Position numbers and translations under genes: made by a program. A DNA stretch of 64,000 bases from Acidobacteriota bacterium. GTDB lineage: Bacteria; Acidobacteriota; Aminicenantia; Aminicenantales; Saccharicenantaceae. A model generated the notes under the pieces. It searched no databases. It was not told the DNA's origin and was given only the letters and a program-made list of their open reading frames with translations. Numbering within the stretch: position 1 is the stretch's first letter; every line of letters starts with the position of its first letter. The DNA is taken from NCBI GenBank assembly GCA_033549365.1, contig JAWSUF010000007.1, positions 19,154-83,153 on the forward strand, read 5' to 3'. Shown here one piece after another: positions 1 through 64,000 of this stretch.

Positions 1-672
1 TCCTCTGTCGTTAACCGTCTCGAAAACTTTTAGGGCGTTTGTAAGGGATGGGGTAATGATGCGGATCAGTTTTACCCGCTTGGTAAAGGTGGCATAGAAT
101 AGCTTGAGCTTCTTTGGTGAAGAATCGCAATTGATTCTCAAAAAATCGCAAATATCCTGATAAGCAGACCGGATGCGTTTGACTGAAATGGTGTTTTCGG
201 CGATTTCTTCCAGATGAGCAGGATCATCGACTATCTTTTTTAAGATCCCCTTGCTATCATCATACTGAAGAACTAATCGGTGTCTAAAATCCTCTTCACC
301 ATAGTCGTTTATCGATGCAAACGCGATTTGGCTGAGCAAGGTACTGTGTGGTTCTTCGTTAATCTCTTTCAGTAAATCGCGGATAGCACACAGCACCAGA
401 TAAATACTTGTCATCCGCTGCTGACCATCAATAAGGCTAAATGTTCCATCATCCGCCCTACATACGACAATGCTGCCCAAAAAATACTCGGTTCCCTTTA
501 TAATAATTCCATCTTCATCATAAAATTCATCAAGCACATCCTGGAGCAGCTTCTCAACCTGTTCACGTTCCCAGACAAATTCACGCTGGAAATCGGGAAC
601 AGTGTAAAAATCTTTATACAGATCTTCGATGGACAGATCTTTTGACTCGATTTTCACGCTCTCCTGGGTCAT
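1..672 (-). CDS. DUF262-domain protein (GmrSD-like N-terminal / ParB-like NTPase domain), 3'-truncated by the window edge
   Basis: Absent from the ORF track because it runs off the window. Manual translation from the ATG at 672..670 gives MTQESVKIESKDLSIEDLYKDFYTVPDFQREFVWEREQVEKLL...SLIDGQQRMTSIYLVL...KVFETVNDRG. The DGQQR and FExxNxRG motifs are typical of DUF262. The frame stays open to base 1. Its start forms an ATGA overlap with the stop of the upstream methyltransferase gene (669..672). Confidence 0.8.
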   Translation of the reverse strand, partial: MTQESVKIESKDLSIEDLYKDFYTVPDFQREFVWEREQVEKLLQDVLDEFYDEDGIIIKGTEYFLGSIVVCRADDGTFSLIDGQQRMTSIYLVLCAIRDLLKEINEEPHSTLLSQIAFASINDYGEEDFRHRLVLQYDDSKGILKKIVDDPAHLEEIAENTISVKRIRSAYQDICDFLRINCDSSPKKLKLFYATFTKRVKLIRIITPSLTNALKVFETVNDRG

Positions 673-3600
673 TTTAGGCTCTCCACAATCGGTGTTAATC
701 GGTCGTATTCCTCAAGGCATTTGCGCTTGGACATGAACTCGCCGAAGGCTTTTTTCTCTTTCTTTTTAAGCACCGGAAAGGTTTCCAGGATGTAGGCGAA
801 ATCATCGCGTGAAAGGCCGTAAAGGTGAGCCACGTAGGCGTCGATTTCGGCTCGAAGCTGTGCCCTGTCGCCGGTGTCTCGTCGGTCGGGCATGCGGTCG
901 TGCACGCCGCAATGGGGTCCCCATTCTGGTGTTAGATTTTTGGCTCCGTCCCGCAGGCGTTTTCGGATTTCCTGTTCATGAGCAGGACCGTAGGCATCGA
1001 TTGGGGCTGATGGCGGATACCAGAAAGTTTGAGACTGCCAGCTGGTTGAAAAGGTCTTCTCCCAGAGCGCATAAAAATCATCTTTCACACAAATAAGTCT
1101 AAGTGCACGAGCAATTAAGAAGGAGTCGCCAGCGAGCATTGTCAAAGGTAATGGTAACTGCTCAATGTGGAAAATATTTACATTAGATGTTGTCCGAAAG
1201 CGTATACAAAAATCGAGGACATGCGAATTTAATATCGCCAGTATTGTAAGAACAGGTAATGAATTTATTTGCTGTGTATTGATATTAATGCATGTGCACT
1301 TTACTTCACATAGATACTGCCGAGGAATAATGGTGGCAATTAGTGTCCTTTCATTTGTTGCGGCAGCAACTCCACGAAAACAAAGCCGGTAGTGAGAGGG
1401 ACCTCTCCTTGGTAAATTGTGATATTTCTTTTTTGCCAGATCCGCTGCGTTGTTTTCCTCTACCCAAAATCTTGGCTCGCTAAAATAAGGATCAAATTGC
1501 CATATGTTTTTCCCTTCCCATAGCGGAAGGCCCTTACTTTCAGTGTTCAGAATAGAAGCATCTGATGTAACATTCAGTTCCTGGTAGATATCTATCTGTT
1601 TATAACTCCCTATGATCTCACCATTTTCGTAACATTTTGAAAGTATATCAATGGAGCGAGCATCCTCTACTTCGAGTGGTGTTAGGGTGCTTGGAGAGAA
1701 CCTACGAATTTGGTCAAGGGTCATTGTTATAGATATCGAGTCGATAGCAGGCAATCGCTCAGGATTATGTTTCATGAAGGCGCACTTGAACCGGTCCGTT
1801 TCCCCACCTTTTTGTGTGCCGAAGGTGACGAACTTAAAGCGACCATCCACTGCGCTAAAAACAGTGGGCCACCGGTTTTCAAAGCAGTACAGAAACTCTA
1901 TTTGGCTGCTACCAAAAAACCGTTGTCGCAATGGCTGGCACCCTTGGTCTGTATAAAGTCCGCTCGGCACCACGATCCCCATGCGACCGCTGTTTTTCAA
2001 AATAGCGAAGAAACGTTCGAGGAAGGCTTTGTAAAGATCAATCTTCCCTTTCTGAAGAGATGTATATGCCTCGGGCTCTTTGAAATAAGCTGAAGCATCC
2101 TTAAATCCCGCCTCATATTTCTGCCACCTTTCAACTATAATCGGATGTTGCCTGTGTAGTTTATTAATGACCTTCAATGCTTCCTGTTTTTTATATTTTC
2201 TGAAATCCGGATCATAAGTGACATAGAATTCCTGAGTATTTGGTTGCAGTACGTCCCAGGGTGGATTGCCGACCGTCGCCGAGAATCCTCCCACTCCGTT
2301 AAGGCCGAATACGTCGGGAAACTCCAGAGGCCAGTGATAAAAATGGTGCCATTTTCGATATGCCTTTACCGTTTCCAGAATCTCAGGCAGCGCAGGATTC
2401 AGGGTGTTGGCTACAGACATCCCCTTTGCGAGCCGCTCAAATATGTCCTTGTAATCATCAGTCTGGATTTCCAGGTCCATCAGGTAAGCCGTAAAAAGAT
2501 CGGCCAAGGGGCGCAAATGAGACGTCGCATCGAGCGCTTCATCCAACACGGCTTTCTGGCTGTCCGTGTCGTCCTCATCGATCTGGGTGATGGACGCAAT
2601 ACCCTGTCCAGCCTCGGCCAGGGCAGAGGAAAGGTCGTTGTAGTCAAACAGCAGCCTTTGCTGGTCTTTCCTTTTAGTGCTCTCCTTCCTACGTTCCGGA
2701 ATGGAAGCGAGCTGATCGAGTGATCGAATGCCGATCAGGCTGTTGCCGCAGCGGACGTGGTGGTCAAGAAAGGTCAGCTTGTGTTCGATGGCAAAACAGT
2801 TGAGCCAAAGAGACAGTTTGGCCAGGTTAACGGCCAGAGGATTAAGGTCGACTCCGTAAATACAGTGGCGGGTGATGCGACGCCGCCAGTCATTGGGCCA
2901 GCTGGAGACTGAAACCCGCATTCCTTTGACATGGGGCACCTCTTCAAGCAGGGCGACCACTAGGCCAGCCATCTGGTTAGCTGCGTCCACCAAAAAGTGT
3001 CCGCTTCCCATTGCCGGATCGCAGACCTTGAATTCCAGCACTTCCTCTTCGACAAAACGTTCGACCAGCGCTGAGGCGGCTTGTGCCGCCCCGCGGCGGG
3101 TGCCTACATCGTGTCCTTTCCGCGCCTGCTCCAACAGCTCGTCGAACCGATTTCGATAATCCTGCTCAAATTTTTGGTTAAGCGGTTGGACGATGGTTTT
3201 TTCGTTGAGAAAACGTACCAGCGCCTCAGGCGTGTAATACGAGCCAGTTTGTTTACGTTCCAGTGCGGATTCACCGAAATAGACATCCCCCTTTTTGATC
3301 AGGGTGTCACCCTGTTTTTTAGATGTCTGGGAAGCCAACAGCATCTCCACACCCTTCTTGGTGCGGCGGCGGATGCGGTCGGCATCGGCAAGCAGGACTG
3401 TGTACTCCAGGATGTTCTCGTAAAGCTCCCCAAGGTGACGAACCTCAAGGTCTTCATAGGGTATGGCGTACTCTCCGTCCGGCTCGTTGTTGTACGGTTC
3501 GACAAATGCCAGCAGGTAAAGCGCTCGGCACATAAAATCGTTGCGCAGCTGATGTTGACCCAGGAACGGCTCCTCTTCGTCATCGAAGAGGCCGCCGTTG

Positions 3601-4601
3601 TAGCCCATGATGCCGTATTCCGGGTCACCGTCATTCACGGCGTTTATCAACCCTTTGAGATGCTTCCACAAATCATACTGATCCGTTTCGTGGCGTTCAC
3701 CCCAGCGAAATTTGCGAGCCTCCTTGCAGAGTGTTTGGATGGAGTGCCGCTGGTAGAGATCAGCTTTTTCCGGGTCCGAGGGCAGCAGTCGCCGGGCCTC
3801 GGCATAAAACAGGAACAGGCAGCGGTAAATCAGCTTGACGGCACTCTCGAAGATTTCCGCCCTTTCTTCCTCAGTGTACTCTTCGCCGCTTTTTTGGGTG
3901 TCAAAAATGAAACCGTTGCAGATGTACTGCAGGACCTCGTCCACCTGGGCAAGAAAAGGTGTCTTGACGCTGTCTTCAAGCACTTGCTCTGATTGTTCCC
4001 GGTCGCGGTCGAGCCTGCACTTGTAAACGCCGACGGATTCATCCTGCTGTCCAACCTCGGCATCATCAACGTCCTCTGCAATGAAAGAAATTTTGTGAAA
4101 GAATCGCTCGAAAAGGCCATATTCAGCCTCATCCGATCCTTCCAGCGCCTGCTCTAAGGGCAGTTCCACGTAATCTTCATAGGGTCTTGAACTCTTGGTG
4201 GAGTAAAGCCGCCAAAGGGCACCGTTTGTCAGGATTCCCCAGTTGAGCTTACGTTCCCTGAGCTGCGCCAGAAGCTTGGCGGGGTAAAAGCTTCCGACGG
4301 ATGTGTTGTCTATATATGATCCAGGCGGCGCAAGATAGAGCACTCCAATGCAGTTTTTAAACCCCCAGTCTTCAAAAAGCGGGTAAACGCCCGGAGCGAT
4401 GGGATTGCCGGGAGGGACGAACTCGAGATAGCTCAACGCCTGTTTCAAGAAAGATTCCCACAGGGACTCGGTGTCCTGGGAATTCCGGGACCGCCACGTC
4501 TGAGCCAGGGTCGCCATGCGGCCCTGTGCGGCATCGTCGAGTTTGACGACGTCTTTCAATTCCTCAATAAAAAGCGAGCTGAACAGGCCGTTATTCTTCA
4601 T
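669..4601 (-). CDS. Large (1310 aa) gamma-class N6-adenine DNA methyltransferase, PglX / Eco57I / type IIG-like
   Basis: SAM-binding motif I, VCDPAMGSGHFLVDA, is encoded at about 3001-3027. Catalytic motif IV, GNPPWD, is at about 2256-2267. IYGVDLNPLAVNLAKLSLWL lies between them. The N-terminal module contains WGILTNGALWRLY, typical of PglX/type IIG N-termini, but I see no clear PD-(D/E)xK triad. A long C-terminal region is TRD-like. Confidence 0.85.
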   Translation of the reverse strand: MKNNGLFSSLFIEELKDVVKLDDAAQGRMATLAQTWRSRNSQDTESLWESFLKQALSYLEFVPPGNPIAPGVYPLFEDWGFKNCIGVLYLAPPGSYIDNTSVGSFYPAKLLAQLRERKLNWGILTNGALWRLYSTKSSRPYEDYVELPLEQALEGSDEAEYGLFERFFHKISFIAEDVDDAEVGQQDESVGVYKCRLDRDREQSEQVLEDSVKTPFLAQVDEVLQYICNGFIFDTQKSGEEYTEEERAEIFESAVKLIYRCLFLFYAEARRLLPSDPEKADLYQRHSIQTLCKEARKFRWGERHETDQYDLWKHLKGLINAVNDGDPEYGIMGYNGGLFDDEEEPFLGQHQLRNDFMCRALYLLAFVEPYNNEPDGEYAIPYEDLEVRHLGELYENILEYTVLLADADRIRRRTKKGVEMLLASQTSKKQGDTLIKKGDVYFGESALERKQTGSYYTPEALVRFLNEKTIVQPLNQKFEQDYRNRFDELLEQARKGHDVGTRRGAAQAASALVERFVEEEVLEFKVCDPAMGSGHFLVDAANQMAGLVVALLEEVPHVKGMRVSVSSWPNDWRRRITRHCIYGVDLNPLAVNLAKLSLWLNCFAIEHKLTFLDHHVRCGNSLIGIRSLDQLASIPERRKESTKRKDQQRLLFDYNDLSSALAEAGQGIASITQIDEDDTDSQKAVLDEALDATSHLRPLADLFTAYLMDLEIQTDDYKDIFERLAKGMSVANTLNPALPEILETVKAYRKWHHFYHWPLEFPDVFGLNGVGGFSATVGNPPWDVLQPNTQEFYVTYDPDFRKYKKQEALKVINKLHRQHPIIVERWQKYEAGFKDASAYFKEPEAYTSLQKGKIDLYKAFLERFFAILKNSGRMGIVVPSGLYTDQGCQPLRQRFFGSSQIEFLYCFENRWPTVFSAVDGRFKFVTFGTQKGGETDRFKCAFMKHNPERLPAIDSISITMTLDQIRRFSPSTLTPLEVEDARSIDILSKCYENGEIIGSYKQIDIYQELNVTSDASILNTESKGLPLWEGKNIWQFDPYFSEPRFWVEENNAADLAKKKYHNLPRRGPSHYRLCFRGVAAATNERTLIATIIPRQYLCEVKCTCININTQQINSLPVLTILAILNSHVLDFCIRFRTTSNVNIFHIEQLPLPLTMLAGDSFLIARALRLICVKDDFYALWEKTFSTSWQSQTFWYPPSAPIDAYGPAHEQEIRKRLRDGAKNLTPEWGPHCGVHDRMPDRRDTGDRAQLRAEIDAYVAHLYGLSRDDFAYILETFPVLKKKEKKAFGEFMSKRKCLEEYDRLTPIVESLK

Positions 4602-5062
4602 AGTGCCAGGGTCTCCTTCTGATCGACCACGAATGTGTACTGACGATAGCGTCGGAATTCACGGGTCGCGATAATCTTGTCGTATTGAAGAACGAATAAC
4701 AGGCAGGGCTTCTGGTTCCAGGTTTCCACACGGGTGGTGAACTGTTCGACGCTGTTTGCCTGGCCGGACCAGGTGGCCTTGAGAAACTCGATGCCTGAGA
4801 CGATTAAAACAGGGGCCTTGTCATACCTTTTCAAGAAATCGAAAAGGTTTGGAATCAGGAACTGGCCGATCTTGTTGCCGAGGTTTACGTCCTGAGCGAA
4901 AAGCTCCAGCAGATCAAGATGTTCGGAATCAGTCTGGCGAGCCAACTCTGTAGCCCACTCTTTTTGGCCCTCGTACTCATGGGTCAGAACGATGCAAGCC
5001 CGACCGCGGGGGCGGGAGGGCAGGGATCTCACAAGTAGAACCATGTTGACAGGATCGCTCAT
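4598..5062 (-). CDS. Small operon protein (154 aa), possibly BrxF-like with a degenerate P-loop
   Basis: It has 4-bp ATGA overlaps with both neighbouring genes. The layout (beta-strand IVLTHEYEG where a Walker A would sit, and APVLIVSGIEFL where a Walker B would sit) recalls BREX-3 BrxF. No intact GxxGxGK[ST] is present. The family assignment is from memory and unverified. Confidence 0.5.
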   Translation of the reverse strand: MSDPVNMVLLVRSLPSRPRGRACIVLTHEYEGQKEWATELARQTDSEHLDLLELFAQDVNLGNKIGQFLIPNLFDFLKRYDKAPVLIVSGIEFLKATWSGQANSVEQFTTRVETWNQKPCLLFVLQYDKIIATREFRRYRQYTFVVDQKETLAL

Positions 5063-6453
5063 TGAAAAATGCCTCCCGGTGATTGCTCGCTGTCTTCACG
5101 CGGCTCGCGGTCTTCAAAATGGGCGGACAAAAAACTGAGCGCCGAGAGGCCCGGCTTGAGACGAATTTGATCGAGGTTGTGGGTGGTTTCGTACCGCAGC
5201 CAGCCACGTTCGTGAAGCCCTTCGATCTGTTGCCGGAACGATGCGGCATCAAGCCCGAAAACCATGGCTGGGGAGCCAGGTGTTGCCGCCATCTCACTAA
5301 CCTGGAAAAGATGGGTGCCTTTTGCAGCACAGAAATCATAAATCATGGCACTTATTACAAGAGGCGAAAATTGTGTGTAACGGCGACGGTAGAGGCATTC
5401 GTCCGACGTACGCTGCAAAATCTCTAAGTTTTTAAGATTTTGTTCAATGTAGGCATCGACAACAAAACGAACCTCTTCGTAAAGCCCCTTGCTGATTGTC
5501 CTCTTGCCGTATTTCCCTGCCAAATCGCTTCTGAGACGTTCAGTCCACTCTTCCTGTGTCATTGCCGATGCTTGAGTCAGCAGGTGATTGAATATTTCAA
5601 ACCAGATCAGATTGCGAAAAGAGCCGGCACCGACGTAGTGACACCACTCCAGTGATCCTGTCTTTTCAATGAAAATATCATGTTCTGCAAAGAGTAATCC
5701 TGTCGGCGTCAACACCTGATTTCCCGGCTTAATCAATCCCATCGCCGCGCCAATGCTGATCAAGCTTTCAACTTGTCGATCCGCAAGCCCAGTGTCTTCT
5801 TGCAGAACCTTGCGGTTAATTTTCTTCGCCTGTCGATTCTCAAGGAGGAAATGAAGAATCCGAGCAAGTTGATCAAACTCCAGGAGGTAGCCGTTGCTGA
5901 CCTGAAATTTACGCCGAGTGTTTTTTGGAGAGGTAGTATTTTCCTTTGAAGGCCTTGAAGAGGGTGGACTCACGCTACGCTCATTTGTATTTTCAGGAGA
6001 CTCCGGTTTCCGCTCCGCGACAGAGGGACTTACCGATTCCACCTGTTTCTTTTTTTGGGGATTGGAAGACGAGGGGTTCGGTTTTTCTTCATTCGGCAAT
6101 TTTTGAAACAACTTTTGATGTGTTGCTCCTGCTGCCATTTTGGCGGGAGGCGGTTTTGAAATAACAGATCTGATGGCTCCTGTTGCAATGAAATCAGCCA
6201 CTTTGAGCAAAGCGACCGACGATTGTCCTAAGCCTTTCACCTTTGCAAGTTCATCTTGTGAGGCGGACAGGACCTTAGAGAGACTGCCAAAAACCCGTAT
6301 GAGCTCCTCAGCGAGCGGCTTGACATCCTTGCGCCCGATGGCAAAGGTGAGAAGCAGTTCCAGCAACATTTCGTCAGAGTGCGACTCCACATCGCCCGAC
6401 AAAAAGCGATCTCTGAGTCTTTGCCTATGTCCTCTTTTTCTTTTTTCCGTCAT
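5059..6453 (-). CDS. RadC/UPF0758-type N-terminal HhH module fused to a DUF4007-like (wHTH-like) C-terminal domain; no JAB/MPN domain
   Basis: The N-terminus, KRKRGHRQRLRDRFLSGDVESHSDEMLLELLLTFAIGRKDVKPLAEELIRVFGSLSKVLSASQDELAKVKGLGQSSVALLKVADFI, matches the RadC N-terminal HhH pattern. A Ser/Pro/Lys-rich linker follows. The C-terminal pattern (GLADRQVESLISIGAAMGLIKPGNQVLTPTGLLFAEHD...LEWCHYVG...IWFEIFNHLL) resembles DUF4007. It is the first gene of the coupled operon. Confidence 0.6.
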   Translation of the reverse strand: MTEKRKRGHRQRLRDRFLSGDVESHSDEMLLELLLTFAIGRKDVKPLAEELIRVFGSLSKVLSASQDELAKVKGLGQSSVALLKVADFIATGAIRSVISKPPPAKMAAGATHQKLFQKLPNEEKPNPSSSNPQKKKQVESVSPSVAERKPESPENTNERSVSPPSSRPSKENTTSPKNTRRKFQVSNGYLLEFDQLARILHFLLENRQAKKINRKVLQEDTGLADRQVESLISIGAAMGLIKPGNQVLTPTGLLFAEHDIFIEKTGSLEWCHYVGAGSFRNLIWFEIFNHLLTQASAMTQEEWTERLRSDLAGKYGKRTISKGLYEEVRFVVDAYIEQNLKNLEILQRTSDECLYRRRYTQFSPLVISAMIYDFCAAKGTHLFQVSEMAATPGSPAMVFGLDAASFRQQIEGLHERGWLRYETTHNLDQIRLKPGLSALSFLSAHFEDREPREDSEQSPGGIFQ

Positions 6454-6627
6454 GTTGCCCCATTGTTATAGATTGGCCCTATTTTGCTTCTTCTGTTCAT
6501 TTTATGCCACATCATTTTATTTTTGCGAATAACTCATTCTTAAGCTCATCAATGGCTTTATCTGAATTATTGTATTTTCACCAGACCATGTTAAATAACC
6601 CAAACATACTATTTCTCAATGTATGAT

Positions 6628-7587
6628 CTATTCCCTAAATATGTTTCTGTTATGCCATGAAAGAAAATTTCGAGATGGATGATCGATGGGATTGGGCGGC
6701 AAATGAGCAACAGGCCGACCATCAAACGGATAGTATGAACGGCCGTTCTCAAATTCGTCCTTGAGGCGGCGGCTGACTTCGATTCTATATTCCGGCGTAA
6801 TCGTGATGTAGCCGCGGTCGAAGAGACGATGAAAATCGCTTCGGAGAAGTAAGCCGTTCGAAACGGCGTGGGGGCCGCTTTCGGTGTAGGGCTTGATATG
6901 AGCGGCTTCGAGGGCGGGCAAGGAATGCTCTTCGGTAATCGCACAGGCCCGTCGATAGGCATCGGTGACCTGTAACCGAAATGATGCCTGACCAAGGCGG
7001 GGCTTGATCATGGTTTCCTTGCCAAAGCGGGCTCGTTCTTCTTCGATCCGTTGGGCTTCTCTATCAAGGTCATGAATACGGTGGACCTGCCATGCGTGCT
7101 GAAGATTTTTCCAGATAAACTGACCGGCTTCCTTGTCGAGTTCGTAGCCCTTTGCCTTGCCTCGAACAATCGATGCGCTCCATTCGGGGGCAGGAAACCA
7201 CAATGACTCATCAAAAAAGAACGGTTGGGTGAGAATGATACAACCGATCTGAAAATCTTCGTGAGGATTATCCTGAATCCTTCGATATCGGATAAGCCGC
7301 CGGTGCATTTCTGTGTATGAGCCCGCTCCGTTTTGGATTCCAAAATTCTCCCATGCGAAAGAGATCGGAAAAGTTGTGAAATAGAGGAAGACCCCGCCCC
7401 CTGCAATCAGATCACGATTTTCTGTTCTTTGGCTGCGATGCAGCTTGAAGAGGAAAAGGTCCCCCTTGCTGAGGGCGCGAAATTCTGAACTAGGCGATGG
7501 CTGCCAGAAGTTGACCTCGTCGATGCCGGGCTGAGAGCGCAAATAATCGAACCAATCCTGATCTGTGACGCCGGCATAAATCCTCAT
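6628..7587 (-). CDS. HNH endonuclease with an N-terminal PUA/EVE-like domain (putative modification-dependent type IV restriction enzyme)
   Basis: The C-terminal motif LPALEAAHIKPY...SNGLLLRSDFHRLFDRGYITI is of the HNH_2 type. The N-terminus, MRIYAGVTDQDWFDYL...VNFWQPS...GDLFLFKL, is typical of the PUA-like reader domains fused to such nucleases. Confidence 0.75.
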   Translation of the reverse strand: MRIYAGVTDQDWFDYLRSQPGIDEVNFWQPSPSSEFRALSKGDLFLFKLHRSQRTENRDLIAGGGVFLYFTTFPISFAWENFGIQNGAGSYTEMHRRLIRYRRIQDNPHEDFQIGCIILTQPFFFDESLWFPAPEWSASIVRGKAKGYELDKEAGQFIWKNLQHAWQVHRIHDLDREAQRIEEERARFGKETMIKPRLGQASFRLQVTDAYRRACAITEEHSLPALEAAHIKPYTESGPHAVSNGLLLRSDFHRLFDRGYITITPEYRIEVSRRLKDEFENGRSYYPFDGRPVAHLPPNPIDHPSRNFLSWHNRNIFRE

Positions 7588-7712
7588 AGGAAGCCATCCT
7601 GGCTAAAGAGTGTACCGGTATGAGCCATCAGACTCCTTTCTTGCTTTGAGATATTATTATTCAAGCTCATTTTCCCCGTATATCACCTCTCAAGGTGAAC
7701 AGGGGGATGAAT

Positions 7713-9035
7713 TCACAACACCGTATACCCATCATCCTCAACCTCCACTCCCCCTTCCTCCTCCCCCACTCCAAACAACAGCCCTGTGCCATCATCCTCC
7801 TCCCTCCCCCTCCGCTTCTTCACCAGACGCCTCACTCCCACACCGCCTCTCCAGTCCTCCGCCCTCTGGACGGTGAGTTGGCCCTGGGCCGCGGCGTCAT
7901 CGAGCGCCGCAAGCTCAGCGACCTCCTCGCCCTCGACCGTGCTGAGATAGACCCACTGGGCGGCGCGGGCGATGCCCGTGAACAGGAGGCGACGGCGCGT
8001 GTCGAGGGAGAACTTGGCCAGGGCCGCGGCGGTCAGGCGAGGGAGGAGCACGCTGTCGAAGGTCAGGCCCTTGGCCTGGTGGAAGGTCGCGATCTTGGGG
8101 ACAAGGTTTCCGAAGTCGCAGGGGCCGCGGGCGGCGCGGTCCTTGTTTTTGGACACGGCGCGTTCGACCTCGACGCCGCGTTCGGCGAGCGCTCCGGCCA
8201 CGGAGTTCAGCAGGTGGTTTCGGGCGACGATGATGCCGATGCGGTCGTTCTGGACCTGGCGGTGGCGGACGATCTCGGCCAGCCGGTCCATCTCCTGTTC
8301 GGTCGATGCGGCCGTGAAGAAAAGCGGCCGGTCCCGCACCCGCTGCTCGGCCCCGACCTGGGCCAGGTACTGGGAGCGCTTGAGGAGATCGTCGATGAAG
8401 TGGGCGGCCAGGTCGGCCACGTAGGAGGCGTTCCGGTAGGCGCCGAGAAGCGAGACCTGGGGGGCCTCGATGCCGAGCTTTTCACGGATGAACGACGGGT
8501 CGGCGCCGTCGTCGAAGATCCTCTGCTGGGGATCGATGAAGACCGTGACGTGGCGGGCGACGATGCGGAGGATGTCGTAGACGACGGGCGGCAGGTCCTG
8601 GCCCTCGTCGACGAGCACGAACTCCAGGGAGTTGCGGAAGGACGTCTTGCGGCCGACGAGGTCGAGCACCGTGCGGCGGATGAGGTCGAAGTCCGGCTGG
8701 AAGCCGCCGTTGAGGTAGGGCAGGCTGCGGGCGATGTGGCTCCTGTAGAGGGTGACGCACCACATGTCGAAGGTGCTGACCGTCTCGTCGGGAATCTCCA
8801 GAAACTCGAACCCGGAGCGGATGTACTGCTTGACGACGTTCGTGAAGACGAAGACGCGGAAGCGGTCCGGCGGGATGCGGCAGGTGCGGGCGATGTGGTC
8901 GGCGCGGTGGATGAGGATCTGCGTTTTCCCGGAACCGGCGAACCCCATGACGATGCGGTTGAGCGTCGGGGGCATGACGACGGCGCGCCGCTGGTCGAGC
9001 GTCAGGTCCTGCCGGGGGACGAGCCAGGTGATCAT
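7713..9035 (-). CDS. Compact superfamily-1 (UvrD/Rep-like) helicase/ATPase, about 440 aa
   Basis: Walker A GFAGSGKT is encoded at about 8922-8948. Walker B/DEGQD is VLVDEGQD. A late motif, ATFHQAKGLTFDSVLLP, is present. I chose the start MITWLV at 9035 because it forms an ATGA overlap with the stop of the upstream Hsp70-like gene. The Arg-rich 139-aa extension in the track ORF (to 9455) looks like an artefact. Confidence 0.8.
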   Translation of the reverse strand: MITWLVPRQDLTLDQRRAVVMPPTLNRIVMGFAGSGKTQILIHRADHIARTCRIPPDRFRVFVFTNVVKQYIRSGFEFLEIPDETVSTFDMWCVTLYRSHIARSLPYLNGGFQPDFDLIRRTVLDLVGRKTSFRNSLEFVLVDEGQDLPPVVYDILRIVARHVTVFIDPQQRIFDDGADPSFIREKLGIEAPQVSLLGAYRNASYVADLAAHFIDDLLKRSQYLAQVGAEQRVRDRPLFFTAASTEQEMDRLAEIVRHRQVQNDRIGIIVARNHLLNSVAGALAERGVEVERAVSKNKDRAARGPCDFGNLVPKIATFHQAKGLTFDSVLLPRLTAAALAKFSLDTRRRLLFTGIARAAQWVYLSTVEGEEVAELAALDDAAAQGQLTVQRAEDWRGGVGVRRLVKKRRGREEDDGTGLLFGVGEEEGGVEVEDDGYTVL

Positions 9036-11755
9036 GAGGCGCGGCCCTTTCGGGGTTTGCCGGGCGGAGAGTCGGGCGGAGGGCCGGAGTCGGCATAGGC
9101 GTCGGGGCGCGTGACGTCGCCGCGGAGATCGATGCCGGCGCGCCGGCGCTTGCGGAGTTCGGACTCGGCGCGCTTGACCAGGGCGTCGTCGCCGGCCATC
9201 CGGGCGGCCGTTTGCAGCCAGCCCAGCGCCCATTCGTCGAGGACGGGAGGCGGCAGGAAGGCGCGGACGGATGCGGCCGCCAATCGGACCGCCTCGTCCT
9301 GCCGAGCGAGAGAATGGAGGCATACGGCCTTGAAAGCGAGATAGGGCCCGGGATCTTCTTCCTTGAGAAGCGCCCGGTCGATCGTCCTCAGCGCCTCGTC
9401 GTGCAGGCCGCGCTGCCTGAAGTTCATAGCCAGGTTGAAGAGCGGACCACCCCAATAGGGGCTCACCTTGTCGGCTTCGAGAAAGGCCGTTTCGGCCCGT
9501 CGATAGTCGCCGAGTTCGGTGAAGTAAATCCCCTGGAGGTTGAGGATCTCCAAATCAGGCCGGCTGATCCGGCTCTGGGCGGCGCGGAGGTAATCCAGGG
9601 CCTTTTCGTGCTGGTTGAGTTCGGCGTGGAGGCGGGCGAGTTCGATGTAAGTTTCGCGGTCGCGGGCCGTTCCGCCCTTGCGGCGACGGAGGTCCTCTTC
9701 GATCTCCTCGATCTTGACCTGCGTTTCGCCGGGATTGGCGATGTTGACCAGGGGGTTTTCGACGGTTTTTTCGAGGACGGCGGAGGGCGCGCCGGGGGAC
9801 GCGGAGGAGGAGAAGCGGTCGGATGGATCGGAGGAACCGGATCGCGCGGACGGGGCGGAGGCGGCTACGGCGGATGAGGCGGAGGGCGGGTCGATCAGGG
9901 AGGCGCGGCATTCGAACTGCTTTCCGCGCGTCAGGCGGTATTCGAGCTGGAGGGCGTCGCCGGGAGAGACGCCGTCGGGAAGGCGCCAGATCTCGTCGAA
10001 GATGGGCTGGCTGTCGCATTCGCCGACGATCTCGAAGCGGAGCTCGCGGACGGGGCGCGGGGCGTTGAGGGGGACGGCGAGGCGCTCTTTGAGGAACGAG
10101 CCGTCGGCGGGGAAAGGCAGCTCGACGCCCGAGGGGACGAGCGGGTTGAGGCGGCCGTCCGAGGTCACGAGGGCGATCCCGTCGTGGAGGACGGGCCGGA
10201 TGAAGGGGCGGCCGAGGAGGGCCAGGTGGAGGGCGTTCCAGGCAGCGCCGCGGGCGACGCAGAGCTTGGAGTCGAGGCTGTCGTCGTGGAAGACGTGGCG
10301 GGCGGCGGGGAAGAAGGCGAGGAGGGCGGCGCGGACCTGGGGGATGAGGCTGCTTCCGCCGACGGTCAGGCAGAGGTCGACGTCGGAGGGGTCGCGGTCG
10401 GCCCGGTCCATGGCGTCGCGCAGGGGGGCGAAGATCGACTGGGACAGGCGGAATTCCGTGGTGCGGGCAAAGAGAAACTCCGTGTCGAGGAAGGGCGCGA
10501 GGAGCGTTTCGAACGCGGCGGCGGTGAGGGCCGGGCGCGCGAGGGTGTAGGTCGATTTTCCGAGGACGCAGGAGGCGGACGGCTGGCGGACGACGATGGA
10601 GGCGGGGTCGTTGGAGGGGGACGGGGCGCCGGCGCCGGAGCGCGAGTAGCGGCCGAACTTTATTAGGCGGCTGATCTCGGTGGATATGGCGATCTTGAGG
10701 GCTTCGGCCTTTCCGAGAAGCTGGGGCTCGAGGCCTTTTTTCTTTTGGGCGAAGGTCAAGGCCAGGGGGTCGAGGCCGTTTTCCCGGAGAAGCTCCGGGA
10801 TGAGGATGTCGTGGACGATGGCCGCGTCGATGTCGCCTCCGCCGAGCCGGTGATAGCGGGAGACGGAGAGGTGCGAGATCGTGAGGCCGCGGGGGATGTG
10901 GCGGAGGAGAGCCGCGGCTGAAGTATCGGATGGGTCGTCGGATGACGCGTCGGATGGGGCGCGGGAGATCTCGACGACCGAAACGTCGCAGGTTCCGCCC
11001 CCGAAATCGAAGACGACGCAGAGCGCGGGGCGATTAGACGGAAGCTCGAACCCGGGCGAGTCGGGATCGCCTGACTCGCCGCCCGAATAGCCCACCTGGC
11101 TGTTTGTATTGCTTCCGGAGGCCCGGGACGAACCGCCGCCTGATGCGGCGCGGGGCCCCGGGCGCAGTCCACCGGACATGAAAAAGTCGATGAGCGCGGC
11201 CGTGGGCTCGTCGAGAAGGTCGTCGTCGGAGATGCGCAGGCCGGCAAAGCCCGCGGCGAGGAGGGTGTCGCGGCGCTGGTTGAGCATGAAGGAGGCCGGG
11301 ACGGTGACGGCGATGCGGCCGGGAGCTTCGGAATCGAACGGCAATGCGCCGGCGGCGGGGATCGCGGACGCGGCGCCGGCGATGAACCCCAGCACTTTGC
11401 CGGCGATTTTCGAGGCGTGGTTCAGCGGCTCGGAGGCGCGGAAGTAGGTCTTACGGAGGCCCATTTCGTTTTTCGTGTCGTAGAAGAGGGTTTTTTCGAA
11501 CAGCAGGCCGTAGTCGGCCGGGAAGGCGCGGAGGCGCTTGGCCCCCTCCCCCACCCAGAGCGCGCCGTCGGGCAGCACGGCGACGACCGAGGGCACGAGC
11601 GGGCTCGAAAAGACGCCCTCGCGGGTGGGCTGCTCGATCTCGAGGACGCGGACCTCGGGCGGCGCGCCGGAGGCCGGCTCCCAGACGATCTCAGCTGCGG
11701 CCGAGTTGGTCGTCCCCAAGTCGATGCCGAGAACTCGGATTTCGCCGGATTTCAT
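9032..11755 (-). CDS. Hsp70/actin-fold ATPase with low-complexity inserts, an SBD-like beta region and C-terminal TPR repeats (about 907 aa)
   Basis: Motifs seen: VLGIDLGTTNS (phosphate-1), VTVPASF...QRRDTLLAAGFAGL...LDEPTAALI, VVFDFGGGTCDVSVVEI, and LTVGGSSLIPQVR. The C-terminus has TPR-like repeats (HEKALDYLRAAQ..., GDYRRAETAFLEADK..., GLHDEALRTIDRAL). I chose the start MKSGEIRV at 11755 because it is preceded by GGAGGG. Confidence 0.8.
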   Translation of the reverse strand: MKSGEIRVLGIDLGTTNSAAAEIVWEPASGAPPEVRVLEIEQPTREGVFSSPLVPSVVAVLPDGALWVGEGAKRLRAFPADYGLLFEKTLFYDTKNEMGLRKTYFRASEPLNHASKIAGKVLGFIAGAASAIPAAGALPFDSEAPGRIAVTVPASFMLNQRRDTLLAAGFAGLRISDDDLLDEPTAALIDFFMSGGLRPGPRAASGGGSSRASGSNTNSQVGYSGGESGDPDSPGFELPSNRPALCVVFDFGGGTCDVSVVEISRAPSDASSDDPSDTSAAALLRHIPRGLTISHLSVSRYHRLGGGDIDAAIVHDILIPELLRENGLDPLALTFAQKKKGLEPQLLGKAEALKIAISTEISRLIKFGRYSRSGAGAPSPSNDPASIVVRQPSASCVLGKSTYTLARPALTAAAFETLLAPFLDTEFLFARTTEFRLSQSIFAPLRDAMDRADRDPSDVDLCLTVGGSSLIPQVRAALLAFFPAARHVFHDDSLDSKLCVARGAAWNALHLALLGRPFIRPVLHDGIALVTSDGRLNPLVPSGVELPFPADGSFLKERLAVPLNAPRPVRELRFEIVGECDSQPIFDEIWRLPDGVSPGDALQLEYRLTRGKQFECRASLIDPPSASSAVAASAPSARSGSSDPSDRFSSSASPGAPSAVLEKTVENPLVNIANPGETQVKIEEIEEDLRRRKGGTARDRETYIELARLHAELNQHEKALDYLRAAQSRISRPDLEILNLQGIYFTELGDYRRAETAFLEADKVSPYWGGPLFNLAMNFRQRGLHDEALRTIDRALLKEEDPGPYLAFKAVCLHSLARQDEAVRLAAASVRAFLPPPVLDEWALGWLQTAARMAGDDALVKRAESELRKRRRAGIDLRGDVTRPDAYADSGPPPDSPPGKPRKGRAS

Positions 11756-11792
11756 CGCCTTGCCCTCCATGTGCCCATATTTATGCCTTCAT

Positions 11793-13103
11793 TCATGCCT
11801 GCATTGAATTCGCATCCAACAGCCATTTCCAAACCGGCCGGACGAGGACACTCTCACCGTTGAGGGTTCGCGTTTCCTCCTGGTTGTATGTCAGGATGCC
11901 GCCTTTTGTGATGCCGAGCTCGCGCCGCGCTTCGGCGAAGCCGTTCAGTTCGCGCTTTTTGTTGGCCGCGTTGAGCTCCCAGCAGACCTGCCAGGCTTCC
12001 TCGGGACGGTTTCCCCTGCGGACGATGAAATCGCACTCGCCCCGGCCCTTGAAATACATGGGCTTTTCGCGGCGGCGGAAAAGCTCCACTGCGACGGCGT
12101 TTTCCAGCAGGCGGCCCCGGTTTTCGGAAAACGAGCCGCTCAGGAGCGAAAGGCCGGTGTCCACGAGATGGATTTTTTTCGGATTCATCGTGCGTTTCCG
12201 GGGCGAATAATCGAACTTCTCGCAGACCGTCACGAAAAAGGCTTCTTCCAGAAAGCGGAGGTAATTGGCGATGCTTCGCTTGCTCCCGGGAAGGCCGTGG
12301 GCTTTCAGTTGTTTCTCGAACGCGGAGATGGAGAAGACGGACGCATAGCCTTCGAGGAGGTTTCTCATGAGAAGATCGAGCAGATCGCGGGCGCGGATGC
12401 CGTGGCGGTCGAGGATGTCGCGGTAAAACGTCGTGTCGAAATACGTCTGCAGGAGCTTTCGCTTCGCGGGCTCGTCGGCGGCGGCGGCGACCTCGGGAAA
12501 TCCGCCGTATCGCAGGTATTCGTCGAAAGCCCGCAGGACGAGTCCGCTTTCGGGCGTCGAAAGGAGGGCCGGAGACCAGGAGATGCCGCGGAAAGCCAGG
12601 AATTCCCGGAAGGAAAAAGGCAGAATCAGGACGTCTTCGTACCGGCCGCGGAGTTCCGTGGCGATTTCCGAACCGAGAAGCGAGGCGTTGCTTCCGGTCA
12701 CGACGATGGCGTATTTCCGGGTGTTGTGGAGCGTGCGGACGACGCGGCTCCAGGCCGGGAGGCGCTGGATCTCATCGAAGAAAAGCCGGCTGGGCGAGCG
12801 GCCCGTCAGTTGATGGAACGCGGCGAGGAGGCGATCCATGTCCTCGGGGCGGAAGTCGCGGAGCCTGTAGTCCTCGAAATCGACAAAAAGAATGTCTTCG
12901 CGGACGGCCCGGCCGGATTTCAGGAGGCCGGCGGCGAGCTGGTAGAGATAGACGGTTTTTCCGGCGCGGCGCGGGCCGGCGACGGAAAGGACCGGCCGAG
13001 GGGGGTCGAGTGTGGGAACGGGAGCTTCCCGGGGTGTCGACGCGGGGAAGTCCGCGCTCCGGAGCCAGTCGGCGATGACTTTTTGCAGGGCGGTGTTATC
13101 CAT
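11793..13103 (-). CDS. AAA+ ATPase with a DUF4143 domain (COG1373 family)
   Basis: P-loop GPRRAGKT and Walker B ILFVDFEDY/FFDEIQ are present. The length and C-terminal GECDFIV motif are typical of COG1373 ATPases. It ends 37 bp upstream of the Hsp70-like gene on the same strand. Confidence 0.8.
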   Translation of the reverse strand: MDNTALQKVIADWLRSADFPASTPREAPVPTLDPPRPVLSVAGPRRAGKTVYLYQLAAGLLKSGRAVREDILFVDFEDYRLRDFRPEDMDRLLAAFHQLTGRSPSRLFFDEIQRLPAWSRVVRTLHNTRKYAIVVTGSNASLLGSEIATELRGRYEDVLILPFSFREFLAFRGISWSPALLSTPESGLVLRAFDEYLRYGGFPEVAAAADEPAKRKLLQTYFDTTFYRDILDRHGIRARDLLDLLMRNLLEGYASVFSISAFEKQLKAHGLPGSKRSIANYLRFLEEAFFVTVCEKFDYSPRKRTMNPKKIHLVDTGLSLLSGSFSENRGRLLENAVAVELFRRREKPMYFKGRGECDFIVRRGNRPEEAWQVCWELNAANKKRELNGFAEARRELGITKGGILTYNQEETRTLNGESVLVRPVWKWLLDANSMQA

Positions 13104-13169
13104 AATTGTTTACCTCGATAAACAATTTATGCCAATATTGTTTACCATGTCAACCCTAAAGAAACAATT
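13104..13169. promoter_or_regulatory. Cluster of four copies of an ATTGTTTAC/AAACAAT motif forming two inverted repeats (putative operator)
   Basis: The first repeat is AATTGTTTA (13104-13112), a 6-nt spacer, then TAAACAATT (13119-13127), a perfect 9-bp palindrome arm pair directly abutting the ATG at 13103. The second is ATTGTTT (13137-13143) paired with AAACAAT (13162-13168). ATTGTTTACC also occurs as a direct repeat at 13105 and 13137. Confidence 0.4.
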
Positions 13170-13261
13170 CCATGTGATATCCACGTGAACATTGCGAGTT
13201 TCAAGCGGATTTCACTTGGGGTCATCGTTATTACCCTTATTATTACCCTCATTAGAGGGCA

Positions 13262-14302
13262 TTACCTCTTTTCCCATCTGGCGCCCGGCCCGCGTCCGGA
13301 AACAGATACCTCGCCGTTTGCTTTGAGTTTCTTGAGCACATGTCTGACCATGTCGCGGCTGACTCCCGGACAGGCCCGCTCCAAGTCGGACAGCGAGAAA
13401 GAACCCGGGAATGAGCGAACCGCCGAAAGCACCAGATCGGTTTTTGCGCCGCGGGGACCCGCCATATTGCCGACGCGTTCCTCGAACTCCTTATAGGCGG
13501 CTTTAATTGTGTAAAGAGCGAAGTTGATATATGGCCAGGGATCATGCCGGGACTCGTGCCAACCCCTTGAACTTTCTTCCAGAGCCTCATAATATCTTTC
13601 CTTGTTTTCTTCGATGTGTCTTTCGAGGCTGATATAGCGACCGACCTCAAGTCCCAGGTGGTAGCATTGGAGCAGCATCAAAAGCCTCGACACCCTTCCG
13701 TTGCCGTCACGAAAAGGATGAATGCATAGGAAATCGAGGTTCCAGGCGGCCATGAGAATCGGCAAAGGAATCCGGCGGTCTTCAACTCCGGGATTCCAAT
13801 ACGAGACAAGCCCGGTCATGGCCCGGGGCGTGTTTTCGGCGGAAAGCGGCCTGAAACGGATCCGAATACGGCCGTCGGCAAGTTTTTCGATGATGTCGCC
13901 GTCTTTCAGCTTATAGCGACCGGCATCGCCTGTCTCCGCCCTCGTCAAGGCATGCAGTCTTCGGATCGTGTCTTCGCTCACCTCAAGATTTTTTCCCTTT
14001 TCGTGGATCAGTCTGAGAGCGTCGCGGTAACCCCTGATTTCTTCCTCGTTCCGGTCGTGGAGCAGAGACTTGCCGAAAACAACCGTGGCGACACGGGCCT
14101 TTTCGACGATGACGCCTTCCATGCGGTTCGAGGAGACGGCGCTCTCGATCAGGGCGTGCTCGCGCAGGACCCTGAGTCTCTGGGGAGACTGTCCGGTGAA
14201 AAACGCCTGCTTTCCCCGGGATTCCGCGATATCGGACAGATACCAAGCCGTAGGCGGAGGAATAAGCGGCGGAGATTCCAAAAACATTCTTAGGGTATGC
14301 AT
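13262..14302 (-). CDS. Fic family protein (AMPylase-type) with an N-terminal inhibitory motif and a C-terminal wHTH
   Basis: The Fic core motif HPFRDGNGRVSRLL is present. An inhibitory-helix motif [ST]xxxE[GN] is present as SNRMEG near the N-terminus. The C-terminus is wHTH-like. Confidence 0.9.
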   Translation of the reverse strand: MHTLRMFLESPPLIPPPTAWYLSDIAESRGKQAFFTGQSPQRLRVLREHALIESAVSSNRMEGVIVEKARVATVVFGKSLLHDRNEEEIRGYRDALRLIHEKGKNLEVSEDTIRRLHALTRAETGDAGRYKLKDGDIIEKLADGRIRIRFRPLSAENTPRAMTGLVSYWNPGVEDRRIPLPILMAAWNLDFLCIHPFRDGNGRVSRLLMLLQCYHLGLEVGRYISLERHIEENKERYYEALEESSRGWHESRHDPWPYINFALYTIKAAYKEFEERVGNMAGPRGAKTDLVLSAVRSFPGSFSLSDLERACPGVSRDMVRHVLKKLKANGEVSVSGRGPGARWEKR

Positions 14303-14303
14303 G

Positions 14304-15581
14304 TTATTTTCCTGCTTCCGCCTCCGATTTCAACAGCCGGTACCTGTCCGAGACGATGGCGCCCGCGCCCTCCCGGCCGCCTCGGCCGCTCTCATCCGCC
14401 TTAACAATGCTTCCCGGCGCGCCCTCCCACTCTTCGTCGGTGTCGCCGAAGACGGCGCGCTCCCGGGGTGCTGGGTCGCGGGCGAGATAATCCTTGAATT
14501 CGGCGGCGGTCAGGAGATCGAGGTCACGGAGGGTGCGGAGCATGGCTTGGGCGCTCACGCCGAAGTAGCGCTTGGCGAGAAGGACGTCGTCGAAGGACAG
14601 GCGGCGACCTCCCCCGCTCCCGATCTCCGATTCGACGAAATCGAGGACGCGCAGGGGCGGCATCAGGAAGTGGGCGGCGAACTCCTGGGCGAACTGCTCG
14701 CGTTCGGGGTGAGGGGTGGGCGACCGAGATGCTGCGGGCTCGCCGGCGTCCGCGGGGGCGGCGGCGGATGTTGAGGCGGTGGCGGATTCGGGCGTCACAG
14801 GCGTCGCAGAAGACTCGGGCACGGAATCGGGCAAGGCGGATGCGGCCGAGGATGCAGGCGCCGCGGTTGCGTTATGCGCGCCCGGCTGCGACCCGAGGCC
14901 GCATGCGGCGAAGATCTCGAAGCCGTCGATGACCGGGGCGCTGTGGCGGTCGCGGAGATAATGGCAGTATTCGTGAGCGGCGGTGAAGGCCTGGCGGCAT
15001 ACGGTCTGGGTGGAGTTGATGAGGGCGAAGGAGGCGTCGCGGTCGTCGAGGTGGATGAAGACGCCGGAGACGCAGGCTTCGGCGGGAAGCGGCATGCGGA
15101 GGATGCGGAGACCGCTCCGTTCGAGGAGGGCGAAGATGTCGCGGACGGGCTCGTCGCCGAGGCCCAGGCGGCGGCGCTCTTCGGCGGCCAGGCGGGCGGG
15201 AGTCAGGCGGGCGCCGTTCAATCCGGAGAGCGAGGCGTAGAGCGGGGCGGACGCGAGGCGGCGGCCGGTGAGCTCTTCGAGGCGGAGATAGTCTTCGGCA
15301 TAGCGCTGGAAGGCGGCGAGTTCGTCGCGGATGAGGGAGGCGGGGCCGGCGGCGCGGAAGAGGACGGCGAAGGTCGTCTCGCGGGAGGGCAGGAAATCGC
15401 CCATGTCGCGCTTGAGGAAGGCGGCGATCCGGGAGAGGGTCGTGAGGGAGGGGGCGCGTTTACCGGATTCGAGAAGGGAGATGAACTCAGCGGACAGGCC
15501 CAGGGAGCGGGCAAAGGCCTCCTGGGTGAGGCCCGTCTCTTCGCGGGCCGCCTTGAAGCGCGAGGCGTCGAAATTCCCCAT
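14304..15581 (-). CDS. XRE-family HTH fused to an ImmA/IrrE (COG2856) zinc metallopeptidase domain
   Basis: The N-terminus, GLTQEAFARSLGLSAEFISLLESGKRAPSLTTLSRIAAFL, is an XRE HTH. An HExxH motif, AAHEYCHYL, is present. An Ala/Ser/Pro-rich insert follows. The stop lies 1 nt from the Fic start. Confidence 0.85.
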   Translation of the reverse strand: MGNFDASRFKAAREETGLTQEAFARSLGLSAEFISLLESGKRAPSLTTLSRIAAFLKRDMGDFLPSRETTFAVLFRAAGPASLIRDELAAFQRYAEDYLRLEELTGRRLASAPLYASLSGLNGARLTPARLAAEERRRLGLGDEPVRDIFALLERSGLRILRMPLPAEACVSGVFIHLDDRDASFALINSTQTVCRQAFTAAHEYCHYLRDRHSAPVIDGFEIFAACGLGSQPGAHNATAAPASSAASALPDSVPESSATPVTPESATASTSAAAPADAGEPAASRSPTPHPEREQFAQEFAAHFLMPPLRVLDFVESEIGSGGGRRLSFDDVLLAKRYFGVSAQAMLRTLRDLDLLTAAEFKDYLARDPAPRERAVFGDTDEEWEGAPGSIVKADESGRGGREGAGAIVSDRYRLLKSEAEAGK

Positions 15582-15678
15582 AAGGCATATCCCCGAATCG
15601 GTGAGCCGACTTTAACACCGGGTTAGGAGAAAGTCAATACGGGCGCGCGGATTTTTCCTAGGGTTATTCGGAAGCACC

Positions 15679-16335
15679 TTATGGATTCGTTTTAAACCCC
15701 AGCATGTCCAGGGCAATCGATCGCATATCCTTCTGGAACTGCTGCGCATCCGGCCTGACGATCCAGTGGATCCGGTCGAGAAGGGCCGGGTCGAAACGCT
15801 CCAGCTTTTCGGCGATTTCAGGGGGAAAAATACCCGCTGCCTTGGACTCTGCGGCGCTGAAGATCTCCCGCCAATCCGGACGGATCTTCAGTGCGATTTC
15901 ACGGATATCGGCGACGTCCTTCGGTTCGTCGCGGTCTCTGAGCGCGGGGATCTTGTTGGCCAGAATGTTCAGGGGGTTGTCGATGGCGGAAAACGGCGCG
16001 CCCGGGATTTTTTGCCGTTCCCCCAGGTAAAACGGGACGTCATTCACGAATTCGACCTTAAGAGCCTGTTCGACATCGATCCGGCGGAATCGGTCCTCGT
16101 TGACCATGACGGCAAAAGCGACGGCGTTTTTTCGCAGGGCTGAAAATACGGCCGTCATTTCGCGATCGAAATCGTCGGCGTCGTTGACGAAAAAATCAAG
16201 GTCTTCGGAATAACGATGTTGGTAATAGAACCTGGAAAGGGCCGTCCCGCCCGTCAGATAAAACCCGGTGCCGGCGGTTTCGACGGCGGCCAAGACCTTA
16301 TCTTGAAGCGGATAGAGAGACTTTTCCCAGCACAT
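15679..16335 (-). CDS. Nucleotidyltransferase of the AbiEii/AbiGii toxin family (DUF1814-like)
   Basis: FYLTGGTALSRFYYQHRYSEDLDFFVND matches the GGTAL...HR.S.DxDF pattern of AbiEii-type nucleotidyltransferases. Confidence 0.75.
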   Translation of the reverse strand: MCWEKSLYPLQDKVLAAVETAGTGFYLTGGTALSRFYYQHRYSEDLDFFVNDADDFDREMTAVFSALRKNAVAFAVMVNEDRFRRIDVEQALKVEFVNDVPFYLGERQKIPGAPFSAIDNPLNILANKIPALRDRDEPKDVADIREIALKIRPDWREIFSAAESKAAGIFPPEIAEKLERFDPALLDRIHWIVRPDAQQFQKDMRSIALDMLGFKTNP

Positions 16336-16588
16336 AGTCGATCCCCTTGACCCGCGACCGGCTTCTGATCGAGGGCTTCAAGGCGTCCCAGTCCCGGGCG
16401 ATGCGGTCCAGGCCGACGATTTCGATCAGGTCGTAGTAGTTCATTCCCTCGACGGCCCGGCGGAGCGCCCAGAGGCGGTCAAATCCGGGCGCGCAGTCCT
16501 CTCCATCGAGAATCTTCAGATATTCTTCCGGAGTGATCCGATAGTCCCAAAGGATGCGGCGGATCGCCTCTTTTGCTTTTTCGGTCAT
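16298..16588 (-). CDS. Small partner protein upstream of the AbiEii-like nucleotidyltransferase (putative antitoxin-like)
   Basis: This 96-aa ORF overlaps the nucleotidyltransferase start by 38 bp. The ILWDY...EYLKIL...YYDLIEIVG pattern resembles the small proteins that commonly precede such nucleotidyltransferases. The family is not verified. Confidence 0.55.
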   Translation of the reverse strand: MTEKAKEAIRRILWDYRITPEEYLKILDGEDCAPGFDRLWALRRAVEGMNYYDLIEIVGLDRIARDWDALKPSIRSRSRVKGIDYVLGKVSLSASR

Positions 16589-16683
16589 CGCGCCCTTCCG
16601 ACCGCATTATATCAGCATGCGCGGCTGGAAGAAAGCGGACCTTTCCAATTGACATTTATTTCCCTGAAACCTATAGTTAAGAC

Positions 16684-17019
16684 ATGGTTAGCGATTATAT
16701 GGATAAAGCGGAAGTATTAGAAATCATCGACCGATTTCGGGCTGTTCTCGAGGAAAACGGAATCGGCATCGAGCGCATTGTCCTGTATGGTTCTTATGCC
16801 GCCGGAAGAGAGCATGAAGGGAGCGACATCGATATCGTTGTCATATCCGATGATTTTTCCGGAATGGATTATTGGCAACGGATCGACATGATCTCGGAAG
16901 CCATATACAAAGTCTTCAAGCCGATTGAAGCGATGGCCATGACCTCACGAGAGTGGCGGGAGAGTCGCTCGATAGCCGTTGAGTTGGCCCGGCAGGGAGA
17001 AGTGGTTTTCGCCGCGTAA
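16684..17019 (+). CDS. Minimal nucleotidyltransferase (MNT / Pol-beta superfamily) domain protein
   Basis: LYGSYAAGREHEGSDIDIVVISDDF matches the GSxxxGxxxxxSDIDxxV nucleotidyltransferase motif. No HEPN partner ORF is adjacent. Confidence 0.85.
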   Translation: MVSDYMDKAEVLEIIDRFRAVLEENGIGIERIVLYGSYAAGREHEGSDIDIVVISDDFSGMDYWQRIDMISEAIYKVFKPIEAMAMTSREWRESRSIAVELARQGEVVFAA

Positions 17020-17048
17020 ACCATCGCAGAAGCTCCATTTTGCCGTAT

Positions 17049-17249
17049 TTATGGAAGGCTTTTCAACCCCAGCATATCCAGGGCGATCGATCGCATATCC
17101 TTTTGGAACTGCTGCGCATCCGGCCTGACGATCCAGTGGATCCGGATAGAGAGACTTTTCCCAGCACACTTAATATATTCTTCCGGAGTGATCCGATAGT
17201 CGGACCGGTCATCGCGCCCTTCCGGCCGTATTATATCAGCATGCACGGC
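17049..17249 (-). repeat. Collapsed mosaic copy (about 200 bp) of the AbiEii cassette at 15679-16625
   Basis: Four collinear segments match the full cassette. 17049-17145 matches 15679-15775 (the nucleotidyltransferase 3' end). 17143-17168 matches 16308-16334 (the nucleotidyltransferase start). 17174-17201 matches 16519-16547. 17207-17249 matches 16581-16625 (the partner-gene start plus leader). The track ORFs 16945..17169 and 17049..17246 carry the matching peptide fragments MCWEKSLYP, DYRITPEEY and IHWIVRPDAQQFQKDMRSIALDML. Confidence 0.85.
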
Positions 17250-17266
17250 GACATGAAAGAAGAGAA

Positions 17267-17330
17267 GCGCTTAGAGGCTCATTTCGGGGCCGGAAAATGC
17301 GGCTCTAAGCGAATTCGTTCAGTTTGGCGG
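17267..17330 (+). repeat. Intergenic repeat family, copy D (partial; overlaps the 3' end of the E1-beta gene)
   Basis: CTCATTTCGGGGCCGGAAAATGCGGCTCTAAGCGAATTCGTTCAGTTTGGCGG is similar to the cores of copies A-C. It has an internal hairpin, CGCTTAGAG (17268-17276) paired with CTCTAAGCG (17303-17311). Confidence 0.6.
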
Positions 17331-18350
17331 ATGGTGTTTATTCTCGACAAGCTTCAAAATCGCGGAGCGGATGCGGCCGGCGTTCGGCAGGGTTTGATCT
17401 TCCAGGTCACGGGCGTACGGGATGGTCGTCCGTGTGCCCACCCGGGTGAACTTCAGCGGAAGACCCCCCTCCAGGATGACAGCGGCCGCTTCGCCCGAAA
17501 GTCCGAAGCCCTCGTAGTCTTCATCGACGATCAGCAACCGCCCGGTGTGGGCAACGGATTCGCGGAGGGCCGTCTTGTCGAGAGGGGCGACGGTTCGCAA
17601 GTCCAGAACCGCCGCTGAAACACCCTCCGCCTCCACGGATTCCGCGGCTTGCAGGGCGCGGTGGACATCCACGCCGACGCAGGCGATGGTCACATCGTCC
17701 CCGGGCCGCCGGAGGACGGCCTTGCCGAAAGGCAGCGGTTCCCATTTTTTGGGCACGGGTCCCCTGGCGCCGGCCGCGGGAACATCGAAGTACACGGTGC
17801 GCCGTCCTCCCGACCCCAGAAATTCCAGCCAGGTCTCCGAGAGCAGCTTATGTTCCATGAAGACGATCGGGCCGTCATGCCGCAAGGCGGCCGTCATCAG
17901 ACCTCCCGCATCGGCGGGCGTGGAGGGGACAACCACGATCAACCCGGGGATATGCGCCAGCCATCCCCAGAGAGACTGCCCATGCTGTCCCCCGTCGCCG
18001 TAGCCTGCGCCGCACGGCGCGCGCACGACAAGCGGCGCCGTCCATCGGCCGCCGGAGAAGGTCTCGACTTTTGCGGCATGGTTGAGCAGGGCATCCATGC
18101 CCACGCCGAGGAAATCCGCCATGTACACTTCCACGACGGGGCGCAACCCGGCCATGGCGGCGGCCGTCCCGATTCCCAGCAAGGCGCTTTCGCTGATCGG
18201 CGCGCCCCGAACGCGTTGGGGACCGAAGCGCACAAGCAGATCCCGCCGCAGCAGCGGAACATCCTCTCCGAAGACGACGATGCGCAGATCGTCGGCCATG
18301 GCTTGGGCGAGCGCGTCATCCACGGCCTGTGTGAAGAACATGACCCTCAT
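17319..18350 (-). CDS. TPP-dependent 2-oxoacid (pyruvate/acetoin-type) dehydrogenase E1 component, beta subunit
   Basis: The sequence from MRVMFFTQAVDDALAQAMADD onward has a transketolase-like pyrimidine-binding and C-terminal domain pattern. The start forms an ATGA overlap with the E1-alpha stop. The Arg-rich upstream extension of the track ORF was rejected. Confidence 0.9.
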   Translation of the reverse strand: MRVMFFTQAVDDALAQAMADDLRIVVFGEDVPLLRRDLLVRFGPQRVRGAPISESALLGIGTAAAMAGLRPVVEVYMADFLGVGMDALLNHAAKVETFSGGRWTAPLVVRAPCGAGYGDGGQHGQSLWGWLAHIPGLIVVVPSTPADAGGLMTAALRHDGPIVFMEHKLLSETWLEFLGSGGRRTVYFDVPAAGARGPVPKKWEPLPFGKAVLRRPGDDVTIACVGVDVHRALQAAESVEAEGVSAAVLDLRTVAPLDKTALRESVAHTGRLLIVDEDYEGFGLSGEAAAVILEGGLPLKFTRVGTRTTIPYARDLEDQTLPNAGRIRSAILKLVENKHHPPN

Positions 18351-19378
18351 GACGGCGCCTCCTCCAGGGCCGATCGCAGGATGCCGTGGATCTCTCCCCT
18401 GAGCCTGTCTTCCAGTTGTTGAAGGCGTTCCGGGCTCTCGGCTTCGAGCGCCGCGCGCGCGCGGATAATGGGATCCTGCGTGGAGTCCCGGCGGGGATCG
18501 CGCAGCGTCCGGAAAAGCGCGTCCACGACGGTCTTGAGTCCGGCCAACCGCTCGCCCGGGGCGGCCCCGCCGGGGCACAGGAAAGACCGTGTCAACGGAA
18601 GGGCGATTCCGGGCATCTCCTTGAGCGGGTCGCGGACGGCCCGAATCAATTGCAGGCCGAGGAAGTGTCCCTCGAGATGGAGGCAGCGGGCATGCAGAAA
18701 GATGGGTCCACGGCCGGAACGGGCATGTTCGACGGCGCCACGGGCCGCATCCCACATCGCGGCCGCATCCAACCCGTCCGCTTCAACAAACGGGAGACCG
18801 AACCCCTTGGCCCGATCGCGCAAGTTGCCCCCCGTGACTTTCTCGGAGGGAGTGGTAATGGACCAGCCGTCATCCTTGCAGACAAACACAACGGGCAGCG
18901 TCCACACCGCGGCCAAGTTCATCGATTCCATCAACATGCCCTGGTTCACCGCACCCTCCCCGAAGAAGGCGACAACGATCGCGGCCGGCCGCAAGTGCTG
19001 AGCGGCCAGGGCGAAACCGGCCGCGGCGGGTCCCGATGCGCCGACGATCCCCGAAGACGCAGCCAAGTGATCCTTGGAATACAGGTGCATGTGCCCGCCC
19101 ATGCCTCCGCATAACCCGTCCGAACGGCCCAGCAGCTCGCGCAGGATCAGAACAGGATCCACGCCCCGCATCAGCAACGCCGCGGTGCCGCGATGATCCA
19201 GGGCCAGGGCATCGCCTTCGCGCAGGTGGGCGACGACGCCCGCGACAACGGCTTCTTCGCCCGTTCCCAGGTGCATTTCGCCCGAAATGGATCCGTCGCG
19301 CCAGAGCTCGGCGACGGCGTCTTCGAACAGACGGCTTTTCACCATCCGTTCATATAGCATCCATAAATCGGGGGGCAT
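18347..19378 (-). CDS. TPP-dependent 2-oxoacid dehydrogenase E1 component, alpha subunit
   Basis: ISGEMHLGTGEEAV is present. The TPP-binding region is FFGEGAVNQG...NLAAVWTLPVVFVCKDDGW. Confidence 0.9.
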   Translation of the reverse strand: MPPDLWMLYERMVKSRLFEDAVAELWRDGSISGEMHLGTGEEAVVAGVVAHLREGDALALDHRGTAALLMRGVDPVLILRELLGRSDGLCGGMGGHMHLYSKDHLAASSGIVGASGPAAAGFALAAQHLRPAAIVVAFFGEGAVNQGMLMESMNLAAVWTLPVVFVCKDDGWSITTPSEKVTGGNLRDRAKGFGLPFVEADGLDAAAMWDAARGAVEHARSGRGPIFLHARCLHLEGHFLGLQLIRAVRDPLKEMPGIALPLTRSFLCPGGAAPGERLAGLKTVVDALFRTLRDPRRDSTQDPIIRARAALEAESPERLQQLEDRLRGEIHGILRSALEEAPS

Positions 19379-19490
19379 GGGGTCTCTTGCTTGTTATCAA
19401 GTTAAGAATTCGGATGCGGGATGTCAAGTCCAGAATTTCGCGTCGATGTGAGAAAGGAGCGCGACAGGCCGGGCTCCGCATGGGTTTACA

Positions 19491-19644
19491 TTTTTTGCTG
19501 TTTTCTCAAACTGAACGAAATCGCTTGGAACCCTGGTTTTGCCCTGAAAACGCAGCTTTAAGCGAATTCGTACAGTTTGGCGGAAACGGAATTGATTTGT
19601 TATGTGCGACTTGTTGAAGCCAAGCAACAAGGTAAGCAACAAGG
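19491..19644 (+). repeat. Intergenic repeat family, copy C (composite, with an extra inverted arm)
   Basis: The core is GGTTTTGCCCTGAAAACGCAGCTTTAAGCGAATTCGTACAGTTTGG. An imperfect 21-bp inverted pair lies at 19508-19528 and 19558-19578. The right terminal motif is TTGAAGCCAAGCAACAA (19614-19630), followed by a GCAACAAGG duplication. Confidence 0.65.
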
Positions 19645-19715
19645 TCTGGGGCGATCAATCCTTGCAATCGATTAGTCGGTGTGATACCAAGAAATGAAGG
19701 AAGGAAGGAGTCATC

Positions 19716-20162
19716 ATGAAAAAACTTTATTTTATCTTCGCCGGGCCGCTGTTGTGCGCAGGGCTGGGCCTGGCTGTCATTCATGGTTTGGCAGCCGGCG
19801 TTGAGCAGGATGCCGCATCCAAGCTTTTGGGCGATTGGATCGTGACCTCAAAGTATGGAACGTCCGGCGGGGAGGCCGTGTTCCGGGAAGACATGTCATA
19901 CACGTTGACGGAACACCATCCCGACGGCACCGCCGTAACCCACAAGGGAGAGTACAAACTCGATCTTTCCACAGAACCCTGGGCCATCGACCTCTGCGTC
20001 GGCAAATTCAGCAACCCAGGTTCGGAGTGGGTGACGACCGTCGGAATTCTGAGGTTTTTATCCGACGATGAGGCGGAAATTCATTTCGATCCCGGCGGGA
20101 AACGGCCCCAGTCCTTCGACGCCGTCACGGATCAAAACACCCACAGGATGAAACGGAAATGA
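19716..20162 (+). CDS. Secreted/lipoprotein-like hypothetical protein
   Basis: The N-terminal signal peptide is MKKLYFIFAGPLLCAGLGLAVIHG. An RBS-like GGAAGGAGT lies upstream. Confidence 0.6.
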   Translation: MKKLYFIFAGPLLCAGLGLAVIHGLAAGVEQDAASKLLGDWIVTSKYGTSGGEAVFREDMSYTLTEHHPDGTAVTHKGEYKLDLSTEPWAIDLCVGKFSNPGSEWVTTVGILRFLSDDEAEIHFDPGGKRPQSFDAVTDQNTHRMKRK

Positions 20163-20194
20163 TTGAGATGAGGAACTGAAAGGAATCGTTCAGT

Positions 20195-21088
20195 TTACCT
20201 GAACTCTTTGAACGACCCCAGTTCGAAGGCGTTGGTCGTCATGTTGTAGGCCGCCTCGAGGCGGGCGCGGTAGGGCTCAAAGGATCCGGAAATCGCGGAA
20301 GGCAGGCCGTCTTCATACGGCAGGCGGTCGAAGTCACCTTCCAACGCATCGATTTCCCCTTTAAGCCGCCGCGTCCAGGCCGGGTCATACGCGGACGGAT
20401 TCTTTTCGATTTCGGCGTATTGATTGCGGAGCATGGGCAGAAGGGTTCTGCCGGCCTGCCGTTTCATCGTCAGCGTCCTTTCCTTTTTCATGTGTTCGGT
20501 CCGATCCGCCTCGGTTTGATCATGACGGCCTTCCGCCGGAAAGGAAAAAGAATAGGAATCCCCCTGCTGGAACAGATCCGGTCCGTCTCCGGGATTTTTG
20601 TTCAGCCAGGAATAATAAACAAGCACATAAATGTAGATGTATTCGCCCGGAGACAAATCCCGATCCAGAAGCGCCTGATTGCGTACGGAAAAAAAACGCA
20701 TGATGGCCGGCACGAAATCCATGCCTCGCCTCATCAAACCCAGCACATCGCCGAACGATTTCGATCCCTTCTCCATTCTATCGGCATGACTCTTCAGCCC
20801 GTCAAATGCGCCGTCCAGGGCCCCGACGGCTTCCCGCATCGCATCGCGGACGGCAAGGAACTTTTCCATGCTTTCCGCGGGAACGGAACCATCCGGCGCA
20901 GGACGGAAATCGCCGACATGCCCGAACCGCAACTCCACCTGTTCCTGCAATTTTTCCACATCCCTGATGTTCTGAACGGTGCTTCTAACAAAAAAGACGC
21001 CTGTCCCTATGATCAGGAGTGCGATCAGGATGACGAAACCGCAGCCGATGCCGCAGCCGATCAGCCATTTTTGTCCTGTGCCGACCAT
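20195..21088 (-). CDS. Membrane-anchored hypothetical protein
   Basis: It has a single N-terminal TM segment (WLIGCGIGCGFVILIALLIIGTGVFFV). No recognisable catalytic motif was seen. Confidence 0.55.
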   Translation of the reverse strand: MVGTGQKWLIGCGIGCGFVILIALLIIGTGVFFVRSTVQNIRDVEKLQEQVELRFGHVGDFRPAPDGSVPAESMEKFLAVRDAMREAVGALDGAFDGLKSHADRMEKGSKSFGDVLGLMRRGMDFVPAIMRFFSVRNQALLDRDLSPGEYIYIYVLVYYSWLNKNPGDGPDLFQQGDSYSFSFPAEGRHDQTEADRTEHMKKERTLTMKRQAGRTLLPMLRNQYAEIEKNPSAYDPAWTRRLKGEIDALEGDFDRLPYEDGLPSAISGSFEPYRARLEAAYNMTTNAFELGSFKEFR

Positions 21089-21116
21089 GTGGCAAGAATA
21101 AATCTCCGTTCAGGAG

Positions 21117-22364
21117 ATGTCAAGGAAGCCGGCGGGAACGCAGAAGCCAAGCAACAAAATGTTGACAAGCCGTCATTTTTCCGGCTATTATGACGACATA
21201 GTGACACCTCGATACTATCCAAGGCTTCTCAAGGCCCCGAAACAGAGTTTTTTTCTCTTCGGTCTGCGGGGATCCGGCAAGAGCACATGGGCCCTCCGCA
21301 CTTTTCCCGATGCCCCGCGGTTCGACATGCTGGACGAGGGCCTCTATCAGGATTATCTTCGCGACGCCCGGCTGTTCGGACGAGAACTCGAACGCATTCC
21401 GAAGGATCAAACCGTTATCGTGGACGAAGTCCAGCGGTTGCCCGTGCTCCTGAATGACGTGCATCGGTTCATTGAAAGCCGCGGCCTGCGATTCGTTCTG
21501 CTCGGATCGAGCGCCCGCAAGTTGAAGCAGGCGGGCACAAATCTGCTTGCGGGGCGCGCCCTGCGGCGCATCATGCACCCGCTGCTGCCGGAGGAACTCG
21601 GCGCGGATTTCGACCTGGCGGAGGCTCTCCGTTTCGGAACGCTTCCCGTGATCCGGCAATCGCCGTCGATGGCGGAAAGTCTGGACGCCTATGTTCAGTT
21701 ATATCTCAAGCAGGAGATTCAGGCGGAAGCTCTGGTCCGCAATCTTCCGGGATTTGCCCGCTTCCTGCCCGTCGCCGCCCTGTTCCACGGACAGGTCTTG
21801 AGCGTGGCGGGACTGGCCCGGGACGCCGGCGTCGCCCGCACCACGGTCTCTGCATACCTGGACATTCTGGCCGACACCTACCTGGCCTGGCTTCTTCCGG
21901 CCTACGAAGCCGGACTGAGAGTCAGGGAGCGGAAACACTCGAAACTCTACTGGACGGATCCTGGAGTCATGCGTGCGGTGAAGCGCGAACTTCATCCGCC
22001 GGGGACCATGGAACGCGGCGCTCTGCTCGAAGGCTGGGTCGGAGGGCTGCTGAAAGCCTACGGAGAACCCGGCTGCGGGTTGGGGCTGCGGCATGATGGG
22101 ATGTTCTATTGGGCTCCCGCCGGGGGCGACACGGAAGTCGATTTCCTGGTTCGGCGCGGAAAGGAATTCACGGCCGTCCAAGTCAAGGCGGCGGAAAGCC
22201 TCGATTCGCGCGATTTCAAGGGCCTCCGAGCCGTCGCCGGATTAAAGGGTCTACGGCGCCGGTTGATTGTCTTCATGGGCGAACGTCCTTTTCGCACCGA
22301 GGACGGCATCGAAGCCCTGCCCGTAAGGGATTTTCTTCAGGAACTCGAACAGCACAGGATATAA
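21117..22364 (+). CDS. AAA+ ATPase with a DUF4143 domain (COG1373 family), second paralogue
   Basis: P-loop GLRGSGKST and Walker B VIVDEVQ are present. The C-terminal TEVDFLV motif is as in 11793..13103. The true start may be a downstream Met (MLTSRH). Confidence 0.8.
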   Translation: MSRKPAGTQKPSNKMLTSRHFSGYYDDIVTPRYYPRLLKAPKQSFFLFGLRGSGKSTWALRTFPDAPRFDMLDEGLYQDYLRDARLFGRELERIPKDQTVIVDEVQRLPVLLNDVHRFIESRGLRFVLLGSSARKLKQAGTNLLAGRALRRIMHPLLPEELGADFDLAEALRFGTLPVIRQSPSMAESLDAYVQLYLKQEIQAEALVRNLPGFARFLPVAALFHGQVLSVAGLARDAGVARTTVSAYLDILADTYLAWLLPAYEAGLRVRERKHSKLYWTDPGVMRAVKRELHPPGTMERGALLEGWVGGLLKAYGEPGCGLGLRHDGMFYWAPAGGDTEVDFLVRRGKEFTAVQVKAAESLDSRDFKGLRAVAGLKGLRRRLIVFMGERPFRTEDGIEALPVRDFLQELEQHRI

Positions 22365-22403
22365 TCCAACATCATAAACGGCATGATCGGGCACGGCTGT
22401 GCT

Positions 22404-22503
22404 TTGTTGCTTGGCTTTGGGATTTTTTAGAAGCCCCATTTTGCCCCAAAAAACGCGCTTTCAAGCGAAATCGTTCAGTTCGCTTGTTGAAGCCACGCAA
22501 CAA
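22404..22503 (+). repeat. Intergenic MITE/REP-like element, copy A (archetype with terminal inverted repeats)
   Basis: The left end TTGTTGCTTGGCTT (22404-22417) is inverted against the right end AAGCCACGCAACAA (22490-22503). The core is CCCCATTTTGCCCCAAAAAACGCGCTTTCAAGCGAAATCGTTCAGTTCGCTTG, containing the internal hairpin CAAGCGAA/TTCGCTTG. Confidence 0.7.
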
Positions 22504-22517
22504 TTGCAACAATTGGA

Positions 22518-22931
22518 TCAGGGCTTGCGCAGGCGATTCCAGAATTCCCGGGGCGAAACGATCGCGGGAAGGCCCGGACCTTTGAGCGCGGCGCGCAGCG
22601 CCTGCAGTTCGCGGTCGCCCGTCACGAATAGGGCGGCCTTTCCATGGATCGCCGCGGAGATCAAGGCGGTGTCGGCGGGATCGCAGCCAGGGAGGGAGAG
22701 GACGGGTTCCGGCGATGCCATAACCGCGCCGTCCCGAAGCAAAGCGACGACCTCGGAAACAATATCCCGGGGAACGCCGATCTTGCCCGTCAGCACAGTG
22801 CGGACTTCATCGAGGAGGACTTCAGAAACGACAAGCTCATGTCGAGCCAGAACCTCGCGAAGGAGATCGGCGCACAGCCCCCGGGCCGCCGCAGCACCGA
22901 CGATGACGTTCGTGTCGAGGAACACCCTCAT
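22518..22931 (-). CDS. PIN-domain toxin (TA system toxin component, PIN family)
   Basis: Acidic residues sit in MRVFLDTNV, DPADTALISAA and FVTGDRELQ. There is a 4-bp overlap with the upstream RHH gene. Confidence 0.85.
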   Translation of the reverse strand: MRVFLDTNVIVGAAAARGLCADLLREVLARHELVVSEVLLDEVRTVLTGKIGVPRDIVSEVVALLRDGAVMASPEPVLSLPGCDPADTALISAAIHGKAALFVTGDRELQALRAALKGPGLPAIVSPREFWNRLRKP

Positions 22932-23185
22932 GAGATCTTGGAGAAGACATCCTCGTCGGTCAGAAGTCCGCGGGCCTCGGCAAAGGGCATGATCCTCCGG
23001 CGCAGCGATTCGAAGGTTTCGAGACGGATTTGGCGGCGGAGGGCTTCCCGGGCGATTTCGCTCTTGCTCTTCCCCGTCCGCCGGCTGGCTTTGTCGAGGA
23101 GGGCCTCGAGTTCTTCATCCAGCCGGATCGTCAGCATCGTCGTTTTCATGTATTGCATTGTATTACGCCGCTCAGCCGTTGTCAA
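22928..23185 (-). CDS. Ribbon-helix-helix (CopG/RHH) antitoxin
   Basis: LTIRLDEELEALLDKASRRTGKSKSEIAREALRRQI is a classic RHH N-terminal pattern. Confidence 0.85.
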   Translation of the reverse strand: MTTAERRNTMQYMKTTMLTIRLDEELEALLDKASRRTGKSKSEIAREALRRQIRLETFESLRRRIMPFAEARGLLTDEDVFSKIS

Positions 23186-23287
23186 TTGCTAAAGGCTGAT
23201 CATTCAAGCCCCGCCCGCAAGGGATTTTCTTCAGGAACCGGAAAAGATTAGAATAGGAATCGAAATTCGAAAAGCGTGAGGTCCGCC

Positions 23288-24352
23288 ATGACAAGTCGAC
23301 GGATCCGATGGATGTTCGTCGCCGCCCTTTTGCCGGTCGCCGTCGCCGCGCCGGCCTTCGCTCAAGTCGATTTTACGGGACTCGACATGTTTTGGGACGT
23401 GGTCTTGATCCTGGAACAGGACGCTGACCCGGAAGACGGGCTTTGGAATCGCCTTTTTGCCACTCCCGGATATGCCGTCCTGACAAAAAGTGAATTTTCC
23501 AGGGAGTTCTTCATCCGGCTGTTTTCTTTGGCCTTCAAGCCGTCCCTGGAGGAAGAACGGGAAGAGTTTCTGCGCTCGGAGAAGAAGTGGGCCGTCGCAC
23601 ATCTCGAACACATCCAACGCGCGGGCGAGAGGAGAACGCCCATCATGGAATTCCGAAGATCCTTCGTCCCGGAATCCCTTGTCGGGCGGGCCGCTCACAT
23701 TGCGGCCGCCTGGTTGTCGCCGGCGGCCATAGATGGCCCTCCTCCCGTTTCCTTTGTGGTTTTCGGGCCGGACGCCCGAGGGTACATACCGGTTGTCATC
23801 GACGTTCTTCTCGGCATGGACCTGGGCGAACGGCTCGTCGAACTCCTGGCGCACGAGTTTCATCATTACTACAGGAACCGAATTCTCGTCTATGACAGGG
23901 AAGCCGTCAAGGACGAAGATGAGGACATCGTCTGGGTTTTCGACCAGTTTCAGGCCGAGGGCATGGCGAATCTGGTGACGTACCGGAATCTTCTGGAAGA
24001 CGACGACCCGGCCGGCGGCCTCCCCGAGGACTTTAAAAAATGGTTTGAGAAGAGTCCCGAAATCCTGCGGACGTTGAACGACCTGTTGGAACGTGCGGCG
24101 GAATCGCCCGAAAAGCAGGTGGAGCTGGGAAAGGAACTCAAGAGCACCGTTCCCCGAAGCGGCCATCCGACCGGGTTTTACATGGCCTTGACCATCCTGG
24201 ATGTCCTGGGGAAGGAGGATCTGATCCAAGCGACGGGCGATCCCCTGGCCTTTGTTCTCCTTTATCAAAAAGCCGCGTCCGGGAAAGAAAACGAAACGCC
24301 CCGGTTTTCCCAAAAAGCCCTGGATGTCGTCACCCGGGTATTTGACCGGTAG
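23288..24352 (+). CDS. Secreted putative Zn-dependent peptidase-like protein (HExxH)
   Basis: The signal peptide is MTSRRIRWMFVAALLPVAVAAPAFAQ. An HExxH motif sits in LLAHEFHHYYRN. The family (DUF2268/DUF5700-like) is not verified. Confidence 0.55.
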   Translation: MTSRRIRWMFVAALLPVAVAAPAFAQVDFTGLDMFWDVVLILEQDADPEDGLWNRLFATPGYAVLTKSEFSREFFIRLFSLAFKPSLEEEREEFLRSEKKWAVAHLEHIQRAGERRTPIMEFRRSFVPESLVGRAAHIAAAWLSPAAIDGPPPVSFVVFGPDARGYIPVVIDVLLGMDLGERLVELLAHEFHHYYRNRILVYDREAVKDEDEDIVWVFDQFQAEGMANLVTYRNLLEDDDPAGGLPEDFKKWFEKSPEILRTLNDLLERAAESPEKQVELGKELKSTVPRSGHPTGFYMALTILDVLGKEDLIQATGDPLAFVLLYQKAASGKENETPRFSQKALDVVTRVFDR

Positions 24353-24361
24353 AGTTTTTAT

Positions 24362-24440
24362 TTGTTGCTTGTCTTTGGGATTTTGCTGAGCCCCATTTTG
24401 CCCCTAAAAACGCGCTTTCAAGCAAAATCGTTCAGCTTGG
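24362..24440 (+). repeat. Intergenic repeat family, copy B (left end plus core, no right TIR)
   Basis: TTGTTGCTTGTCTTTGGGATTTTGCTGAGCCCCATTTTGCCCCTAAAAACGCGCTTTCAAGCAAAATCGTTCAGCTTGG is nearly identical to copy A over about 75 bp. Confidence 0.7.
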
Positions 24441-24483
24441 AAAAATGGGGGCGGATTGACTTTGTCCGGACGCTGATCTATAT

Positions 24484-27222
24484 ATGATACAAGCAGATAA
24501 GAGTCCCGGAATGATCGGCCGCAGTATTCTTCATTATCATGTCGTCGAGAAGATCGGCGAGGGAGGGATGGGCGTGGTCTTCAAGGCCGTCGACACCCAT
24601 CTCGACCGGCCGGTCGCCTTGAAAATCCTTCCCGAGGAAAAGGTCGCCGATCCCGACCGCAGACGGCGGTTCATCCAGGAGGCCAAGTCCGCCTCCGCCC
24701 TTCGCCACCCCAACATCGTCGTCATCCACGACATCGCCTCCGAAGACGGACGCGAGGTCATGGTCATGGAATACGTTGAGGGGCGATCCCTCGACCAACT
24801 GATCGGCCGCAAGGGACTCCGGCTCAACGAGGCTCTCGGTTATGCCGTCCAGATCGCCGACGGCCTGACCAGGGCCCATGCCGCGGGCATTGTCCACCGC
24901 GATCTCAAGCCGGCCAACATCATGGTTACGGGCGAAGGTCAAGTGAAGATCCTGGATTTCGGACTGGCCAAGCTCACCGAAAGCCTTCCGGATTCGGCCG
25001 CCGGATCGACCCTGACCCTCGACAACGAGAACAAGCCGCGCACCGAGGGGGGTTATATTCTCGGCACGGCGGCCTATATGTCCCCCGAACAGGCCGAGGG
25101 AAAGGCCGTCGACGCCCGGTCCGACATCTTTTCCTTCGGGGCCGTCCTCTACGAAATGCTGACGGGACACAAGGCCTTCGCCCGGGCCGGATCGCTCAAG
25201 ACCCTGGCCGCCGTTCTCAACGAAGAGCCCAAATCCGCCTCGGCCCTGAACGAATCCGTACCCGCCGAACTCGAGCGCCTCCTGGCGCGCTGCCTGCGCA
25301 AGGATCCCCAGCGACGCTGGCAGACGATGTCGGATCTCAAGATCGCCCTCCAGGATCTCAAGGAAGATTCGGAGTCGGGCCGGCTCCTGGCCGCGGTTCC
25401 TTCAAGCCGGAAGAAAAGAACGCTTTGGGCGCCCGCCGCCGCGGCATTCCTTGCCGTCGCCGGCTTAGCCCTGGTTCTGCGTTTCGTCTTGATCAAACCC
25501 GCCGGACCGGTCGAATACGAGATCACGCCCTTAACCTACGAGTCGGGGCTGACCGCGCAGCCGTCTCTTCCCCTCGAAGGAAACCTGATGGCCTTCAGCT
25601 CGGACCACGGGGGCGGCCGCAACTTCGATATTTGGGTCCGGCAATTGTCCGGAGGAACTCCGCTGCAATTGACGGACCATCCGGCCGACGACTGGCTGCC
25701 GTCATTCTCACCTGACGGCCGGTCCGTCGCCTTCCGCTCGGAGCGCGACGGCGGCGGGATCTACATCGTCGACGCCCTGGGAGGAGAATCCCGGCGCATC
25801 GCGGACCGGGGCTTCGCCCCGAAATTTTCGCCCGACGGCCGATTCATCGCCTATATCGTGCTGCCGCCTTCGCTGGATTCCCGTCTCGCGAAAACGTATC
25901 TCGTATCGCCGAGGGGCGGTGAGCCTCGACTGTTGTGCCCGGATTTCTCGCCCGGATGGATCATTCAGGGCGCCGCGCCGGTGTGGTCGCCCGACGGCCG
26001 GCACGTGATGTTCCGGGGACGGCGGCTCGACGGGGATCGCGCTTCCGATTTCTGGGCGGTCCTGGTGGACGGCGGGGAACCCGTCCGGACCCGGGCCTAT
26101 GAGACCCTTTCTCTCTCGCCGATGGTCTGTTATCCCATCGGTTGGGCGGGAAACGACATCTATTATGTTTCCGGAACGACGATCGATGGCGTGAACATCT
26201 TTCGCGCACGGATCGATCCCAAAACGCTGGCGATCCGGGGCCCGGCCGAAGCGGTCACGACGGGACTGGGGATGAAGATCTTTGCGGCGGTGCTTCCCGA
26301 CGGACGGATTATCTTCACCAACATGACGGCGTCCATCACGACCTGGAGCCTCCCGGCCCGAACCGTGGACGCCGTTGTCACGGGAAGCCCCAGCCGTCTG
26401 ACCGAAGACCTCATGCAGAAATTCTCGCCGTCCATCGCCCGCGACGGATCGAAAGCCGCATTTATCGCTTTCGGGGGAATTCATGACAACAGACGCGAGG
26501 TGCGGGTCAAGGACCTGAGAACCGGTCAGGAGACGGCCATCCCGATTCAGGGAAGCATCCTTACCGGAACGGTCCTGAGTCCGGACGGAACACACCTCGC
26601 TTATCGGGATGCCGTCGACGGCAGGATGAAGACTTATCTGCTCCAGCCGGGGAGCTCGGCGGGACGCGAGGTCTGCGAGAATGGCCTTTTGATCGGTTTT
26701 TTCCCGGACAATGATTCCGCGTTGGTTCGGATCAAGCCCGGCCGGCTTGATAAAATGGACCTCGGGACGGGAGGAATGACTCCGCTCGTCGCTTTCGAGG
26801 AACGGTTCCTCGACGCCGAACTTTCCCCCGACGGAAAGTGGCTGGCCTGGCTCGGCGGCCTCGCTGACGGCCGGGTCGCGCTTCGCGTCTATCCCGTCGA
26901 CGGTCCGCCCGGTGACTCGCGTGTTATGGTCGAACTTGCGGAGGCCGACCATTATCTCGGTTCGCCCGCCTGGTCACCCGACGGAAAGCGGCTCTATTAT
27001 CTCTCGGAAAAATCGTCCCGGACTTCAATCGTCGCCCTCGAGCTCGACCCCCGGACGATGAGGCCCGCCGGACCCGAGCGCGAAATCTACGTCTCGGCTG
27101 AGTCCCGCAATATGCTGAATTTCCCGAAGGGCAACGGAAATATCGCCGTCGCCGCCGACAGGATCATCTTCACGGTCTCCGAATGCCGTGGAAACATCTA
27201 CCTGGCCACCCCTAAAAATTAA
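24484..27222 (+). CDS. Ser/Thr protein kinase with a TM segment and C-terminal TolB-like/WD40-like beta-propeller repeats
   Basis: Kinase motifs seen: GEGGMGVVFKA, HRDLKPANIM, DFGLAK and YMSPEQ. The C-terminus has repeated S/FSPDG(R/K) propeller motifs. Confidence 0.9.
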   Translation: MIQADKSPGMIGRSILHYHVVEKIGEGGMGVVFKAVDTHLDRPVALKILPEEKVADPDRRRRFIQEAKSASALRHPNIVVIHDIASEDGREVMVMEYVEGRSLDQLIGRKGLRLNEALGYAVQIADGLTRAHAAGIVHRDLKPANIMVTGEGQVKILDFGLAKLTESLPDSAAGSTLTLDNENKPRTEGGYILGTAAYMSPEQAEGKAVDARSDIFSFGAVLYEMLTGHKAFARAGSLKTLAAVLNEEPKSASALNESVPAELERLLARCLRKDPQRRWQTMSDLKIALQDLKEDSESGRLLAAVPSSRKKRTLWAPAAAAFLAVAGLALVLRFVLIKPAGPVEYEITPLTYESGLTAQPSLPLEGNLMAFSSDHGGGRNFDIWVRQLSGGTPLQLTDHPADDWLPSFSPDGRSVAFRSERDGGGIYIVDALGGESRRIADRGFAPKFSPDGRFIAYIVLPPSLDSRLAKTYLVSPRGGEPRLLCPDFSPGWIIQGAAPVWSPDGRHVMFRGRRLDGDRASDFWAVLVDGGEPVRTRAYETLSLSPMVCYPIGWAGNDIYYVSGTTIDGVNIFRARIDPKTLAIRGPAEAVTTGLGMKIFAAVLPDGRIIFTNMTASITTWSLPARTVDAVVTGSPSRLTEDLMQKFSPSIARDGSKAAFIAFGGIHDNRREVRVKDLRTGQETAIPIQGSILTGTVLSPDGTHLAYRDAVDGRMKTYLLQPGSSAGREVCENGLLIGFFPDNDSALVRIKPGRLDKMDLGTGGMTPLVAFEERFLDAELSPDGKWLAWLGGLADGRVALRVYPVDGPPGDSRVMVELAEADHYLGSPAWSPDGKRLYYLSEKSSRTSIVALELDPRTMRPAGPEREIYVSAESRNMLNFPKGNGNIAVAADRIIFTVSECRGNIYLATPKN

Positions 27223-27226
27223 GGAC

Positions 27227-28300
27227 ATGATCGAGTACGGCTGGGATGAAGAGTGGGCGGCGGAGTTCGCGTCGCGCTCAGCCCCGGGCTGCGTTCCGGG
27301 CCGGGTCGTCAAACAGGCCCGGGACCGCTCGACGCTCATCACCCCGCACGGAGAAGCGGCGGCCGAAGTCTCCGGGCGTTTCCGGCACGAAGCGGCGGGC
27401 CCGGCCGATTTCCCGGTCGTCGGCGATTGGGCGGTCGTCGAGCCGGGTGACGGCGGGACGGCCCTCATCCACGCCCTTCTCCCCCGGCGGAGCGCCTTCG
27501 CCCGAAAGGCCGCCGGAGAGACCGTCGAGGCCCAGGTCGCGGCGGCCAACATCGACACCGTCTTCCTCGTCAGCGGGCTCGACGGCGATTTCAACCTCCG
27601 CCGCATCGAGCGCTATCTGGCCGCGGCCCTGGAGAGCGGCGCCGCCCCGGTCCTCGTTCTCAACAAGGCGGATCTCCGGCCGAATCTCGACGAGATCGTC
27701 GACGAAGTCCGGGCGGTTGCGCCGGGCCTGCCGATCGTCGCCGCAAGCGCCCTCGACGACGACGGGCTTTCCGGGCTCGCTTCTTTTCTCGTCCCCCGGA
27801 CGACGATCGCCCTGCTGGGTTCGTCCGGCGTGGGCAAGTCGACAATCATCAATTGCTTGCTCGGCGAGGAGCATTTCCGGACATCCCCCATGAGCGACGC
27901 CGCCGCGGGTCGGGGCCGGCACACGACGACGTCGCGCGAGCTGGTCCGGCTTCCCGGCGGGGCGCTGCTCGTCGATACGCCCGGGATGCGCGAGCTTCAG
28001 CTCTGGACCGGCGAGGAAGGCCTCGACAGGGCCTTCGGCGACATCGAGGCGCTCGCCGCCCGATGCCGTTTTCCCGACTGCCGCCACGAGGCCGAGCCGG
28101 ACTGCGCCGTGCGGGATGCGGCCGGCCGGGGGCTGCTCGATCCCCGGCGGCTCGAAAGCTTCCTGAAGCTTCGCCGCGAGATCCGTTTCCTAGAGCTGAA
28201 GAAAGACGACAAGGCGCGCCGCCGGCAGGAGAAGGCGGAGGGACGGAGCTTCGCCGTCCGCCTCAAGGAAGTGAAGAGGAACAAGCCCCGCTACAAATGA
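27227..28300 (+). CDS. rsgA: Ribosome small-subunit-dependent GTPase A
   Basis: Motifs seen: VLNKADL, GSSGVGKSTIIN, and the zinc knuckle CRFPDCRHEAEPDCAV. I chose the start MIEYGW, immediately after the kinase stop. Confidence 0.9.
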   Translation: MIEYGWDEEWAAEFASRSAPGCVPGRVVKQARDRSTLITPHGEAAAEVSGRFRHEAAGPADFPVVGDWAVVEPGDGGTALIHALLPRRSAFARKAAGETVEAQVAAANIDTVFLVSGLDGDFNLRRIERYLAAALESGAAPVLVLNKADLRPNLDEIVDEVRAVAPGLPIVAASALDDDGLSGLASFLVPRTTIALLGSSGVGKSTIINCLLGEEHFRTSPMSDAAAGRGRHTTTSRELVRLPGGALLVDTPGMRELQLWTGEEGLDRAFGDIEALAARCRFPDCRHEAEPDCAVRDAAGRGLLDPRRLESFLKLRREIRFLELKKDDKARRRQEKAEGRSFAVRLKEVKRNKPRYK

Positions 28301-28325
28301 CCGGGCGGCCCCTGCTGGGCCCTTT

Positions 28326-28439
28326 TGCTTTGGCTGCTGCAAGTTACTGATAATGAATAACATATCAAAAAAAGTCCGAAAAAACAGGGCAAAAAACGCT
28401 TATATTATTCAATATCAACAATATCCAGCAGCCAAAGCA
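28326..28439. repeat. MITE-like element with 14-bp perfect terminal inverted repeats (related or second family, copy F)
   Basis: TGCTTTGGCTGCTG (28326-28339) pairs with CAGCAGCCAAAGCA (28426-28439), flanking an AT-rich interior. The motif CAAAAAACGCTT resembles the family core. It sits between convergent genes. Confidence 0.55.
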
Positions 28440-28482
28440 GGATCGAACGTAGTTGTAAAGTATGATTTAGGCGGACAAAAAA

Positions 28483-29463
28483 TTAGCGGCCGGCAACCGG
28501 GAGGACGATGACGAGGGGGCGCTCGATGCCGTCCTCCCAGGCCAGAAGCCCCAGGGCGTCGACGATGAGGAAGATCCCTTCCCGGAAGAGCACAGGGCCG
28601 GTTGTCGAGCGCGGCGGTCTCTTGAAAACATCCGAAGGTTCGACAAGCAGGCCCTGAATGTCCCGGAAGGCCACCTCGAGCCAACCGATCCCGGCCTTGT
28701 CGGCCGAGGCTTTAAAGCTTGCCAGCGCCTCCGGATTGTCCCGCCTCCAGGCCTCGTGGGCCATGTTCAGGAGGCCGGCCAGGTCGTCGTCCCTTCCGGA
28801 AAAGCGCACATCGGGAACAGCCGAGGCCCTGGCGTGGACGACACCGGAGTAATCGCGCGGAAGATGGCGCCGGAACTCTTCGACATTCAGGCGGAGGGTT
28901 CCATTCCTGATGTTGATCAGGGCTTGCGGATCTCCCTTCCGGGCCAAGTCCGTGAAGGCCAGCGCGCCGACGATGTCCATGAAGGTGCGAACGGGCGCGA
29001 AGGCCGGGGTCATCGGGCCGCGTGGCGCCATGGGCGGCTGGGCGCGCGGCGGCATGGCGTGGGGCACGGGCCGGGGAACGCGCGAGGCGCCGGGACGCGT
29101 GATGCCGGGCATTCTCTTGCCGGCCTCGATGAGGGCCTCGAAGGATTTCGGGTCGCCGCCGCGCACGGCCTTTTCGGCGAGGTCCATGAGGGGTGAGCGA
29201 TGCGGCGCAGCCGGGTTGGAAAGGCGGGCGCCGTCAATCAGGACGATGCCGACCTGGTCGAAGTTGGGGAGGCTTTGGGCACGGATCTGAAGGATGGGTT
29301 GGCGGCCCTCATAGACGACAATCATATCCCCGACGAGATCCAGTTTCAGAATCCGGGATTGATCGGAACCGCCCCCCATCTGGGCCCGGACCGGCGCGGG
29401 GACCACGATCGAGACCGCCAGCGCAAGGAAAGCCGCCGCAATGATCAACGGATTATGTCTCAC
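28483..29463 (-). CDS. Secreted hypothetical protein
   Basis: The signal peptide is MRHNPLIIAAAFLALAVSIVVPAPVRAQ. It contains a Pro/Ala/Arg-rich central region. Confidence 0.55.
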   Translation of the reverse strand: MRHNPLIIAAAFLALAVSIVVPAPVRAQMGGGSDQSRILKLDLVGDMIVVYEGRQPILQIRAQSLPNFDQVGIVLIDGARLSNPAAPHRSPLMDLAEKAVRGGDPKSFEALIEAGKRMPGITRPGASRVPRPVPHAMPPRAQPPMAPRGPMTPAFAPVRTFMDIVGALAFTDLARKGDPQALINIRNGTLRLNVEEFRRHLPRDYSGVVHARASAVPDVRFSGRDDDLAGLLNMAHEAWRRDNPEALASFKASADKAGIGWLEVAFRDIQGLLVEPSDVFKRPPRSTTGPVLFREGIFLIVDALGLLAWEDGIERPLVIVLPVAGR

Positions 29464-29602
29464 CCTCGATCTCCTTCCAAAGCGAAACGCTCGCCTTCAA
29501 GAGTCTTTGTCAACATGGTAGGAAATTGTGCGCCAAAAAACAAGGCTCGGTCCAAAACGGCGTTTTTATGAATTATTGCGGTTCCGAGCGAAATTGTCCG
29601 GC

Positions 29603-29896
29603 TTAGGGCTTGACGGCGACATCGTACCCTTCGCGGATGGGCGGCGCCGTATAGAAAGGCAGAAACTTGACGAGCTGCTCCTGATAATAGCGGTTTTGCT
29701 CATTGGCCGCGGCCGCGGCTCGATCCTTCCAGAGCGTCATGGCGACGCACCGGCCGGCTTCTCGATCGACAAGCAGGTAAATGGCCTGAAAGCCCTCCTG
29801 GGCCCGGGCGGCCGGGACGACGCTCTTTTTGAAGAGATTGACGCCCTCTTCGAACTTATCGTTGCGGAAAGACAGTGTCGTCAGGCGTGCAAACAT
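29603..29896 (-). CDS. ABM (antibiotic-biosynthesis-monooxygenase/Dabb-fold) domain protein, about 97 aa
   Basis: Only the 3' end of the track ORF 29603..30859 looks real. MFARLTTLSFRNDKFEEGVNLFKKSVVPAARAQEGFQAIYLLVDREAGRCVAMTLWKD has the ABM pattern. The rest of that ORF is antisense to the K+ channel gene. Confidence 0.6.
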   Translation of the reverse strand: MFARLTTLSFRNDKFEEGVNLFKKSVVPAARAQEGFQAIYLLVDREAGRCVAMTLWKDRAAAAANEQNRYYQEQLVKFLPFYTAPPIREGYDVAVKP

Positions 29897-29995
29897 GTTC
29901 GTTCCCCTTTGAGTTCTGAGGATACAATAAGCCGCCGGACGCCCGTTGTCAAGACGCATGCGGAAAAGCAAGATGACGGATTGCCACACCATTGG

Positions 29996-30820
29996 ATGTT
30001 TGATAACATAGTCAAAAACATGCGTCCGCAACTTGCCAAAGCCAGGCGACAACTGTACGAAATCATTTTCGAGACGCGAACGCGGGCGGGGCGGCGGTTC
30101 GATCTCGTTCTGCTGTGGCTCATCACCACAAGCATCCTGGTCGTCATCCTGGACAGCGTTCCCGAGATCCATGACATGGCCGCCCGGCCGCTTCTGGCCG
30201 TCGAATGGTTCTTCACGATCGCATTCACCGTCGAATACCTGCTGAGAATCTGGAGCAGTTCGAAGCCCCTGAAATACATTTTCAGCGGATGGGGGCTCAT
30301 CGATTTCATCGCCATTTTTCCGACGTATTTCAGCTTGATATTCCCCGGCTCCCAGTCCTTCATGGTCGTCCGGGCGCTTAGACTGTTCCGCGTGTTCCGC
30401 ATCCTTAAGTTGAACCGCCACGTCGCGGCGGCGCGGAGGCTGACGGCGGCCCTGAGGGCGAGCGTCTACAAGATCAGCGCCTTCCTGTTCGCCATGCTGG
30501 CCCTCGTCGTCATCATGGGGTCTATTATGTATCTCGTCGAGGGCGACGAAAACGGCTTCTCGAGCATCCCGCAGGGCATCTACTGGGCCGTGATCACCGT
30601 GACAACCGTCGGCTACGGCGACCTCGTCCCGCAGACCGTGCTCGGCAAATTCATATCGTCCTTCATCATGATCATCGGCTACTCCATCATCGCCGTCCCC
30701 ACCGGGATCTTCACCGCGGAGATGATCCGGTCGAACGGCGCCCGGAAGGCCTGCGCGGAATGCCGTCACAAGAACGAGCTTTCGGCCCGTTTCTGCAGCC
30801 ACTGCGGCCATGCTTTCTAA
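29996..30820 (+). CDS. Voltage-gated-type K+ channel (ion transport protein) with a C-terminal zinc-ribbon tail
   Basis: The selectivity filter TTVGYGD is present. An S4-like segment, VVRALRLFRVFRILKLNRH, is present. The C-terminus is CAECRHKNELSARFCSHCGHAF. The start could equally be 30020. Confidence 0.85.
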   Translation: MFDNIVKNMRPQLAKARRQLYEIIFETRTRAGRRFDLVLLWLITTSILVVILDSVPEIHDMAARPLLAVEWFFTIAFTVEYLLRIWSSSKPLKYIFSGWGLIDFIAIFPTYFSLIFPGSQSFMVVRALRLFRVFRILKLNRHVAAARRLTAALRASVYKISAFLFAMLALVVIMGSIMYLVEGDENGFSSIPQGIYWAVITVTTVGYGDLVPQTVLGKFISSFIMIIGYSIIAVPTGIFTAEMIRSNGARKACAECRHKNELSARFCSHCGHAF

Positions 30821-30825
30821 TTCTC

Positions 30826-30865
30826 GTTGCTTGGCTTTGGAAATTCGAAGCCAAGCCATACAACC
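30826..30865 (+). repeat. Solo TIR hairpin of the intergenic repeat family (copy E); likely also a terminator for the K+ channel gene
   Basis: In GTTGCTTGGCTTTGGAAATTCGAAGCCAAGCCATACAAC, the perfect 9-bp stem is GCTTGGCTT (30829-30837) paired with AAGCCAAGC (30848-30856). It lies 6 nt after the stop codon. Confidence 0.6.
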
Positions 30866-30969
30866 AAACCCGGCATTGACAATCCCTGAACGGGGGATTT
30901 ATGCTGATCCGCAAGGGCAAGACACGATATGAAGGCGATCTTGCAGAATTTCCGGATCCGGGGGGAAGA

Positions 30970-31971
30970 ATGACATTCTTATCCGTGTCTCGATGGTTGA
31001 TCCTGTGTCTTGCCGCCGCCTTGGCGGGCATCGGCATCCTTTGCCTCGAAGCGGCCGGGCAGGCCGAAAGCCCCATTCAACTGAGCGGGAAAGCCATGGC
31101 GCACCTTCGCGCCCCGTCCGGAAACATGCCGGACGAGATCAACCGGGAGATTTCGAACGTGTTGCAGCGGTATTTCGGAGGGGTCGTCGCAGCGGTGATG
31201 GGGAGCGGAGCGGAAACCAAGTTCAATGCCGTGACCACCTATGGGTCCATGTTCGGTGCCCGGGACTCGCTGATGAACCGTCTGGAAATCGACAGCCGGG
31301 CGGAAATCCCCGGGGCGGGCGCCGGCGAAGAACTGGCCCGCCTGGAAGCCGCCGAAAAGAATCTCAAACGGACGATCAGCCTTGCGGAGCGTCGTTTCCT
31401 GCTGAACAAGGACGACTACGAGGACGACCTCGTGCTCATCGACGAAGTGATCGGGGCGCTGCGCGACATCCTAAAGAGGAGCGTGCCCTCCGGGACTGAA
31501 GTGCGGCCCCCGGTCGATAGGAAGCCGCCCGTGCAGAAGGTCGATCCGCCGGTCCGGCTGCGGCACGAGGAACAAGCGGAGACCGTGACTTTCGCTTCGC
31601 ATTCGCCGGCCCTGAAAGCTTTGCGGTTTTACGAAGCCGGAATGGAGGGCATCGCGGACGGATTCCGGGATTATCGCGCGACATTCCCCAAAGCGGCCAG
31701 CCGTTTGATCTGGTGGAAACTTCATTTCGAATACCCGGCTCCGGGACGCCGGATCGATTTTTCGGTCGAAGCCGTCTATACCGCTCCGGACGGCCGGGAA
31801 ATAATCAGAAAAACCCATGCGTACAATTTCCAGCCGGAATGGACGGGCTCCAAGCACGTCAGCGGGTTCGGGTACCGGGACCGGGGAGGCTGGCAGCCCG
31901 GAATCTATCGGGTCGAGCTGTTCGTCAACGGCACCAAAATCACCGAAGGCAAATTTTTTATTATTGAATAA
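30970..31971 (+). CDS. Secreted hypothetical protein
   Basis: The signal/TM segment is MTFLSVSRWLILCLAAALAGIGILCLEAAGQA. The coding-frame composition is consistent. Confidence 0.55.
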   Translation: MTFLSVSRWLILCLAAALAGIGILCLEAAGQAESPIQLSGKAMAHLRAPSGNMPDEINREISNVLQRYFGGVVAAVMGSGAETKFNAVTTYGSMFGARDSLMNRLEIDSRAEIPGAGAGEELARLEAAEKNLKRTISLAERRFLLNKDDYEDDLVLIDEVIGALRDILKRSVPSGTEVRPPVDRKPPVQKVDPPVRLRHEEQAETVTFASHSPALKALRFYEAGMEGIADGFRDYRATFPKAASRLIWWKLHFEYPAPGRRIDFSVEAVYTAPDGREIIRKTHAYNFQPEWTGSKHVSGFGYRDRGGWQPGIYRVELFVNGTKITEGKFFIIE

Positions 31972-32040
31972 AAAACATTACACATCTTTGGCGGGATCGA
32001 TTAAAATCTTGGGGAAACGCCGCGAGTGAAAGGAGCGCCC

Positions 32041-33795
32041 ATGTCCGTCCTTCATACCGTCGACTGGCTCATCATCCTGGGGTATTTCCTGATCATCATG
32101 GCCCTGGCCTGGCATGTCCTCCGCAAGAGGCAGGAGACGCCCACGGACTATTTTCTGGCCGGACGCCACCTCGGCTGGCTCATCGTCGGCGCCTCGATCT
32201 TCGCCTCCAACATCGGCTCCGAGCACCTGGTCGGCCTGGCCGGATCCGGCGCCACGGACGGCGTCGCCATGGCCCACTATGAACTCCACGCCTGGTGCCT
32301 CCTCGTCCTCGGCTGGGTCATGGTTCCTTTCTATATGAGGTCCAAGGTCTTCACCATGCCGGAATTTCTGGAAAAGCGGTTCTCCCCGGCCTCGCGGACC
32401 GTCCTTTCGCTGATTTCCCTGGTCGCCTACGTCCTGACCAAGATCGCCGTCGGGATCTTCGCCGGCGGGATCGTCTTCAGCGTCCTTCTTCCCGACATCA
32501 ACCTCTTCGGCCTCGACAGCTTCTGGGTCGGCTCCATCCTGGTCATCGTCTTCACCGGGATCTACACGATTCTGGGCGGGCTGCGCGCCGTCGCCTACAC
32601 CGAAGCCATGCAGACCCTCGTCCTGGTCCTGGGATCGGTCCTGGTCACGATCTTCGGACTCAAGGCCCTCGGCGGCTGGGGCGAACTGCGGGCCATCGCC
32701 GGGTCCGAAATGTTCAACCTGTGGAAGCCCCTCGTTCCGGCCGGCATCGAGGGCACCTGGGCGCCCGTCCGGGAAGCCGGACGCATGGCTTGGTATTTCA
32801 ACGACAACTATCCCTGGGTCGGCATGCTCTTCTGCGCGCCCATCATCGGACTGTGGTACTGGTGCACGGATCAATACATCGTGCAGCGCGCCCTCGGCGC
32901 CCCCAACGAGCGCGAAGCCCGCCGCGGCTCGATCGCCGCCGCCTTCCTCAAGCTCCTGCCCGTCTTCATCTTCATCATCCCCGGCATGATCGCCTACGCC
33001 CTGGCCAAGAGCGGACAGAGCCCGGTCATCCAGGAACAGCTCATCGGCCCCGGCGGCGAACTTCTCCGCACGGAAGCCCAGAAAGCGTTTCCGCTGCTCG
33101 TTGCGACCGTCCTGCCGATCGGTGTGCGCGGCATCGTCGTAGCCGGGCTTCTGGCCGCGCTCATGAGCTCGCTGGCCGGCGTCTTCAACGCCTCGTCCAC
33201 GCTGTTCACCATGGACTTCTATTCGCGGCTGCGGCCCAAAGTCTCCCAGGCCCGGCTCGTCTGGATGGGCCGCATCGCGACGACGGTCATGGTCCTCATC
33301 GGGCTTTTCTGGATCCCGGTCATCCGCGGCGGTCGCGGCCTCTACGACTATCTTCAGGGTGTCCAGGCTTATCTTGCGCCGCCGATCTTTGTCGTCTTTT
33401 TCCTCGGCGTCTTCTGGAAGCGCATGAACGCCAAGGGCTGCCTGTCCGCGCTCCTTACCGGATTCGTGCTGGGCCTCTTCCGTCTGGCCGTCGACACGCC
33501 CGTCAAGCTGACAGGCGGCTTTTCCTATGCGGAGGGCTCTTTTTTCTGGATCGTCAACAACATCTTCTTCCAGTATTACAGCCTGATCATTCTCCTGGTC
33601 TGCGTCGCCGTGGCCGTCGCCGTGAGCCTGGCCACCGCCCCGCCCGTCTACGACCGAATCAGCGGCCTGACCTACGGAACCGTCACCGAAGACCACCGCC
33701 GGGAAACCCGGAGCAGTTGGACGCGCGGGGACGTCTTCGCCTCCGCCCTGGTTCTGGCCCTCATCGTCGCCGCCTACCTGTACTTTACGGGGTAA
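32041..33795 (+). CDS. Sodium:solute symporter (SSS family, SGLT-like)
   Basis: The start MSVLHTVDWLIILGYF is preceded by AAAGGAG. Multi-TM pattern with GGLRAVAYTEAMQT and WYWCTDQYIVQRAL, typical of the SSS/SGLT family. Confidence 0.85.
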   Translation: MSVLHTVDWLIILGYFLIIMALAWHVLRKRQETPTDYFLAGRHLGWLIVGASIFASNIGSEHLVGLAGSGATDGVAMAHYELHAWCLLVLGWVMVPFYMRSKVFTMPEFLEKRFSPASRTVLSLISLVAYVLTKIAVGIFAGGIVFSVLLPDINLFGLDSFWVGSILVIVFTGIYTILGGLRAVAYTEAMQTLVLVLGSVLVTIFGLKALGGWGELRAIAGSEMFNLWKPLVPAGIEGTWAPVREAGRMAWYFNDNYPWVGMLFCAPIIGLWYWCTDQYIVQRALGAPNEREARRGSIAAAFLKLLPVFIFIIPGMIAYALAKSGQSPVIQEQLIGPGGELLRTEAQKAFPLLVATVLPIGVRGIVVAGLLAALMSSLAGVFNASSTLFTMDFYSRLRPKVSQARLVWMGRIATTVMVLIGLFWIPVIRGGRGLYDYLQGVQAYLAPPIFVVFFLGVFWKRMNAKGCLSALLTGFVLGLFRLAVDTPVKLTGGFSYAEGSFFWIVNNIFFQYYSLIILLVCVAVAVAVSLATAPPVYDRISGLTYGTVTEDHRRETRSSWTRGDVFASALVLALIVAAYLYFTG

Positions 33796-33798
33796 CGC

Positions 33799-33891
33799 AT
33801 GACGGGGGCTCTGTTCGGACTCGTCGTGATGCCGCTCGGCATCCTCATTCTGGCTTTCTGGCTGGCCTTCAAAGACCGGGATAAGAGATGA
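33799..33891 (+). CDS. Possible 30-aa single-TM micro-protein between the two symporter genes
   Basis: Manual ORF: MTGALFGLVVMPLGILILAFWLAFKDRDKR. Its stop forms an ATGA overlap with the start of the next symporter gene. Not in the track (too short). Confidence 0.35.
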   Translation: MTGALFGLVVMPLGILILAFWLAFKDRDKR

Positions 33892-35375
33892 CTCCCGCCG
33901 CACCCGGATCCCAGCCCTGGTCCATCGCCGCCTTTTTGATCTATCTCGTCCTGATGGTCGTCATCGGCATCGTCACGGTCCGCTTCTCGTCGTCCGGGAT
34001 CGGGGCCTTTTTCCTGGGCGGGCGCCGCATGAAATCCTTCGTCGTCGCCCTGTCCGCCGTGACCTCGGGCCGCTCGGCCTGGCTTCTCATCGGCATGTCG
34101 GGCCTGGCCTTCACCCGGGGCGTCTCGGCCGTCTGGGCCGTCGTCGGCTACATTCTCATGGAGCTTTTTCTTTTCCTCTACGCGGGGCGCCGCCTGCGTT
34201 GTTTCACCGGCCGGATGGACGACATCACCGTTCCCGACTATCTCGAATCGCGCTTCGAGGACAGGACGCATAAGCTCCGCGTCATCGCCGCCGTCCCCAT
34301 TCTCATCTTCATGACCGCCTATCTCGCCGCCCAGTTCACGGCCGGCGGAAAATCCCTGTCGGCGAGTTTCGGCATGACCCCTCTCCAGGGCCTTCTTCTC
34401 ACGGCCGGAATCGTGGTTTTCTACAGCGTCGCCGGCGGCTTCCTGGCCGTCTGCATCACCGACATGCTCATGGGCCTCTTCATGATCTTCGCCCTCATGA
34501 TCCTGCCCGCAATTTCCATCCTCCATCTCGGCGGATTCGGCGTCCTCCTTGAGACCCTGCAGGCCTTCTCGCCCCGGCTCATCGACCCCTTCGCCATCTC
34601 CGCCGGGGCCCTCATCGGCTATGTCGGCATCGGTTTGGGTTCGCCGGGAAATCCCCATATCCTGAACCGCTACATGAGCATCGACAAGCCGGAAAACCTG
34701 CGGAAGACGGGGCTCATCGGAACGATCTGGAATGTCCTCATGTCCTGGGGCGCTATTTACATCGGTTTGGCCGGGCGGGCGCTCTACGGCGACGTCTCGG
34801 CCCTTCCCGGCGCCGACCCCGAAAACATCTACCCGCTTCTGGCCTCGGAACATCTTCATCCGTTTCTTTTCGGGCTGACCATCGCAGCCGTCGTCGCGGC
34901 CATCATGTCCACGGCCTCCTCTCAGCTCCTGGTGGCCGCATCGACCGTCGTCCGGGACATTTACCAGAGAACGATGGCGGAAGGTCGGGAGATCGCCCAG
35001 AAAAAACTCGTCTTCCTGAGCCGGGCGGCCACCCTTCTCGTCGCCGTCGCGGCGATTGTCTTCGGCGCCTTCGCCGACAAGCTCGTCTTCTATCTCGTGC
35101 TGTTCGCCTGGGGCGGCCTGGGTGCCGCCTTCGGTCCGACCATTCTCCTTTCCCTCTATTGGAAAAAAGTCACCCGGGCCGGCGCCGTGGCCGGCGTCTT
35201 CACGGGAACGGCCGTCCAGATCGCCTGGTACCTGACGCCGTCCTTCAAGGCCGTGATCGCCGAATGGGTCCCGGCCTTCTTCATGTCCCTGGCCGCCGTC
35301 GTCGCCGTCAGTCTGGCCACCTCTCCCCCGGCCGGAATCGACCGCCTGATGTCCTGCATGCGCGAGGACGAGTGA
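33888..35375 (+). CDS. Sodium:solute symporter (SSS family, PutP/PanF-like)
   Basis: A 495-aa multi-TM protein. The SSS-family pattern includes FFLGGRRM...SGRSAWLLIG and GGFLAVCITD. Confidence 0.85.
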   Translation: MTPAAPGSQPWSIAAFLIYLVLMVVIGIVTVRFSSSGIGAFFLGGRRMKSFVVALSAVTSGRSAWLLIGMSGLAFTRGVSAVWAVVGYILMELFLFLYAGRRLRCFTGRMDDITVPDYLESRFEDRTHKLRVIAAVPILIFMTAYLAAQFTAGGKSLSASFGMTPLQGLLLTAGIVVFYSVAGGFLAVCITDMLMGLFMIFALMILPAISILHLGGFGVLLETLQAFSPRLIDPFAISAGALIGYVGIGLGSPGNPHILNRYMSIDKPENLRKTGLIGTIWNVLMSWGAIYIGLAGRALYGDVSALPGADPENIYPLLASEHLHPFLFGLTIAAVVAAIMSTASSQLLVAASTVVRDIYQRTMAEGREIAQKKLVFLSRAATLLVAVAAIVFGAFADKLVFYLVLFAWGGLGAAFGPTILLSLYWKKVTRAGAVAGVFTGTAVQIAWYLTPSFKAVIAEWVPAFFMSLAAVVAVSLATSPPAGIDRLMSCMREDE

Positions 35376-35376
35376 C

Positions 35377-35688
35377 ATGTTCATCTTCATCGCCGGGCTT
35401 CAGCCGCGGACACGGGATCTCGACAGCCCGCCCCGAACCTGTCCGGCCTGCAATCGGCCTGCGCTGCGGCTGCGGCGGACGGACCAATACTTCAGCATTT
35501 TTTTCATCCCGCTTTTCCGGGTGAAACGCGGTGAACCCTTTGCGGCCTGCGGCGGCTGCGGCGCCGAGTTTGCGTCGGGCGAACCCCTGCTCGGAGAGAA
35601 AAGCTCCGGGACAAGCCGCTGCCGGAGCTGCGGCCGGAGAGTCGAGCCGGATTTCCGATTTTGCCCTTACTGCGGATCTTCGATATGA
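35377..35688 (+). CDS. Zinc-ribbon domain protein
   Basis: It has three CxxC pairs (CPACN, CGGCG and CRSCG...CPYCG). It starts 2 nt after the symporter stop. Confidence 0.5.
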   Translation: MFIFIAGLQPRTRDLDSPPRTCPACNRPALRLRRTDQYFSIFFIPLFRVKRGEPFAACGGCGAEFASGEPLLGEKSSGTSRCRSCGRRVEPDFRFCPYCGSSI

Positions 35689-35705
35689 TGGGGTCGAGAA
35701 CACCG

Positions 35706-36659
35706 ATGAAACACCTCGGAATCCTGACCCGGGATTGCGCCGGGATCAACGCCGCGATCCGGGCCGTCGTCCGGACGGCCGTCCACCGGAACGTCGAAAT
35801 CGTGGGCATCATGAGGGGGTACGAGGGCCTGATCGACGGCGAGTTCCTGCCCATGGATCGAAGATCGGTCTCCAATATCATCTCCAGGGGCGGGACAATC
35901 CTGAAAACAGCCCGGTCGGAGCGCTTCCGCACGGAAGAAGGCCGGGCGGCGGCCGCGGCCCAACTGAAGAAAAACGGAATCGACGGCCTGATCGTCGTGG
36001 GCGGAAACGGCACGCTGTCCGGCGCCGGCTTGCTGGCCCGCGAGCACGGCTTCGCCGTCGTCGGCGTCCCGGCCACGATCGACAACGACATTCCGGGCGT
36101 CGATCCGTCTCTGGGCGCCGATACGGCGATCAACGTGGCCATGGACGCGCTCGACAAGATCCGCGACACGGCGACAAGCCTGGAGCGGATTTTCATCGTC
36201 GAGGTCATGGGCCGTGCCTGCGGCTACCTGGCCATGCAGGTGGCTCTTGCAGGCGGCTGCGAGGAAGTCCTTCTTCCCGAACGCGAGACGGACATGGCCT
36301 TGATCTGCCGCGAGATCCGGGACGGACACGCCCAGGGAAAGATCAGCTGGATCATCATCGTTGCCGAAGGCCGGGCCTCGGCCGGCGATGTCGCCGAGGA
36401 AGTCTCCCGGATGACGGGGCTTGAAACCCGGATCGCCGTTCTCGGCCACATCCAGCGCGGCGGACGGCCGACGGCCTTCGACCGGGTCATGGCCTCGCGG
36501 CTGGGAAGTTTCGCCGTCGAAACGCTTCTCGACGGAAAAGCGGGCCTTTACGTCCGCCGGCACGAAGGCCGGCTCGAAACGCTGCCGCTCGAAGCCGCCG
36601 CCGGACCCAAGCGCCTCGACGCCGACGACGACTATCGCCTTCTCCGGCTCCTGACCTGA
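35706..36659 (+). CDS. pfkA: ATP-dependent 6-phosphofructokinase
   Basis: Motifs seen: GILTRDCAGINAAIR, VVGGNGTLSGA, PATIDNDI, EVMGRACGYLA and LGHIQRGG. Confidence 0.9.
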   Translation: MKHLGILTRDCAGINAAIRAVVRTAVHRNVEIVGIMRGYEGLIDGEFLPMDRRSVSNIISRGGTILKTARSERFRTEEGRAAAAAQLKKNGIDGLIVVGGNGTLSGAGLLAREHGFAVVGVPATIDNDIPGVDPSLGADTAINVAMDALDKIRDTATSLERIFIVEVMGRACGYLAMQVALAGGCEEVLLPERETDMALICREIRDGHAQGKISWIIIVAEGRASAGDVAEEVSRMTGLETRIAVLGHIQRGGRPTAFDRVMASRLGSFAVETLLDGKAGLYVRRHEGRLETLPLEAAAGPKRLDADDDYRLLRLLT

Positions 36660-36740
36660 GGCCGATCCGGCCTGTTTTTATTGACAACGCGGAACCCGCC
36701 GTTTATGATGGGGCGCCACAAGTTAATATTGGAGCTTTTT

Positions 36741-37982
36741 ATGGATCTTTTCAGCAAATTTGACACCGACGGCGGCTATTTCGGCCCATTTCGGCTCCGC
36801 AAGGACAAATATTTCACGCGGCCCGTCCTCGATCCCCTGCCCGGTCCCCAAATGACCTTCGAGGGGAAACCCGTTATCCAGTGGTCCATCAACAACTACA
36901 TGGGTCTCGCGGAAAACGAAGAGATCAAGGCCGCCGCCGTGGAGGCCGTCAAAACCTACGGCACAAGCGCCCCCATGGGATCACGCATGATGACCGGAAA
37001 CACCGAACGCCACCAGGAACTCGAACGCCGCTTGGCCGACTTCAAGGGTAAGGAAGCGGCCATCGTGTTCAATTCGGGCTTCCTGGGCGTCACCGGAACC
37101 ATTCAGGCCCTGGCCGACCCGGACGACATCGTCCTGATGGACAAAATGTCGCATGCCTCCATGATCGACGGCACGCTCCTCTCCCGAGGCCAATACCGGG
37201 TGTTCAAGCACAACGACATGGACAACCTGGAATATCATCTGAAGAGCATCAACAAGAACGGGCGCAAAGGCGGCGTCCTGATCATCACCGAAGGCGTCTT
37301 CGGGATGGAGGGCGACCTGGGCGATCTGCCGGCCGTCTGCGACCTCAAGGACAAGTACAACGCCCGCCTTTTCGTCGATGACGCCCACGGGTTCGGCGTC
37401 ATGGGCGAGGGGGGACAGGGCACGGCTTTCCATTTCGGCGTCCAGGACCGGGTCGACGTTCTTTTCGGGACTTTTTCCAAGGCCTTCGCCGCAATCGGCG
37501 GCGTCACTGCGTCGAGCCGAAAGCTCGTGGACTGGATCCAGTTCAACGCCCGAACCCAGATCTTCACGAAAAGCCTGCCCATGGTTTACGTCGAGGTCAT
37601 CATGAAGACCCTGGAACTCATCCGCGATGACCGCGAAGGACGGCGGCGGAAAATGTGGGAAAACGCCGCCAGGCTCAAGGATGGGTTGCGGGCGCTGGGC
37701 TACACCGTCGGGAACAGTCAGGCCCCCATCACTCCGGTTTACGTTCCGGCGGGCGATATCCCGACGGGGGAAAGCATCGTCCGGGGCCTGCGTGACCAGG
37801 GCATCTTCATCACCGGCCTCATCCACCCCGTCGTGCCCCGGGGCATCCTGCTGTTCCGGATGATTCCCACCGCGTCCCATACCGACGAACAGATTCAAGT
37901 CACGCTCGACGCCTTCAAAAAAGTGCGCGACGATCTCAAGCTCAAACTGGACCCGCCGGCGATCCTGAGGCGGAAGTCATGA
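36741..37982 (+). CDS. PLP-dependent alpha-oxoamine synthase (serine palmitoyltransferase / KBL / BioF family; SPT-like)
   Basis: NNYMGLAENEEI is present. GSRMMTGN resembles the SPT GSRMLNGT more than the KBL SVRFICGT. The PLP-binding lysine lies in GTFSKAFAAIGG. Confidence 0.8.
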   Translation: MDLFSKFDTDGGYFGPFRLRKDKYFTRPVLDPLPGPQMTFEGKPVIQWSINNYMGLAENEEIKAAAVEAVKTYGTSAPMGSRMMTGNTERHQELERRLADFKGKEAAIVFNSGFLGVTGTIQALADPDDIVLMDKMSHASMIDGTLLSRGQYRVFKHNDMDNLEYHLKSINKNGRKGGVLIITEGVFGMEGDLGDLPAVCDLKDKYNARLFVDDAHGFGVMGEGGQGTAFHFGVQDRVDVLFGTFSKAFAAIGGVTASSRKLVDWIQFNARTQIFTKSLPMVYVEVIMKTLELIRDDREGRRRKMWENAARLKDGLRALGYTVGNSQAPITPVYVPAGDIPTGESIVRGLRDQGIFITGLIHPVVPRGILLFRMIPTASHTDEQIQVTLDAFKKVRDDLKLKLDPPAILRRKS

Positions 37983-38764
37983 AAGAAAAAGTCCTGATAA
38001 CCGGCGCCTCCCGGGGGATAGGCCTGGCCGCGGCCCGCCTGCTTTCGAACCAGGGATACGAGGTTACGGGGACAAGCCGCCGCCCGGAGGCGCTCTCGCC
38101 CGTTCCGCCGGGCATCCGCTGGATCGCCCTCGATCTCAACCGGCCCGAATCCATCGAAGACTGTCTGCGGCAGGCCGGGCCGGTGGACATCCTGATCAAC
38201 AACGCCGGAGAAAGCCGCCTCGCTCCGGCCGAATTCGATCCGACGGACAAGGTCCGGGAGCTGTTTCAGACCCACCTTTTCGGTCCCATGCGGCTCATCC
38301 AGGGCGTGCTGCCCGCCATGAGGGAAAACCGGCGGGGGTTCATCATGAACATCGGCTCGCTGGCCGGCGTTTTTCCCGTGCCCTTTCAATCGGCCTACAG
38401 CGCGGCCAAGGCGGCCCTGGCCGTCTACACCCAGTCCCTGAGAAACGAGGTCACAAAGCTCGGCGTGCGCGTTGTCCTGCTCAGCCCCAACGACATCCGG
38501 ACCACCATCGAACCCGAGGTTGTCACGGGTCCGGCCGCCGACTATCACGACGCGCTGGGACGCATGCAGGAGGTGCGGGCCGCCCGGATGGCCAAGGCCG
38601 CCGATCCGGAAATCGCGGCCCGCCGGATTGCCGCCATACTCCGGAAAAAGCGGCCCGCGCCCGCCTATTCCGTGGGCGGAGGAGCCCCGCTCATGGTCTT
38701 CGCCCGGCGTCTTGTTCCCGACCGCCTGGCCGAACGCCTGGTCCGGGGAACCTACAAGATATGA
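37979..38764 (+). CDS. Short-chain dehydrogenase/reductase (SDR)
   Basis: Motifs seen: the cofactor site VLITGASRGIG, NNAG, and the catalytic YSAAK. There is a 4-bp overlap with the upstream gene. Confidence 0.85.
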   Translation: MKEKVLITGASRGIGLAAARLLSNQGYEVTGTSRRPEALSPVPPGIRWIALDLNRPESIEDCLRQAGPVDILINNAGESRLAPAEFDPTDKVRELFQTHLFGPMRLIQGVLPAMRENRRGFIMNIGSLAGVFPVPFQSAYSAAKAALAVYTQSLRNEVTKLGVRVVLLSPNDIRTTIEPEVVTGPAADYHDALGRMQEVRAARMAKAADPEIAARRIAAILRKKRPAPAYSVGGGAPLMVFARRLVPDRLAERLVRGTYKI

Positions 38765-38780
38765 ATTAAGGAGATCCCGC

Positions 38781-39902
38781 ATGGCCGTTGAAATTCAAGA
38801 CGTGAGAACGTCCCGCGATCTCAAAGAATTCGTCCGTTTCCCCTATCGTCACTACCGGGGCAATCCCTATTGGGTGCCGCCTCTCATCCAGAGCGAAATG
38901 AGCACGCTCGACAGGAAAAAAAATCCCGCTTTCGAATACTGCGACGCGGCCTTCTGGCTGGCCCTGAAAGACGGGCGGGTCGCCGGGCGCATCGCCGGCA
39001 TCGTCAACCGCAAATTCGTCGACATCTGGAAAACGCCCACGGCCGGATTCGGCTGGTTCGAAACCGTCGACGACCGGGAGGTTTCCGGCGCCCTTCTCGA
39101 AACGGCGGAAAACTGGGCGCGGGCGCGCGGCATGACGGCCGTCCAGGGCCCCATGGGGCTGACCAATTTCGACCACCAGGGTCTTCTGATCGAGGGCTTC
39201 GACGAGCTCCCGACCATCGCCTCGGCCTACAATTATCCTTATTATCTCTCCCACCTCGAAGACCGCGGCTACGAGAAGGTGAACGATTATCTGGAATTCG
39301 AGGTCAAGCCCCCGAAGGAGATCCCGGAGAAGGCCCAACGCATCGCCGACATCGTCATGAAGCGGAAGGGCATCCGCCTGATCAAGCCCGGCAGCAAAAA
39401 GGAACTTCTTCCCTATGCCAAGGACGTTTTCGGGATCATCAACCGGACCTACAGCCACCTTTTCGCCTATGTGCCCCTCAGCGACAGGCAGGTCGAATAC
39501 TACACGAAAAAATATTTCTCCTTCCTGCAGCCGGAATACGTTTCGCTTCTGGCCGACACGGACGGCCGGATGGTCGGTTTTCAGATCACCATGCCGTCCC
39601 TGTCGCGGGCCATGCAGAAGGCCCGGGGCCGGCTCTATCCGTTCGGCTGGATCCACCTTCTGAAAGCGCTCAAGAAACCGAAAACGATCGATCTCTACCT
39701 GGTCGGCATCCTGCCCGAATACCAGAACCAGGGGCTGAACGCCGTCTTCATGGTCGATTTGAACCGGATCACTCTCGAAAACGGGATCGAGCTCGCCGAA
39801 ACCAACAGCGAGCAGGAAGACAACAAAAAAGTCCAGGATTTCTGGAAGTATTACGAATCGCGCCAGCACAAAAGAAAACGGATCGTCAATAAATCGCTCT
39901 GA
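38781..39902 (+). CDS. GNAT-fold acyltransferase-like protein
   Basis: I chose the start MAVEIQDV after the AAGGAG RBS. The N-terminus, DLKEFVRFPYRHYRGNPYWVPPL, is typical of a widespread GNAT-like family. The C-terminus has YQNQGLNAVF. The upstream part of the track ORF overlaps the SDR gene and was rejected. Confidence 0.65.
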   Translation: MAVEIQDVRTSRDLKEFVRFPYRHYRGNPYWVPPLIQSEMSTLDRKKNPAFEYCDAAFWLALKDGRVAGRIAGIVNRKFVDIWKTPTAGFGWFETVDDREVSGALLETAENWARARGMTAVQGPMGLTNFDHQGLLIEGFDELPTIASAYNYPYYLSHLEDRGYEKVNDYLEFEVKPPKEIPEKAQRIADIVMKRKGIRLIKPGSKKELLPYAKDVFGIINRTYSHLFAYVPLSDRQVEYYTKKYFSFLQPEYVSLLADTDGRMVGFQITMPSLSRAMQKARGRLYPFGWIHLLKALKKPKTIDLYLVGILPEYQNQGLNAVFMVDLNRITLENGIELAETNSEQEDNKKVQDFWKYYESRQHKRKRIVNKSL

Positions 39903-39903
39903 C

Positions 39904-40494
39904 ATGCCTCACGTTCCGGCGTCCGACCTTCTTCTCGATCTTCGAAACCGGGAGGGGGGCGACAAACTGACCGTCGGGGAGATCGCCGACGCGACGGGCG
40001 GCCGCATCCCGGGTCTCGTCTTTGTCGTTCTGGGTCTGCCGGAGACCATCCCCATGGTCGGGTTTTCCGCCATTTTGGCCGCGCCGATTTTTCTGGCCGC
40101 CCTGGGGCTGGCTCTCAGAGGACAGGCCGGCCCGCTGCCCCGGTGGCTCAGACGGAAAAAAATCAAGCGCGCCCTGTTCCGGCGGGCCGTCGACCGCGGT
40201 CTCCCCTGGATCCGGAGACTCGAACGGGTGGCCAAGCCCCGCTGGCCCGGCCCGGCGGCCGCCCACAGGCTGCACGGTCTGGTCGGCATGCTGCTGGCCA
40301 TCGTCCTGGCCGTTCCCATTCCCGGCCTCAACATCGTCGCGGCCTTCGGCACGGTCGGCCTCGGCATCGGCATCATCCAGCGGGACGGAAAACTCATTGC
40401 CTGGGCCGTCGTCGCCGCAATTGTCGCATCGGTCGGAATGGCGGCCGTTCTAAGCGGCCTCTGGGCCATCCTCCGCAGCGGCTTCTCCGGATAG
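39904..40494 (+). CDS. ExoD-family membrane protein (exopolysaccharide synthesis ExoD-like)
   Basis: LTVGEIADATGGRIPGLVFVVLGLPETIPMVGFSAILAAPIFL plus further TM segments follow the ExoD pattern. Confidence 0.65.
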   Translation: MPHVPASDLLLDLRNREGGDKLTVGEIADATGGRIPGLVFVVLGLPETIPMVGFSAILAAPIFLAALGLALRGQAGPLPRWLRRKKIKRALFRRAVDRGLPWIRRLERVAKPRWPGPAAAHRLHGLVGMLLAIVLAVPIPGLNIVAAFGTVGLGIGIIQRDGKLIAWAVVAAIVASVGMAAVLSGLWAILRSGFSG

Positions 40495-40554
40495 CGAGCG
40501 GCTGACATTTGACAGGGCTGTGGCCCGGGCTTATATTGATTCCGCCTGCCCGCG

Positions 40555-42330
40555 GTGAGGCTTTTAATGGACAGGGGGAATAAAGAGCTTTTTTCCGGGT
40601 TTCTCAAACCCCGGCCCTCGTTTGCAACAAGAATTCGCACATCCTTATCGTCGGCCCGCGGGGCGGCCCGGCCGTTTTCCTTCTACATCATTCTCTCGGG
40701 CCTCTTTCATCTCGGGGTTTTCTGGCTGTTCCTGTCCGCTGATCCGCTCAGGATCGTCTCCGGCGGCGGAACCGACGGGTTTTCGACGAATATCGATGCC
40801 TACCGGCGGGCCGCGGCCCTGATGGATGCGGAAACGCCCGGAGAAACCCGGCTCGCCGAGCTCGGCGACGAAGACATCCTGGCCCTTTTGTCCGGCCTGC
40901 CCGCCCTCGATCCGCGGTTCACGAAAAAAGAACGCACCGAGATCCTTCTCAATTTCCTTGCCGGCCTCTCCGATGAAGATCTGCTTTCGCTTTTGTCCGG
41001 CGAGCCCGGCCCGGCCTCAGACGGTGCCGGGATCAGGCCTCCGGTCGGGCGGATCCGAACCCGTGTCGTCGATTCGGGACCTTTCTCTTCAGGAGGTCCG
41101 GCGCTCTACCGAGTCGATCCCTCGATTTCGAGGCGACTGGCCATGTTGAGATATCAGGAAAAATTCGAACGGGCCGCTACGGAAGTCCGGGGAGGTTACG
41201 TCCGGGTCGACGGCGGCTCGGGGATCCGCGATATTCCCTCCGACTATTTTTTCCGGGATTGTCCCTACGAAGAAATGGCGGCCGTCGGCGCCGGCCTGTT
41301 CGCCTTTGTCTCGGGATTCCCGGATATCCAGGCGCCCGGCATCGATCCCCGGACGGAAACTTCGGATGAACGGCAACCCGTGTCCCGCGGCGGCGGATCC
41401 TTCCGCGTCATCCTCGTCGACGCCGCATCCTGGAGCCAGAAATCCGGCCCCGACTCCGCCCTGAAGACTCTCGAACCGCTCGCACTCTCGGCGGAAGAAC
41501 GCATGGCCGTTTTGGACGACCTCATGGCTTTGCCCGAGGAGAAACAGTTCGTGAAATTCGTCACGGAATATTTGGACCGCTACGATCCCGACCAGGAAGA
41601 CCTGGCCCATCTGGCCCGGGAATTCATGACCTGGAACCAGAGCGCGGTCTTCATCGTGGCTTCCCGTTTTTCCGCGGCCTTCGATTTTGTCGAAAAGCTC
41701 TATTTCAACAAACGGGTCCAGGGCTATCTGGAGACCTACGCAAGAAAAAACCGGACGACCCGAACGGGCCGGGAGATCCTCTCCGTTCTCGCCGGACTTC
41801 TGGATTTCGAAAAAAGAACGCTCGGCTATCTTTTCGACGCCTATGAAACGGCGGTCGCCGTCCTGGACGGAAAGGAACGGCGGACCGAGGTTCTCAATCC
41901 GAGAGCCAAAGCCCTCGTTATCGTGAAGACCCTGGATGCCGTGATGGAAGCCATGGTGCGGTCGGGAATCCGGTCCCAGGGCGAACTCCTGGATCTCTAC
42001 GAAAGCCGGGAAATCGAGCTGCTGCGGAGTCTCGCCGATTCGGGAGGAGAGACGCGGGACGGCGCCCTTTTCTCCCTGGGCTGCCTTCACTGGACCAACA
42101 GGAGATTCGAGAGCGCCGTCGAAGCCTGGAATGCCGTCAAGCCCTCCTACAGCCGCGGATCGTTTGTGGACATGATGGAACTTATCGAAAAGGGGGACTA
42201 TGCCCGCATCGCTCCGGGGATCGACGAGATGATCGCCCGGTCGTTCGGATCCTCCAGCCAAAAGCATCTCGAGAGAATGGTCCGCTTCAAAAAATGGAGC
42301 CGCCGGTATCAATCCCCGGCCGGTTTCTGA
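40555..42330 (+). CDS. Membrane-anchored hypothetical protein (591 aa)
   Basis: It has one TM segment (FSFYIILSGLFHLGVFWLFL). There are no recognisable motifs. The frame is consistent with coding composition. Confidence 0.5.
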   Translation: MRLLMDRGNKELFSGFLKPRPSFATRIRTSLSSARGAARPFSFYIILSGLFHLGVFWLFLSADPLRIVSGGGTDGFSTNIDAYRRAAALMDAETPGETRLAELGDEDILALLSGLPALDPRFTKKERTEILLNFLAGLSDEDLLSLLSGEPGPASDGAGIRPPVGRIRTRVVDSGPFSSGGPALYRVDPSISRRLAMLRYQEKFERAATEVRGGYVRVDGGSGIRDIPSDYFFRDCPYEEMAAVGAGLFAFVSGFPDIQAPGIDPRTETSDERQPVSRGGGSFRVILVDAASWSQKSGPDSALKTLEPLALSAEERMAVLDDLMALPEEKQFVKFVTEYLDRYDPDQEDLAHLAREFMTWNQSAVFIVASRFSAAFDFVEKLYFNKRVQGYLETYARKNRTTRTGREILSVLAGLLDFEKRTLGYLFDAYETAVAVLDGKERRTEVLNPRAKALVIVKTLDAVMEAMVRSGIRSQGELLDLYESREIELLRSLADSGGETRDGALFSLGCLHWTNRRFESAVEAWNAVKPSYSRGSFVDMMELIEKGDYARIAPGIDEMIARSFGSSSQKHLERMVRFKKWSRRYQSPAGF

Positions 42331-42439
42331 GCCGAACCGAGCCGCTTGACTTCCCGCCTGAAATATCATATTTTTAATATCTTATCATGAGGATTTATTC
42401 GAAGCCTCAATCTATCTTTCCGGGGAGGAAAACCCAGCC

Positions 42440-44809
42440 ATGACAAAATTCGGCCGTATTCTGTCCGTAACCCTCGCTTTCGCCGTCTGTCTGGCCCTGA
42501 TCGGGGGCATCGCCATGTCCCAATCGGCGGCCCGCGGCGCGAAAAAAACCGAAAACACCGACGCGGCTCTCCGCCTGAAATGGTTTGACAATCACGTCGC
42601 CCTCAAGTCCCAGACGCCGTTCGGAGGGCTCACCTGGCGGTTCATCGGGCCGGACATCATCAGCGGCCGATGCACCGACGTCGAGGCCGTTCCGGGCAAC
42701 CGCAACCTCATCTATGTCGCCTCGGCTACGGGAGGCTTCTGGAAAACGACGAACGGCGGGACGACCTGGGAACCTCTGACCGACGGTCTGCCGACGCCGT
42801 CCATGGGTGACCTGGCGATTTCGCCGAAGGATCCGAACGTCGTCTGGCTGGGAACCGGTGAGGCCAACATCTTCCGGGCTTCGGTCGCCGGCACCGGCAT
42901 TTATAAAACGACCGACGGCGGAAAAACCTGGACCCACTTGGGTCTCGAAGGGACGGGCACGATCGCCCGCATCGTCGTCCACCCGGTCGACACCGATATC
43001 GTTTACGTCGCCGCTTCGGGAAATGAATGGACCTACAACCCGGACCGCGGCGTCTACAAGACGACGGACGGAGGCAAGACCTGGCAGAAGATTCTCTACA
43101 AGGATGAGAAGACCGGGGCCATCGACCTGGTCATGGATCCCATCGACCACGACACCGTCTACGCCTCGACCTGGAACCGGATCCGCCGCCGCTGGAGCGA
43201 TCCCGTCCCCGAGGACGGCGACCATCTCTACAAGACAACGGACGGCGGCAAGACCTGGAAGACCCTGACCAACGGGCTTCCCGACACGAAGCTCACCGGG
43301 CGCATCGGCATCGACATCGCCCGCAGCAATCCCAACGTCCTCTACGCCTTCGTCGACAACCACCACCTGGGCCGCATGCCCAAGGAAGGCGAACGCGACG
43401 CCTACGGGCGACTGAAAACCGGACCGTCGGTGATCGGAGCCGAGGTTTACCGGAGCGACGACAAGGGCGAGATCTGGCGCAAGGTCAGCCCGGACGACAA
43501 CATGATGGAGCGGTTCAGCGGCACCTACGGCTGGGTGTTCGGCCAGATCCGGGTCGACCCGACGGACGAAAACACCGTCTATATCATGGGCCTTCCCCTG
43601 GCCAAGTCGACGGACGGCGGGAAATCGTTCGAGATCCTCTATTTCGAAGGGCTCCACGGCGACCACCACGGCCTGTGGATCGACCCGACCGATCCCGACT
43701 ATCTTCTCAACGTCAACGACGGCGGCATCAACGCCTCCTTCGACGGCGGAGAAACCTGGCGGGCCTTCCACAAGGAACTCCCGCTCATCCAGTTCTACAA
43801 CGTCTCCCTGGACATGGAAAGCCCTTTCAACGTCTACGGCTCGGTGCAGGACCACGGCACCTATAAAGGCAATGTCGATCACTTGAAACCCCGCCAGCGC
43901 GGACGGCGCGGTCCGGTGACCCGCTGGGAAAGCTCGCCCGGCGGCGAGGGCACGCTGATCGCCATCGACCCGGTCGACCCCAAAGTCGTCTATTCCTCGA
44001 CCTTCTACGGCCGCCTTCAACGCTCGGAGTTTCGCGACGGATACTGGCAGAGCCAGGACATTCAGCCCCGGGCCGAAGAGGGTGAACCGCCGCTTCGCGG
44101 CCAATGGCTGGCGCCGACCATTCTCTCTCCTCACAATCCCCATGTCGTCTACCACGGCTTCCAGTACCTGTTCCGGTCGATGAACCGCGGCGAAACCTGG
44201 GAACGGATCAGCCCCGACCTGACCTATAACGACCCCGCGAAACAGGGCAATCTCCCCTATGCCATCCCCTATGCCAGCCTGACGGCCGTCTCCGAATCGC
44301 CCTTCGCCTTCGGTGTGATCTATGCCGGGACCGACGACGGCCGGGTCTGGGTGACCCGGACGAGCGGCGCGAACTGGACCGAAATCACGGCCGGACTGCC
44401 CTATAACAAGCACGTTTCGAGAATCGTGGCGTCCGCATACGACCCGGCCACGGTCTACATCACGCTCAACGGCCGGCGCGACGACGACTTCGCCGCCTAC
44501 ATCTTCAAATCCGCCGATTACGGCAAGACCTGGAAGAGCATTCAGAACAACCTGCCCGGCGCGCCGGTCAACGTCATCCGGGAAGATCCCATGGCCGGCA
44601 ACGTCCTGTACGCGGGAACGGAACTCGGACCCTTCGTCAGCACGGACGGCGGGACGTCCTGGAACTATCTCGGATCCGGGCTGCCCAAGGCGCCGCTCGT
44701 CTGGGACCTCAAGGTTCACCCCCGGGACAACGCCGTCGTCATCGCCACTTACGGCCGCGGCATCTGGGTGATCGACGACATCTCGGCCGTCAGAAGCCAC
44801 GGGCGCTGA
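42440..44809 (+). CDS. Secreted BNR/Asp-box repeat (sortilin/VPS10-like) beta-propeller protein
   Basis: A signal peptide is present. Multiple Asp-box repeats are seen: TTNGGTTW, TTDGGKTW (three times), STDGGKSF, SFDGGETW and STDGGTSW. Confidence 0.8.
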   Translation: MTKFGRILSVTLAFAVCLALIGGIAMSQSAARGAKKTENTDAALRLKWFDNHVALKSQTPFGGLTWRFIGPDIISGRCTDVEAVPGNRNLIYVASATGGFWKTTNGGTTWEPLTDGLPTPSMGDLAISPKDPNVVWLGTGEANIFRASVAGTGIYKTTDGGKTWTHLGLEGTGTIARIVVHPVDTDIVYVAASGNEWTYNPDRGVYKTTDGGKTWQKILYKDEKTGAIDLVMDPIDHDTVYASTWNRIRRRWSDPVPEDGDHLYKTTDGGKTWKTLTNGLPDTKLTGRIGIDIARSNPNVLYAFVDNHHLGRMPKEGERDAYGRLKTGPSVIGAEVYRSDDKGEIWRKVSPDDNMMERFSGTYGWVFGQIRVDPTDENTVYIMGLPLAKSTDGGKSFEILYFEGLHGDHHGLWIDPTDPDYLLNVNDGGINASFDGGETWRAFHKELPLIQFYNVSLDMESPFNVYGSVQDHGTYKGNVDHLKPRQRGRRGPVTRWESSPGGEGTLIAIDPVDPKVVYSSTFYGRLQRSEFRDGYWQSQDIQPRAEEGEPPLRGQWLAPTILSPHNPHVVYHGFQYLFRSMNRGETWERISPDLTYNDPAKQGNLPYAIPYASLTAVSESPFAFGVIYAGTDDGRVWVTRTSGANWTEITAGLPYNKHVSRIVASAYDPATVYITLNGRRDDDFAAYIFKSADYGKTWKSIQNNLPGAPVNVIREDPMAGNVLYAGTELGPFVSTDGGTSWNYLGSGLPKAPLVWDLKVHPRDNAVVIATYGRGIWVIDDISAVRSHGR

Positions 44810-44889
44810 GCCGGGACGGCGGGCCGGCGACGCCGCCGGGCGCGGTCGGCCCGCCGCAATCGGCCGTCTTGACGGCCGGGGGAAAGCTG

Positions 44890-45750
44890 TCAATCCGCGA
44901 AAAAAAGGAAGAGTTTTTCCAGGTCCAGGGGTTCCGGAGTGAACCCGTCTCTCCCCGTTCCGTCGCGGGAGAGGTAGTCGTCCCAGGCCGATTTTCTGAG
45001 AATGATGTCGACGGCCTCTCCCCTGTCTCTCGAAAGGAAGATCGAACCCGGGGGGAAAGCGGCGACGGCCCGGCCGGCCTTGGCGCGGACAAAAACATGG
45101 CCCTCGCGGAACCGTCTGAAATCCGCCTGAAAAACCGTCCTCCCTCTGCGCAATATGATGACGGCATCGCAGATTTTCTCCATTTCCGAGAGAATGTGCG
45201 AACTCAGAAAGACCGACGCGCCTTCTTTCCTTAGGGTTATTAAGATCTCGCGAAGACGGACGACCGATACCGGATCCAGTCCGGAGAAGGGCTCGTCGGC
45301 CACGAGAAGATCGGGGGAAAAAACCAGGCTCTGGAGATAGGCGAATTTTTTCCGGTTCCCCGTCGAATAGGTCATGACCCGTCTTTTCAGGAGTCCGGGA
45401 TCGAACGCGAGGCGGCCGCACAGGGACTCGGCGGCGGCAAGAAGCCGCCGATCGGAAAGGCCGTGGCGCCGGGCGGTCAATTCGAGAAGGTCCCAGCCTC
45501 GGGCCCAGGAAAAGACGACGGGCGCATCCGGGACATAGCCGATCCGTCCGGCCCGGCAGGAAAAGCTCCCGGCCTGCGGCCGGAGGAAGCCGAGAAGCAT
45601 GCGGAGGGTCGTCGTCTTGCCGGCCCCGTTTTCGCCCAGCAGGGCCGTGATGCCGCCCGCCCGGACCTCGAGGTCGGCCGATGTGACCGCCGCGACACGG
45701 CCGAAACGCCGAGCCAGACCCCGGGCTTCGAGGATCATGTCTTCTCTCAT
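44890..45750 (-). CDS. ABC transporter ATP-binding protein
   Basis: Motifs seen: Walker A GENGAGKTT, a signature-like YSTGNRKK, and Walker B LLVADEPFSGLD. Confidence 0.85.
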   Translation of the reverse strand: MREDMILEARGLARRFGRVAAVTSADLEVRAGGITALLGENGAGKTTTLRMLLGFLRPQAGSFSCRAGRIGYVPDAPVVFSWARGWDLLELTARRHGLSDRRLLAAAESLCGRLAFDPGLLKRRVMTYSTGNRKKFAYLQSLVFSPDLLVADEPFSGLDPVSVVRLREILITLRKEGASVFLSSHILSEMEKICDAVIILRRGRTVFQADFRRFREGHVFVRAKAGRAVAAFPPGSIFLSRDRGEAVDIILRKSAWDDYLSRDGTGRDGFTPEPLDLEKLFLFFAD

Positions 45751-46481
45751 TTCGTCATCTCCGCCCGGGAAGACGCGATCCGGACCAGAATCCAGGCCGC
45801 TGCGGACAGGGCTGCGACGAAGGGGATATAGGGTGCCAGGTTATTTCGAACCAGGACGTTCGGAAAAACGGCCAGAAACGCCAGAAACTTGAGGAGCGAC
45901 CCGGCATCGGGGAAAACGCCGTCATGGAACATCGAGAAAAATTCGACATGCCGCCCAAGTGACATGAGCAGGACGATGCCGGTTGCCGCCTGGAGAAGAA
46001 GCACGGACAGGACGTTCGATCCGGACTTGAGAAAAAATCCCAGAAAACCGCCCCATCCCGCGAAATAGGCGCCGGCCGCAAGCCCGCCGGCGACCTGGAG
46101 AGGCGACCAGGGAAAGGGATGGCCGGAGATCATTCCGGCCGCCGCGCAGAGAACATGAAGAAGAAAAACGTAGGCCAGCCCGATTCCGAAAACCGTAAGG
46201 AATCGAACCCACAACACGCTCCGGAACACGCCGCCGATGAGCAGGGTGTTTTCGAGAGCGCCGCTTTCGATGTCGCTTTTCATCATGTCGCGCGAGAGAA
46301 ACAGAAACACATAGGGAAAAAGGAGAAGCAGAAAGCCGGACGCCGTCCCGAAGGAATCGAAATGCCAAAGTATTCCGAAAAGAAGGGGCGGAAAGGCAAA
46401 GACTGCGCCGTTCGTCCGGCTGGAAAAAACCGTTTTCGCGGCCAGGACGGACCCTAGCGCGAAGCGATGGTTTTCAGGCAC
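45747..46481 (-). CDS. ABC-2-type permease-like membrane protein
   Basis: It has six predicted TM segments. There is a 4-bp overlap with the ATPase gene. Confidence 0.6.
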   Translation of the reverse strand: MPENHRFALGSVLAAKTVFSSRTNGAVFAFPPLLFGILWHFDSFGTASGFLLLLFPYVFLFLSRDMMKSDIESGALENTLLIGGVFRSVLWVRFLTVFGIGLAYVFLLHVLCAAAGMISGHPFPWSPLQVAGGLAAGAYFAGWGGFLGFFLKSGSNVLSVLLLQAATGIVLLMSLGRHVEFFSMFHDGVFPDAGSLLKFLAFLAVFPNVLVRNNLAPYIPFVAALSAAAWILVRIASSRAEMTK

Positions 46482-46939
46482 TGTTTCGCCGCCTCGCGTC
46501 TTTCGAAAAACGACCGGTAGGGATCATCCCGGTAAACGACGCGCCCGTCCACGAGAACGATCTTGAAAGGATCCATGAGTACGTTGTAACGCCGGAAAAT
46601 CCTGCGCCGGGGGTCGGCGACCACGGGAAGCCGGGACCCGAATTTACCCAGAAAATCGTGCAGGGCCTCTCCGCCGGCCGCCGCGATGCCGGCTACGGGG
46701 ATGTCGAGATCGTTTTTCGCGCAAAAATAGCTCATCTCGAAAAGATCGTCCCAGCAGACGGCGCATTCGATGGAAAAGAAAACCAGAAGCACGGGACCCG
46801 AAGAAGGCAGAATCGATTCGAGGTCGGAAAAAATGCGATCGTTTTCCGGAAAAACAGGCGGCGCCTCCGCCCCGCAAACAAGCCCCACCGCAAGGCCCAC
46901 CATGACCGTTGAAGAAATCGCCGAAGCCATGGTTCTCAT
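46454..46939 (-). CDS. Thioredoxin-fold redoxin (TlpA-like) with a CxxC motif
   Basis: The signal sequence is followed by VLLVFFSIECAVCWDDL (a CxxC in a thioredoxin-like context). Confidence 0.55.
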   Translation of the reverse strand: MRTMASAISSTVMVGLAVGLVCGAEAPPVFPENDRIFSDLESILPSSGPVLLVFFSIECAVCWDDLFEMSYFCAKNDLDIPVAGIAAAGGEALHDFLGKFGSRLPVVADPRRRIFRRYNVLMDPFKIVLVDGRVVYRDDPYRSFFERREAAKQCLKTIASR

Positions 46940-47937
46940 AACCCCTCGAATCGATAGATCCTCAGGATCCGATCGGCGTCCACGGCGTAGATGCGGTTCC
47001 CGTCGACGGAAATGCGAACGACAGGGCCGGGAAGCTCGATGACGGCCTCCAACGGCCCGCCCGGAACGAAAACATACACTTCGAAGCCCGGCCCGAGATC
47101 CCCTTCTTCCGTTCGGTCGGGAGAAAGGACGAAAAGCCGGCCGTCTGAAAAAGCCGCATGCCAGCAGAACCCGGTCAGCTTTCGCTTTCCTCCGGACAGG
47201 GGAAGCGTGAGCCCTTTCAGGGGAAATCCACGGGGCGGGACCGGCGAGGCGATCAGTTTCCCGTCATGGTCAAACCGCCGCAAAGGGGCCTGTTCCGATT
47301 TGAAAACGGCCAGAAATTCTCCGGGACCGCCGGGCAGGATCAGGAACCTGTTGACCATGGTGTCGAAGAGCGAGTCGCCCGTGAGAGCGGGTTCGAGACA
47401 TTCCCAGAGTTTTTCGCCCGTCGGAGAGAAACCGTAGATCATGTTTTCCTTTCCCCCGCGAAAAGACGGTAAATAAGAAACCGCGATGACATCCCGGCTC
47501 AGGGCGGCCACATCGGACGGGCGGAAAGGCAGCTTGAGGCTCGAAAGGTAATCTCCGTCCCGCGACAGGATCTGGATTCTCGCGTTTCCCGAATCGGCGA
47601 TATAGAGGTTGCCCTCGAGAATGGAAAGGCCCGACGGGGTGTTGAACTCTCCGGGGCCCTGTCCCCGGCGGCCGTAGGTTTTCAAAAAACGCCCGTTTTT
47701 TTCGTAGACGCGGACGGCATGATCGCTGCGGTCGAGAACATAGACGAACTCGCGATCATGGAGAATTCCCGCCGTCAGGCTCAGCTCGGCCTCACGGCTT
47801 GTGAGCAGCTCGGGATGAATGTCGCGGGCCCTGATCCGCCGGACGTCCGAAGGAAACGCCGACACGACAATCAACACCATCATAGCCGCAACTCCCACGG
47901 CCCGCGTCCAGGTTCTTTTTCCGGCCATTCCATTCAT
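46936..47937 (-). CDS. NHL-repeat / six-bladed beta-propeller protein
   Basis: Repeats of the type GEFNTPSGLSILEGNLYIADSGNARIQIL are present. The start is at 47937 or 47928, after AAAGGAG. Confidence 0.6.
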   Translation of the reverse strand: MNGMAGKRTWTRAVGVAAMMVLIVVSAFPSDVRRIRARDIHPELLTSREAELSLTAGILHDREFVYVLDRSDHAVRVYEKNGRFLKTYGRRGQGPGEFNTPSGLSILEGNLYIADSGNARIQILSRDGDYLSSLKLPFRPSDVAALSRDVIAVSYLPSFRGGKENMIYGFSPTGEKLWECLEPALTGDSLFDTMVNRFLILPGGPGEFLAVFKSEQAPLRRFDHDGKLIASPVPPRGFPLKGLTLPLSGGKRKLTGFCWHAAFSDGRLFVLSPDRTEEGDLGPGFEVYVFVPGGPLEAVIELPGPVVRISVDGNRIYAVDADRILRIYRFEGL

Positions 47938-47989
47938 CTCCTTTCGTGGGAATGGGGGGCTCCCCCGGCGCGGGAGAGCCCCCCGGTTT

Positions 47990-48208
47990 TCAGACCTTGA
48001 AAATGCAGACACCCAGGGCGACGTCGCATGCCGACAGGTACAGCATGACCATGTACCAGGGCGCCTCCATATTCATGGCGTTTTGACGGCAGATCTCGTG
48101 ATCCCTGAAGCAGTGGTCGACGTCGTGCGCTCCAAGGGACGGCGGAGAGAAAACCGCCAGGGAGAGGGCCAGAATTCCGGCCGTTGCCAAAGCGATGGTC
48201 TTTTTCAT
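47990..48208 (-). CDS. Small secreted Cys/His-rich peptide (72 aa)
   Basis: A strong RBS (AAAGGAGGT) lies 4 nt before the ATG at 48208. The signal peptide is MKKTIALATAGILALSLAVFS. The mature part has 4 Cys and several His. It is the first gene of the operon. Confidence 0.5.
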   Translation of the reverse strand: MKKTIALATAGILALSLAVFSPPSLGAHDVDHCFRDHEICRQNAMNMEAPWYMVMLYLSACDVALGVCIFKV

Positions 48209-48446
48209 TATGACCTCCTTTCGCTTTGACATCATGCACGCGGCATGCCAACTGGAAATCAGCCCTTGGATTCGTCATCTTATTATTTATCAACTTTTTA
48301 TAAAAATTCCGGAAAGCACATCCGGAATTCCGCGGCACATCCCACGGCACAAGTCGAGCCGCCGGAAGTCCGGCCTCCATATAATCGACGCGTTTCACCC
48401 CCCATTTGTGTCACAATCTGTGCCGTCCGCGGCACATTTATTTTCG

Positions 48447-50099
48447 TCAGAGCATCGGAATCTTGACCCCCCGCTCCTTTGCGCAGGTCCGGGCCTCCTC
48501 ATAACCGGCGTCGGCATGGCGGGCGACGCCCAGTCCGGGATCGACGGTCAGGACGCGCTCCAGCCGCCGTGCCGTCATGTCCGTTCCGTCGGCGACAATG
48601 ACCATGCCCGCATGCAGGGACAACCCGATGCCCACGCCGCCGCCGTGATGGACCGAAACCCAGGAGGCGCCGCAGACGGCGTTCAGAAGTGCGTTCAGAA
48701 TGGGCCAGTCGGCGACCGCGTCCGAGCCGTCCAACATGCCCTCCGTCTCGCGGTTGGGCGAGGCCACCGAACCGGTGTCGAGATGGTCGCGCCCGATGAC
48801 GATCGGGGCGCTGATCGTCCCCTTCTTCACCAGACGGTTGATGATGTCCCCGAAACGGGCCCGCTCGCCGTAGCCAAGCCAGCAGATCCGGGCCGGGAGT
48901 CCCTGGAATTGGATCTTTTCCCGGGCCTTTCGGATCCAGCGGGCCAGAGCTTCGTCTTCGGGAAACTCCTTGAGCACCGCCTCGTCCGTGGCGTAGATGT
49001 CCTTCGGATCGCCTGAAAGAGCGGCCCAGCGGAACGGTCCCTTACCAAGGCAAAAGAGCGGGCGGATGTATTCCGGCACGAAGCCGGGGATGGTGAAGGC
49101 GTCGGCCACGCCCGCCTTGAGGGCCTGACCGCGGATGTTGTTGCCGTAATCGAAAGTCCTGGCGCCCGCAGCCTGGAGGGCCAGCATGGCCTGCACGTGA
49201 GCGGCCATGGACTCCATGGAGCGGCGGATATAGTCGTCCGGCGCCGCCTTCCTCATTTCCAGGGCATCCTCGTAGGGGATACCGGCCGGAACATAGCCGT
49301 GGAGTTCGTCGTGGGCCGAGGTCTGGTCCGTCAGGATATCGGGGACGACGCCGCGCCGGACCATTTCGGGCAGAACTTCGGCGGCATTCCCCAGCAGGGC
49401 GATGGACAGGGGCTCCCCTTTCTTAACGGCCTCGGCGGCCAGTTTCAGGGCTTCGTCCAGACTTTCGACCGAGGTGTCGACATAGCGCGTTTCGAGACGT
49501 CGGCGGATCCGGTCCCGATCGACCTCGACGACGACGGCCACGCCGTCGTTCATGGTGACGGCCAGGGGCTGGGCCCCGCCCATGCCGCCCAATCCGGCGG
49601 ACACGACAAGACGGCCCTTGAGAGTCCCGCCGAAATATTTGTCGGCCGCGGCGGCCAGGGTTTCGTAAGTTCCCTGAAGAATGCCCTGCGTTCCTATATA
49701 GATCCAGCTTCCGGCCGTCATCTGGCCGTACATCATCAATCCCTTGGCTTCGAGACGCCTGAACTCGTCCCAGGTCGCCCAATGGGGAACGAGATTGGCA
49801 TTGGCGATCAGAACCCGCGGCGCTTCCGGATGCGTTTTGAAAACGGCCACGGGTTTTCCCGATTGAACGATGAGGGTTTCGTCGTTTTCGAGCTCTTCCA
49901 GACTTTTCACGATGGCCCGATAGGCGTCCCAGTTCCGGGCCGCCTTGCCTGTTCCACCGTAGACGATGAGGTCCTGCGGCTTTTCGGCCACGTCGGGGTC
50001 GAGATTGTTCATGAGCATCCGCAGGGCCCCTTCCTGGGACCAGCCCTTGGTTCGAAGCTGCGTGCCGCGCGGCGCCCGGATATCCTGATGTTCCTTCAT
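48447..50099 (-). CDS. hutU: Urocanate hydratase
   Basis: The full-length 550-aa pattern includes [40 protein letters not shown] and [12 protein letters not shown]. Confidence 0.95.
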
Positions 50100-50173
50100 G
50101 TCGTCCCTCCTGTATCCGGCGATTTCAGCCGGAATCTTACCACAACGCCGAATCCGATGACAAAATTCCGGGA

Positions 50174-51109
50174 TTAACGGAGGCGGGCCAGGGCCGTGCG
50201 GGCCAGGCCGCCGAGATCGAGGCCGATTTCGACCGGTGACCAGCGCTTCCCGAAAAGGGCCGAAACGGCGTCCTTTTGTCCGGCTCCGAACTCGAACACG
50301 AGATGGCCGCCCCGCTTGAGATAACGGGGCGCCTGACGGACGAGACGGCGGATGAAATCCAGGCCTTCCGGTCCGGCCAGGAGAGCCCGGCGCGGCTCAT
50401 GGTCGCGGACGTCGGGCGGAAGGGAGGCCCACTCGCCGGTTGCAACATAAGGGGGGTTGGAGACGATGATATCGAACTCCGCCCTGAACGACCGGAAGGC
50501 GGAAAAGACGTTGCTGTGATGAAAACGGATGCGGCCGAGACCGAGGTGAATGACATTCATCCGGGCCGTCTTCAAAGCCCGGAGGGAAATATCCGCGGCG
50601 TGGATTTCCGCCGAGGGGATTTCCCGGGCCAGGGCCGCGGCCAGAGCCCCGCTTCCCGTCCCCAGATCCAGGATCTTTTCGCCGGGGCGGCGGGGCAGGG
50701 ACAGAACGCTTTCGACGAGGTGTTCGGTCTCGGGCCGCGGAATCAGAACCGACGGCGAAACAAAAAAAGGCATGGACCAGAACTCCTTGACGCCGGTGAC
50801 ATAGGCCAGAGGAATTCCGGAGGCGCGTTTGGCGATGAAGCGCCGGCAGCGGTCGGCGGTCCGCCGGGGGATCATCCGCAACGGCGGCTCCAGAAGGATT
50901 TTCTCGGCGGGCCAGCCGGCCGCCCGGGCCAGAATCACCCGGGCTTCGAGACCCGCGCAGGACGAGACATCCGCCAGACGCTCCGCTCCTTCGCGGAGCA
51001 GGGTCTCCAGCGTCTCAGGACCGCCTGGTGGCGGCCCCGCCTCCGGGTTTGTCCAGTCCGGCCGCGGCACGGGACTGGAAGTGGAGGGCGAGTTTTTCGA
51101 GGATGTCAT
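50174..51109 (-). CDS. prmC: Release-factor glutamine N5-methyltransferase
   Basis: Motifs seen: [10 protein letters not shown] and IIVSNPPYV. It sits immediately downstream of prfA. The start is uncertain because it overlaps the prfA 3' end. Confidence 0.85.
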
Positions 51110-52118
51110 TGAGCTCCCCGTCGAGAAACGCTTCGAGATTATGAAAATTTTCGTTGATCCTGTGGTCCGTGATCCGGGATTGAGGGAAGTTGTAGGTGCG
51201 GATCTTTTCGCTCCTCTCCCCCGTCCCGACCTGTGATCGGCGGTCTCTGGCGACCTGATCGTGCCGTTCGCTTTCGGCGATGTCGAGCAGCCGGGACCGG
51301 AGAACGCGCAGGGCCTTCTCCTTGTTCTTGTGCTGCGATTTTTCGTCCTGGCAGGAGACGACCATGCCCGTCGGTTTGTGCGTGACGCGGATGGCCGTGT
51401 AATTGCGGTTGACGCTCTGGCCGCCCGGACCCGAGGCGCCGAAGGCCTCGATCTTCAAGTCCTTGGGGTCGATCCGGATGTCGACCTCCTCGGCCTCGGG
51501 CAGCACGGCGACCGTGGCCGTCGAGGTGTGAATGCGCCCCTGGGCTTCGGTCCGCGGGACGCGCTGAACGCGGTGGACGCCGCTTTCATGTTTCATGATC
51601 CCGTAGACATCCCGGCCCCGGATGTTGACGACGGCTTCCTTGATTCCGCCGGCCGGCGAGATGCTGTTGTCCAACACTTCGAACACCCACTTCCTGCGGT
51701 CGGCGAAACGCGAATACATCCTCAGAAGGTCCTGGGCGAAAAGCGAGGCTTCGTCGCCGCCCGCACCGGCCCGAATCTCGAGAATGGCGTTTTTGTGGTC
51801 GTTGGGATCTTTCGGAAGGAGGTGATTCCGGAGCTCGGATTCCAGGGCGGCTTCCCGGTCTTCGAGAACCTTGATCTCGTCCCGGGCCAGCCCCCGCAGA
51901 TCGGGGTCGGCGCCGGCATCGGCCAGGATGGCGTGGGTGTCGGCGATTTCACGCCGGACTTTCTCGAATTTTTCGTAAGTCCGGATGACGGGCTCGAGTT
52001 CGGCCCGTTCGCGGGAGATCTCGCGGATTTTCTGAGGCTGGGCGAGAAGCGCCGGGTCGGACAGAGACAGCGTCAGGCTGCGAAACTTCTCCTCAAGTGC
52101 CTTGAGCTCCGCAAGCAT
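51015..52118 (-). CDS. prfA: Peptide chain release factor 1
   Basis: Motifs seen: the tripeptide anticodon region PTEAQGRIHTS (PxT-type) and GGQ in SGPGGQSVN. I chose the start MLAELKALEEKF. The upstream extension of the track ORF overlaps rpmE and was rejected. Confidence 0.95.
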   Translation of the reverse strand: MLAELKALEEKFRSLTLSLSDPALLAQPQKIREISRERAELEPVIRTYEKFEKVRREIADTHAILADAGADPDLRGLARDEIKVLEDREAALESELRNHLLPKDPNDHKNAILEIRAGAGGDEASLFAQDLLRMYSRFADRRKWVFEVLDNSISPAGGIKEAVVNIRGRDVYGIMKHESGVHRVQRVPRTEAQGRIHTSTATVAVLPEAEEVDIRIDPKDLKIEAFGASGPGGQSVNRNYTAIRVTHKPTGMVVSCQDEKSQHKNKEKALRVLRSRLLDIAESERHDQVARDRRSQVGTGERSEKIRTYNFPQSRITDHRINENFHNLEAFLDGELNDILEKLALHFQSRAAAGLDKPGGGAATRRS

Positions 52119-52123
52119 GGAGG

Positions 52124-52330
52124 TTATGTCTTCGGCATGCCATATTTTTTCCTGAATTTTTCGACGCGGCCGGCGCTGTCGACGAACTTCTGTTTGCCCG
52201 TAAAAAACGGATGGCACTGCGAACAGATTTCGACCCGGATTTCCTTTTTCGTCGATCCGGTCTTGAAGGTGTTCCCGCAGGCGCAGGTCACCAGACACTC
52301 GGCATAACTCGGATGAATATCGCTCTTCAT
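52124..52330 (-). CDS. rpmE: 50S ribosomal protein L31
   Basis: [27 protein letters not shown]...[13 protein letters not shown] is the canonical L31 sequence with CxxC pairs. Confidence 0.95.
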
Positions 52331-52362
52331 GAGATCATCTCCTCATCGGACGGCGTATTATA

Positions 52363-53238
52363 TCAAATTTCGATCGGACGGCAAAGCGCGGGAATGCGGT
52401 CGAGCCGGCTTTCCAGGGCCGCCTCGTCCACGGTGAAGACGGACTCTCTTTCGACGGCCTTGACCCGGTCCCGGTAGGCCCGGGAATCGAAATAAGCCTT
52501 GAACGGACGCCGGAGCGCATAGACCTGCTCCTCGGCGGCCCATTCGTAAACCGATCCGTCCCGGCGCCGCAGGCAGTTCAGATGGACGATCCAGGCCAGT
52601 TGTTTGAGGGAAATTTTCCGGAACCGGCGACGGATGGCCGCGATTTCCCCTTCCTTGACCGGATTGTAAAACCGGAAAAAGCGGGAAAACAGAACGGCGT
52701 TATGAAAGTAGGCCGGGTAGGCCAGGATACCGTCCTTGTCGGTCACTTTGCCGAGATAGGCGAAGACCTCGACGACTTTTCGGCCCATGCCCAGGCCGGG
52801 ATGCTGCTGGCCCGGAAGCGGCGCTTTGCGCTCGCAGAAAGACAGGCGCGGATTTTGAAGGGTGAGCCATTCGAGGGCCAGGCATTTCTGCGGTAGAAGC
52901 GCCGGCGCGCCGGGAAGCGGTTGGGGAAGGTATTCCATCTCGCGGATCTTCAGGTCGACAATCAGGTTTTCGGGAACCGCGGCGCGGTGATAGATTTGAA
53001 ATCTCTGCAGAGGATGCTCCGAGGCATCCAACCGGAATTCGAGCGGGATGAGATCCCGGGTCTTGGCTTCCCTGAAAAAATTTCGCTTGCCCAGGACGGC
53101 CTGAACCTCTTTCAGGGAAAACCGTCCGAGAAAGAGCAGGCTCCCCCGCCCCGACGTCCGGTCGGTCAGGATGTCCTTTTCCTCGAAAAGGGGAGATTCC
53201 TCCCATAAGGGCATCACTTTGTTGTCCGTTTTTTTCAC
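52363..53238 (-). CDS. Conserved hypothetical protein (291 aa)
   Basis: A long ORF in the coding frame within the housekeeping operon. No motif was recognised. Confidence 0.55.
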   Translation of the reverse strand: MKKTDNKVMPLWEESPLFEEKDILTDRTSGRGSLLFLGRFSLKEVQAVLGKRNFFREAKTRDLIPLEFRLDASEHPLQRFQIYHRAAVPENLIVDLKIREMEYLPQPLPGAPALLPQKCLALEWLTLQNPRLSFCERKAPLPGQQHPGLGMGRKVVEVFAYLGKVTDKDGILAYPAYFHNAVLFSRFFRFYNPVKEGEIAAIRRRFRKISLKQLAWIVHLNCLRRRDGSVYEWAAEEQVYALRRPFKAYFDSRAYRDRVKAVERESVFTVDEAALESRLDRIPALCRPIEI

Positions 53239-53323
53239 GTCTTTATCCGCCTCTCAGATCTGTCGGTGGTTGTCCCCTCCAGGCTTTCCCGAAACTTCGA
53301 AACAATTTTTGGGAAGAGATATC

Positions 53324-53875
53324 TTAATCGATTTTTCGGTAAAAATCCAGAACGTCGTCGCCGATGCGGGAGGTGCGGGCGAGGGCGAACTCCTTGATTT
53401 CCGGTGCGATCTTGAAATGGCGCCTCAGCACGATCAGTCCGGACGGGGCCAGGATGCCTCTTTTGAAGATGACCTTGAGAGGGTTTCTCTTCTCGAGGAG
53501 CCGGTAAGGAGGATCGAGAAAAACGATGTCGAAACAGGCGCCACGCCGGGCCAGTTCGATGACCGCCCTGTTGAACTCGCGATCGACAACAACGGCCAGA
53601 TCCTCCGCGTCGCAGCGGGCCAGGTTGTCCTTGATGATCTTCACGGCGGCGGGATATTCTTCAATGAAAACGGCCGTTTCCGCGCCCCGGCTCAGAGCCT
53701 CGATTCCGACGGATCCCGTCCCGGCGAAACCGTCCAGAAAGGTGCTTCCTTTGATGCTCTCGGCCAGAATGCTGAAAATCGCCCCCTTGAGTTTGTCCGG
53801 CATGGGCCGGACCCGGCTGTCGGGGACTCTTTTCAAACGGCGGCCCTTGTAGCGCCCGCTGATGACACGGATCAT
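53324..53875 (-). CDS. rsmD: 16S rRNA (guanine966-N2)-methyltransferase
   Basis: Motifs seen: MIRVISGRYKGRRL, RPMPDKLKGAIFSIL, DGFAGTGSVGIEALSRGA and VFLDPPY. Confidence 0.9.
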   Translation of the reverse strand: MIRVISGRYKGRRLKRVPDSRVRPMPDKLKGAIFSILAESIKGSTFLDGFAGTGSVGIEALSRGAETAVFIEEYPAAVKIIKDNLARCDAEDLAVVVDREFNRAVIELARRGACFDIVFLDPPYRLLEKRNPLKVIFKRGILAPSGLIVLRRHFKIAPEIKEFALARTSRIGDDVLDFYRKID

Positions 53876-53933
53876 ACCGACCGCCCTTGTTCATGATTCT
53901 TCATCATTCCCATCGTCTTCCACGTTTTCCCCA

Positions 53934-54503
53934 TCAATAATGCAGGGTCAGGGCGCCCTTGCCGATCGTGATTCTTTTGATGCCGTAGGGTATTCCGTAC
54001 CAGTCGTTGAGACCGCCCGCCGATCCCCGGTCCCCCGAAACGCCCTGAGCGAGGGCGGAGATCATGTCGAGCAGGGCCGGCTGAATCGGCTGGCCGTTGA
54101 GAAACAATCTGTCGATATGAAATCGGGCCCGGCCTTCGGACGATTCGAGGCGGCCCTCGAAGACAAACGGGAGAGGAGCCTGCAGGAAGGCGGGGACATG
54201 CTTCCCCTTAAGAAGAAGTACGGCTTTCCCCTCTACTTTGTCGCCGGGACGGAGCTTGAGGACGAGTTCCTGAAGCGGGTCGTCTCCGGCAGCCAGTTGG
54301 TAGGCGATGAAGGCATTCACGCACGGCTCGTCCACGACGGCCGTCCGAGCCCGGCTTCCGGCTTTTTTTCCGGCGCCGTCTATGGACTCCAGGAGACGAA
54401 TGACCTTCAGGGCCCGCTCGCGGACATCCGCGGGGAGATCTTGCGGAAAGAGTCCGGATGCGATCAGAGCAAGGCCCAGAATCACCGCCGGCACGATTTT
54501 CAT
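53934..54503 (-). CDS. Secreted hypothetical protein
   Basis: The signal peptide is MKIVPAVILGLALIASGLF. Confidence 0.5.
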   Translation of the reverse strand: MKIVPAVILGLALIASGLFPQDLPADVRERALKVIRLLESIDGAGKKAGSRARTAVVDEPCVNAFIAYQLAAGDDPLQELVLKLRPGDKVEGKAVLLLKGKHVPAFLQAPLPFVFEGRLESSEGRARFHIDRLFLNGQPIQPALLDMISALAQGVSGDRGSAGGLNDWYGIPYGIKRITIGKGALTLHY

Positions 54504-54552
54504 ACCTTAAAAGATATCAGAATTCCCGCAAACTGGAAAGGATTACCCTTCC

Positions 54553-54582
54553 TTGACAGGTTTGCGGGGCGTACACTATACT
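54553..54582 (+). promoter_or_regulatory. Near-consensus sigma70-type promoter upstream of thiC
   Basis: TTGACA (54553-54558), an 18-nt spacer, then TATACT (54577-54582). The thiC ATG at 54592 is only about 10 nt downstream, which would imply a leaderless or very short-leader mRNA. Confidence 0.3.
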
Positions 54583-54591
54583 GGCTTTACT

Positions 54592-55899
54592 ATGACCCAG
54601 CTCCAAAAAGCCCGCAAAGGCGCCCTCACCCAGCAGATGAAACAGGTCGCCCGCGACGAAAAAATGCCCGTTCAAACCCTTGTGGAAGGCATCGCTTCGG
54701 GAAAAATCGTCATCCCCTTCAATCCCGCCCATGCGCCGAAGCGTCCGGCCGGCATCGGGACCGGGCTCAGGACCAAGGTCAACGTCAACCTCGGGACATC
54801 GCGCGACTTTCCCGACGTCCGCGACGAGATCCGGAAAACGGACATCAGCATCGCCTACGGGACGGATGCCCTGATGGACCTCAGCACGGGCGGCGACCTC
54901 CGGAAGATCCGCCGGCGCATCCTGGCCCGCTCGACGGTTCCCCTGGGGACCGTGCCCATTTACCAGGCCGCCGTGGCCGCAATCGAAAGGCGGGGTTCGA
55001 TCGTCTCCATGACCGATGACGATCTTTTCGAAACCATTGAGGCTCAGGCCGAGGAAGGCGTGGACTTCATGACCGTCCACTGCGGACTGACCATCCGGGC
55101 CGTCGAAAGACTCAGGGCCCAGGGCCGCACGGCCGACATCGTCTCCCGCGGCGGCTCTTTTCACCTGGCCCTCATGCTTCACACCGGCCTGGAAAACCCC
55201 TTCTACGCCGGATTCGACCGTCTTCTTTCGATCGCCCGGCGCCACGACGTCACGCTTAGCCTGGGCGACGGACTGCGGCCCGGCTGTATCGCCGACGCCA
55301 CGGACCGGGCGCAGATCGAGGAACTTCTGACGCTCGGCGAACTGGTCCGCAGGTCGCGCGAGGCCGGCGTTCAGGTCATGGTCGAGGGACCCGGGCATGT
55401 CCCGCTCGACCAGGTCGTCATGAACATGAAGCTCCAGAAACGTGTCTGCGAGGAGGCTCCCTTCTACGTTCTCGGCCCTCTGGTCACGGATATCGCCCCC
55501 GGCTACGACCACATCGTGTCGGCCATCGGCGGCGCCCTGGCCGCCGCGGCGGGCGCCGATTTCCTCTGCTACGTCACACCGGCAGAACATCTCGGCCTTC
55601 CCACACCCGATGACGTCCGGGACGGTCTCATCGCCTCGCGGATCGCCGCCCACGCCGCCGACATCGTCAAGGGCGTTCCCGGCGCCCGCGAAAGGGACCT
55701 CGCCCTGTCCAAGGCCCGCAAAGCCCTGGACTGGGAGGCCCAGGAGAAACTCGTCATCGACCCGGAGAAATTCCGGAGCATCCGAAGGAAACGCAAGTCC
55801 AGGACAAAGGCCTGTTCCATGTGCGGGGATTTCTGCGCCATGCGCATCGTCACCGACTTCCTGAATCCCCGGGGAAAGGCCGATGGCGCCTGTTCGTGA
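54592..55899 (+). CDS. thiC: Phosphomethylpyrimidine synthase
   Basis: The N-terminus [22 protein letters not shown] is present, along with VNVNLGTS and VMVEGPGH. The C-terminal radical-SAM-type cluster motif [11 protein letters not shown] (CxxCxxxxC) is present. Confidence 0.9.
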
Positions 55900-56785
55900 C
55901 GCGCTCCTTTTCGGAACGGCCGGCGTCCCCCATACCGCCGCCGACACCTCGACTCTATCCGCGCTTGACAGAATCAAGGCACTCGGCCTGGACTGCCTCG
56001 AGATCGAGTTCGTCAAGGGCGTCAAGATGGGCGGGGATACGGCGGCCCGCATCAAGGAGAAGGCCGAAGCCCTCGGCCTGGCTCTGAGCGCCCACGCCCC
56101 CTACTACATCAACCTCAATTCCGAAGATGCGGGAAAACGCCTCTCCAGCCAGGAAAGGATCCTGACCACGGTCCGAACGGCCGCCCTCTGCGGCGCCCGG
56201 AGCGTCGTCTTTCATGCCGGCTTTTACGGCCGGGAGACTCCCGATCGGGCCTTCGCCGAAATCCGGAGAGAGCTCGAGGCCGTCCTGTCCATCGTCCGCA
56301 CCGAACGCCTGCCCGTCACACTCCGCATCGAGACCATGGGCAAGAAATCCCAGTTCGGTTCCCTGGAGGAAGTCCTGTTCCTCTGCCGGGAGCTTGAGGG
56401 TCTCGAACCCTGCCTCGACTTCTGCCACATCTATGCCCGGGAGGGCAAGGTCAACAGCTATCCGGAGTTTCACAGGGTTCTCCGCAAGGTCGAAAAAAAG
56501 CTCGGGCGGGCCGCCCTCCGGAACGTCCACATTCATATCGCCGGGGTGGAATTCAACGCCTCGGGGGAAATCCGGCATCTCGACCTCGTCGACTCCGGGT
56601 TCCGCTACGACGAATGGATCCAGGCGCTCCGGGATTTCGGCACGGCCGGGATGGTCATCTGCGAAAGCCCCAATCTGGAGACCGACGCGCTGATGCTCAA
56701 AAAACTCCACGCGGCTCAGGAAATCAAGGGATCCGTCGGGCCGGACCGCAAACCCGGCACCGCCGCCTTCGGCCGCGGGCGTTAA
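55883..56785 (+). CDS. Xylose-isomerase-like TIM-barrel protein, endonuclease IV (AP endonuclease 2)-like
   Basis: [27 protein letters not shown] and HIHIAG follow the metal-ligand pattern of the Nfo/TIM-barrel family. Confidence 0.65.
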
Positions 56786-56867
56786 CGGCCCTGGGGGGCA
56801 ACGCCCGCTGGGAATCCGGCGTTTTTGAGAGCGTGTGATGTTTTCTATCAGGAAAGGAGTTTTATCC

Positions 56868-58268
56868 ATGACCGTCAGGCATGCGATCGTCCTGTCTCTT
56901 CTTTTCGGCTTCTCCTCATTATATGTGACGGCAACAGGGTCAACCGATGACATCACCCGCCCGGACGTCCGGTTCCCGGATACGGCGGCCGGGAAAGCCG
57001 CGGCGGCCTATTTCGAAGCCTTCAACGCCGGTGAAGGGGCCATGCGGAAGTTTTTTGAAGCCTTTTCATCTCGGGACTCCCTCCGGGAAATTCCCATCAA
57101 GATCCGCCTGGACCGCTATCGGAAAATGCGCGGGCAGCTCGGTTCGCTCGAACCCCTGGAGATCCTCGCATCCGGGACGAACGCCCTGAGCGTGACCGCC
57201 GAGGACCGGGGCGGCCGCCTTCTGCAACTCGATTTCGAGTTCGAGGCCTTGGAGCCCCACGGCCTCCTGGGTATCCGCATCGAGGCCCTGGCCGCCCGCG
57301 AGGGCATGGCTCCGCCGCCCGATCCCAAGGCGGACGATGCCGAACTCGCGGCGGCGGTCCGGAATCATCTCCGTTCACTGACCGAGGCCGGGGAATTTTC
57401 GGGTGTCGTCCTCATCGCCCGGAACGGCGAGCCCTTTTTCGAGGAGGCCTTCGGCTGGGCCGACCGGGAGAAAAAAATCCCGAACCGGACGGACACGCGG
57501 TTCAACGTGGGATCGATCAACAAGTCCTTCACCAGCCTGGCCGTCCGAATGCTGGCCGCGGAAAACAAGCTGTCCCTCGACGACACCATCGGCGCGTTTT
57601 TGCCGGACTATCCCAACCAGGACGCGGCGGCCAAGGTCACGGTCCGCCAGCTCATCGCCATGACGTCCGGGATCGGCGACTTTTTCGGCGAGCGATACCA
57701 GGCGGCCGACCGATCCAAAATCCTGACCCTGGCCGACTACCTCCCCCTCTTCGCCGACAATCCCCTGGCCTTCGAACCGGGCTCCGGCAATCTCTATTCG
57801 AACGGCGGTTACATCGTGCTCGGCCTGATCATCGAAAAGGTCACGGGCATCGATTATTACACCTGGATCCGGGACAAGATCTATGCGCCGGCCGGCATGA
57901 CGGATTCCGGCTGGCCCGCCCGGGACGCCGACGTTCCCAACCGGGCGGTCGGCTATGTCCGTGACGGCTCTTCCTGGAAAACGAACCTCGACACGCTGCC
58001 GGGACGGGGAAGCTCGGCCGGAGGCGGCTATGCCACGGCCCGCGACCTCCTGAATTACACGATCGCGCTCGAAAACGGGCTGTTCGGGGAGGCCGGCGAG
58101 GCGCGCCAGGGCGGGATGGGCATCGCCGGCGGAGCGCCGGGCCTGAACGCCGCCCTCGAATGGATGCCCGAGAGCGGCATCACGATCGTCGTCATGGCCA
58201 ACCTCAGCCCCCCGGCCGCCGGCCGCGTCGCCCGGCAGATCCGGGCCTGGCTCCCGCGCTCTAGATGA
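56868..58268 (+). CDS. Serine hydrolase of the beta-lactamase / PBP family
   Basis: A signal peptide is present. The SxxK motif is in FNVGSINKSFTS, and YSNGGY is downstream. The start follows the GAAAGGAG RBS. Confidence 0.8.
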   Translation: MTVRHAIVLSLLFGFSSLYVTATGSTDDITRPDVRFPDTAAGKAAAAYFEAFNAGEGAMRKFFEAFSSRDSLREIPIKIRLDRYRKMRGQLGSLEPLEILASGTNALSVTAEDRGGRLLQLDFEFEALEPHGLLGIRIEALAAREGMAPPPDPKADDAELAAAVRNHLRSLTEAGEFSGVVLIARNGEPFFEEAFGWADREKKIPNRTDTRFNVGSINKSFTSLAVRMLAAENKLSLDDTIGAFLPDYPNQDAAAKVTVRQLIAMTSGIGDFFGERYQAADRSKILTLADYLPLFADNPLAFEPGSGNLYSNGGYIVLGLIIEKVTGIDYYTWIRDKIYAPAGMTDSGWPARDADVPNRAVGYVRDGSSWKTNLDTLPGRGSSAGGGYATARDLLNYTIALENGLFGEAGEARQGGMGIAGGAPGLNAALEWMPESGITIVVMANLSPPAAGRVARQIRAWLPRSR

Positions 58269-58433
58269 CAGTTGGCTCGACCGCTATTAAGGACCCTTAA
58301 AAGATAATCCTCCACGCTTGGCGGAGCTGGAACGAAAGGCGGGGTTCCCGGAAGTCGCCGGGGCAAAGCGGATCAGAATCGCTGAAGGGCCGTCAGGTCG
58401 GATCGGACATAACTGGGAAATCGCCCCGGGCAG

Positions 58434-58790
58434 TTATCCTTCGACTGCAGGCCGGGTCTTTTGCGCCGCCGCGGCATAGGCAAAGCCGTAAAAATAGCCG
58501 CGCCACGATCTCTCCGTCGAGCGGAACTCGTTATCCCCCATGAAATAGTCCAGAAGAACTTCTCTCAAACGGGTCATTTCCTTCAGCCGCGACTTGTGGC
58601 GCGGATCGCCGATGGTCAGTCCCAGCAACTCCAGCGCCCGTTCCAAGGCCAGGCGGCTGTACTCAAGATTGCCCTTTTCCCTCCAATTGAGGGCCCGTTC
58701 GACCTCGCTGCCGACGTTGGCCAACTGTTCCATGAGTGAGAACGCCTGCCACCGGCCGGCCGCCAGAGAGGGGTGGGCAACAGCCGTCAT
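58434..58790 (-). CDS. Conserved hypothetical protein (118 aa), partner of the DUF5674-like gene
   Basis: Its start forms an ATGA overlap with the stop of the C-terminal frame of the upstream DUF5674-like gene. Confidence 0.55.
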   Translation of the reverse strand: MTAVAHPSLAAGRWQAFSLMEQLANVGSEVERALNWREKGNLEYSRLALERALELLGLTIGDPRHKSRLKEMTRLREVLLDYFMGDNEFRSTERSWRGYFYGFAYAAAAQKTRPAVEG

Positions 58791-59094
58791 TTCACCAGCT
58801 CCTCGACAATACTCAGGATCGCTTCCCGGGTCTCCGGATTATCGACGCCTCGCGATCTGTTCCCCTGCGAAGGCCTGATGTTGATGACCGAATCATATTC
58901 AATGCGGTCGGGCATTTATCCTCCTGGCGGGAGCCGGACCCGAGGAGAAGCGCCTCCTCGTCGGCATGAAGCTCTCCGTCGACGGCCATGATCTTCTTTT
59001 CCACGTCAACCACGGCTTTGACAAGATTCCCGAACAGGCCTTGGGCCATGAGCTTGAAGTCGTCCAAAGGCACCGGCGCATCGATGATCTTCAT
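58787..59094 (-). pseudogene. DUF5674-like gene split by a frameshift (or two-piece gene)
   Basis: The N-terminal frame reads MKIIDAPVPLDDFKLMAQGLFGNLVKAVVDVEKKIMAVDGELHADEEALLLGSGSRQED. The conserved C-terminal part, DRIEYDSVINIRPSQGNRSRGVDNPETREAILSIVEELVK, continues in another frame after about 58905-58925 and ends at 58787. The family assignment is from memory. Confidence 0.5.
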
Positions 59095-59442
59095 GGCTTC
59101 TTTATACCACAAAATGGCCCCCATGTGATCATCACCGATTGGGCTCTCCACAGCCTCCGCGGCGTTATCCCCATCTACAACAGGACAGGACAAGTCGAAA
59201 CGGGGCATGTTCTGGAGACCTCTATCCTGTTCGGTCTCGAACGCCGAGGCGCCGCGGCTGCGGTGGGAACAGCCGGGTTCGTGTTCGGTCTGCCGGTCAA
59301 CCTGTCTTTCTTCGGCCGGGCCTGGAGCGAGCCGATCCTGATCTAGTTTGCCTACGCTTTCGAACAGGCCGTCCGGGCCCGCCGCCCGCCGGGATTCCTG
59401 AATACCCTCTCTCTCTGACGGTCCGGTCTGTCTCCCGGCCGG

Positions 59443-60219
59443 TCAATAAATGACCGGGCCCAGAGTGTCCCGGTGAGTTGAAATCAGTGTCCGCATGTAC
59501 AGGCCGACGCCCGCGGCGCTTGGGAAACCCGCATCGCGGGCGGCCTTGTCGCTGACTTCGCGGGGGATCTTGGCGCTGTCGGCGTATTCATACCAGTCTT
59601 TGTAGGCCCCCAGGGTCACAACATCCCAGGCCGCTCCGGCCGCGTGAGTGAAAATGAGCGTCTGTCCCCTGCCCCTGAGGCGGTTGTAGGTGTTTTCCAT
59701 GCGACGCTCCTCGACCAGATTCTCGAACTTTCCGGGAAGCGACTGCATCATCTCGAAGTGAACAAGCCCCTTGCCCTCGAGAAACCCGCGCAGCACATCG
59801 ACTTCGGGTCCCATGACGAAGAGGTCCTCGTGCCATAAAAGAAGAGGCCGGATTTCAGCCAGCACGGCTTCGGCTCTCCGGCCGTTGGCCTCCGTCACCC
59901 GGAAGGGGGCATGGCCGTCCAGCGGATAGATAACCAGGAGGTCCCAGTGATCGCCCTGGTGATGTTGAACGATGATCGGGCGCTCCTCGCCCTCTTCCGT
60001 CATCGAGTCCCCGATCTTCTTAAGCGAATTCATGAGCTCCAGCATGCTCCCCGGACCCGCCTGGAGCATGGCGAACCGGTAAAGATACGTCCCCTCGCGC
60101 CGCTCGGCGGGAATGTCGTCGCCGACGGAAACATGCGCGAATCCGACATTCAACAAAGCTGAAAACACAACAATTGAAATCGCCGGGATCGAGAATCTCT
60201 TCAAGAATATGCTCAACAT
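59443..60219 (-). CDS. Secreted hypothetical protein
   Basis: The signal peptide is MLSIFLKRFSIPAISIVVFSALLNVGFA. Confidence 0.5.
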   Translation of the reverse strand: MLSIFLKRFSIPAISIVVFSALLNVGFAHVSVGDDIPAERREGTYLYRFAMLQAGPGSMLELMNSLKKIGDSMTEEGEERPIIVQHHQGDHWDLLVIYPLDGHAPFRVTEANGRRAEAVLAEIRPLLLWHEDLFVMGPEVDVLRGFLEGKGLVHFEMMQSLPGKFENLVEERRMENTYNRLRGRGQTLIFTHAAGAAWDVVTLGAYKDWYEYADSAKIPREVSDKAARDAGFPSAAGVGLYMRTLISTHRDTLGPVIY

Positions 60220-60272
60220 GACTTTTCCTCCTTGATGATATCTATCTATTGTTCGAAGATAGCGCCGGGCCT

Positions 60273-61517
60273 CTATCTCCGGTCGAAGACGGTTTTTCCG
60301 CCGATCATGACGACGACCGCCCGGGCCGGCTCCCGGAAGGGATTGCCGTCGAAAATCGCCATGTCCGCAAATTTTCCCGCTTCCAGGCTGCCGATCCGGT
60401 CAACGGCGCCGAAGATCCCGGCCGGGCTGACGGTGACGGCCCGGAGCGCTTCCTCCCAGGGGAGGCCGTGGGCGACGGCGGATCGGACATGCGAAAGAAG
60501 ATCGCCCGAAAGACCCGCAGAGCCCGTCTGAAAGGCGAATCGGACGCCGGCCTCGAAAAGGACCGCGGCGGATCCGTATTCCGCACGGGCCGTCTCTTCG
60601 GTCGGTCCGGCGGCATCGGCCGGCCTGAGAAGAACGGAAATCCCGGAGGCGGCCAGCCGTTCCTTGACCCTATGAGCCTCGGCCCCTCCGCTGATAATGA
60701 GTTTCAGTCCGAATTCTTCGGCGATCCGAAGCGCCGTAAGGATGTCGTCCATCCTGTTGGCGTTGAGGACAAGAGGACTCTCTCCCTTGACAATAGGGAT
60801 GAGAACATCCAAACGGGAATCCGCGGCGGGAGGTACGCGGAATCCGGCACGTTTCCTGTCATGGTCTTCGAGGAGGGCGATGCGATTCCGGACGTCCCAC
60901 AGCGTCTGCCTCAGGAGGGCCGCCGAACCCATCCGGGTCTGGGGAGACCGGCCCTTCGTTCCATATCTCATTTTAGGCGGCTCACCCAGACTGCCGTGAA
61001 CCGCGACCGGGAACCGGACGATCATGTCCGCGACATCATCGCCCGAGAGCCGGATGAGCGCGCTTTGTCCGGAGAGGAGATTCCCCAGGGCCGGGGCGGC
61101 CAGGGCCGCCGTCAGGCCGGATGTCCGGGCGCGGGCGATAAATTCGCTTCCGGGATCGACGGCATCGACGATCCGGAGTTGGGGCGTGATCGGATCCGTC
61201 GCCTCATCGGAATCTCCGCCCCGGGACGGCCGGTCGGCCGCGCCCAGATCGGTCAGGGCATCGATGAATCCGGGAAAAATCCAACCGCCCGGAACATCGA
61301 CGATTTTCGCCTCCTCCGGAACGGCGACATCCTTTCCGACGGCAACGATGAGGCCGTCCCGGACAAGCACGATACCGCCCTCGACAATCTCCCCCGTCCC
61401 GGTCACGACCTTTGCGCCGCGAACGGCCGTCGTCTCTCCGGCCGCCGCGGGAACCGTGATAAGCAGAACGGCGGCGAAAACGGCCGCCGCCGTCATCTTA
61501 CTTTGAACCCGCGACAT
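60273..61517 (-). CDS. Amidohydrolase-fold protein lacking the HxH metal motif
   Basis: I chose the start MSRVQSKMTAAAVFAAVLL (signal peptide). It is paralogous to the modules of the upstream gene. The position equivalent to HxH reads PGFIDALTDLG. Confidence 0.75.
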   Translation of the reverse strand: MSRVQSKMTAAAVFAAVLLITVPAAAGETTAVRGAKVVTGTGEIVEGGIVLVRDGLIVAVGKDVAVPEEAKIVDVPGGWIFPGFIDALTDLGAADRPSRGGDSDEATDPITPQLRIVDAVDPGSEFIARARTSGLTAALAAPALGNLLSGQSALIRLSGDDVADMIVRFPVAVHGSLGEPPKMRYGTKGRSPQTRMGSAALLRQTLWDVRNRIALLEDHDRKRAGFRVPPAADSRLDVLIPIVKGESPLVLNANRMDDILTALRIAEEFGLKLIISGGAEAHRVKERLAASGISVLLRPADAAGPTEETARAEYGSAAVLFEAGVRFAFQTGSAGLSGDLLSHVRSAVAHGLPWEEALRAVTVSPAGIFGAVDRIGSLEAGKFADMAIFDGNPFREPARAVVVMIGGKTVFDRR

Positions 61518-64000
61518 GGCCTCTCTCCCTTTCCGCCCGGCGATGGACGAGTTTCCCGTCGATGAAGACGGCTTCGGGCACGGATTTCGTCCGGAACGGA
61601 TGGCCCCGGAGAATGAGGATGTCGGCATCCTTTCCGGCCTCGAGGCTTCCCGTCCGGCCGGAGATCCCGGCGATCGCGGCGGCATCGACGGTCACGGCTC
61701 TGAGAGCGGCCTCTTCGTCCAGTCCGTTTTTCACGGCGAAGGCCGCGATCTCGAGGAGATCGCCTCCCGCCTCGCCGGCCGCCGGAGTCCAGCGCGATCC
61801 CTCCGCGGCCCGGAAGGCCAGACGCACACCGGCCTCGGCCAGAACGGCCGCCGCGGCCGGGTCGAAGCCGCGGTCTTCGATGTTTCCGGCGCCCCGGAAC
61901 GGATCGGCCAGAATGACCGGGATGCCGCGCCGGGCCAGTTCCCCGGCCAGCTTGTAGGCGTCCGTCGCCCCGTCGAGGATGATCCGGAGATCGAACTCGT
62001 CGGCGATGCGCAGGGCCGTCCGGATGTCGTCTTCGCGCTCGGCGTGGACGACGACCGGCATGTCGCCGCGAAGAACGGGCAAAAGAGCCTCCATGGCCAG
62101 ATCGCGCGCGGGCTCCGTCCCCTTCTTGTCTTTCTCATACCTCTCCCGGGCGGCGCCGTATTCGCGGGCCTTGACCAGGTTGTCCCGGAGTAGGGCGGCC
62201 AAGCCCATCCGGGTCATGGGAGACTGCTCCTTTCGCTTGGCCGAGACGCCAAAACCGAAAACCATGGCCGCCTGATCCTTGATGATCATCCGGTCGACGA
62301 CATCGCCGGCGGTTTTGAGGGTCGCGCCACGCCCGCCGATGACATTGAGATTTCCCGGAGTCACCAGGACCGAGGTGATGCCCAATTGGCGTGCATAGGC
62401 AAAGAGAGGCGCCTGGGGCTCGACGGCGTGACGAACGTCCATCTCGGGGGTTATGGGGCTCGAGCTTTCGTTGAGGGAGCTCTGGTTCCGCCAGTTCGTC
62501 GTGATGCCGAGCGACGAGCGGGGCGAGATGAGTCCGGGCATGACGGTGAACCCGCCGGCGTCGATGACGGCGTATCCTTCGGGAACGGCGAGTCCGGCGC
62601 CGGCCTTCTCGATCTTGCCGTCCTTGACCAGGACGACGCCGTTCGCAACCGGCGCGCCGGCCATGGTCAGCAGGGTGCCGGCCTTGATCGCGTAAGCGCT
62701 CCCCGCGCCGACGGCATCCGGAATTTCCAGCGCGCCCGTCGCCGATCCGGCCTCGATCCGGAGAGGCGCCGGCTCTTCCTCCGGTCTTTCGAACTCGACG
62801 CGGCCGTCGATGAGGACCTTCTCGACTCCCGTCAGAAACTCGAAGGGTTCGCCGTCGAGAAAAACGAGATCGGCGTCCTTGCCGGGTTCGATGCTTCCGA
62901 TCCGGTCCTCGAGCCCGACGGCTTCGGCCTCCCGGATGGTGATTGCCTTGAGGGCGTCGTCCTCCGTCATCCCGTAGCGGACGCAGAGCGCGGCCAGGTG
63001 GCGGAGGTTCTGCTGGCCGCCGCCGAGAGCGTCGGTCTGGAGCGAAACCTTGAGCCCGGCCTCGGCCAGAATGGCCGGTCCGTTCCGGAGCTCGACGTGG
63101 TTGTCGAAGTAGGTGAAGAACATCGGCGGCCCGACATTGAAATGGACGTCCCGGCGGTCCCGGAGATCGTCCACGATCAGGTAGGCCCAGTAGCAGTGGC
63201 CGAGACTCAGCCGCAGATTGAACTCGTCGGCCAGCCGGATGGAGGTCACAACCTCGGAGGCCGTGGCGCAGTGGATGTGGACCGGGATCTCCCGGCGCAG
63301 CGCCTTGACGAGGTTGTCTTTTCCGAGGTCGCGCTTGGGCGGAACCGGATTCTTACCCGCCGCCTTGTCCTTTTCATGGGTTTCCCAGCTTTTCTGATAA
63401 TCTTGGGCCTCGAGGAAGGCTTTGCGGGCCAGGTGATAAACCCCCATCATCGTGACCGGCATCTGTTTTTTCGCGCCGTAGACGCCGATGGGGTTGCCCT
63501 CAAGGGCCATCTTGAGGTCGCAGTCTTCGACGAGAACCATTTTGTCCGGGGAGGCGTTTTTGAGCTTGACCGCGACACTCGTCCCGCCGATGACGTTGGC
63601 GCTGCCCGGCCGTGAAACGATGGTCGTGACGCCGGCCGCCCGGCCGACGGCGATCGCGGGATCGTCGAAGTTGAAGGAATCCAGGGCCCGGACCTGGGGG
63701 GTCACGGGGTTGGTCATTTCGTTGCCGTCGGAGTTTTCATCGACCCTCGGGAGGCTGTAGACGCCGAGATGAGTGTGGATGTCGATGAGGCCGGGGATGA
63801 CGACTTTGGCCCGGAGAAGGCGCGCTCCGGCGGGGATGTCCAGGTCTTTGCCGACGGCCTTGATTTTTCCGTTTTCGATGAGGATGACGCCGTTATCGAC
63901 AGGTTCTCCCACGGCCGAGTAAATCCGCTCGGCCTTGACGGCCAGGACATCGCCGGCCGCGGGGGCCGGGCTTGGCCCGGCAGCCAGCGCCAGAAGCAAT
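61498..64000 (-). CDS. Tandem amidohydrolase-fold protein (two modules), 5'-truncated by the window edge
   Basis: The first module has the canonical PGLIDIHTHLG (HxH). The second module reads PGLISPRSSLG at the same position. The frame is open to the window end, so the true start lies beyond 64000. Confidence 0.8.
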   Translation of the reverse strand, partial: LLLALAAGPSPAPAAGDVLAVKAERIYSAVGEPVDNGVILIENGKIKAVGKDLDIPAGARLLRAKVVIPGLIDIHTHLGVYSLPRVDENSDGNEMTNPVTPQVRALDSFNFDDPAIAVGRAAGVTTIVSRPGSANVIGGTSVAVKLKNASPDKMVLVEDCDLKMALEGNPIGVYGAKKQMPVTMMGVYHLARKAFLEAQDYQKSWETHEKDKAAGKNPVPPKRDLGKDNLVKALRREIPVHIHCATASEVVTSIRLADEFNLRLSLGHCYWAYLIVDDLRDRRDVHFNVGPPMFFTYFDNHVELRNGPAILAEAGLKVSLQTDALGGGQQNLRHLAALCVRYGMTEDDALKAITIREAEAVGLEDRIGSIEPGKDADLVFLDGEPFEFLTGVEKVLIDGRVEFERPEEEPAPLRIEAGSATGALEIPDAVGAGSAYAIKAGTLLTMAGAPVANGVVLVKDGKIEKAGAGLAVPEGYAVIDAGGFTVMPGLISPRSSLGITTNWRNQSSLNESSSPITPEMDVRHAVEPQAPLFAYARQLGITSVLVTPGNLNVIGGRGATLKTAGDVVDRMIIKDQAAMVFGFGVSAKRKEQSPMTRMGLAALLRDNLVKAREYGAARERYEKDKKGTEPARDLAMEALLPVLRGDMPVVVHAEREDDIRTALRIADEFDLRIILDGATDAYKLAGELARRGIPVILADPFRGAGNIEDRGFDPAAAAVLAEAGVRLAFRAAEGSRWTPAAGEAGGDLLEIAAFAVKNGLDEEAALRAVTVDAAAIAGISGRTGSLEAGKDADILILRGHPFRTKSVPEAVFIDGKLVHRRAERERGHVAGSK

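Follow-up and report, generated by a model that had tools for sequence, protein, structure and literature searches.

Gene content of the locus

The left end of the 64-kb stretch of DNA analysed here (the window) carries a cluster of minus-strand genes in a low-GC island, which differs in the composition profile from the rest of the window (GC 0.57–0.68) and has its right-hand boundary at ~7.6–7.7 kb. The region comprises:

1..7700, no strand: low-GC island, GC 0.45–0.52 (composition profile and sequence)
6628..7587, minus: g0, 319 aa, HNH endonuclease, 175 bp upstream of g1
5059..6453, minus: g1, 464 aa, protein with a predicted BrxA role
6163..6426, minus: g1 aa 10–97, N-terminal RadC-type helix-hairpin-helix (HhH) module
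g1 aa ~96–200, minus: variable Ser/Pro/Lys-rich linker
5128..5745, minus: g1 aa 237–442, C-terminal DUF4007/SspB-like domain
4598..5062, minus: g2, 154 aa, minimal P-loop/AAA+-like protein, BrxF-related, predicted to be catalytically dead and to have a BrxB/iSTAND role
669..4601, minus: g3, 1310 aa, gamma-class N6-adenine methyltransferase, predicted PglX role
about 3852..4601, minus: g3 degenerate MmeI_N-like N-terminal domain
about 2184..3059, minus: g3 catalytic core with DPAMGSGHF and GNPPW
1002..1604, minus: g3 aa 1000–1200, hypervariable TRD-like segment (conservation profile)
1..672, minus: g4, type IV restriction enzyme of the GmrSD family (DUF262), truncated by the window edge after its N-terminal 224 aa

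A first reading made from the sequence alone described g1 to g4 as four translationally coupled minus-strand genes, which is borne out by the open reading frames and by the ATGA stop/start overlaps at 5059–5062, 4598–4601 and 669–672, legible directly in the sequence. The g4 open frame (1–672) runs past the window edge at base 1. No PglZ, BrxC or BrxL homologues are detected by tblastn in the whole 64-kb window, and a small HTH gene that is common upstream of the operon in related loci is not found in the window either.

Proteins encoded at the locus

Pfam profile HMMs place UPF0758_N at aa 10–79 of g1 (28.8 bits, cutoff 27.1) and DUF4007 at aa 237–442 (51.2 bits, cutoff 27) and do not find a JAB/MPN domain, and in an alignment the two ends of g1 are conserved and the linker varies, so that the domain layout proposed from the sequence (a RadC/UPF0758 N-terminal HhH without JAB/MPN, a linker and a C-terminal DUF4007) holds. 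PADLOC matches g1 to the BrxP C-terminus and SspB, the NCBIfam RadC match is confined to the N-terminus and far below cutoff, and a g1 profile matches only HhH domains in the PDB. DUF4007 has been interpreted as a BrxA-like HTH/wHTH triad (PMC12839542).

For g2, profile HMMs of Pfam, PADLOC and NCBIfam give no direct family match, and its family is small, with 67 clusters among 1.84 billion representatives. Distant members retain intact GxxxxGK[ST] and hhhhD motifs, where g2 itself reads THEYEGQKEW and VSGIEF, and 12 of 47 family members match the PADLOC BrxF model (best E 3.8e-7). The AlphaFold model of g2 (pLDDT 93.8) resembles AAA+/ORC cores, with ORC5, FtsH, VCP and Vps4 as the top Foldseek matches (TM about 0.44). 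This transitive evidence supports the earlier suggestion of a BrxF-like protein without an intact Walker A. BrxB and BrxF have been interpreted as inactive STAND P-loops (PMC12839542).

The assignment of g3 as a gamma-class N6-adenine methyltransferase is confirmed by Pfam matches to the Eco57I methylase (74 bits), MmeI_Mtase and N6_Mtase and by the DPAMGSGHF and GNPPW motifs, which are invariant across 16 homologues. The sequence-only reading found no nuclease triad in the N-terminus, and this also stands: after the invariant D78, the MmeI-type ExK position is L-Y-L in g3 and most of the 16 homologues and E-x-K in none of them. A match to MmeI_N is sub-threshold in six of eight homologues and covers the post-catalytic part only. 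The PADLOC scores of g3 are 310 bits for REase_MTase_IIG, 270 bits for DrmMI and 41 bits for PglX, and the NCBIfam model BREX_1_MTaseX gives 58.8 bits (cutoff 500). That g3 scores far higher on type IIG and DrmMI than on PglX models counts against a BREX assignment.

The truncated g4 matches GmrSD_N in Pfam (111.8 bits) with a visible DGQQR motif, as expected of the DUF262 (GmrSD-type) protein that had been recognised running off the window, and Orf5 and HEC-06 in PADLOC. It is 96% identical to a 618-aa GmrSD_N+GmrSD_C protein of locus L011 and 97% identical to that of L024. The neighbouring g0 has an HNH_2 match (Pfam) and, on its C-terminal half only, a match to NCBIfam PT-DNA_restrict (78.7 bits, cutoff 180), and its 170-aa N-terminal domain has no Pfam match. 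A counterpart of g0 is found near just one other locus, L071. The gene is outside the conserved operon and probably encodes an independent, possibly modification-dependent, nuclease of the same low-GC island.

Conserved gene order in related loci

Gene content, order and conservation can be observed directly in related loci. The genes g1, g2 and g3 are collinear in 9/9 species-representative genome loci, which span Desulfosarcina, Planctomycetota, Acidobacteria, Gemmatimonadota, Thiodiazotropha and Arenicellales. Further counts come from 80 metagenome loci anchored on a large ATPase gene, with the loci that reach far enough as denominators. PglZ directly follows the ATPase in 54/54 loci and BrxL comes next in 44/44; upstream of the ATPase are the methyltransferase (27 of 29 loci), g2 (25 of 25) and g1, the DUF4007 gene (23 of 23). 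All operon genes of the related loci are on the same strand, and their full order is g1, g2, g3, a cargo slot, ATPase, PglZ and BrxL, often with a small excisionase-family HTH gene in front. For example, L020 and L021 encode a DUF4007 protein, a 154-aa protein, a methyltransferase, a 1352-aa protein, PglZ (PF08665) and BrxL (BrxL_N, BrxL_ATPase), with an HTH_17 gene at the head of L020 only. Among the nearest relatives of the window, loci L097 and L082 have 92% DNA identity to window positions 2254–6456, the L024 proteins are 89% (g1), 88% (g2) and 97% (GmrSD) identical to those of the window, and all three loci carry the ATPase, PglZ and BrxL.

The BrxL of the relatives passes the NCBIfam equivalog TIGR02688 (435 bits, cutoff 329). 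Their ATPase (about 1347 aa) has no Pfam or NCBIfam match; it scores 109–122 bits on the PADLOC SspC model and 47 bits on BrxC, and neither its Walker A motif (GSYGTGKS) nor its Walker B motif (FFDEFG) varies. PglZ reaches its best score, 48.6 bits, on the type-4 model (cutoff 140), and 18–25 bits on BREX-1 models (cutoffs 270–400). The PglX and PglZ scores under curated thresholds and the ATPase without a Pfam or NCBIfam match are further points against a BREX assignment.

The methyltransferase and ATPase genes are separated by no more than 168 bp in 18 loci and by 0.8–6 kb in 34. This cargo slot can contain a GmrSD gene, genes for an NsnA-like DUF262 protein and a HEPN-like protein, a Schlafen-AlbA_2/HATPase_c_4 gene, or genes for a C5-methylase and a HhH-GPD protein. 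Most related loci are missing the DUF262 gene and have unrelated genes or nothing instead. Many alternative inserts occur in place of the DUF262 gene, and synteny identifies g4 as variable cargo and not as a core gene. When the four window genes are checked as conserved neighbours, g1-g2-g3 is invariant, whereas the DUF262 gene is a variable insert. The methyltransferase-to-GmrSD junction is also present in L024 and L061, and the GmrSD-bearing loci (L011–13, L022, L024, L025, L042 and L061) all run on into the ATPase and reach PglZ and BrxL wherever the sequence extends that far.

A probable BREX-type operon with an accessory nuclease

We propose, with a probability of about 85%, that a six-gene BREX-type phage-defence operon, into which an accessory nuclease gene has been inserted, is represented in the window by its promoter-proximal half. 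The reported lack of PglZ, BrxC and BrxL is correct for the window but is most likely a window-edge effect, since related loci that reach far enough continue with all three; judging from these relatives, the source genome most likely has its ATPase, PglZ and BrxL genes a short way past the end of the window. The system is an unusual, apparently undescribed BREX variant and not a new kind of system. In agreement with the earlier statement that it matches no canonical BREX subtype, the locus scores below cut-off with all curated BREX subtype models that were tested. As judged by homology, type-4/Ssp-like elements (DUF4007, the SspC-like ATPase and a PglZ closest to the type-4 model) are joined here by an adenine methyltransferase resembling type IIG/DrmMI enzymes and by a presumably dead BrxF-like P-loop protein.

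The biochemistry of the operon can be modelled by analogy on type I BREX. The methyltransferase would put m6A on host DNA at a short asymmetric motif that the hypervariable segment would define; the small P-loop protein, the ATPase and PglZ would assist it in this. The same complex would recognise unmarked incoming DNA, with g1 as the DNA-scanning module, and PglZ and BrxL would block replication of this DNA. PglZ has been described as a metal-dependent nuclease forming a complex with BrxB (PMC12205998). The GmrSD gene would be independent cargo, equivalent to BrxU, and its product would cut phage DNA with modified cytosines that would otherwise escape a methylation-reading system.

The original proposal was of a self-contained system with a self-marking methyltransferase, a GmrSD-like effector and two adaptors, operating without PglZ, BrxC and BrxL. 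The coupling of all four window genes, the recurring methyltransferase-to-GmrSD junction and the content of the window favour such a stand-alone operon; however, it is not borne out by the related loci, where DUF262 is mostly missing and even GmrSD-bearing members proceed to the ATPase and onwards. Furthermore, GmrSD enzymes work on their own and cleave DNA that is modified (PMC8565348), a mode of action that does not suit an effector protected through self-methylation. Synteny largely refutes this proposal, and we consider it very unlikely. Still less probable is that g3 is a type IIG (MmeI/Eco57I-like) restriction-modification enzyme combining nuclease and methylase, with its neighbours as incidental defence-island company. 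Its best PADLOC matches and the weak N-terminal MmeI_N matches point to such an enzyme, but the ExK position and the restriction of MmeI_N to the post-catalytic part do not, and incidental neighbours would hardly account for a strictly collinear arrangement of g3 and five other genes across phyla.

We regard as least probable a phosphorothioation-type system (type 4 BREX or Ssp) with PT marks still installed by the DUF4007 and SspC-like proteins and with the methyltransferase as a passenger. While the SspB and BrxP matches of g1, the higher score of the ATPase on SspC than on BrxC and the PglZ nearest the type-4 model are in line with this, a PAPS-reductase (BrxP/SspD/DndC) or cysteine desulfurase gene is present in no locus examined, the minimal PT-synthesis set is BrxP and BrxC (PMC12914056), and conservation of the methyltransferase is no less strict than that of the other genes.

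Comparison with known systems

The proposed BREX variant has six functional roles in common with type 1 BREX (brxA-brxB-brxC-pglX-pglZ-brxL): a small DNA binder, a dead P-loop protein, a large ATPase, PglZ, BrxL and a gamma-class N6A methyltransferase whose MmeI_N-like N-terminus is nuclease-dead and whose TRD is variable. In both, an accessory type IV enzyme can be present, as is BrxU in pEFER (PMC8565348). However, the order is A-F-X-C-Z-L instead of A-B-C-X-Z-L, the BrxA role falls to DUF4007 fused to an HhH module instead of DUF1819 and the BrxB role to a BrxF-related orphan family instead of DUF1788, and PglX and PglZ score far under the BREX-1 cut-offs (58.8 vs 500 and 18–25 vs 270–400).

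The DUF4007/SspB-like domain, the SspC-like ATPase, a PglZ nearest BREX_PglZ_4 and BrxL are shared with type 4 BREX (brxP-brxC-pglZ-brxL) and SspABCD, between which homologies have been described (PMC12914056, PMC12839542). In contrast to these systems, PAPS reductase and desulfurase are missing and modification falls to an adenine methyltransferase. The dead P-loop protein has a gene of its own, whereas fusion to PglZ is reported for type 4 BREX (PMC12839542), and DUF4007 is fused to an HhH module of the RadC type and not to a PAPS reductase. Type 3 BREX (brxF-brxC-pglXI-brxHII-pglZ-brxA) likewise has a BrxF-type P-loop protein that stands alone; the present system differs from it in lacking the BrxHII helicase and a DUF1156-type PglXI methylase and in having BrxL. 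DUF499-centred BREX-related (Hma) systems likewise combine an ATPase and an N6-methyltransferase with embedded accessory nucleases, and PADLOC HEC-06 models match g4, but they need a Swi2/Snf2 helicase and a DUF1156 methylase (PMC12839542), both absent here.

With its GmrSD_N (DUF262) domain and DGQQR motif, to which the 96–97% identical full-length homologues add GmrSD_C, g4, known in the window from its first 224 aa only, resembles BrxU/GmrSD type IV enzymes. Like BrxU, documented alongside BREX in the pEFER BREX island (PMC8565348), it sits inside a BREX locus; unlike BrxU, it is flanked by the methyltransferase and ATPase genes, at a place which other genes fill in other loci.

Organization of the operon at the window edge

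The operon lies on the minus strand and is cut at base 1 of the window. An earlier reading made from the sequence alone (the sequence-only reading) had proposed four coupled genes, and both the reading frames and their three ATGA stop/start overlaps can be read directly in the sequence:

5059–6453, minus strand: g1, 464-aa HhH-DUF4007 protein
4598–5062, minus strand: g2, 154-aa BrxF-like protein
669–4601, minus strand: g3, 1310-aa methyltransferase
672–1, minus strand, open frame: g4, truncated GmrSD (DUF262) gene

The composition profile gives a GC content of 45–52% for positions 1–8000 and 57–68% elsewhere in the window, and because of this lower GC content the region is regarded as an acquired island, with its right edge near 7.6–7.7 kb. 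A tRNA scan for an insertion site found none, and a promoter and terminator scan 5' of g1 was uninformative, with 2 promoter-like sites against 1.8 expected.

Related loci encode an ATPase, PglZ and BrxL downstream

g1, g2 and g3 are collinear in each of nine species-representative loci, drawn from genomes of at least six phyla, and the DUF262 gene is not conserved with these three. Downstream of these genes, a protein of ~1347 aa recurs, which has invariant Walker A and Walker B motifs and matches the PADLOC models SspC (109–122 bits) and BrxC (47 bits). This ATPase has no Pfam or NCBIfam match, and its profile gave one chance-level match in the PDB. On the long contigs L020 and L021, the ATPase gene is followed by genes coding for PglZ (Pfam PF08665) and then BrxL. 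The BrxL proteins of the relatives pass the cutoff of the TIGR02688 equivalog (433–435 bits, cutoff 329). The best model for their PglZ proteins is BREX_PglZ_4, with 44.7–48.6 bits against a cutoff of 140, and the BREX-1 models score 18.3 bits against 270 (type A) and 25.5 bits against 400 (type B). Gene order was scored by tblastn in a set of 80 loci, obtained by a metagenome scan anchored on the ATPase.

Gene order in related loci (denominators are the loci whose sequence extends to the gene concerned)
PglZ directly after the ATPase: 54/54 loci
BrxL downstream: 44/44 loci
Methyltransferase upstream of the ATPase: 27/29 loci
g2 upstream of the methyltransferase: 25/25 loci
g1 upstream: 23/23 loci

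The complete gene set, including the ATPase, PglZ and BrxL, is also present in L097 and L082, the nearest DNA relatives of the window. The absence of PglZ, BrxC and BrxL noted in the sequence-only reading therefore stands for the 64-kb window, in which tblastn finds none of them, but not for the relatives, which carry all three; they are missing here most likely because the window ends inside a gene of the cargo slot, the space between the methyltransferase and ATPase genes. Judging from the relatives, we strongly infer that genes for the ATPase, PglZ and BrxL follow downstream in the window's own genome.

Many relatives share a small gene just upstream of g1, coding for an excisionase-family HTH protein (HTH_17) of 64–71 aa:

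L011, 4249–4464: HTH_17 protein
L020, 3743–3952: HTH_17 protein
L001, 8381–8575: HTH_17 protein

The proteins of L011 and L020 match the MADS model MAD1 with 80–87 bits (cutoff 80). This HTH protein, which is absent from the window, may be a regulator. Relatives are found in mobile-element contexts: L001 carries genes for ArdC, RadC, DUF3150 and DUF2997 upstream (1–8600); L020 has transposases in its vicinity, together with AbiTii, an integrase and a terminase small subunit (1–3500 and 18780–24059); and L021 adjoins a CRISPR-Cas locus.

The three conserved proteins

Profile HMMs locate in g1 the two parts that had been proposed, a RadC-type HhH module (UPF0758_N, aa 10–79) and DUF4007 (aa 237–442), joined by a linker that is variable and of low complexity between conserved ends (12 homologues aligned). 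A JAB/MPN domain is absent, as claimed: Pfam reports no RadC domain, and the match to the RadC model is confined to profile positions 1–83 of 218, with 45 bits against a cutoff of 134. The C-terminal half matches SspB and the C-terminus of BrxP (PADLOC), and of the 779 positions of the BrxP model only 617–773, the DUF4007 part, are covered. In the PDB, g1 matched generic HhH domains only, whether searched by sequence or by profile; SspB and BrxA were not reached by sequence. g1 is a DUF4007 protein and not a member of DUF1819, the BrxA family of BREX type 1. DUF4007 has been interpreted as a BrxA-like HTH/wHTH triad (PMC12839542), and, its own orthologue aside, BrxA has SspB as its nearest neighbour in structure (PMC9240713).

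The small protein g2 has no direct match among Pfam, PADLOC and NCBIfam profiles, including the Pfam and PADLOC models of BrxB, which in BREX type 1 is DUF1788. Its description as a BrxF-like protein without a Walker A motif is nevertheless borne out through distant family members and a structural model. When all 1.84 billion representatives were scanned with HMMER, the family came to only 67 clusters, all of ~150–160 aa, and 12 of 47 family members match the PADLOC BrxF model. The motifs GxxxxGK[ST] and hhhhD are kept in distant relatives, while g2 has THEYEGQKEW and VSGIEF. The AlphaFold model based on a diverse alignment (A2; pLDDT 93.8) resembles AAA+/ORC ATPase cores; it was used instead of a model from a shallow alignment (A1), which was unusable (pLDDT 39). 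Close homologues of g2 number in the hundreds, with identities of 78–95% among the best 120 clusters and of 60–85% across genome loci of several distant phyla, mostly metagenome-assembled genomes. This high identity contrasts with the fast evolution published for dead P-loops of the BrxB/BrxF type, and points to a recent spread by horizontal transfer or to strong constraint. Some loci have an extra ORF of 86–97 aa, without a family match, between g2 and the methyltransferase:

L001, 10462–10722: extra ORF
L017, 10462–10755: extra ORF
L018 and L019: extra ORF also present

As had been recognized, the third protein, g3, is a gamma-class N6-adenine methyltransferase; it belongs to the Eco57I family, matches Eco57I, N6_Mtase and MmeI_Mtase, and has DPAMGSGHF and GNPPW motifs that do not vary among homologues. 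Among PADLOC models, type IIG leads with 310 bits, DrmMI follows with 270 bits and PglX models give 41 bits; the NCBIfam model BREX_1_MTaseX gives 58.8 bits against a cutoff of 500. No match was obtained in the PDB by sequence or profile. An MmeI_N domain at the N-terminus is consistent but sub-threshold (6/8 homologues), and the reported lack of a PD-(D/E)xK triad extends to 16 homologues, in which D78 never varies but E-x-K is never found at the ExK position (MmeI D-X9-ExK), where most read L-Y-L. One segment, aa 1000–1200 (window 1002–1604), is hypervariable, with a pairwise identity of 0.29–0.35 versus 0.65–0.82 elsewhere, and looks like a target-recognition domain. L097 and L082 share 92% DNA identity with the window over 2254–6456, and this identity stops abruptly at ~2254 inside g3, just past the NPPW motif. 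Together with the hypervariable 200-aa segment, this break fits, and suggests, an exchange of the specificity region by recombination.

A slot for variable cargo genes

The assignment of g4 to DUF262 is confirmed by GmrSD_N (111.8 bits, cutoff 33.2) and by the DGQQR motif visible in the translation. L011 and L024 have complete GmrSD proteins, with both N and C domains, in this slot and ahead of the ATPase gene, and the fragment is 96–97% identical to them; in L024, PglZ and BrxL come next, and the L011 sequence ends inside the ATPase gene. The 96% identical L011 homologue has 618 aa and carries GmrSD_C, the DUF1524 domain that would lie beyond the window edge. The gap between the methyltransferase and ATPase genes measures at most 168 bp in 18 loci and 0.8–6 kb in 34 loci, and its contents include GmrSD, an NsnA-like DUF262 protein accompanied by a HEPN-like one, a Schlafen-AlbA_2 protein, and a C5-methylase with an HhH-GPD protein. 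The commonest occupant is a Schlafen AlbA_2/HATPase_c_4/Fic-like_C protein of 485–504 aa, encoded directly before the ATPase gene, which may be semi-core:

L004, 14392–15849: Schlafen AlbA_2/HATPase_c_4/Fic-like_C protein
L011, 12508–14022: the same protein
L074, 8432–9886: the same protein; others likewise
L001 (Desulfosarcina variabilis), 14744–17734: C5 DNA methylase, unassigned 344-aa protein and HhH-GPD glycosylase-family protein

The pairing of a C5 DNA methylase with an HhH-GPD protein in L001 is unusual inside a BREX-like operon.

Relation to known defence systems

The observation behind the sequence-only reading is confirmed and its interpretation partly supported: the genes are most probably the front half of a BREX operon in which a GmrSD gene is embedded, and neither a new kind of defence system nor one that lacks PglZ. 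As a BREX, it seems to be a variant not yet described, which is widespread in metagenome assemblies. That it corresponds to no canonical subtype agrees with the curated models, since PglX and PglZ fall below the cut-offs of every BREX subtype. The DNA-modifying enzyme required of the BREX superfamily is provided by g3, which resembles PglX models less than those of type IIG and DrmMI. In contrast to BREX type 1, the BrxA and BrxB roles are filled by families other than DUF1819 and DUF1788, and neither g3, in the PglX role, nor the PglZ of the relatives reaches the curated type 1 scores. BREX type 3 shares only the BrxF-like protein, through transitive matches, and its BrxHII helicase and PglXI (DUF1156) methylase are found in none of the related loci. 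By sequence affinity, the type-4/Ssp lineage is closest (DUF4007, SspC-like ATPase, PglZ-4-like protein). However, the PAPS reductase of BREX type 4 is absent from the locus gene lists and a type IIG/DrmMI-like methyltransferase is used instead, and, while SspB-like and SspC-like proteins are shared with SspABCD-SspE, the SspA desulfurase and the SspD PAPS reductase occur in no related locus.

Several other assignments were considered and rejected. For a type IIG restriction-modification enzyme, the nuclease motif is lacking and MmeI_N is sub-threshold. The upstream HTH protein of the relatives fits MAD1 of MADS, but no other MAD model is matched (MAD2, 22 bits against 720). The score of g3 on DrmMI would fit DISARM class 1, yet DrmA, DrmB, DrmC and DrmD are lacking in related loci, and for DISARM and the Hma/BR systems more generally, raised by the DrmMI and HEC-06 matches, the defining helicase and other genes are missing.

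With a probability of roughly 0.55, we hypothesize that these loci form a BREX subtype of their own that has not been defined before: an offshoot of the type-4/Ssp lineage, based on methylation, in which a type IIG/DrmMI-like adenine methyltransferase has replaced the PAPS-reductase module, a dead BrxF-like P-loop protein has been split off, an HhH module has been fused to DUF4007, and a dedicated internal cargo slot has evolved for interchangeable accessory nucleases. The g2 identities of 60–85% between distant phyla suggest that such a subtype would have spread by horizontal transfer. The gene combination was not described in the literature searched on DUF4007, DUF6079 and BREX subtypes, and in the most comprehensive recent BREX survey there is no mention of an HhH-DUF4007 fusion or of a type-4-like system that has a methyltransferase (PMC12839542). 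The nearest mention, in a type-4 study, is a dnd cluster of Fischerella located beside brxL, brxZ, sspB and a methyltransferase gene, which its authors considered incidental (PMC12914056).

By analogy with type I BREX, the gene set would cover all six of its roles, with g1 as a DNA-binding scanner, g2 as a dead STAND/AAA+ module, g3 as a site-specific m6A methyltransferase, and the ATPase, PglZ and BrxL in the remaining three, so that self DNA would be methylated and unmethylated DNA excluded. PglZ is a metal-dependent nuclease found in complex with BrxB (PMC12205998). Phages whose cytosines are modified could be countered independently by GmrSD as a back-up, in the way shown for BrxU beside BREX (PMC8565348).

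If confirmed, the subtype would connect both of the chemistries by which BREX and Ssp systems modify DNA: one scaffold, made up of DUF4007, an SspC-like ATPase, PglZ and BrxL, would work with either a phosphorothioation enzyme (type 4) or an adenine methyltransferase, making the role of the scaffold experimentally separable from the mark. The highly conserved core, the hypervariable methyltransferase segment and the swappable slot would also provide a clean natural system for studying the exchange of BREX specificity and of back-up effectors. Four of the six core proteins lack a curated name today, and such loci are therefore probably under-called.

Neighbouring genes in the window

The following genes lie 5' of g1:

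6628–7587, minus strand: g0, 319-aa protein with a C-terminal HNH_2 domain
7716–9095, minus strand: UvrD-like helicase
9035–11770, minus strand: 912-aa Hsp70-like protein with TPR repeats; this ORF and the longest helicase frame overlap
11796–13103, minus strand: AAA_14/DUF4143 ATPase

The HNH gene g0 stands where relatives have the small HTH gene. Only its C-terminal half matches the model "phosphorothioated DNA-binding restriction endonuclease" (78.7 bits, cutoff 180), and its 170-aa N-terminal domain has no family match; g0 may be a modification-dependent nuclease. The three genes at 7716–13103 are located just beyond the low-GC island in high-GC DNA and could be a further defence cluster.

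Follow-up and report, generated by a model that had tools for sequence, protein, structure and literature searches.

Three adjacent genes on the minus strand of the window, the whole 64,000-nucleotide stretch of DNA that was analysed, encode an AAA ATPase, an Hsp70-like protein with a C-terminal TPR array (Hsp70-TPR), and a small helicase. An ORF check recovered all three where an earlier note on this DNA had placed them. Since they match hundreds of homologues with E-values of 0, these are not chance ORFs. Pfam assigns AAA_14 and DUF4143 to the first gene, HSP70 and weak TPRs to the second, and UvrD-helicase and UvrD_C to the third.

13124 to 13153, minus strand: σ70-like promoter candidate, TTGACA-18-TAAATT, upstream of the AAA gene (consensus scan, 10/12 matches)
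11793 to 13103, minus strand: AAA_14/DUF4143 ATPase, 436 aa (Pfam), adjoining the pair formed by the next two genes and outside the conserved unit
9032 to 11770, minus strand: Hsp70-TPR gene, 912 aa from the first ATG at 11770; likely start ATG at 11755 (907 aa); stop codon 9032-9034
7713 to 9035, minus strand: minimal SF1A (UvrD/PcrA/Rep-type) helicase gene, 440 aa (Pfam UvrD-helicase/UvrD_C), its ATG overlapping the Hsp70-TPR stop

For Hsp70-TPR, the start at 11755 is preferred over that at 11770, as a GGAGGG Shine-Dalgarno sequence lies at 11763-11768, 7 nt upstream, and the database copy is 907 aa long; with this start, the 37-bp gap reported earlier between the AAA stop and the Hsp70-TPR start holds. 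The ATGA in which the Hsp70-TPR stop and the helicase start overlap (9032-9035) is seen in the sequence, and the reported motifs IDLGTTNS, DFGGGTCDVS, VGGSSLIP, GSGKT, and DEGQD were all found in the predicted proteins. The interval between the AAA and Hsp70-TPR genes (22-37 bp) is too short for a promoter. The candidate at 13124-13153 is the likely promoter of an AAA/Hsp70-TPR/helicase transcript, and in the source genome the AAA gene is probably cotranscribed with the other two.

The domains of Hsp70-TPR, numbered from the ATG at 11770, are as follows.

10211 to 11743, minus strand: Hsp70 nucleotide-binding domain (NBD), residues ~10-520 (HMM alignment to DnaK structures; Foldseek)
11060 to 11152, minus strand: Ser/Gly/Pro-rich low-complexity NBD insert, residues 207-237 (pLDDT below 50)
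10886 to 10957, minus strand: second NBD insert, residues ~272-295 (disordered in the AF2 model)
9758 to 10210, minus strand: interdomain linker and eight-stranded SBDβ, residues 521-671 (DSSP strands in the AF2 model)
9788 to 9886, minus strand: disordered low-complexity insert between β7 and β8, residues 629-661 (AF2 model)
9140 to 9727, minus strand: TPR array, residues 682-877, 11 helices, about 5 repeats (AF2 helices; sub-threshold Pfam TPR matches)
9035 to 9139, minus strand: disordered C-terminal tail, residues 878-912, with a conserved [L/R]-P motif (R888-P889)

In the HMM alignment to DnaK structures, DnaK residues K70, E171, and D194-T199 correspond to K100, E188, and D255-T260 of Hsp70-TPR, and these residues and the GGS motif are invariant across 21 homologues. 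Foldseek matched the AF2 model (pLDDT 80, pTM 0.76) to DnaK/BiP at an E-value of 1e-23, the best TM-scores being to the lid-less docked DnaK (7kru, TMt 0.67). The linker and SBDβ were aligned to DnaK 'VLLDVTPLSLGI' (DnaK 378-407). What had been described as a non-canonical beta region proved to be a recognisable eight-stranded SBDβ superposing on DnaK; it is the most variable folded domain of the protein, with a mean pairwise identity of 36%. The low-complexity inserts noted previously are real, all three being disordered in the AF2 model, and they are lineage specific, because the 1483 homologues are typically ~800 aa long; the two NBD inserts are missing from the ~800-aa homologues. The C-terminal TPR array was also borne out by the model, in which it occupies the position of the α-helical lid (SBDα) of Hsp70. 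Its profile matches the engineered TPR protein 9qhb (E-value, 1e-28), and this type of TPR was seen solely in fusions to ~800-aa Hsp70s. Within the C-terminal tail, which has a local pLDDT of ~70 and a β-bridge in the AF2 model, P889 is kept in at least 90% of homologues and the [L/R]-P motif is visible in nearly all loci. Judged from sequence and model, Hsp70-TPR is predicted to be an ATPase-competent Hsp70 with NBD, hydrophobic linker, and SBDβ, in which about five TPRs replace the lid. No J-domain or GrpE gene occurs among the annotated neighbours (669-21088), in agreement with the earlier note, or as a recurrent cluster in 80 related loci; Hsp70-TPR could use the DnaJ of its host.

The helicase consists of a motor core followed by an unusual C-terminal extension.

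7845 to 9035, minus strand: motor core, residues 1-397, comprising domains 1A and 2A; 1B is vestigial and 2B missing
8922 to 8936, minus strand: Walker A motif, GSGKT
8595 to 8609, minus strand: DEGQD motif
7740 to 7844, minus strand: disordered linker, residues 398-432, variable in sequence and length (pLDDT 30-36)
7716 to 7739, minus strand: conserved acidic-hydrophobic C-terminal peptide, EDDGYTVL-COOH

The 560 homologues of this protein are ~410-430 aa long, and the Q motif and helicase motifs I, Ia, and II-VI are invariant across 20 of them. The AF2 model (pLDDT 81), with a folded core of 397 aa, matches UvrD/PcrA/Rep in Foldseek (TMq 0.6-0.68; E-value, 1e-15). In the HMM alignment, residues 107-174 of PcrA are skipped and residues 342-560 are compressed into 57 residues. 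The C-terminal extension (linker and terminal motif) spans 18-50 aa across 54 homologues, its linker part being rich in P, A, G, E, and T. The family consensus of the terminal motif is D-D-D-[D/E]-[L/I/F]-[D/S]-[F/L/I/V]-L-COOH, or DDD-Φ-[D/S]-Φ-L-COOH in its short form, and the last residue is L or F in all 54 homologues. The motif was found in 50 of the 54 helicases versus 4 of 524 other neighbourhood proteins, and in 108 of 114 helicases of an independent metagenomic set; among paired Hsp70-TPRs, it was present in 1 of 111, and that one is a deletion chimera. It is also similar to QL[S/D]LF, the motif that binds the β-clamp, and to DDDIPF at the C-terminus of SSB. In two of three clades that have lost the helicase, a similar tail is carried by Hsp70-TPR itself, an observation that a third-party receptor for the tail would explain no less well than a TPR receptor. 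The earlier note mentioned neither the acidic tail, nor the absence of 2B, nor the solo Hsp70-TPR copies beside CRISPR-cas operons described below.

Hsp70-TPR and the minimal helicase form a conserved two-gene cassette across many phyla. The helicase lies directly downstream of Hsp70-TPR in 67 of the 80 related loci, or 67 of 78 informative ones, as 2 of the 13 remaining loci are cut by contig ends. Pair-bearing loci span more than 10 phyla. Among 54 complete pairs, the two genes overlap or abut in 32, the overlap being 4 nt in 23 of these, and they lie within 19 nt of each other in 51; the distance matrices of the two proteins are correlated (r = 0.86; Mantel P = 0.001). The pairing proposed from the source genome is thus conserved outside it, with the coupling kept and the divergence of the partners correlated. 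No third conserved gene accompanies the pair in the 80 loci. The Hsp70-TPR family is patchily distributed over more than 10 phyla, in 299 of 185,579 species genomes (~0.16%), and 245 clusters result at 50% identity. Among 2.9 million viral contigs, the cassette is nearly lacking (one true member), and it is absent from 72,556 PLSDB plasmids, which leaves phyletic patchiness as the one line of evidence for its mobility.

Recognised defence-type genes neighbour at least 35 of the 60 long loci (at least 58%), a raw count without a matched background and a lower bound, about 40% of the long loci having no recognised defence neighbour; the pair is often in a defence neighbourhood. The genes include DrmD-like SNF2 (14 loci), Eco57I/PglX-like methylases (14 loci), type IIG methylases, AbiE, Zorya, and DarTG, and further neighbours are type ISP, DUF499/DUF1156, AbiEi, and GmrSD. 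At one locus (L115), the pair has a PLD-SNF2/MmeI module on one side and Zorya plus DarTG on the other. Among 123 immediate neighbours of the pair, 207 PADLOC models were matched, again without a matched background. The island in the window itself contains a type IIG methylase, a DUF4007 protein, an HNH gene, SoFic, an RmrA-like gene, and AbiEii; of the neighbours listed earlier, Fic and AbiEii were thus recovered, and no PIN gene was found in the examined part of the window. Helicase-less, solo copies of Hsp70-TPR adjoin CRISPR-cas operons of five subtypes and are located directly upstream of them. The statement that no named system is built from this pair still stands, as neither the PADLOC v2 models nor the searched literature contained one.

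A possible reading, which we favour tentatively and hold to be somewhat short of probable, is that the cassette is a horizontally mobile immune (conflict) module in which Hsp70-TPR senses or regulates and the tail-tethered helicase is the effector. The two proteins would form a chaperone-client complex, the TPR groove holding the C-terminal peptide of the helicase as eukaryotic TPR co-chaperones hold EEVD, and the ATPase/SBDβ cycle of the Hsp70 would set whether the helicase is held or released. An infection cue, perhaps a phage protein or a sudden rise in non-native polypeptide, might engage SBDβ, the fastest-evolving folded domain, and shift the state of the Hsp70 such that the helicase is freed or loaded. 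In Rep, the 2B domain restrains unwinding by the monomer. Without this brake, translocation or unwinding by the helicase might disrupt replication of the invader; in a variant, it would deplete ATP. Neither protein contains a nuclease or other toxin domain, and the effector step is therefore conjecture. Somewhat unlikely, as a more specific form of this proposal, is an Hsp70-based immune module with a eukaryote-like logic of Hsp70, TPR clamp, and acidic tail, in which infection, sensed through chaperone titration or client capture, would unleash the brake-less helicase and the helicase-less branch would be a CRISPR-associated Hsp70.

The pair could instead be a non-autonomous accessory sensor or regulator of restriction-type systems with SNF2 and PglX/Eco57I-like methylases, of the DISARM/ARMADA/BREX kind, with the solo copies serving CRISPR-Cas. 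A DrmD-like SNF2 gene, a large methylase gene, or both occur within a few genes of the pair, often on the same strand, in ~21 of 80 loci, a type IIG/DrmMI-like methylase gene lies downstream in the window itself, and the position of the solos, immediately before cas operons of five subtypes, also fits. A GajB-like UvrD helicase is among the components of ARMADA type II (PMC12458937). We consider this reading unlikely, since ~59 of 80 paired loci have no SNF2 or methylase neighbour, the neighbour types vary widely, and the tight coupling of the pair is kept whatever adjoins it. The version of the earlier note, in which the DUF4143 AAA ATPase works with the other two proteins as a three-gene system, draws on the common strand of the three genes in the window, on the short AAA-Hsp70-TPR gap with the sole promoter-like site upstream of the AAA gene, and on the presence of a 73-74% identical AAA gene near the pair in two loci (L002 and L012). 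It is barely plausible, as the AAA gene is missing from 78 of the 80 related loci, and where it does occur (L002 and L012), it is at the other end of the pair, downstream of the helicase, and partnered with an HNH gene. The AAA protein also matches PDC-S01 (PDLC04787), a single-gene PADLOC candidate separate from the pair, at an E-value of 3.5e-101, its residues 38-430 aligning with positions 29-408 of the 412 in the model. The AAA_14/DUF4143 gene is a neighbour of the pair and a module in its own right.

Quite improbable, in our judgement, is a housekeeping or stress role without immunity, in which the Hsp70 would load, fold, or recycle a DNA-repair or replication-restart helicase, much as DnaK/DnaJ frees DnaB from λP or HtpG supports Cas3. 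The two proteins, neither with a toxin domain, appear to be catalytically competent, and some contexts do look like housekeeping, with L083, L084, and Armatimonadota solos among ordinary metabolic genes, the latter beside GroEL and LysRS. Against such a role stand the patchy occurrence of the family in so few species genomes over many phyla, the GC content of the cassette (67-68%, versus ~60-63% over most of the remaining window), and the frequency of recognised defence neighbours among the long loci. The atypical GC of the islands, the shuffling of modules between relatives, and DUF932 genes directly upstream in L005, L047, and L055 and a few genes upstream in L014 would also suit selfish or counter-defence cargo of an integrated mobile element, helping its replication or maintenance or interfering with host defences; DUF932 genes are common on conjugative elements. 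The near-absence of the cassette from viral contigs and plasmids and the lack of recurrent adjoining integrase, Rep, or transfer genes make this highly improbable.

No validated defence system built on an Hsp70 was found in the searched literature, in which Hsp70-like immunity proteins are computational predictions only. With only two genes and intact ATPase sites, the compact cassette would allow Hsp70-based immunity to be tested directly. If the mechanism proposed for the immune module is true, it would constitute a new sensing principle, a chaperone cycle gating a motor protein, and a bacterial counterpart of the interaction between Hsp70 tail and TPR. The helicase is also a natural case of an SF1 helicase without the 2B regulatory domain, in which control in trans can be studied, and the solos beside five CRISPR-cas subtypes raise the question of chaperone help for, or regulation of, CRISPR.

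Among known systems, the canonical Hsp70s (DnaK, HscA, and HscC) share with Hsp70-TPR the actin-fold NBD with its catalytic residues, the hydrophobic linker, and the eight-stranded SBDβ, and the model superposes on full-length DnaK. Hsp70-TPR differs in having a TPR array for a lid, in being coupled to a helicase without a recurrent J-protein or GrpE partner, and in being rare, patchy, and island borne. The view that it is not a DnaK or HscA was upheld, as its scores are far below the NCBIfam cut-offs (61 bits versus 822 for TIGR02350 [DnaK], and 26-54 bits versus 620-743 for three HscA models).

CnuD of the CoCoNuT systems, like the Hsp70-McrB fusions a predicted accessory of type IV restriction (PMC11090510), also has an Hsp70-like NBD and SBD followed by an α-helical repeat domain, and it is likewise found in predicted defence loci with helicases, often beside SNF2/PglX-type modules. 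The repeats of CnuD are HEAT-like, its Walker-A-like motif is degenerate, and it is linked to McrB-type NxD GTPases and HEPN RNases (PMC11090510), whereas Hsp70-TPR, compared with it by description, has TPRs, a UvrD-type SF1 helicase partner, and intact, conserved phosphate-binding motifs (IDLGTTNS and DFGGGTCD). None of the neighbour clusters that recur in the 80 loci is an McrB/McrC-like gene (NxD GTPase, CnuC/McrC). Hsp70-family proteins, sometimes with TPR- or DnaJ-bearing partners, also occur in predicted NTP-dependent conflict systems centred on GTPases, namely, DO-GTPase/tubulin/Hsp70 and GAP1-N2 with Hsp70 and GrpE (PMC7159879). These are multigene systems based on GTPase, tubulin, or GrpE, and in none of them is an Hsp70-TPR fusion partnered by an SF1 helicase.

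The helicase resembles GajB, ArmD of ARMADA, and C3a187 in being an SF1A UvrD-type motor encoded in defence islands, and GajB is among the Foldseek matches of its model. Those motors come with a nuclease or toxin, as a fusion or as a separate partner (OLD/TOPRIM GajA, NERD, or RelE), whereas the present mini-helicase has no nuclease and no 2B, is partnered by Hsp70-TPR, and bears an acidic C-terminal tail. Among PADLOC profiles, the closest defence models are NERD+UvrD (C3a187; E-value, 4.5e-23) and then GajB. C3a187 was rejected, as the match covers only positions 199-543 of the 559 in the model; the protein has no NERD domain, because it starts 10 residues before the Q motif. Gabija was rejected as well: the GajB models match only weakly (E-value, 1e-13, partial), and an OLD-family gene was seen near the pair in 1 of ~85 loci (L115). 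With UvrD, PcrA, and Rep, the helicase shares the 1A/2A motifs, and it differs from them in having no accessory 2B and a vestigial 1B.

The eukaryotic TPR co-chaperones Hop and CHIP hold the EEVD tail of Hsp70 and Hsp90. By analogy only, the cassette likewise unites in one unit an Hsp70, a TPR, and, behind a disordered linker, a short acidic C-terminal peptide. Here, the TPR is fused to the Hsp70, the tail is carried by the partner (or by the Hsp70 in solo forms), and the helicase tail ends in a hydrophobic residue rather than Asp.

Three minus-strand ORFs were found at the positions that the earlier note had assigned to them:

11793-13103, minus strand: AAA ATPase (ORF of 436 aa; Pfam AAA_14 and DUF4143)
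9032-11770, minus strand: Hsp70-like gene, here Hsp70-TPR (ORF of 912 aa from the first ATG; Pfam HSP70 and sub-threshold TPR matches)
7713-9035, minus strand: UvrD-like helicase gene (ORF of 440 aa; Pfam UvrD-helicase and UvrD_C)

The stop codon of Hsp70-TPR and the start codon of the helicase gene share an ATGA at 9032-9035, as proposed, and the Hsp70-TPR start previously suggested at 11755 is better than the ATG at 11770, because a GGAGGG Shine-Dalgarno sequence lies 7 nt upstream of it (11763-11768) and the protein's database entry has 907 aa. The G+C content of the pair region is 67 to 68%, compared with approximately 60 to 63% across most of the remaining window; that of the first 7 kb is 45 to 52%.

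The conserved unit is almost certainly a two-gene cassette of Hsp70-TPR and the helicase. When each of 185,579 species was represented by a single genome, 299 Hsp70-TPR relatives were recovered, and the loci of the best 80 of these 299 (designated by L numbers) were examined; they derive from Acidobacteriota, Desulfobacterota, Armatimonadota, Verrucomicrobiota, Bacillota, Nitrospirota, Pseudomonadota, Hydrogenedentota, Elusimicrobiota, Planctomycetota, and other phyla. A helicase homologue (32 to 60% identity) lies directly downstream of Hsp70-TPR in 67 of the 80 loci, and 2 of the 13 loci without one are cut by a contig end. The genes of the 54 complete pairs are tightly spaced, with a 4-nt overlap in 23, overlapping or abutting genes in 32, and a separation of at most 19 nt in 51. 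Pairwise distances of the two proteins are correlated (r = 0.86; Mantel p = 0.001), a co-divergence which shows that the two travel together and which alone is no proof of contact. No third conserved gene or regulator was found on either side of the pair in the 80 loci, relaxed thresholds included, and 47 of 59 ORFs immediately upstream of Hsp70-TPR are singletons. In L072, a second, longer helicase paralogue (8873-10714; 613 aa) follows the regular 414-aa helicase.

The earlier note had described a three-gene operon, and a system of AAA ATPase, Hsp70-TPR, and helicase is one of the rivals to a two-gene cassette. The joint transcript is likely in the window, where the AAA gene is probably cotranscribed with the pair because a promoter-like site is present at 13153-13124 and the gap between the AAA and Hsp70 genes is only 22 to 37 bp. 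Across the 80 loci, however, the AAA gene was found near the pair in only two, L002 and L012, where it is located downstream of the helicase, directly before an HNH gene. Given this count and its place on the opposite side of the pair, the AAA ATPase was rejected as a third subunit, and the arrangement in the window is a local juxtaposition. The AAA protein matches the single-gene PADLOC candidate PDC-S01 (E = 3.5e-101). In the Aminicenantes relatives (L002, 11903-14142; L012), an HNH_2 gene overlaps and directly follows the AAA_14/DUF4143 gene, whereas in the window the pair sits between the AAA gene and the HNH_2 gene (6628-7587), which suggests module shuffling or insertion of the pair into an AAA-HNH unit.

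The AlphaFold model of the Hsp70-TPR protein (pLDDT, 80; pTM, 0.76) comprises four regions:

Residues ~10-520: nucleotide-binding domain (NBD)
Residues 521-671: linker and eight-stranded β-domain, with a disordered insert at 629-661
Residues 682-877: TPR array, one helix and then ten more, about five TPRs
Residues 878-912 (window 9035-9139): disordered tail

Foldseek matched this model to full-length DnaK and BiP (E = 1e-23), and superposed it best on structures in a docked state without the lid (7kru; TMt, 0.67; rmsd, 5.6 Å over 663 columns). Because the catalytic positions and linker of DnaK align in a PDB profile search ('LIQPVLHDGIAL' versus 'VLLDVTPLSLGI') and 21 diverse homologues show no variation at K100, E188, D255, T260, or the GGS motif, the protein is a genuine, probably active Hsp70 in which the α-helical lid is replaced by TPRs. 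It is neither DnaK nor HscA, in agreement with the earlier note, since its NCBIfam scores are 49 to 61 bits against cut-offs of 620 to 822. Mean pairwise identity is 52% in the NBD, 40% in the TPR array, and 36% in the substrate-binding β-domain (SBDβ). Nearly all of the 1,483 relatives in the protein collection have ~800 aa, which makes the Ser/Gly/Pro-rich inserts a lineage-specific feature of the window copy. Among 1.84 billion cluster representatives, 245 match the SBDβ-TPR half at E ≤ 1e-10, and every full-length match is of ~780 to 850 aa; this type of TPR is thus found only in the Hsp70 fusion. Near the C terminus, in the region encoded at 9035-9139 and in homologues, is a conserved [L/R]-P-x-Φ motif (…RPVVRPRP… in copies lacking an adjacent helicase, here termed solos), modeled with moderate confidence in a β-bridge. 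In its solo form the motif recalls the proline-rich peptides known to occupy the substrate cleft of DnaK, and it could be a pseudo-substrate.

In the helicase model (pLDDT, 81), residues 1-397 are folded and 398-440 are disordered. Foldseek matches include UvrD, PcrA, and Rep (TMq, 0.6 to 0.68; ~14% identity) as well as Upf1-like, SLFN, HelD, and GajB cores, and in PADLOC it scores best against the helicase portion of C3a187 (NERD+UvrD; 4.5e-23) and against GajB (1e-13). The SF1 motifs are all invariant, and the family is uniform in length (~410 to 430 aa). The profile alignment to PcrA skips positions 107-174, most of 1B, and only 57 helicase residues match PcrA 342-560, so the helicase is without a 2B domain. 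Established work on Rep found that monomer unwinding is inhibited by the 2B domain; by analogy, a 2B-less motor would plausibly need control in trans.

The helicase ends in a variable P/A/G/E/T-rich linker followed by D-D-D-[D/E]-[L/I/F]-[D/S]-[F/L/I/V]-L-COOH (EDDGYTVL in the window), the entire C-terminal extension being 18 to 50 residues long. The last residue is L or F in all 54 genomic helicases, 50 of which fit a simple motif definition, as do 108 of 114 full-length metagenomic helicases, compared with 4 of 524 other proteins in helicase-bearing loci and 1 of 111 Hsp70-TPRs. Peptides of this kind are characteristic of docking motifs. Tail classes (…[D]ΦL versus …[S]ΦL/…APF) track the two main tree clades, with too few independent changes for an analysis of covariation with TPR residues. 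The favoured receptor would be the TPR groove of the partner, since this is a conserved, otherwise unexplained domain of a co-inherited protein; comparable pairings are EEVD tails with TPR clamps and PTS1 with PEX5. Two other receptors are conceivable: the β sliding clamp, whose motif QL[S/D]LF is often C-terminal and matches at four of five positions, and the SSB-tail interaction network (DDDIPF), with which the DDDYDAPF ending of one subclade may be compared. The one protein among the 111 Hsp70-TPRs that fits the motif, P0020 (metagenomic, 1,154 aa), was also the sole candidate for a natural "Rosetta stone" fusion and was rejected as such: it is an in-frame deletion that joins TPR3 of Hsp70-TPR to helicase motif III where the two share a short similar stretch (…HAEALD/IIHEAARH…), without Walker A and DEGQD, and is probably a decayed copy or assembly chimera.

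In a neighbour-joining tree, solos fall into three distinct groups that branch from within the paired copies. Those of Armatimonadota end in …DDFSF or …EDEDYFIW, those of L027 and L068 in …MFDF, and those of Desulfobacterota in …PRPVVK..LV.F.R..AA. Hsp70-TPR has thus gained a helicase-type acidic/hydrophobic tail in two of the three helicase-loss groups (L015, L019, L023, L025, L027, L068), which shows that the tail matters but leaves the choice among receptors as it was; the tail function of the helicase seems to have moved to Hsp70-TPR. Five solos are located directly upstream of cas operons:

L024: subtype I-F
L081 (Desulfosudis oleivorans Hxd3, CP000859 3567947-3590385): I-E
L114: I-Fv
L030: I-C
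L027: III

Some of these loci have a SLFN_AlbA_2/HATPase_c_4 gene in between. The cas genes of the solo loci were found in none of the 67 paired loci. Cas3 was rejected as a tail-bearing client, the C termini of Cas3 and Cas2-3 in solo loci being without an acidic tail. An Xre-HTH/M78-peptidase gene precedes Hsp70-TPR in L024, L033, and L081/L082 and lies further upstream by one gene in L051 and by two genes in the window.

The first ~17 kb of the window is a defence island, and housekeeping genes begin at 17.3 kb. Besides the pair, the PDC-S01 AAA gene, a SoFic-like Fic, an RmrA-like Xre-M78, and AbiEii, the island contains:

669-4601, minus strand: type IIG/DrmMI-like methylase (1,310 aa; G+C-poor operon)
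5059-6453, minus strand: DUF4007/SspB-like protein (UPF0758/RadC-like N terminus; weak SspB/BrxP matches)
6628-7587: HNH_2 nuclease

The stretch 669-6453 is a three-gene minus-strand operon (DUF4007 protein, unannotated 154-aa protein, and methylase) with a G+C content (45 to 52%) well below that of the pair. Short ORFs (16945-17246, 15679-16335) repeat the ends of AbiEii (N-terminal MCWEKSLYP…, C-terminal …RIHWIVRPDAQQFQKDMRSIALDMLG) and look like a second, internally deleted copy, which overlaps the 3' end of an MNT-like nucleotidyltransferase ORF (16684-17019, plus strand) and lies just beyond it. SoFic-like Fic genes occur within two genes of Hsp70-TPR in the window (13262-14302), L012 (11720-12778), and L051 (6915-7970). 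Metazoan FICD AMPylates the Hsp70 BiP; a general Fic-Hsp70 link was rejected, with Fic in only three related loci and the remaining ~330- to 360-aa upstream genes encoding DUF932, response regulators, oxidoreductases, and similar proteins.

We consider it reasonably probable that the cassette is a conflict or defence module. The proximity to defence genes seen in the window recurs in the related loci, where, of 60 loci that span ≥10 kb, at least 35 (a lower bound) have a recognised defence-type neighbour. The 123 immediate neighbours gave matches to 207 PADLOC models at E ≤ 1e-10, headed by DrmD (six proteins; best E, 3.9e-247). Recurrent neighbours in the 80 loci were AbiEi (5 loci), type ISP enzymes, DUF499, and YhcG nucleases (4 each), DUF1156 (3), GmrSD (2), and, in 14 loci each, Eco57I/PglX-like methylases and SNF2 helicases. 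In L113, two SNF2 genes and a gene for an MmeI-like methylase come after the pair. The pair might instead be an accessory to SNF2-methylase or CRISPR systems. It might also be a housekeeping helicase chaperone; L083 is a counter-example to the defence setting, with the pair among ordinary genes, and the Armatimonadota solos have the housekeeping-looking neighbours GroEL, LysRS, and glycosidases. A further rival is selfish mobile-element cargo; carriage by plasmids or phages was rejected, with no cassette match in PLSDB and one true member in IMG/VR viral contigs, where the remaining matches are distant ordinary Hsp70s.

For a defence module, a tentative and rather doubtful mechanism is that Hsp70-TPR would be the sensing or regulating part and would hold the helicase by its tail; an infection-derived client engaging SBDβ would then cause the helicase to be released or loaded, the 2B-less helicase being the putative effector.

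The gene pair is well supported and apparently undescribed, with several unusual, testable features, and its function is that of a candidate. No PADLOC v2.0.0 model matches Hsp70-TPR, and full-text literature searches gave no paper that describes the pair, in keeping with the earlier note's view that no named system is built from it. Hsp70-family proteins in the defence literature found belong to predicted systems only, among them GTPase/tubulin/Hsp70 and GAP1-N2/Hsp70/GrpE (PMC7159879). Approximately 21 of the 80 loci (e.g., L016, L037, L048, L052, L068, L069, L071, L079, L113) contain a same-strand DrmD/BrxHII-like SNF2 gene and a PglX/Eco57I/MmeI-like or type ISP methylase, a neighbourhood similar to DISARM and ARMADA cores but with no YprA-type helicase within the flanks; the window methylase at 669-4601 is grouped with these. 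L115 has the order PLD-SNF2, MmeI-like methylase, OLD-family ATPase, DprA-like, pair, Zorya, and DarTG, in which OLD-family ATPase/TOPRIM, DprA-like (205 aa), Hsp70-TPR, and helicase genes form an overlapping operon (7669-13638); the arrangement, present in this one locus, is similar to a Gabija-like pairing of OLD and UvrD. Gabija includes a UvrD-like helicase, and so does ARMADA type II (PMC12458937). CoCoNuT type III CnuD and Hsp70-McrB fusions have Hsp70-like NBD/SBD, HEAT-like repeats, degenerate ATPase motifs, and McrB GTPase linkage (PMC11090510). None of CoCoNuT, the GTPase systems, Gabija, and ARMADA is a pair of Hsp70-TPR and minimal UvrD. CnuD is the closest architectural relative of the Hsp70-TPR protein, from whose family it is set apart by two defining features, its McrB linkage and its degenerate ATPase.
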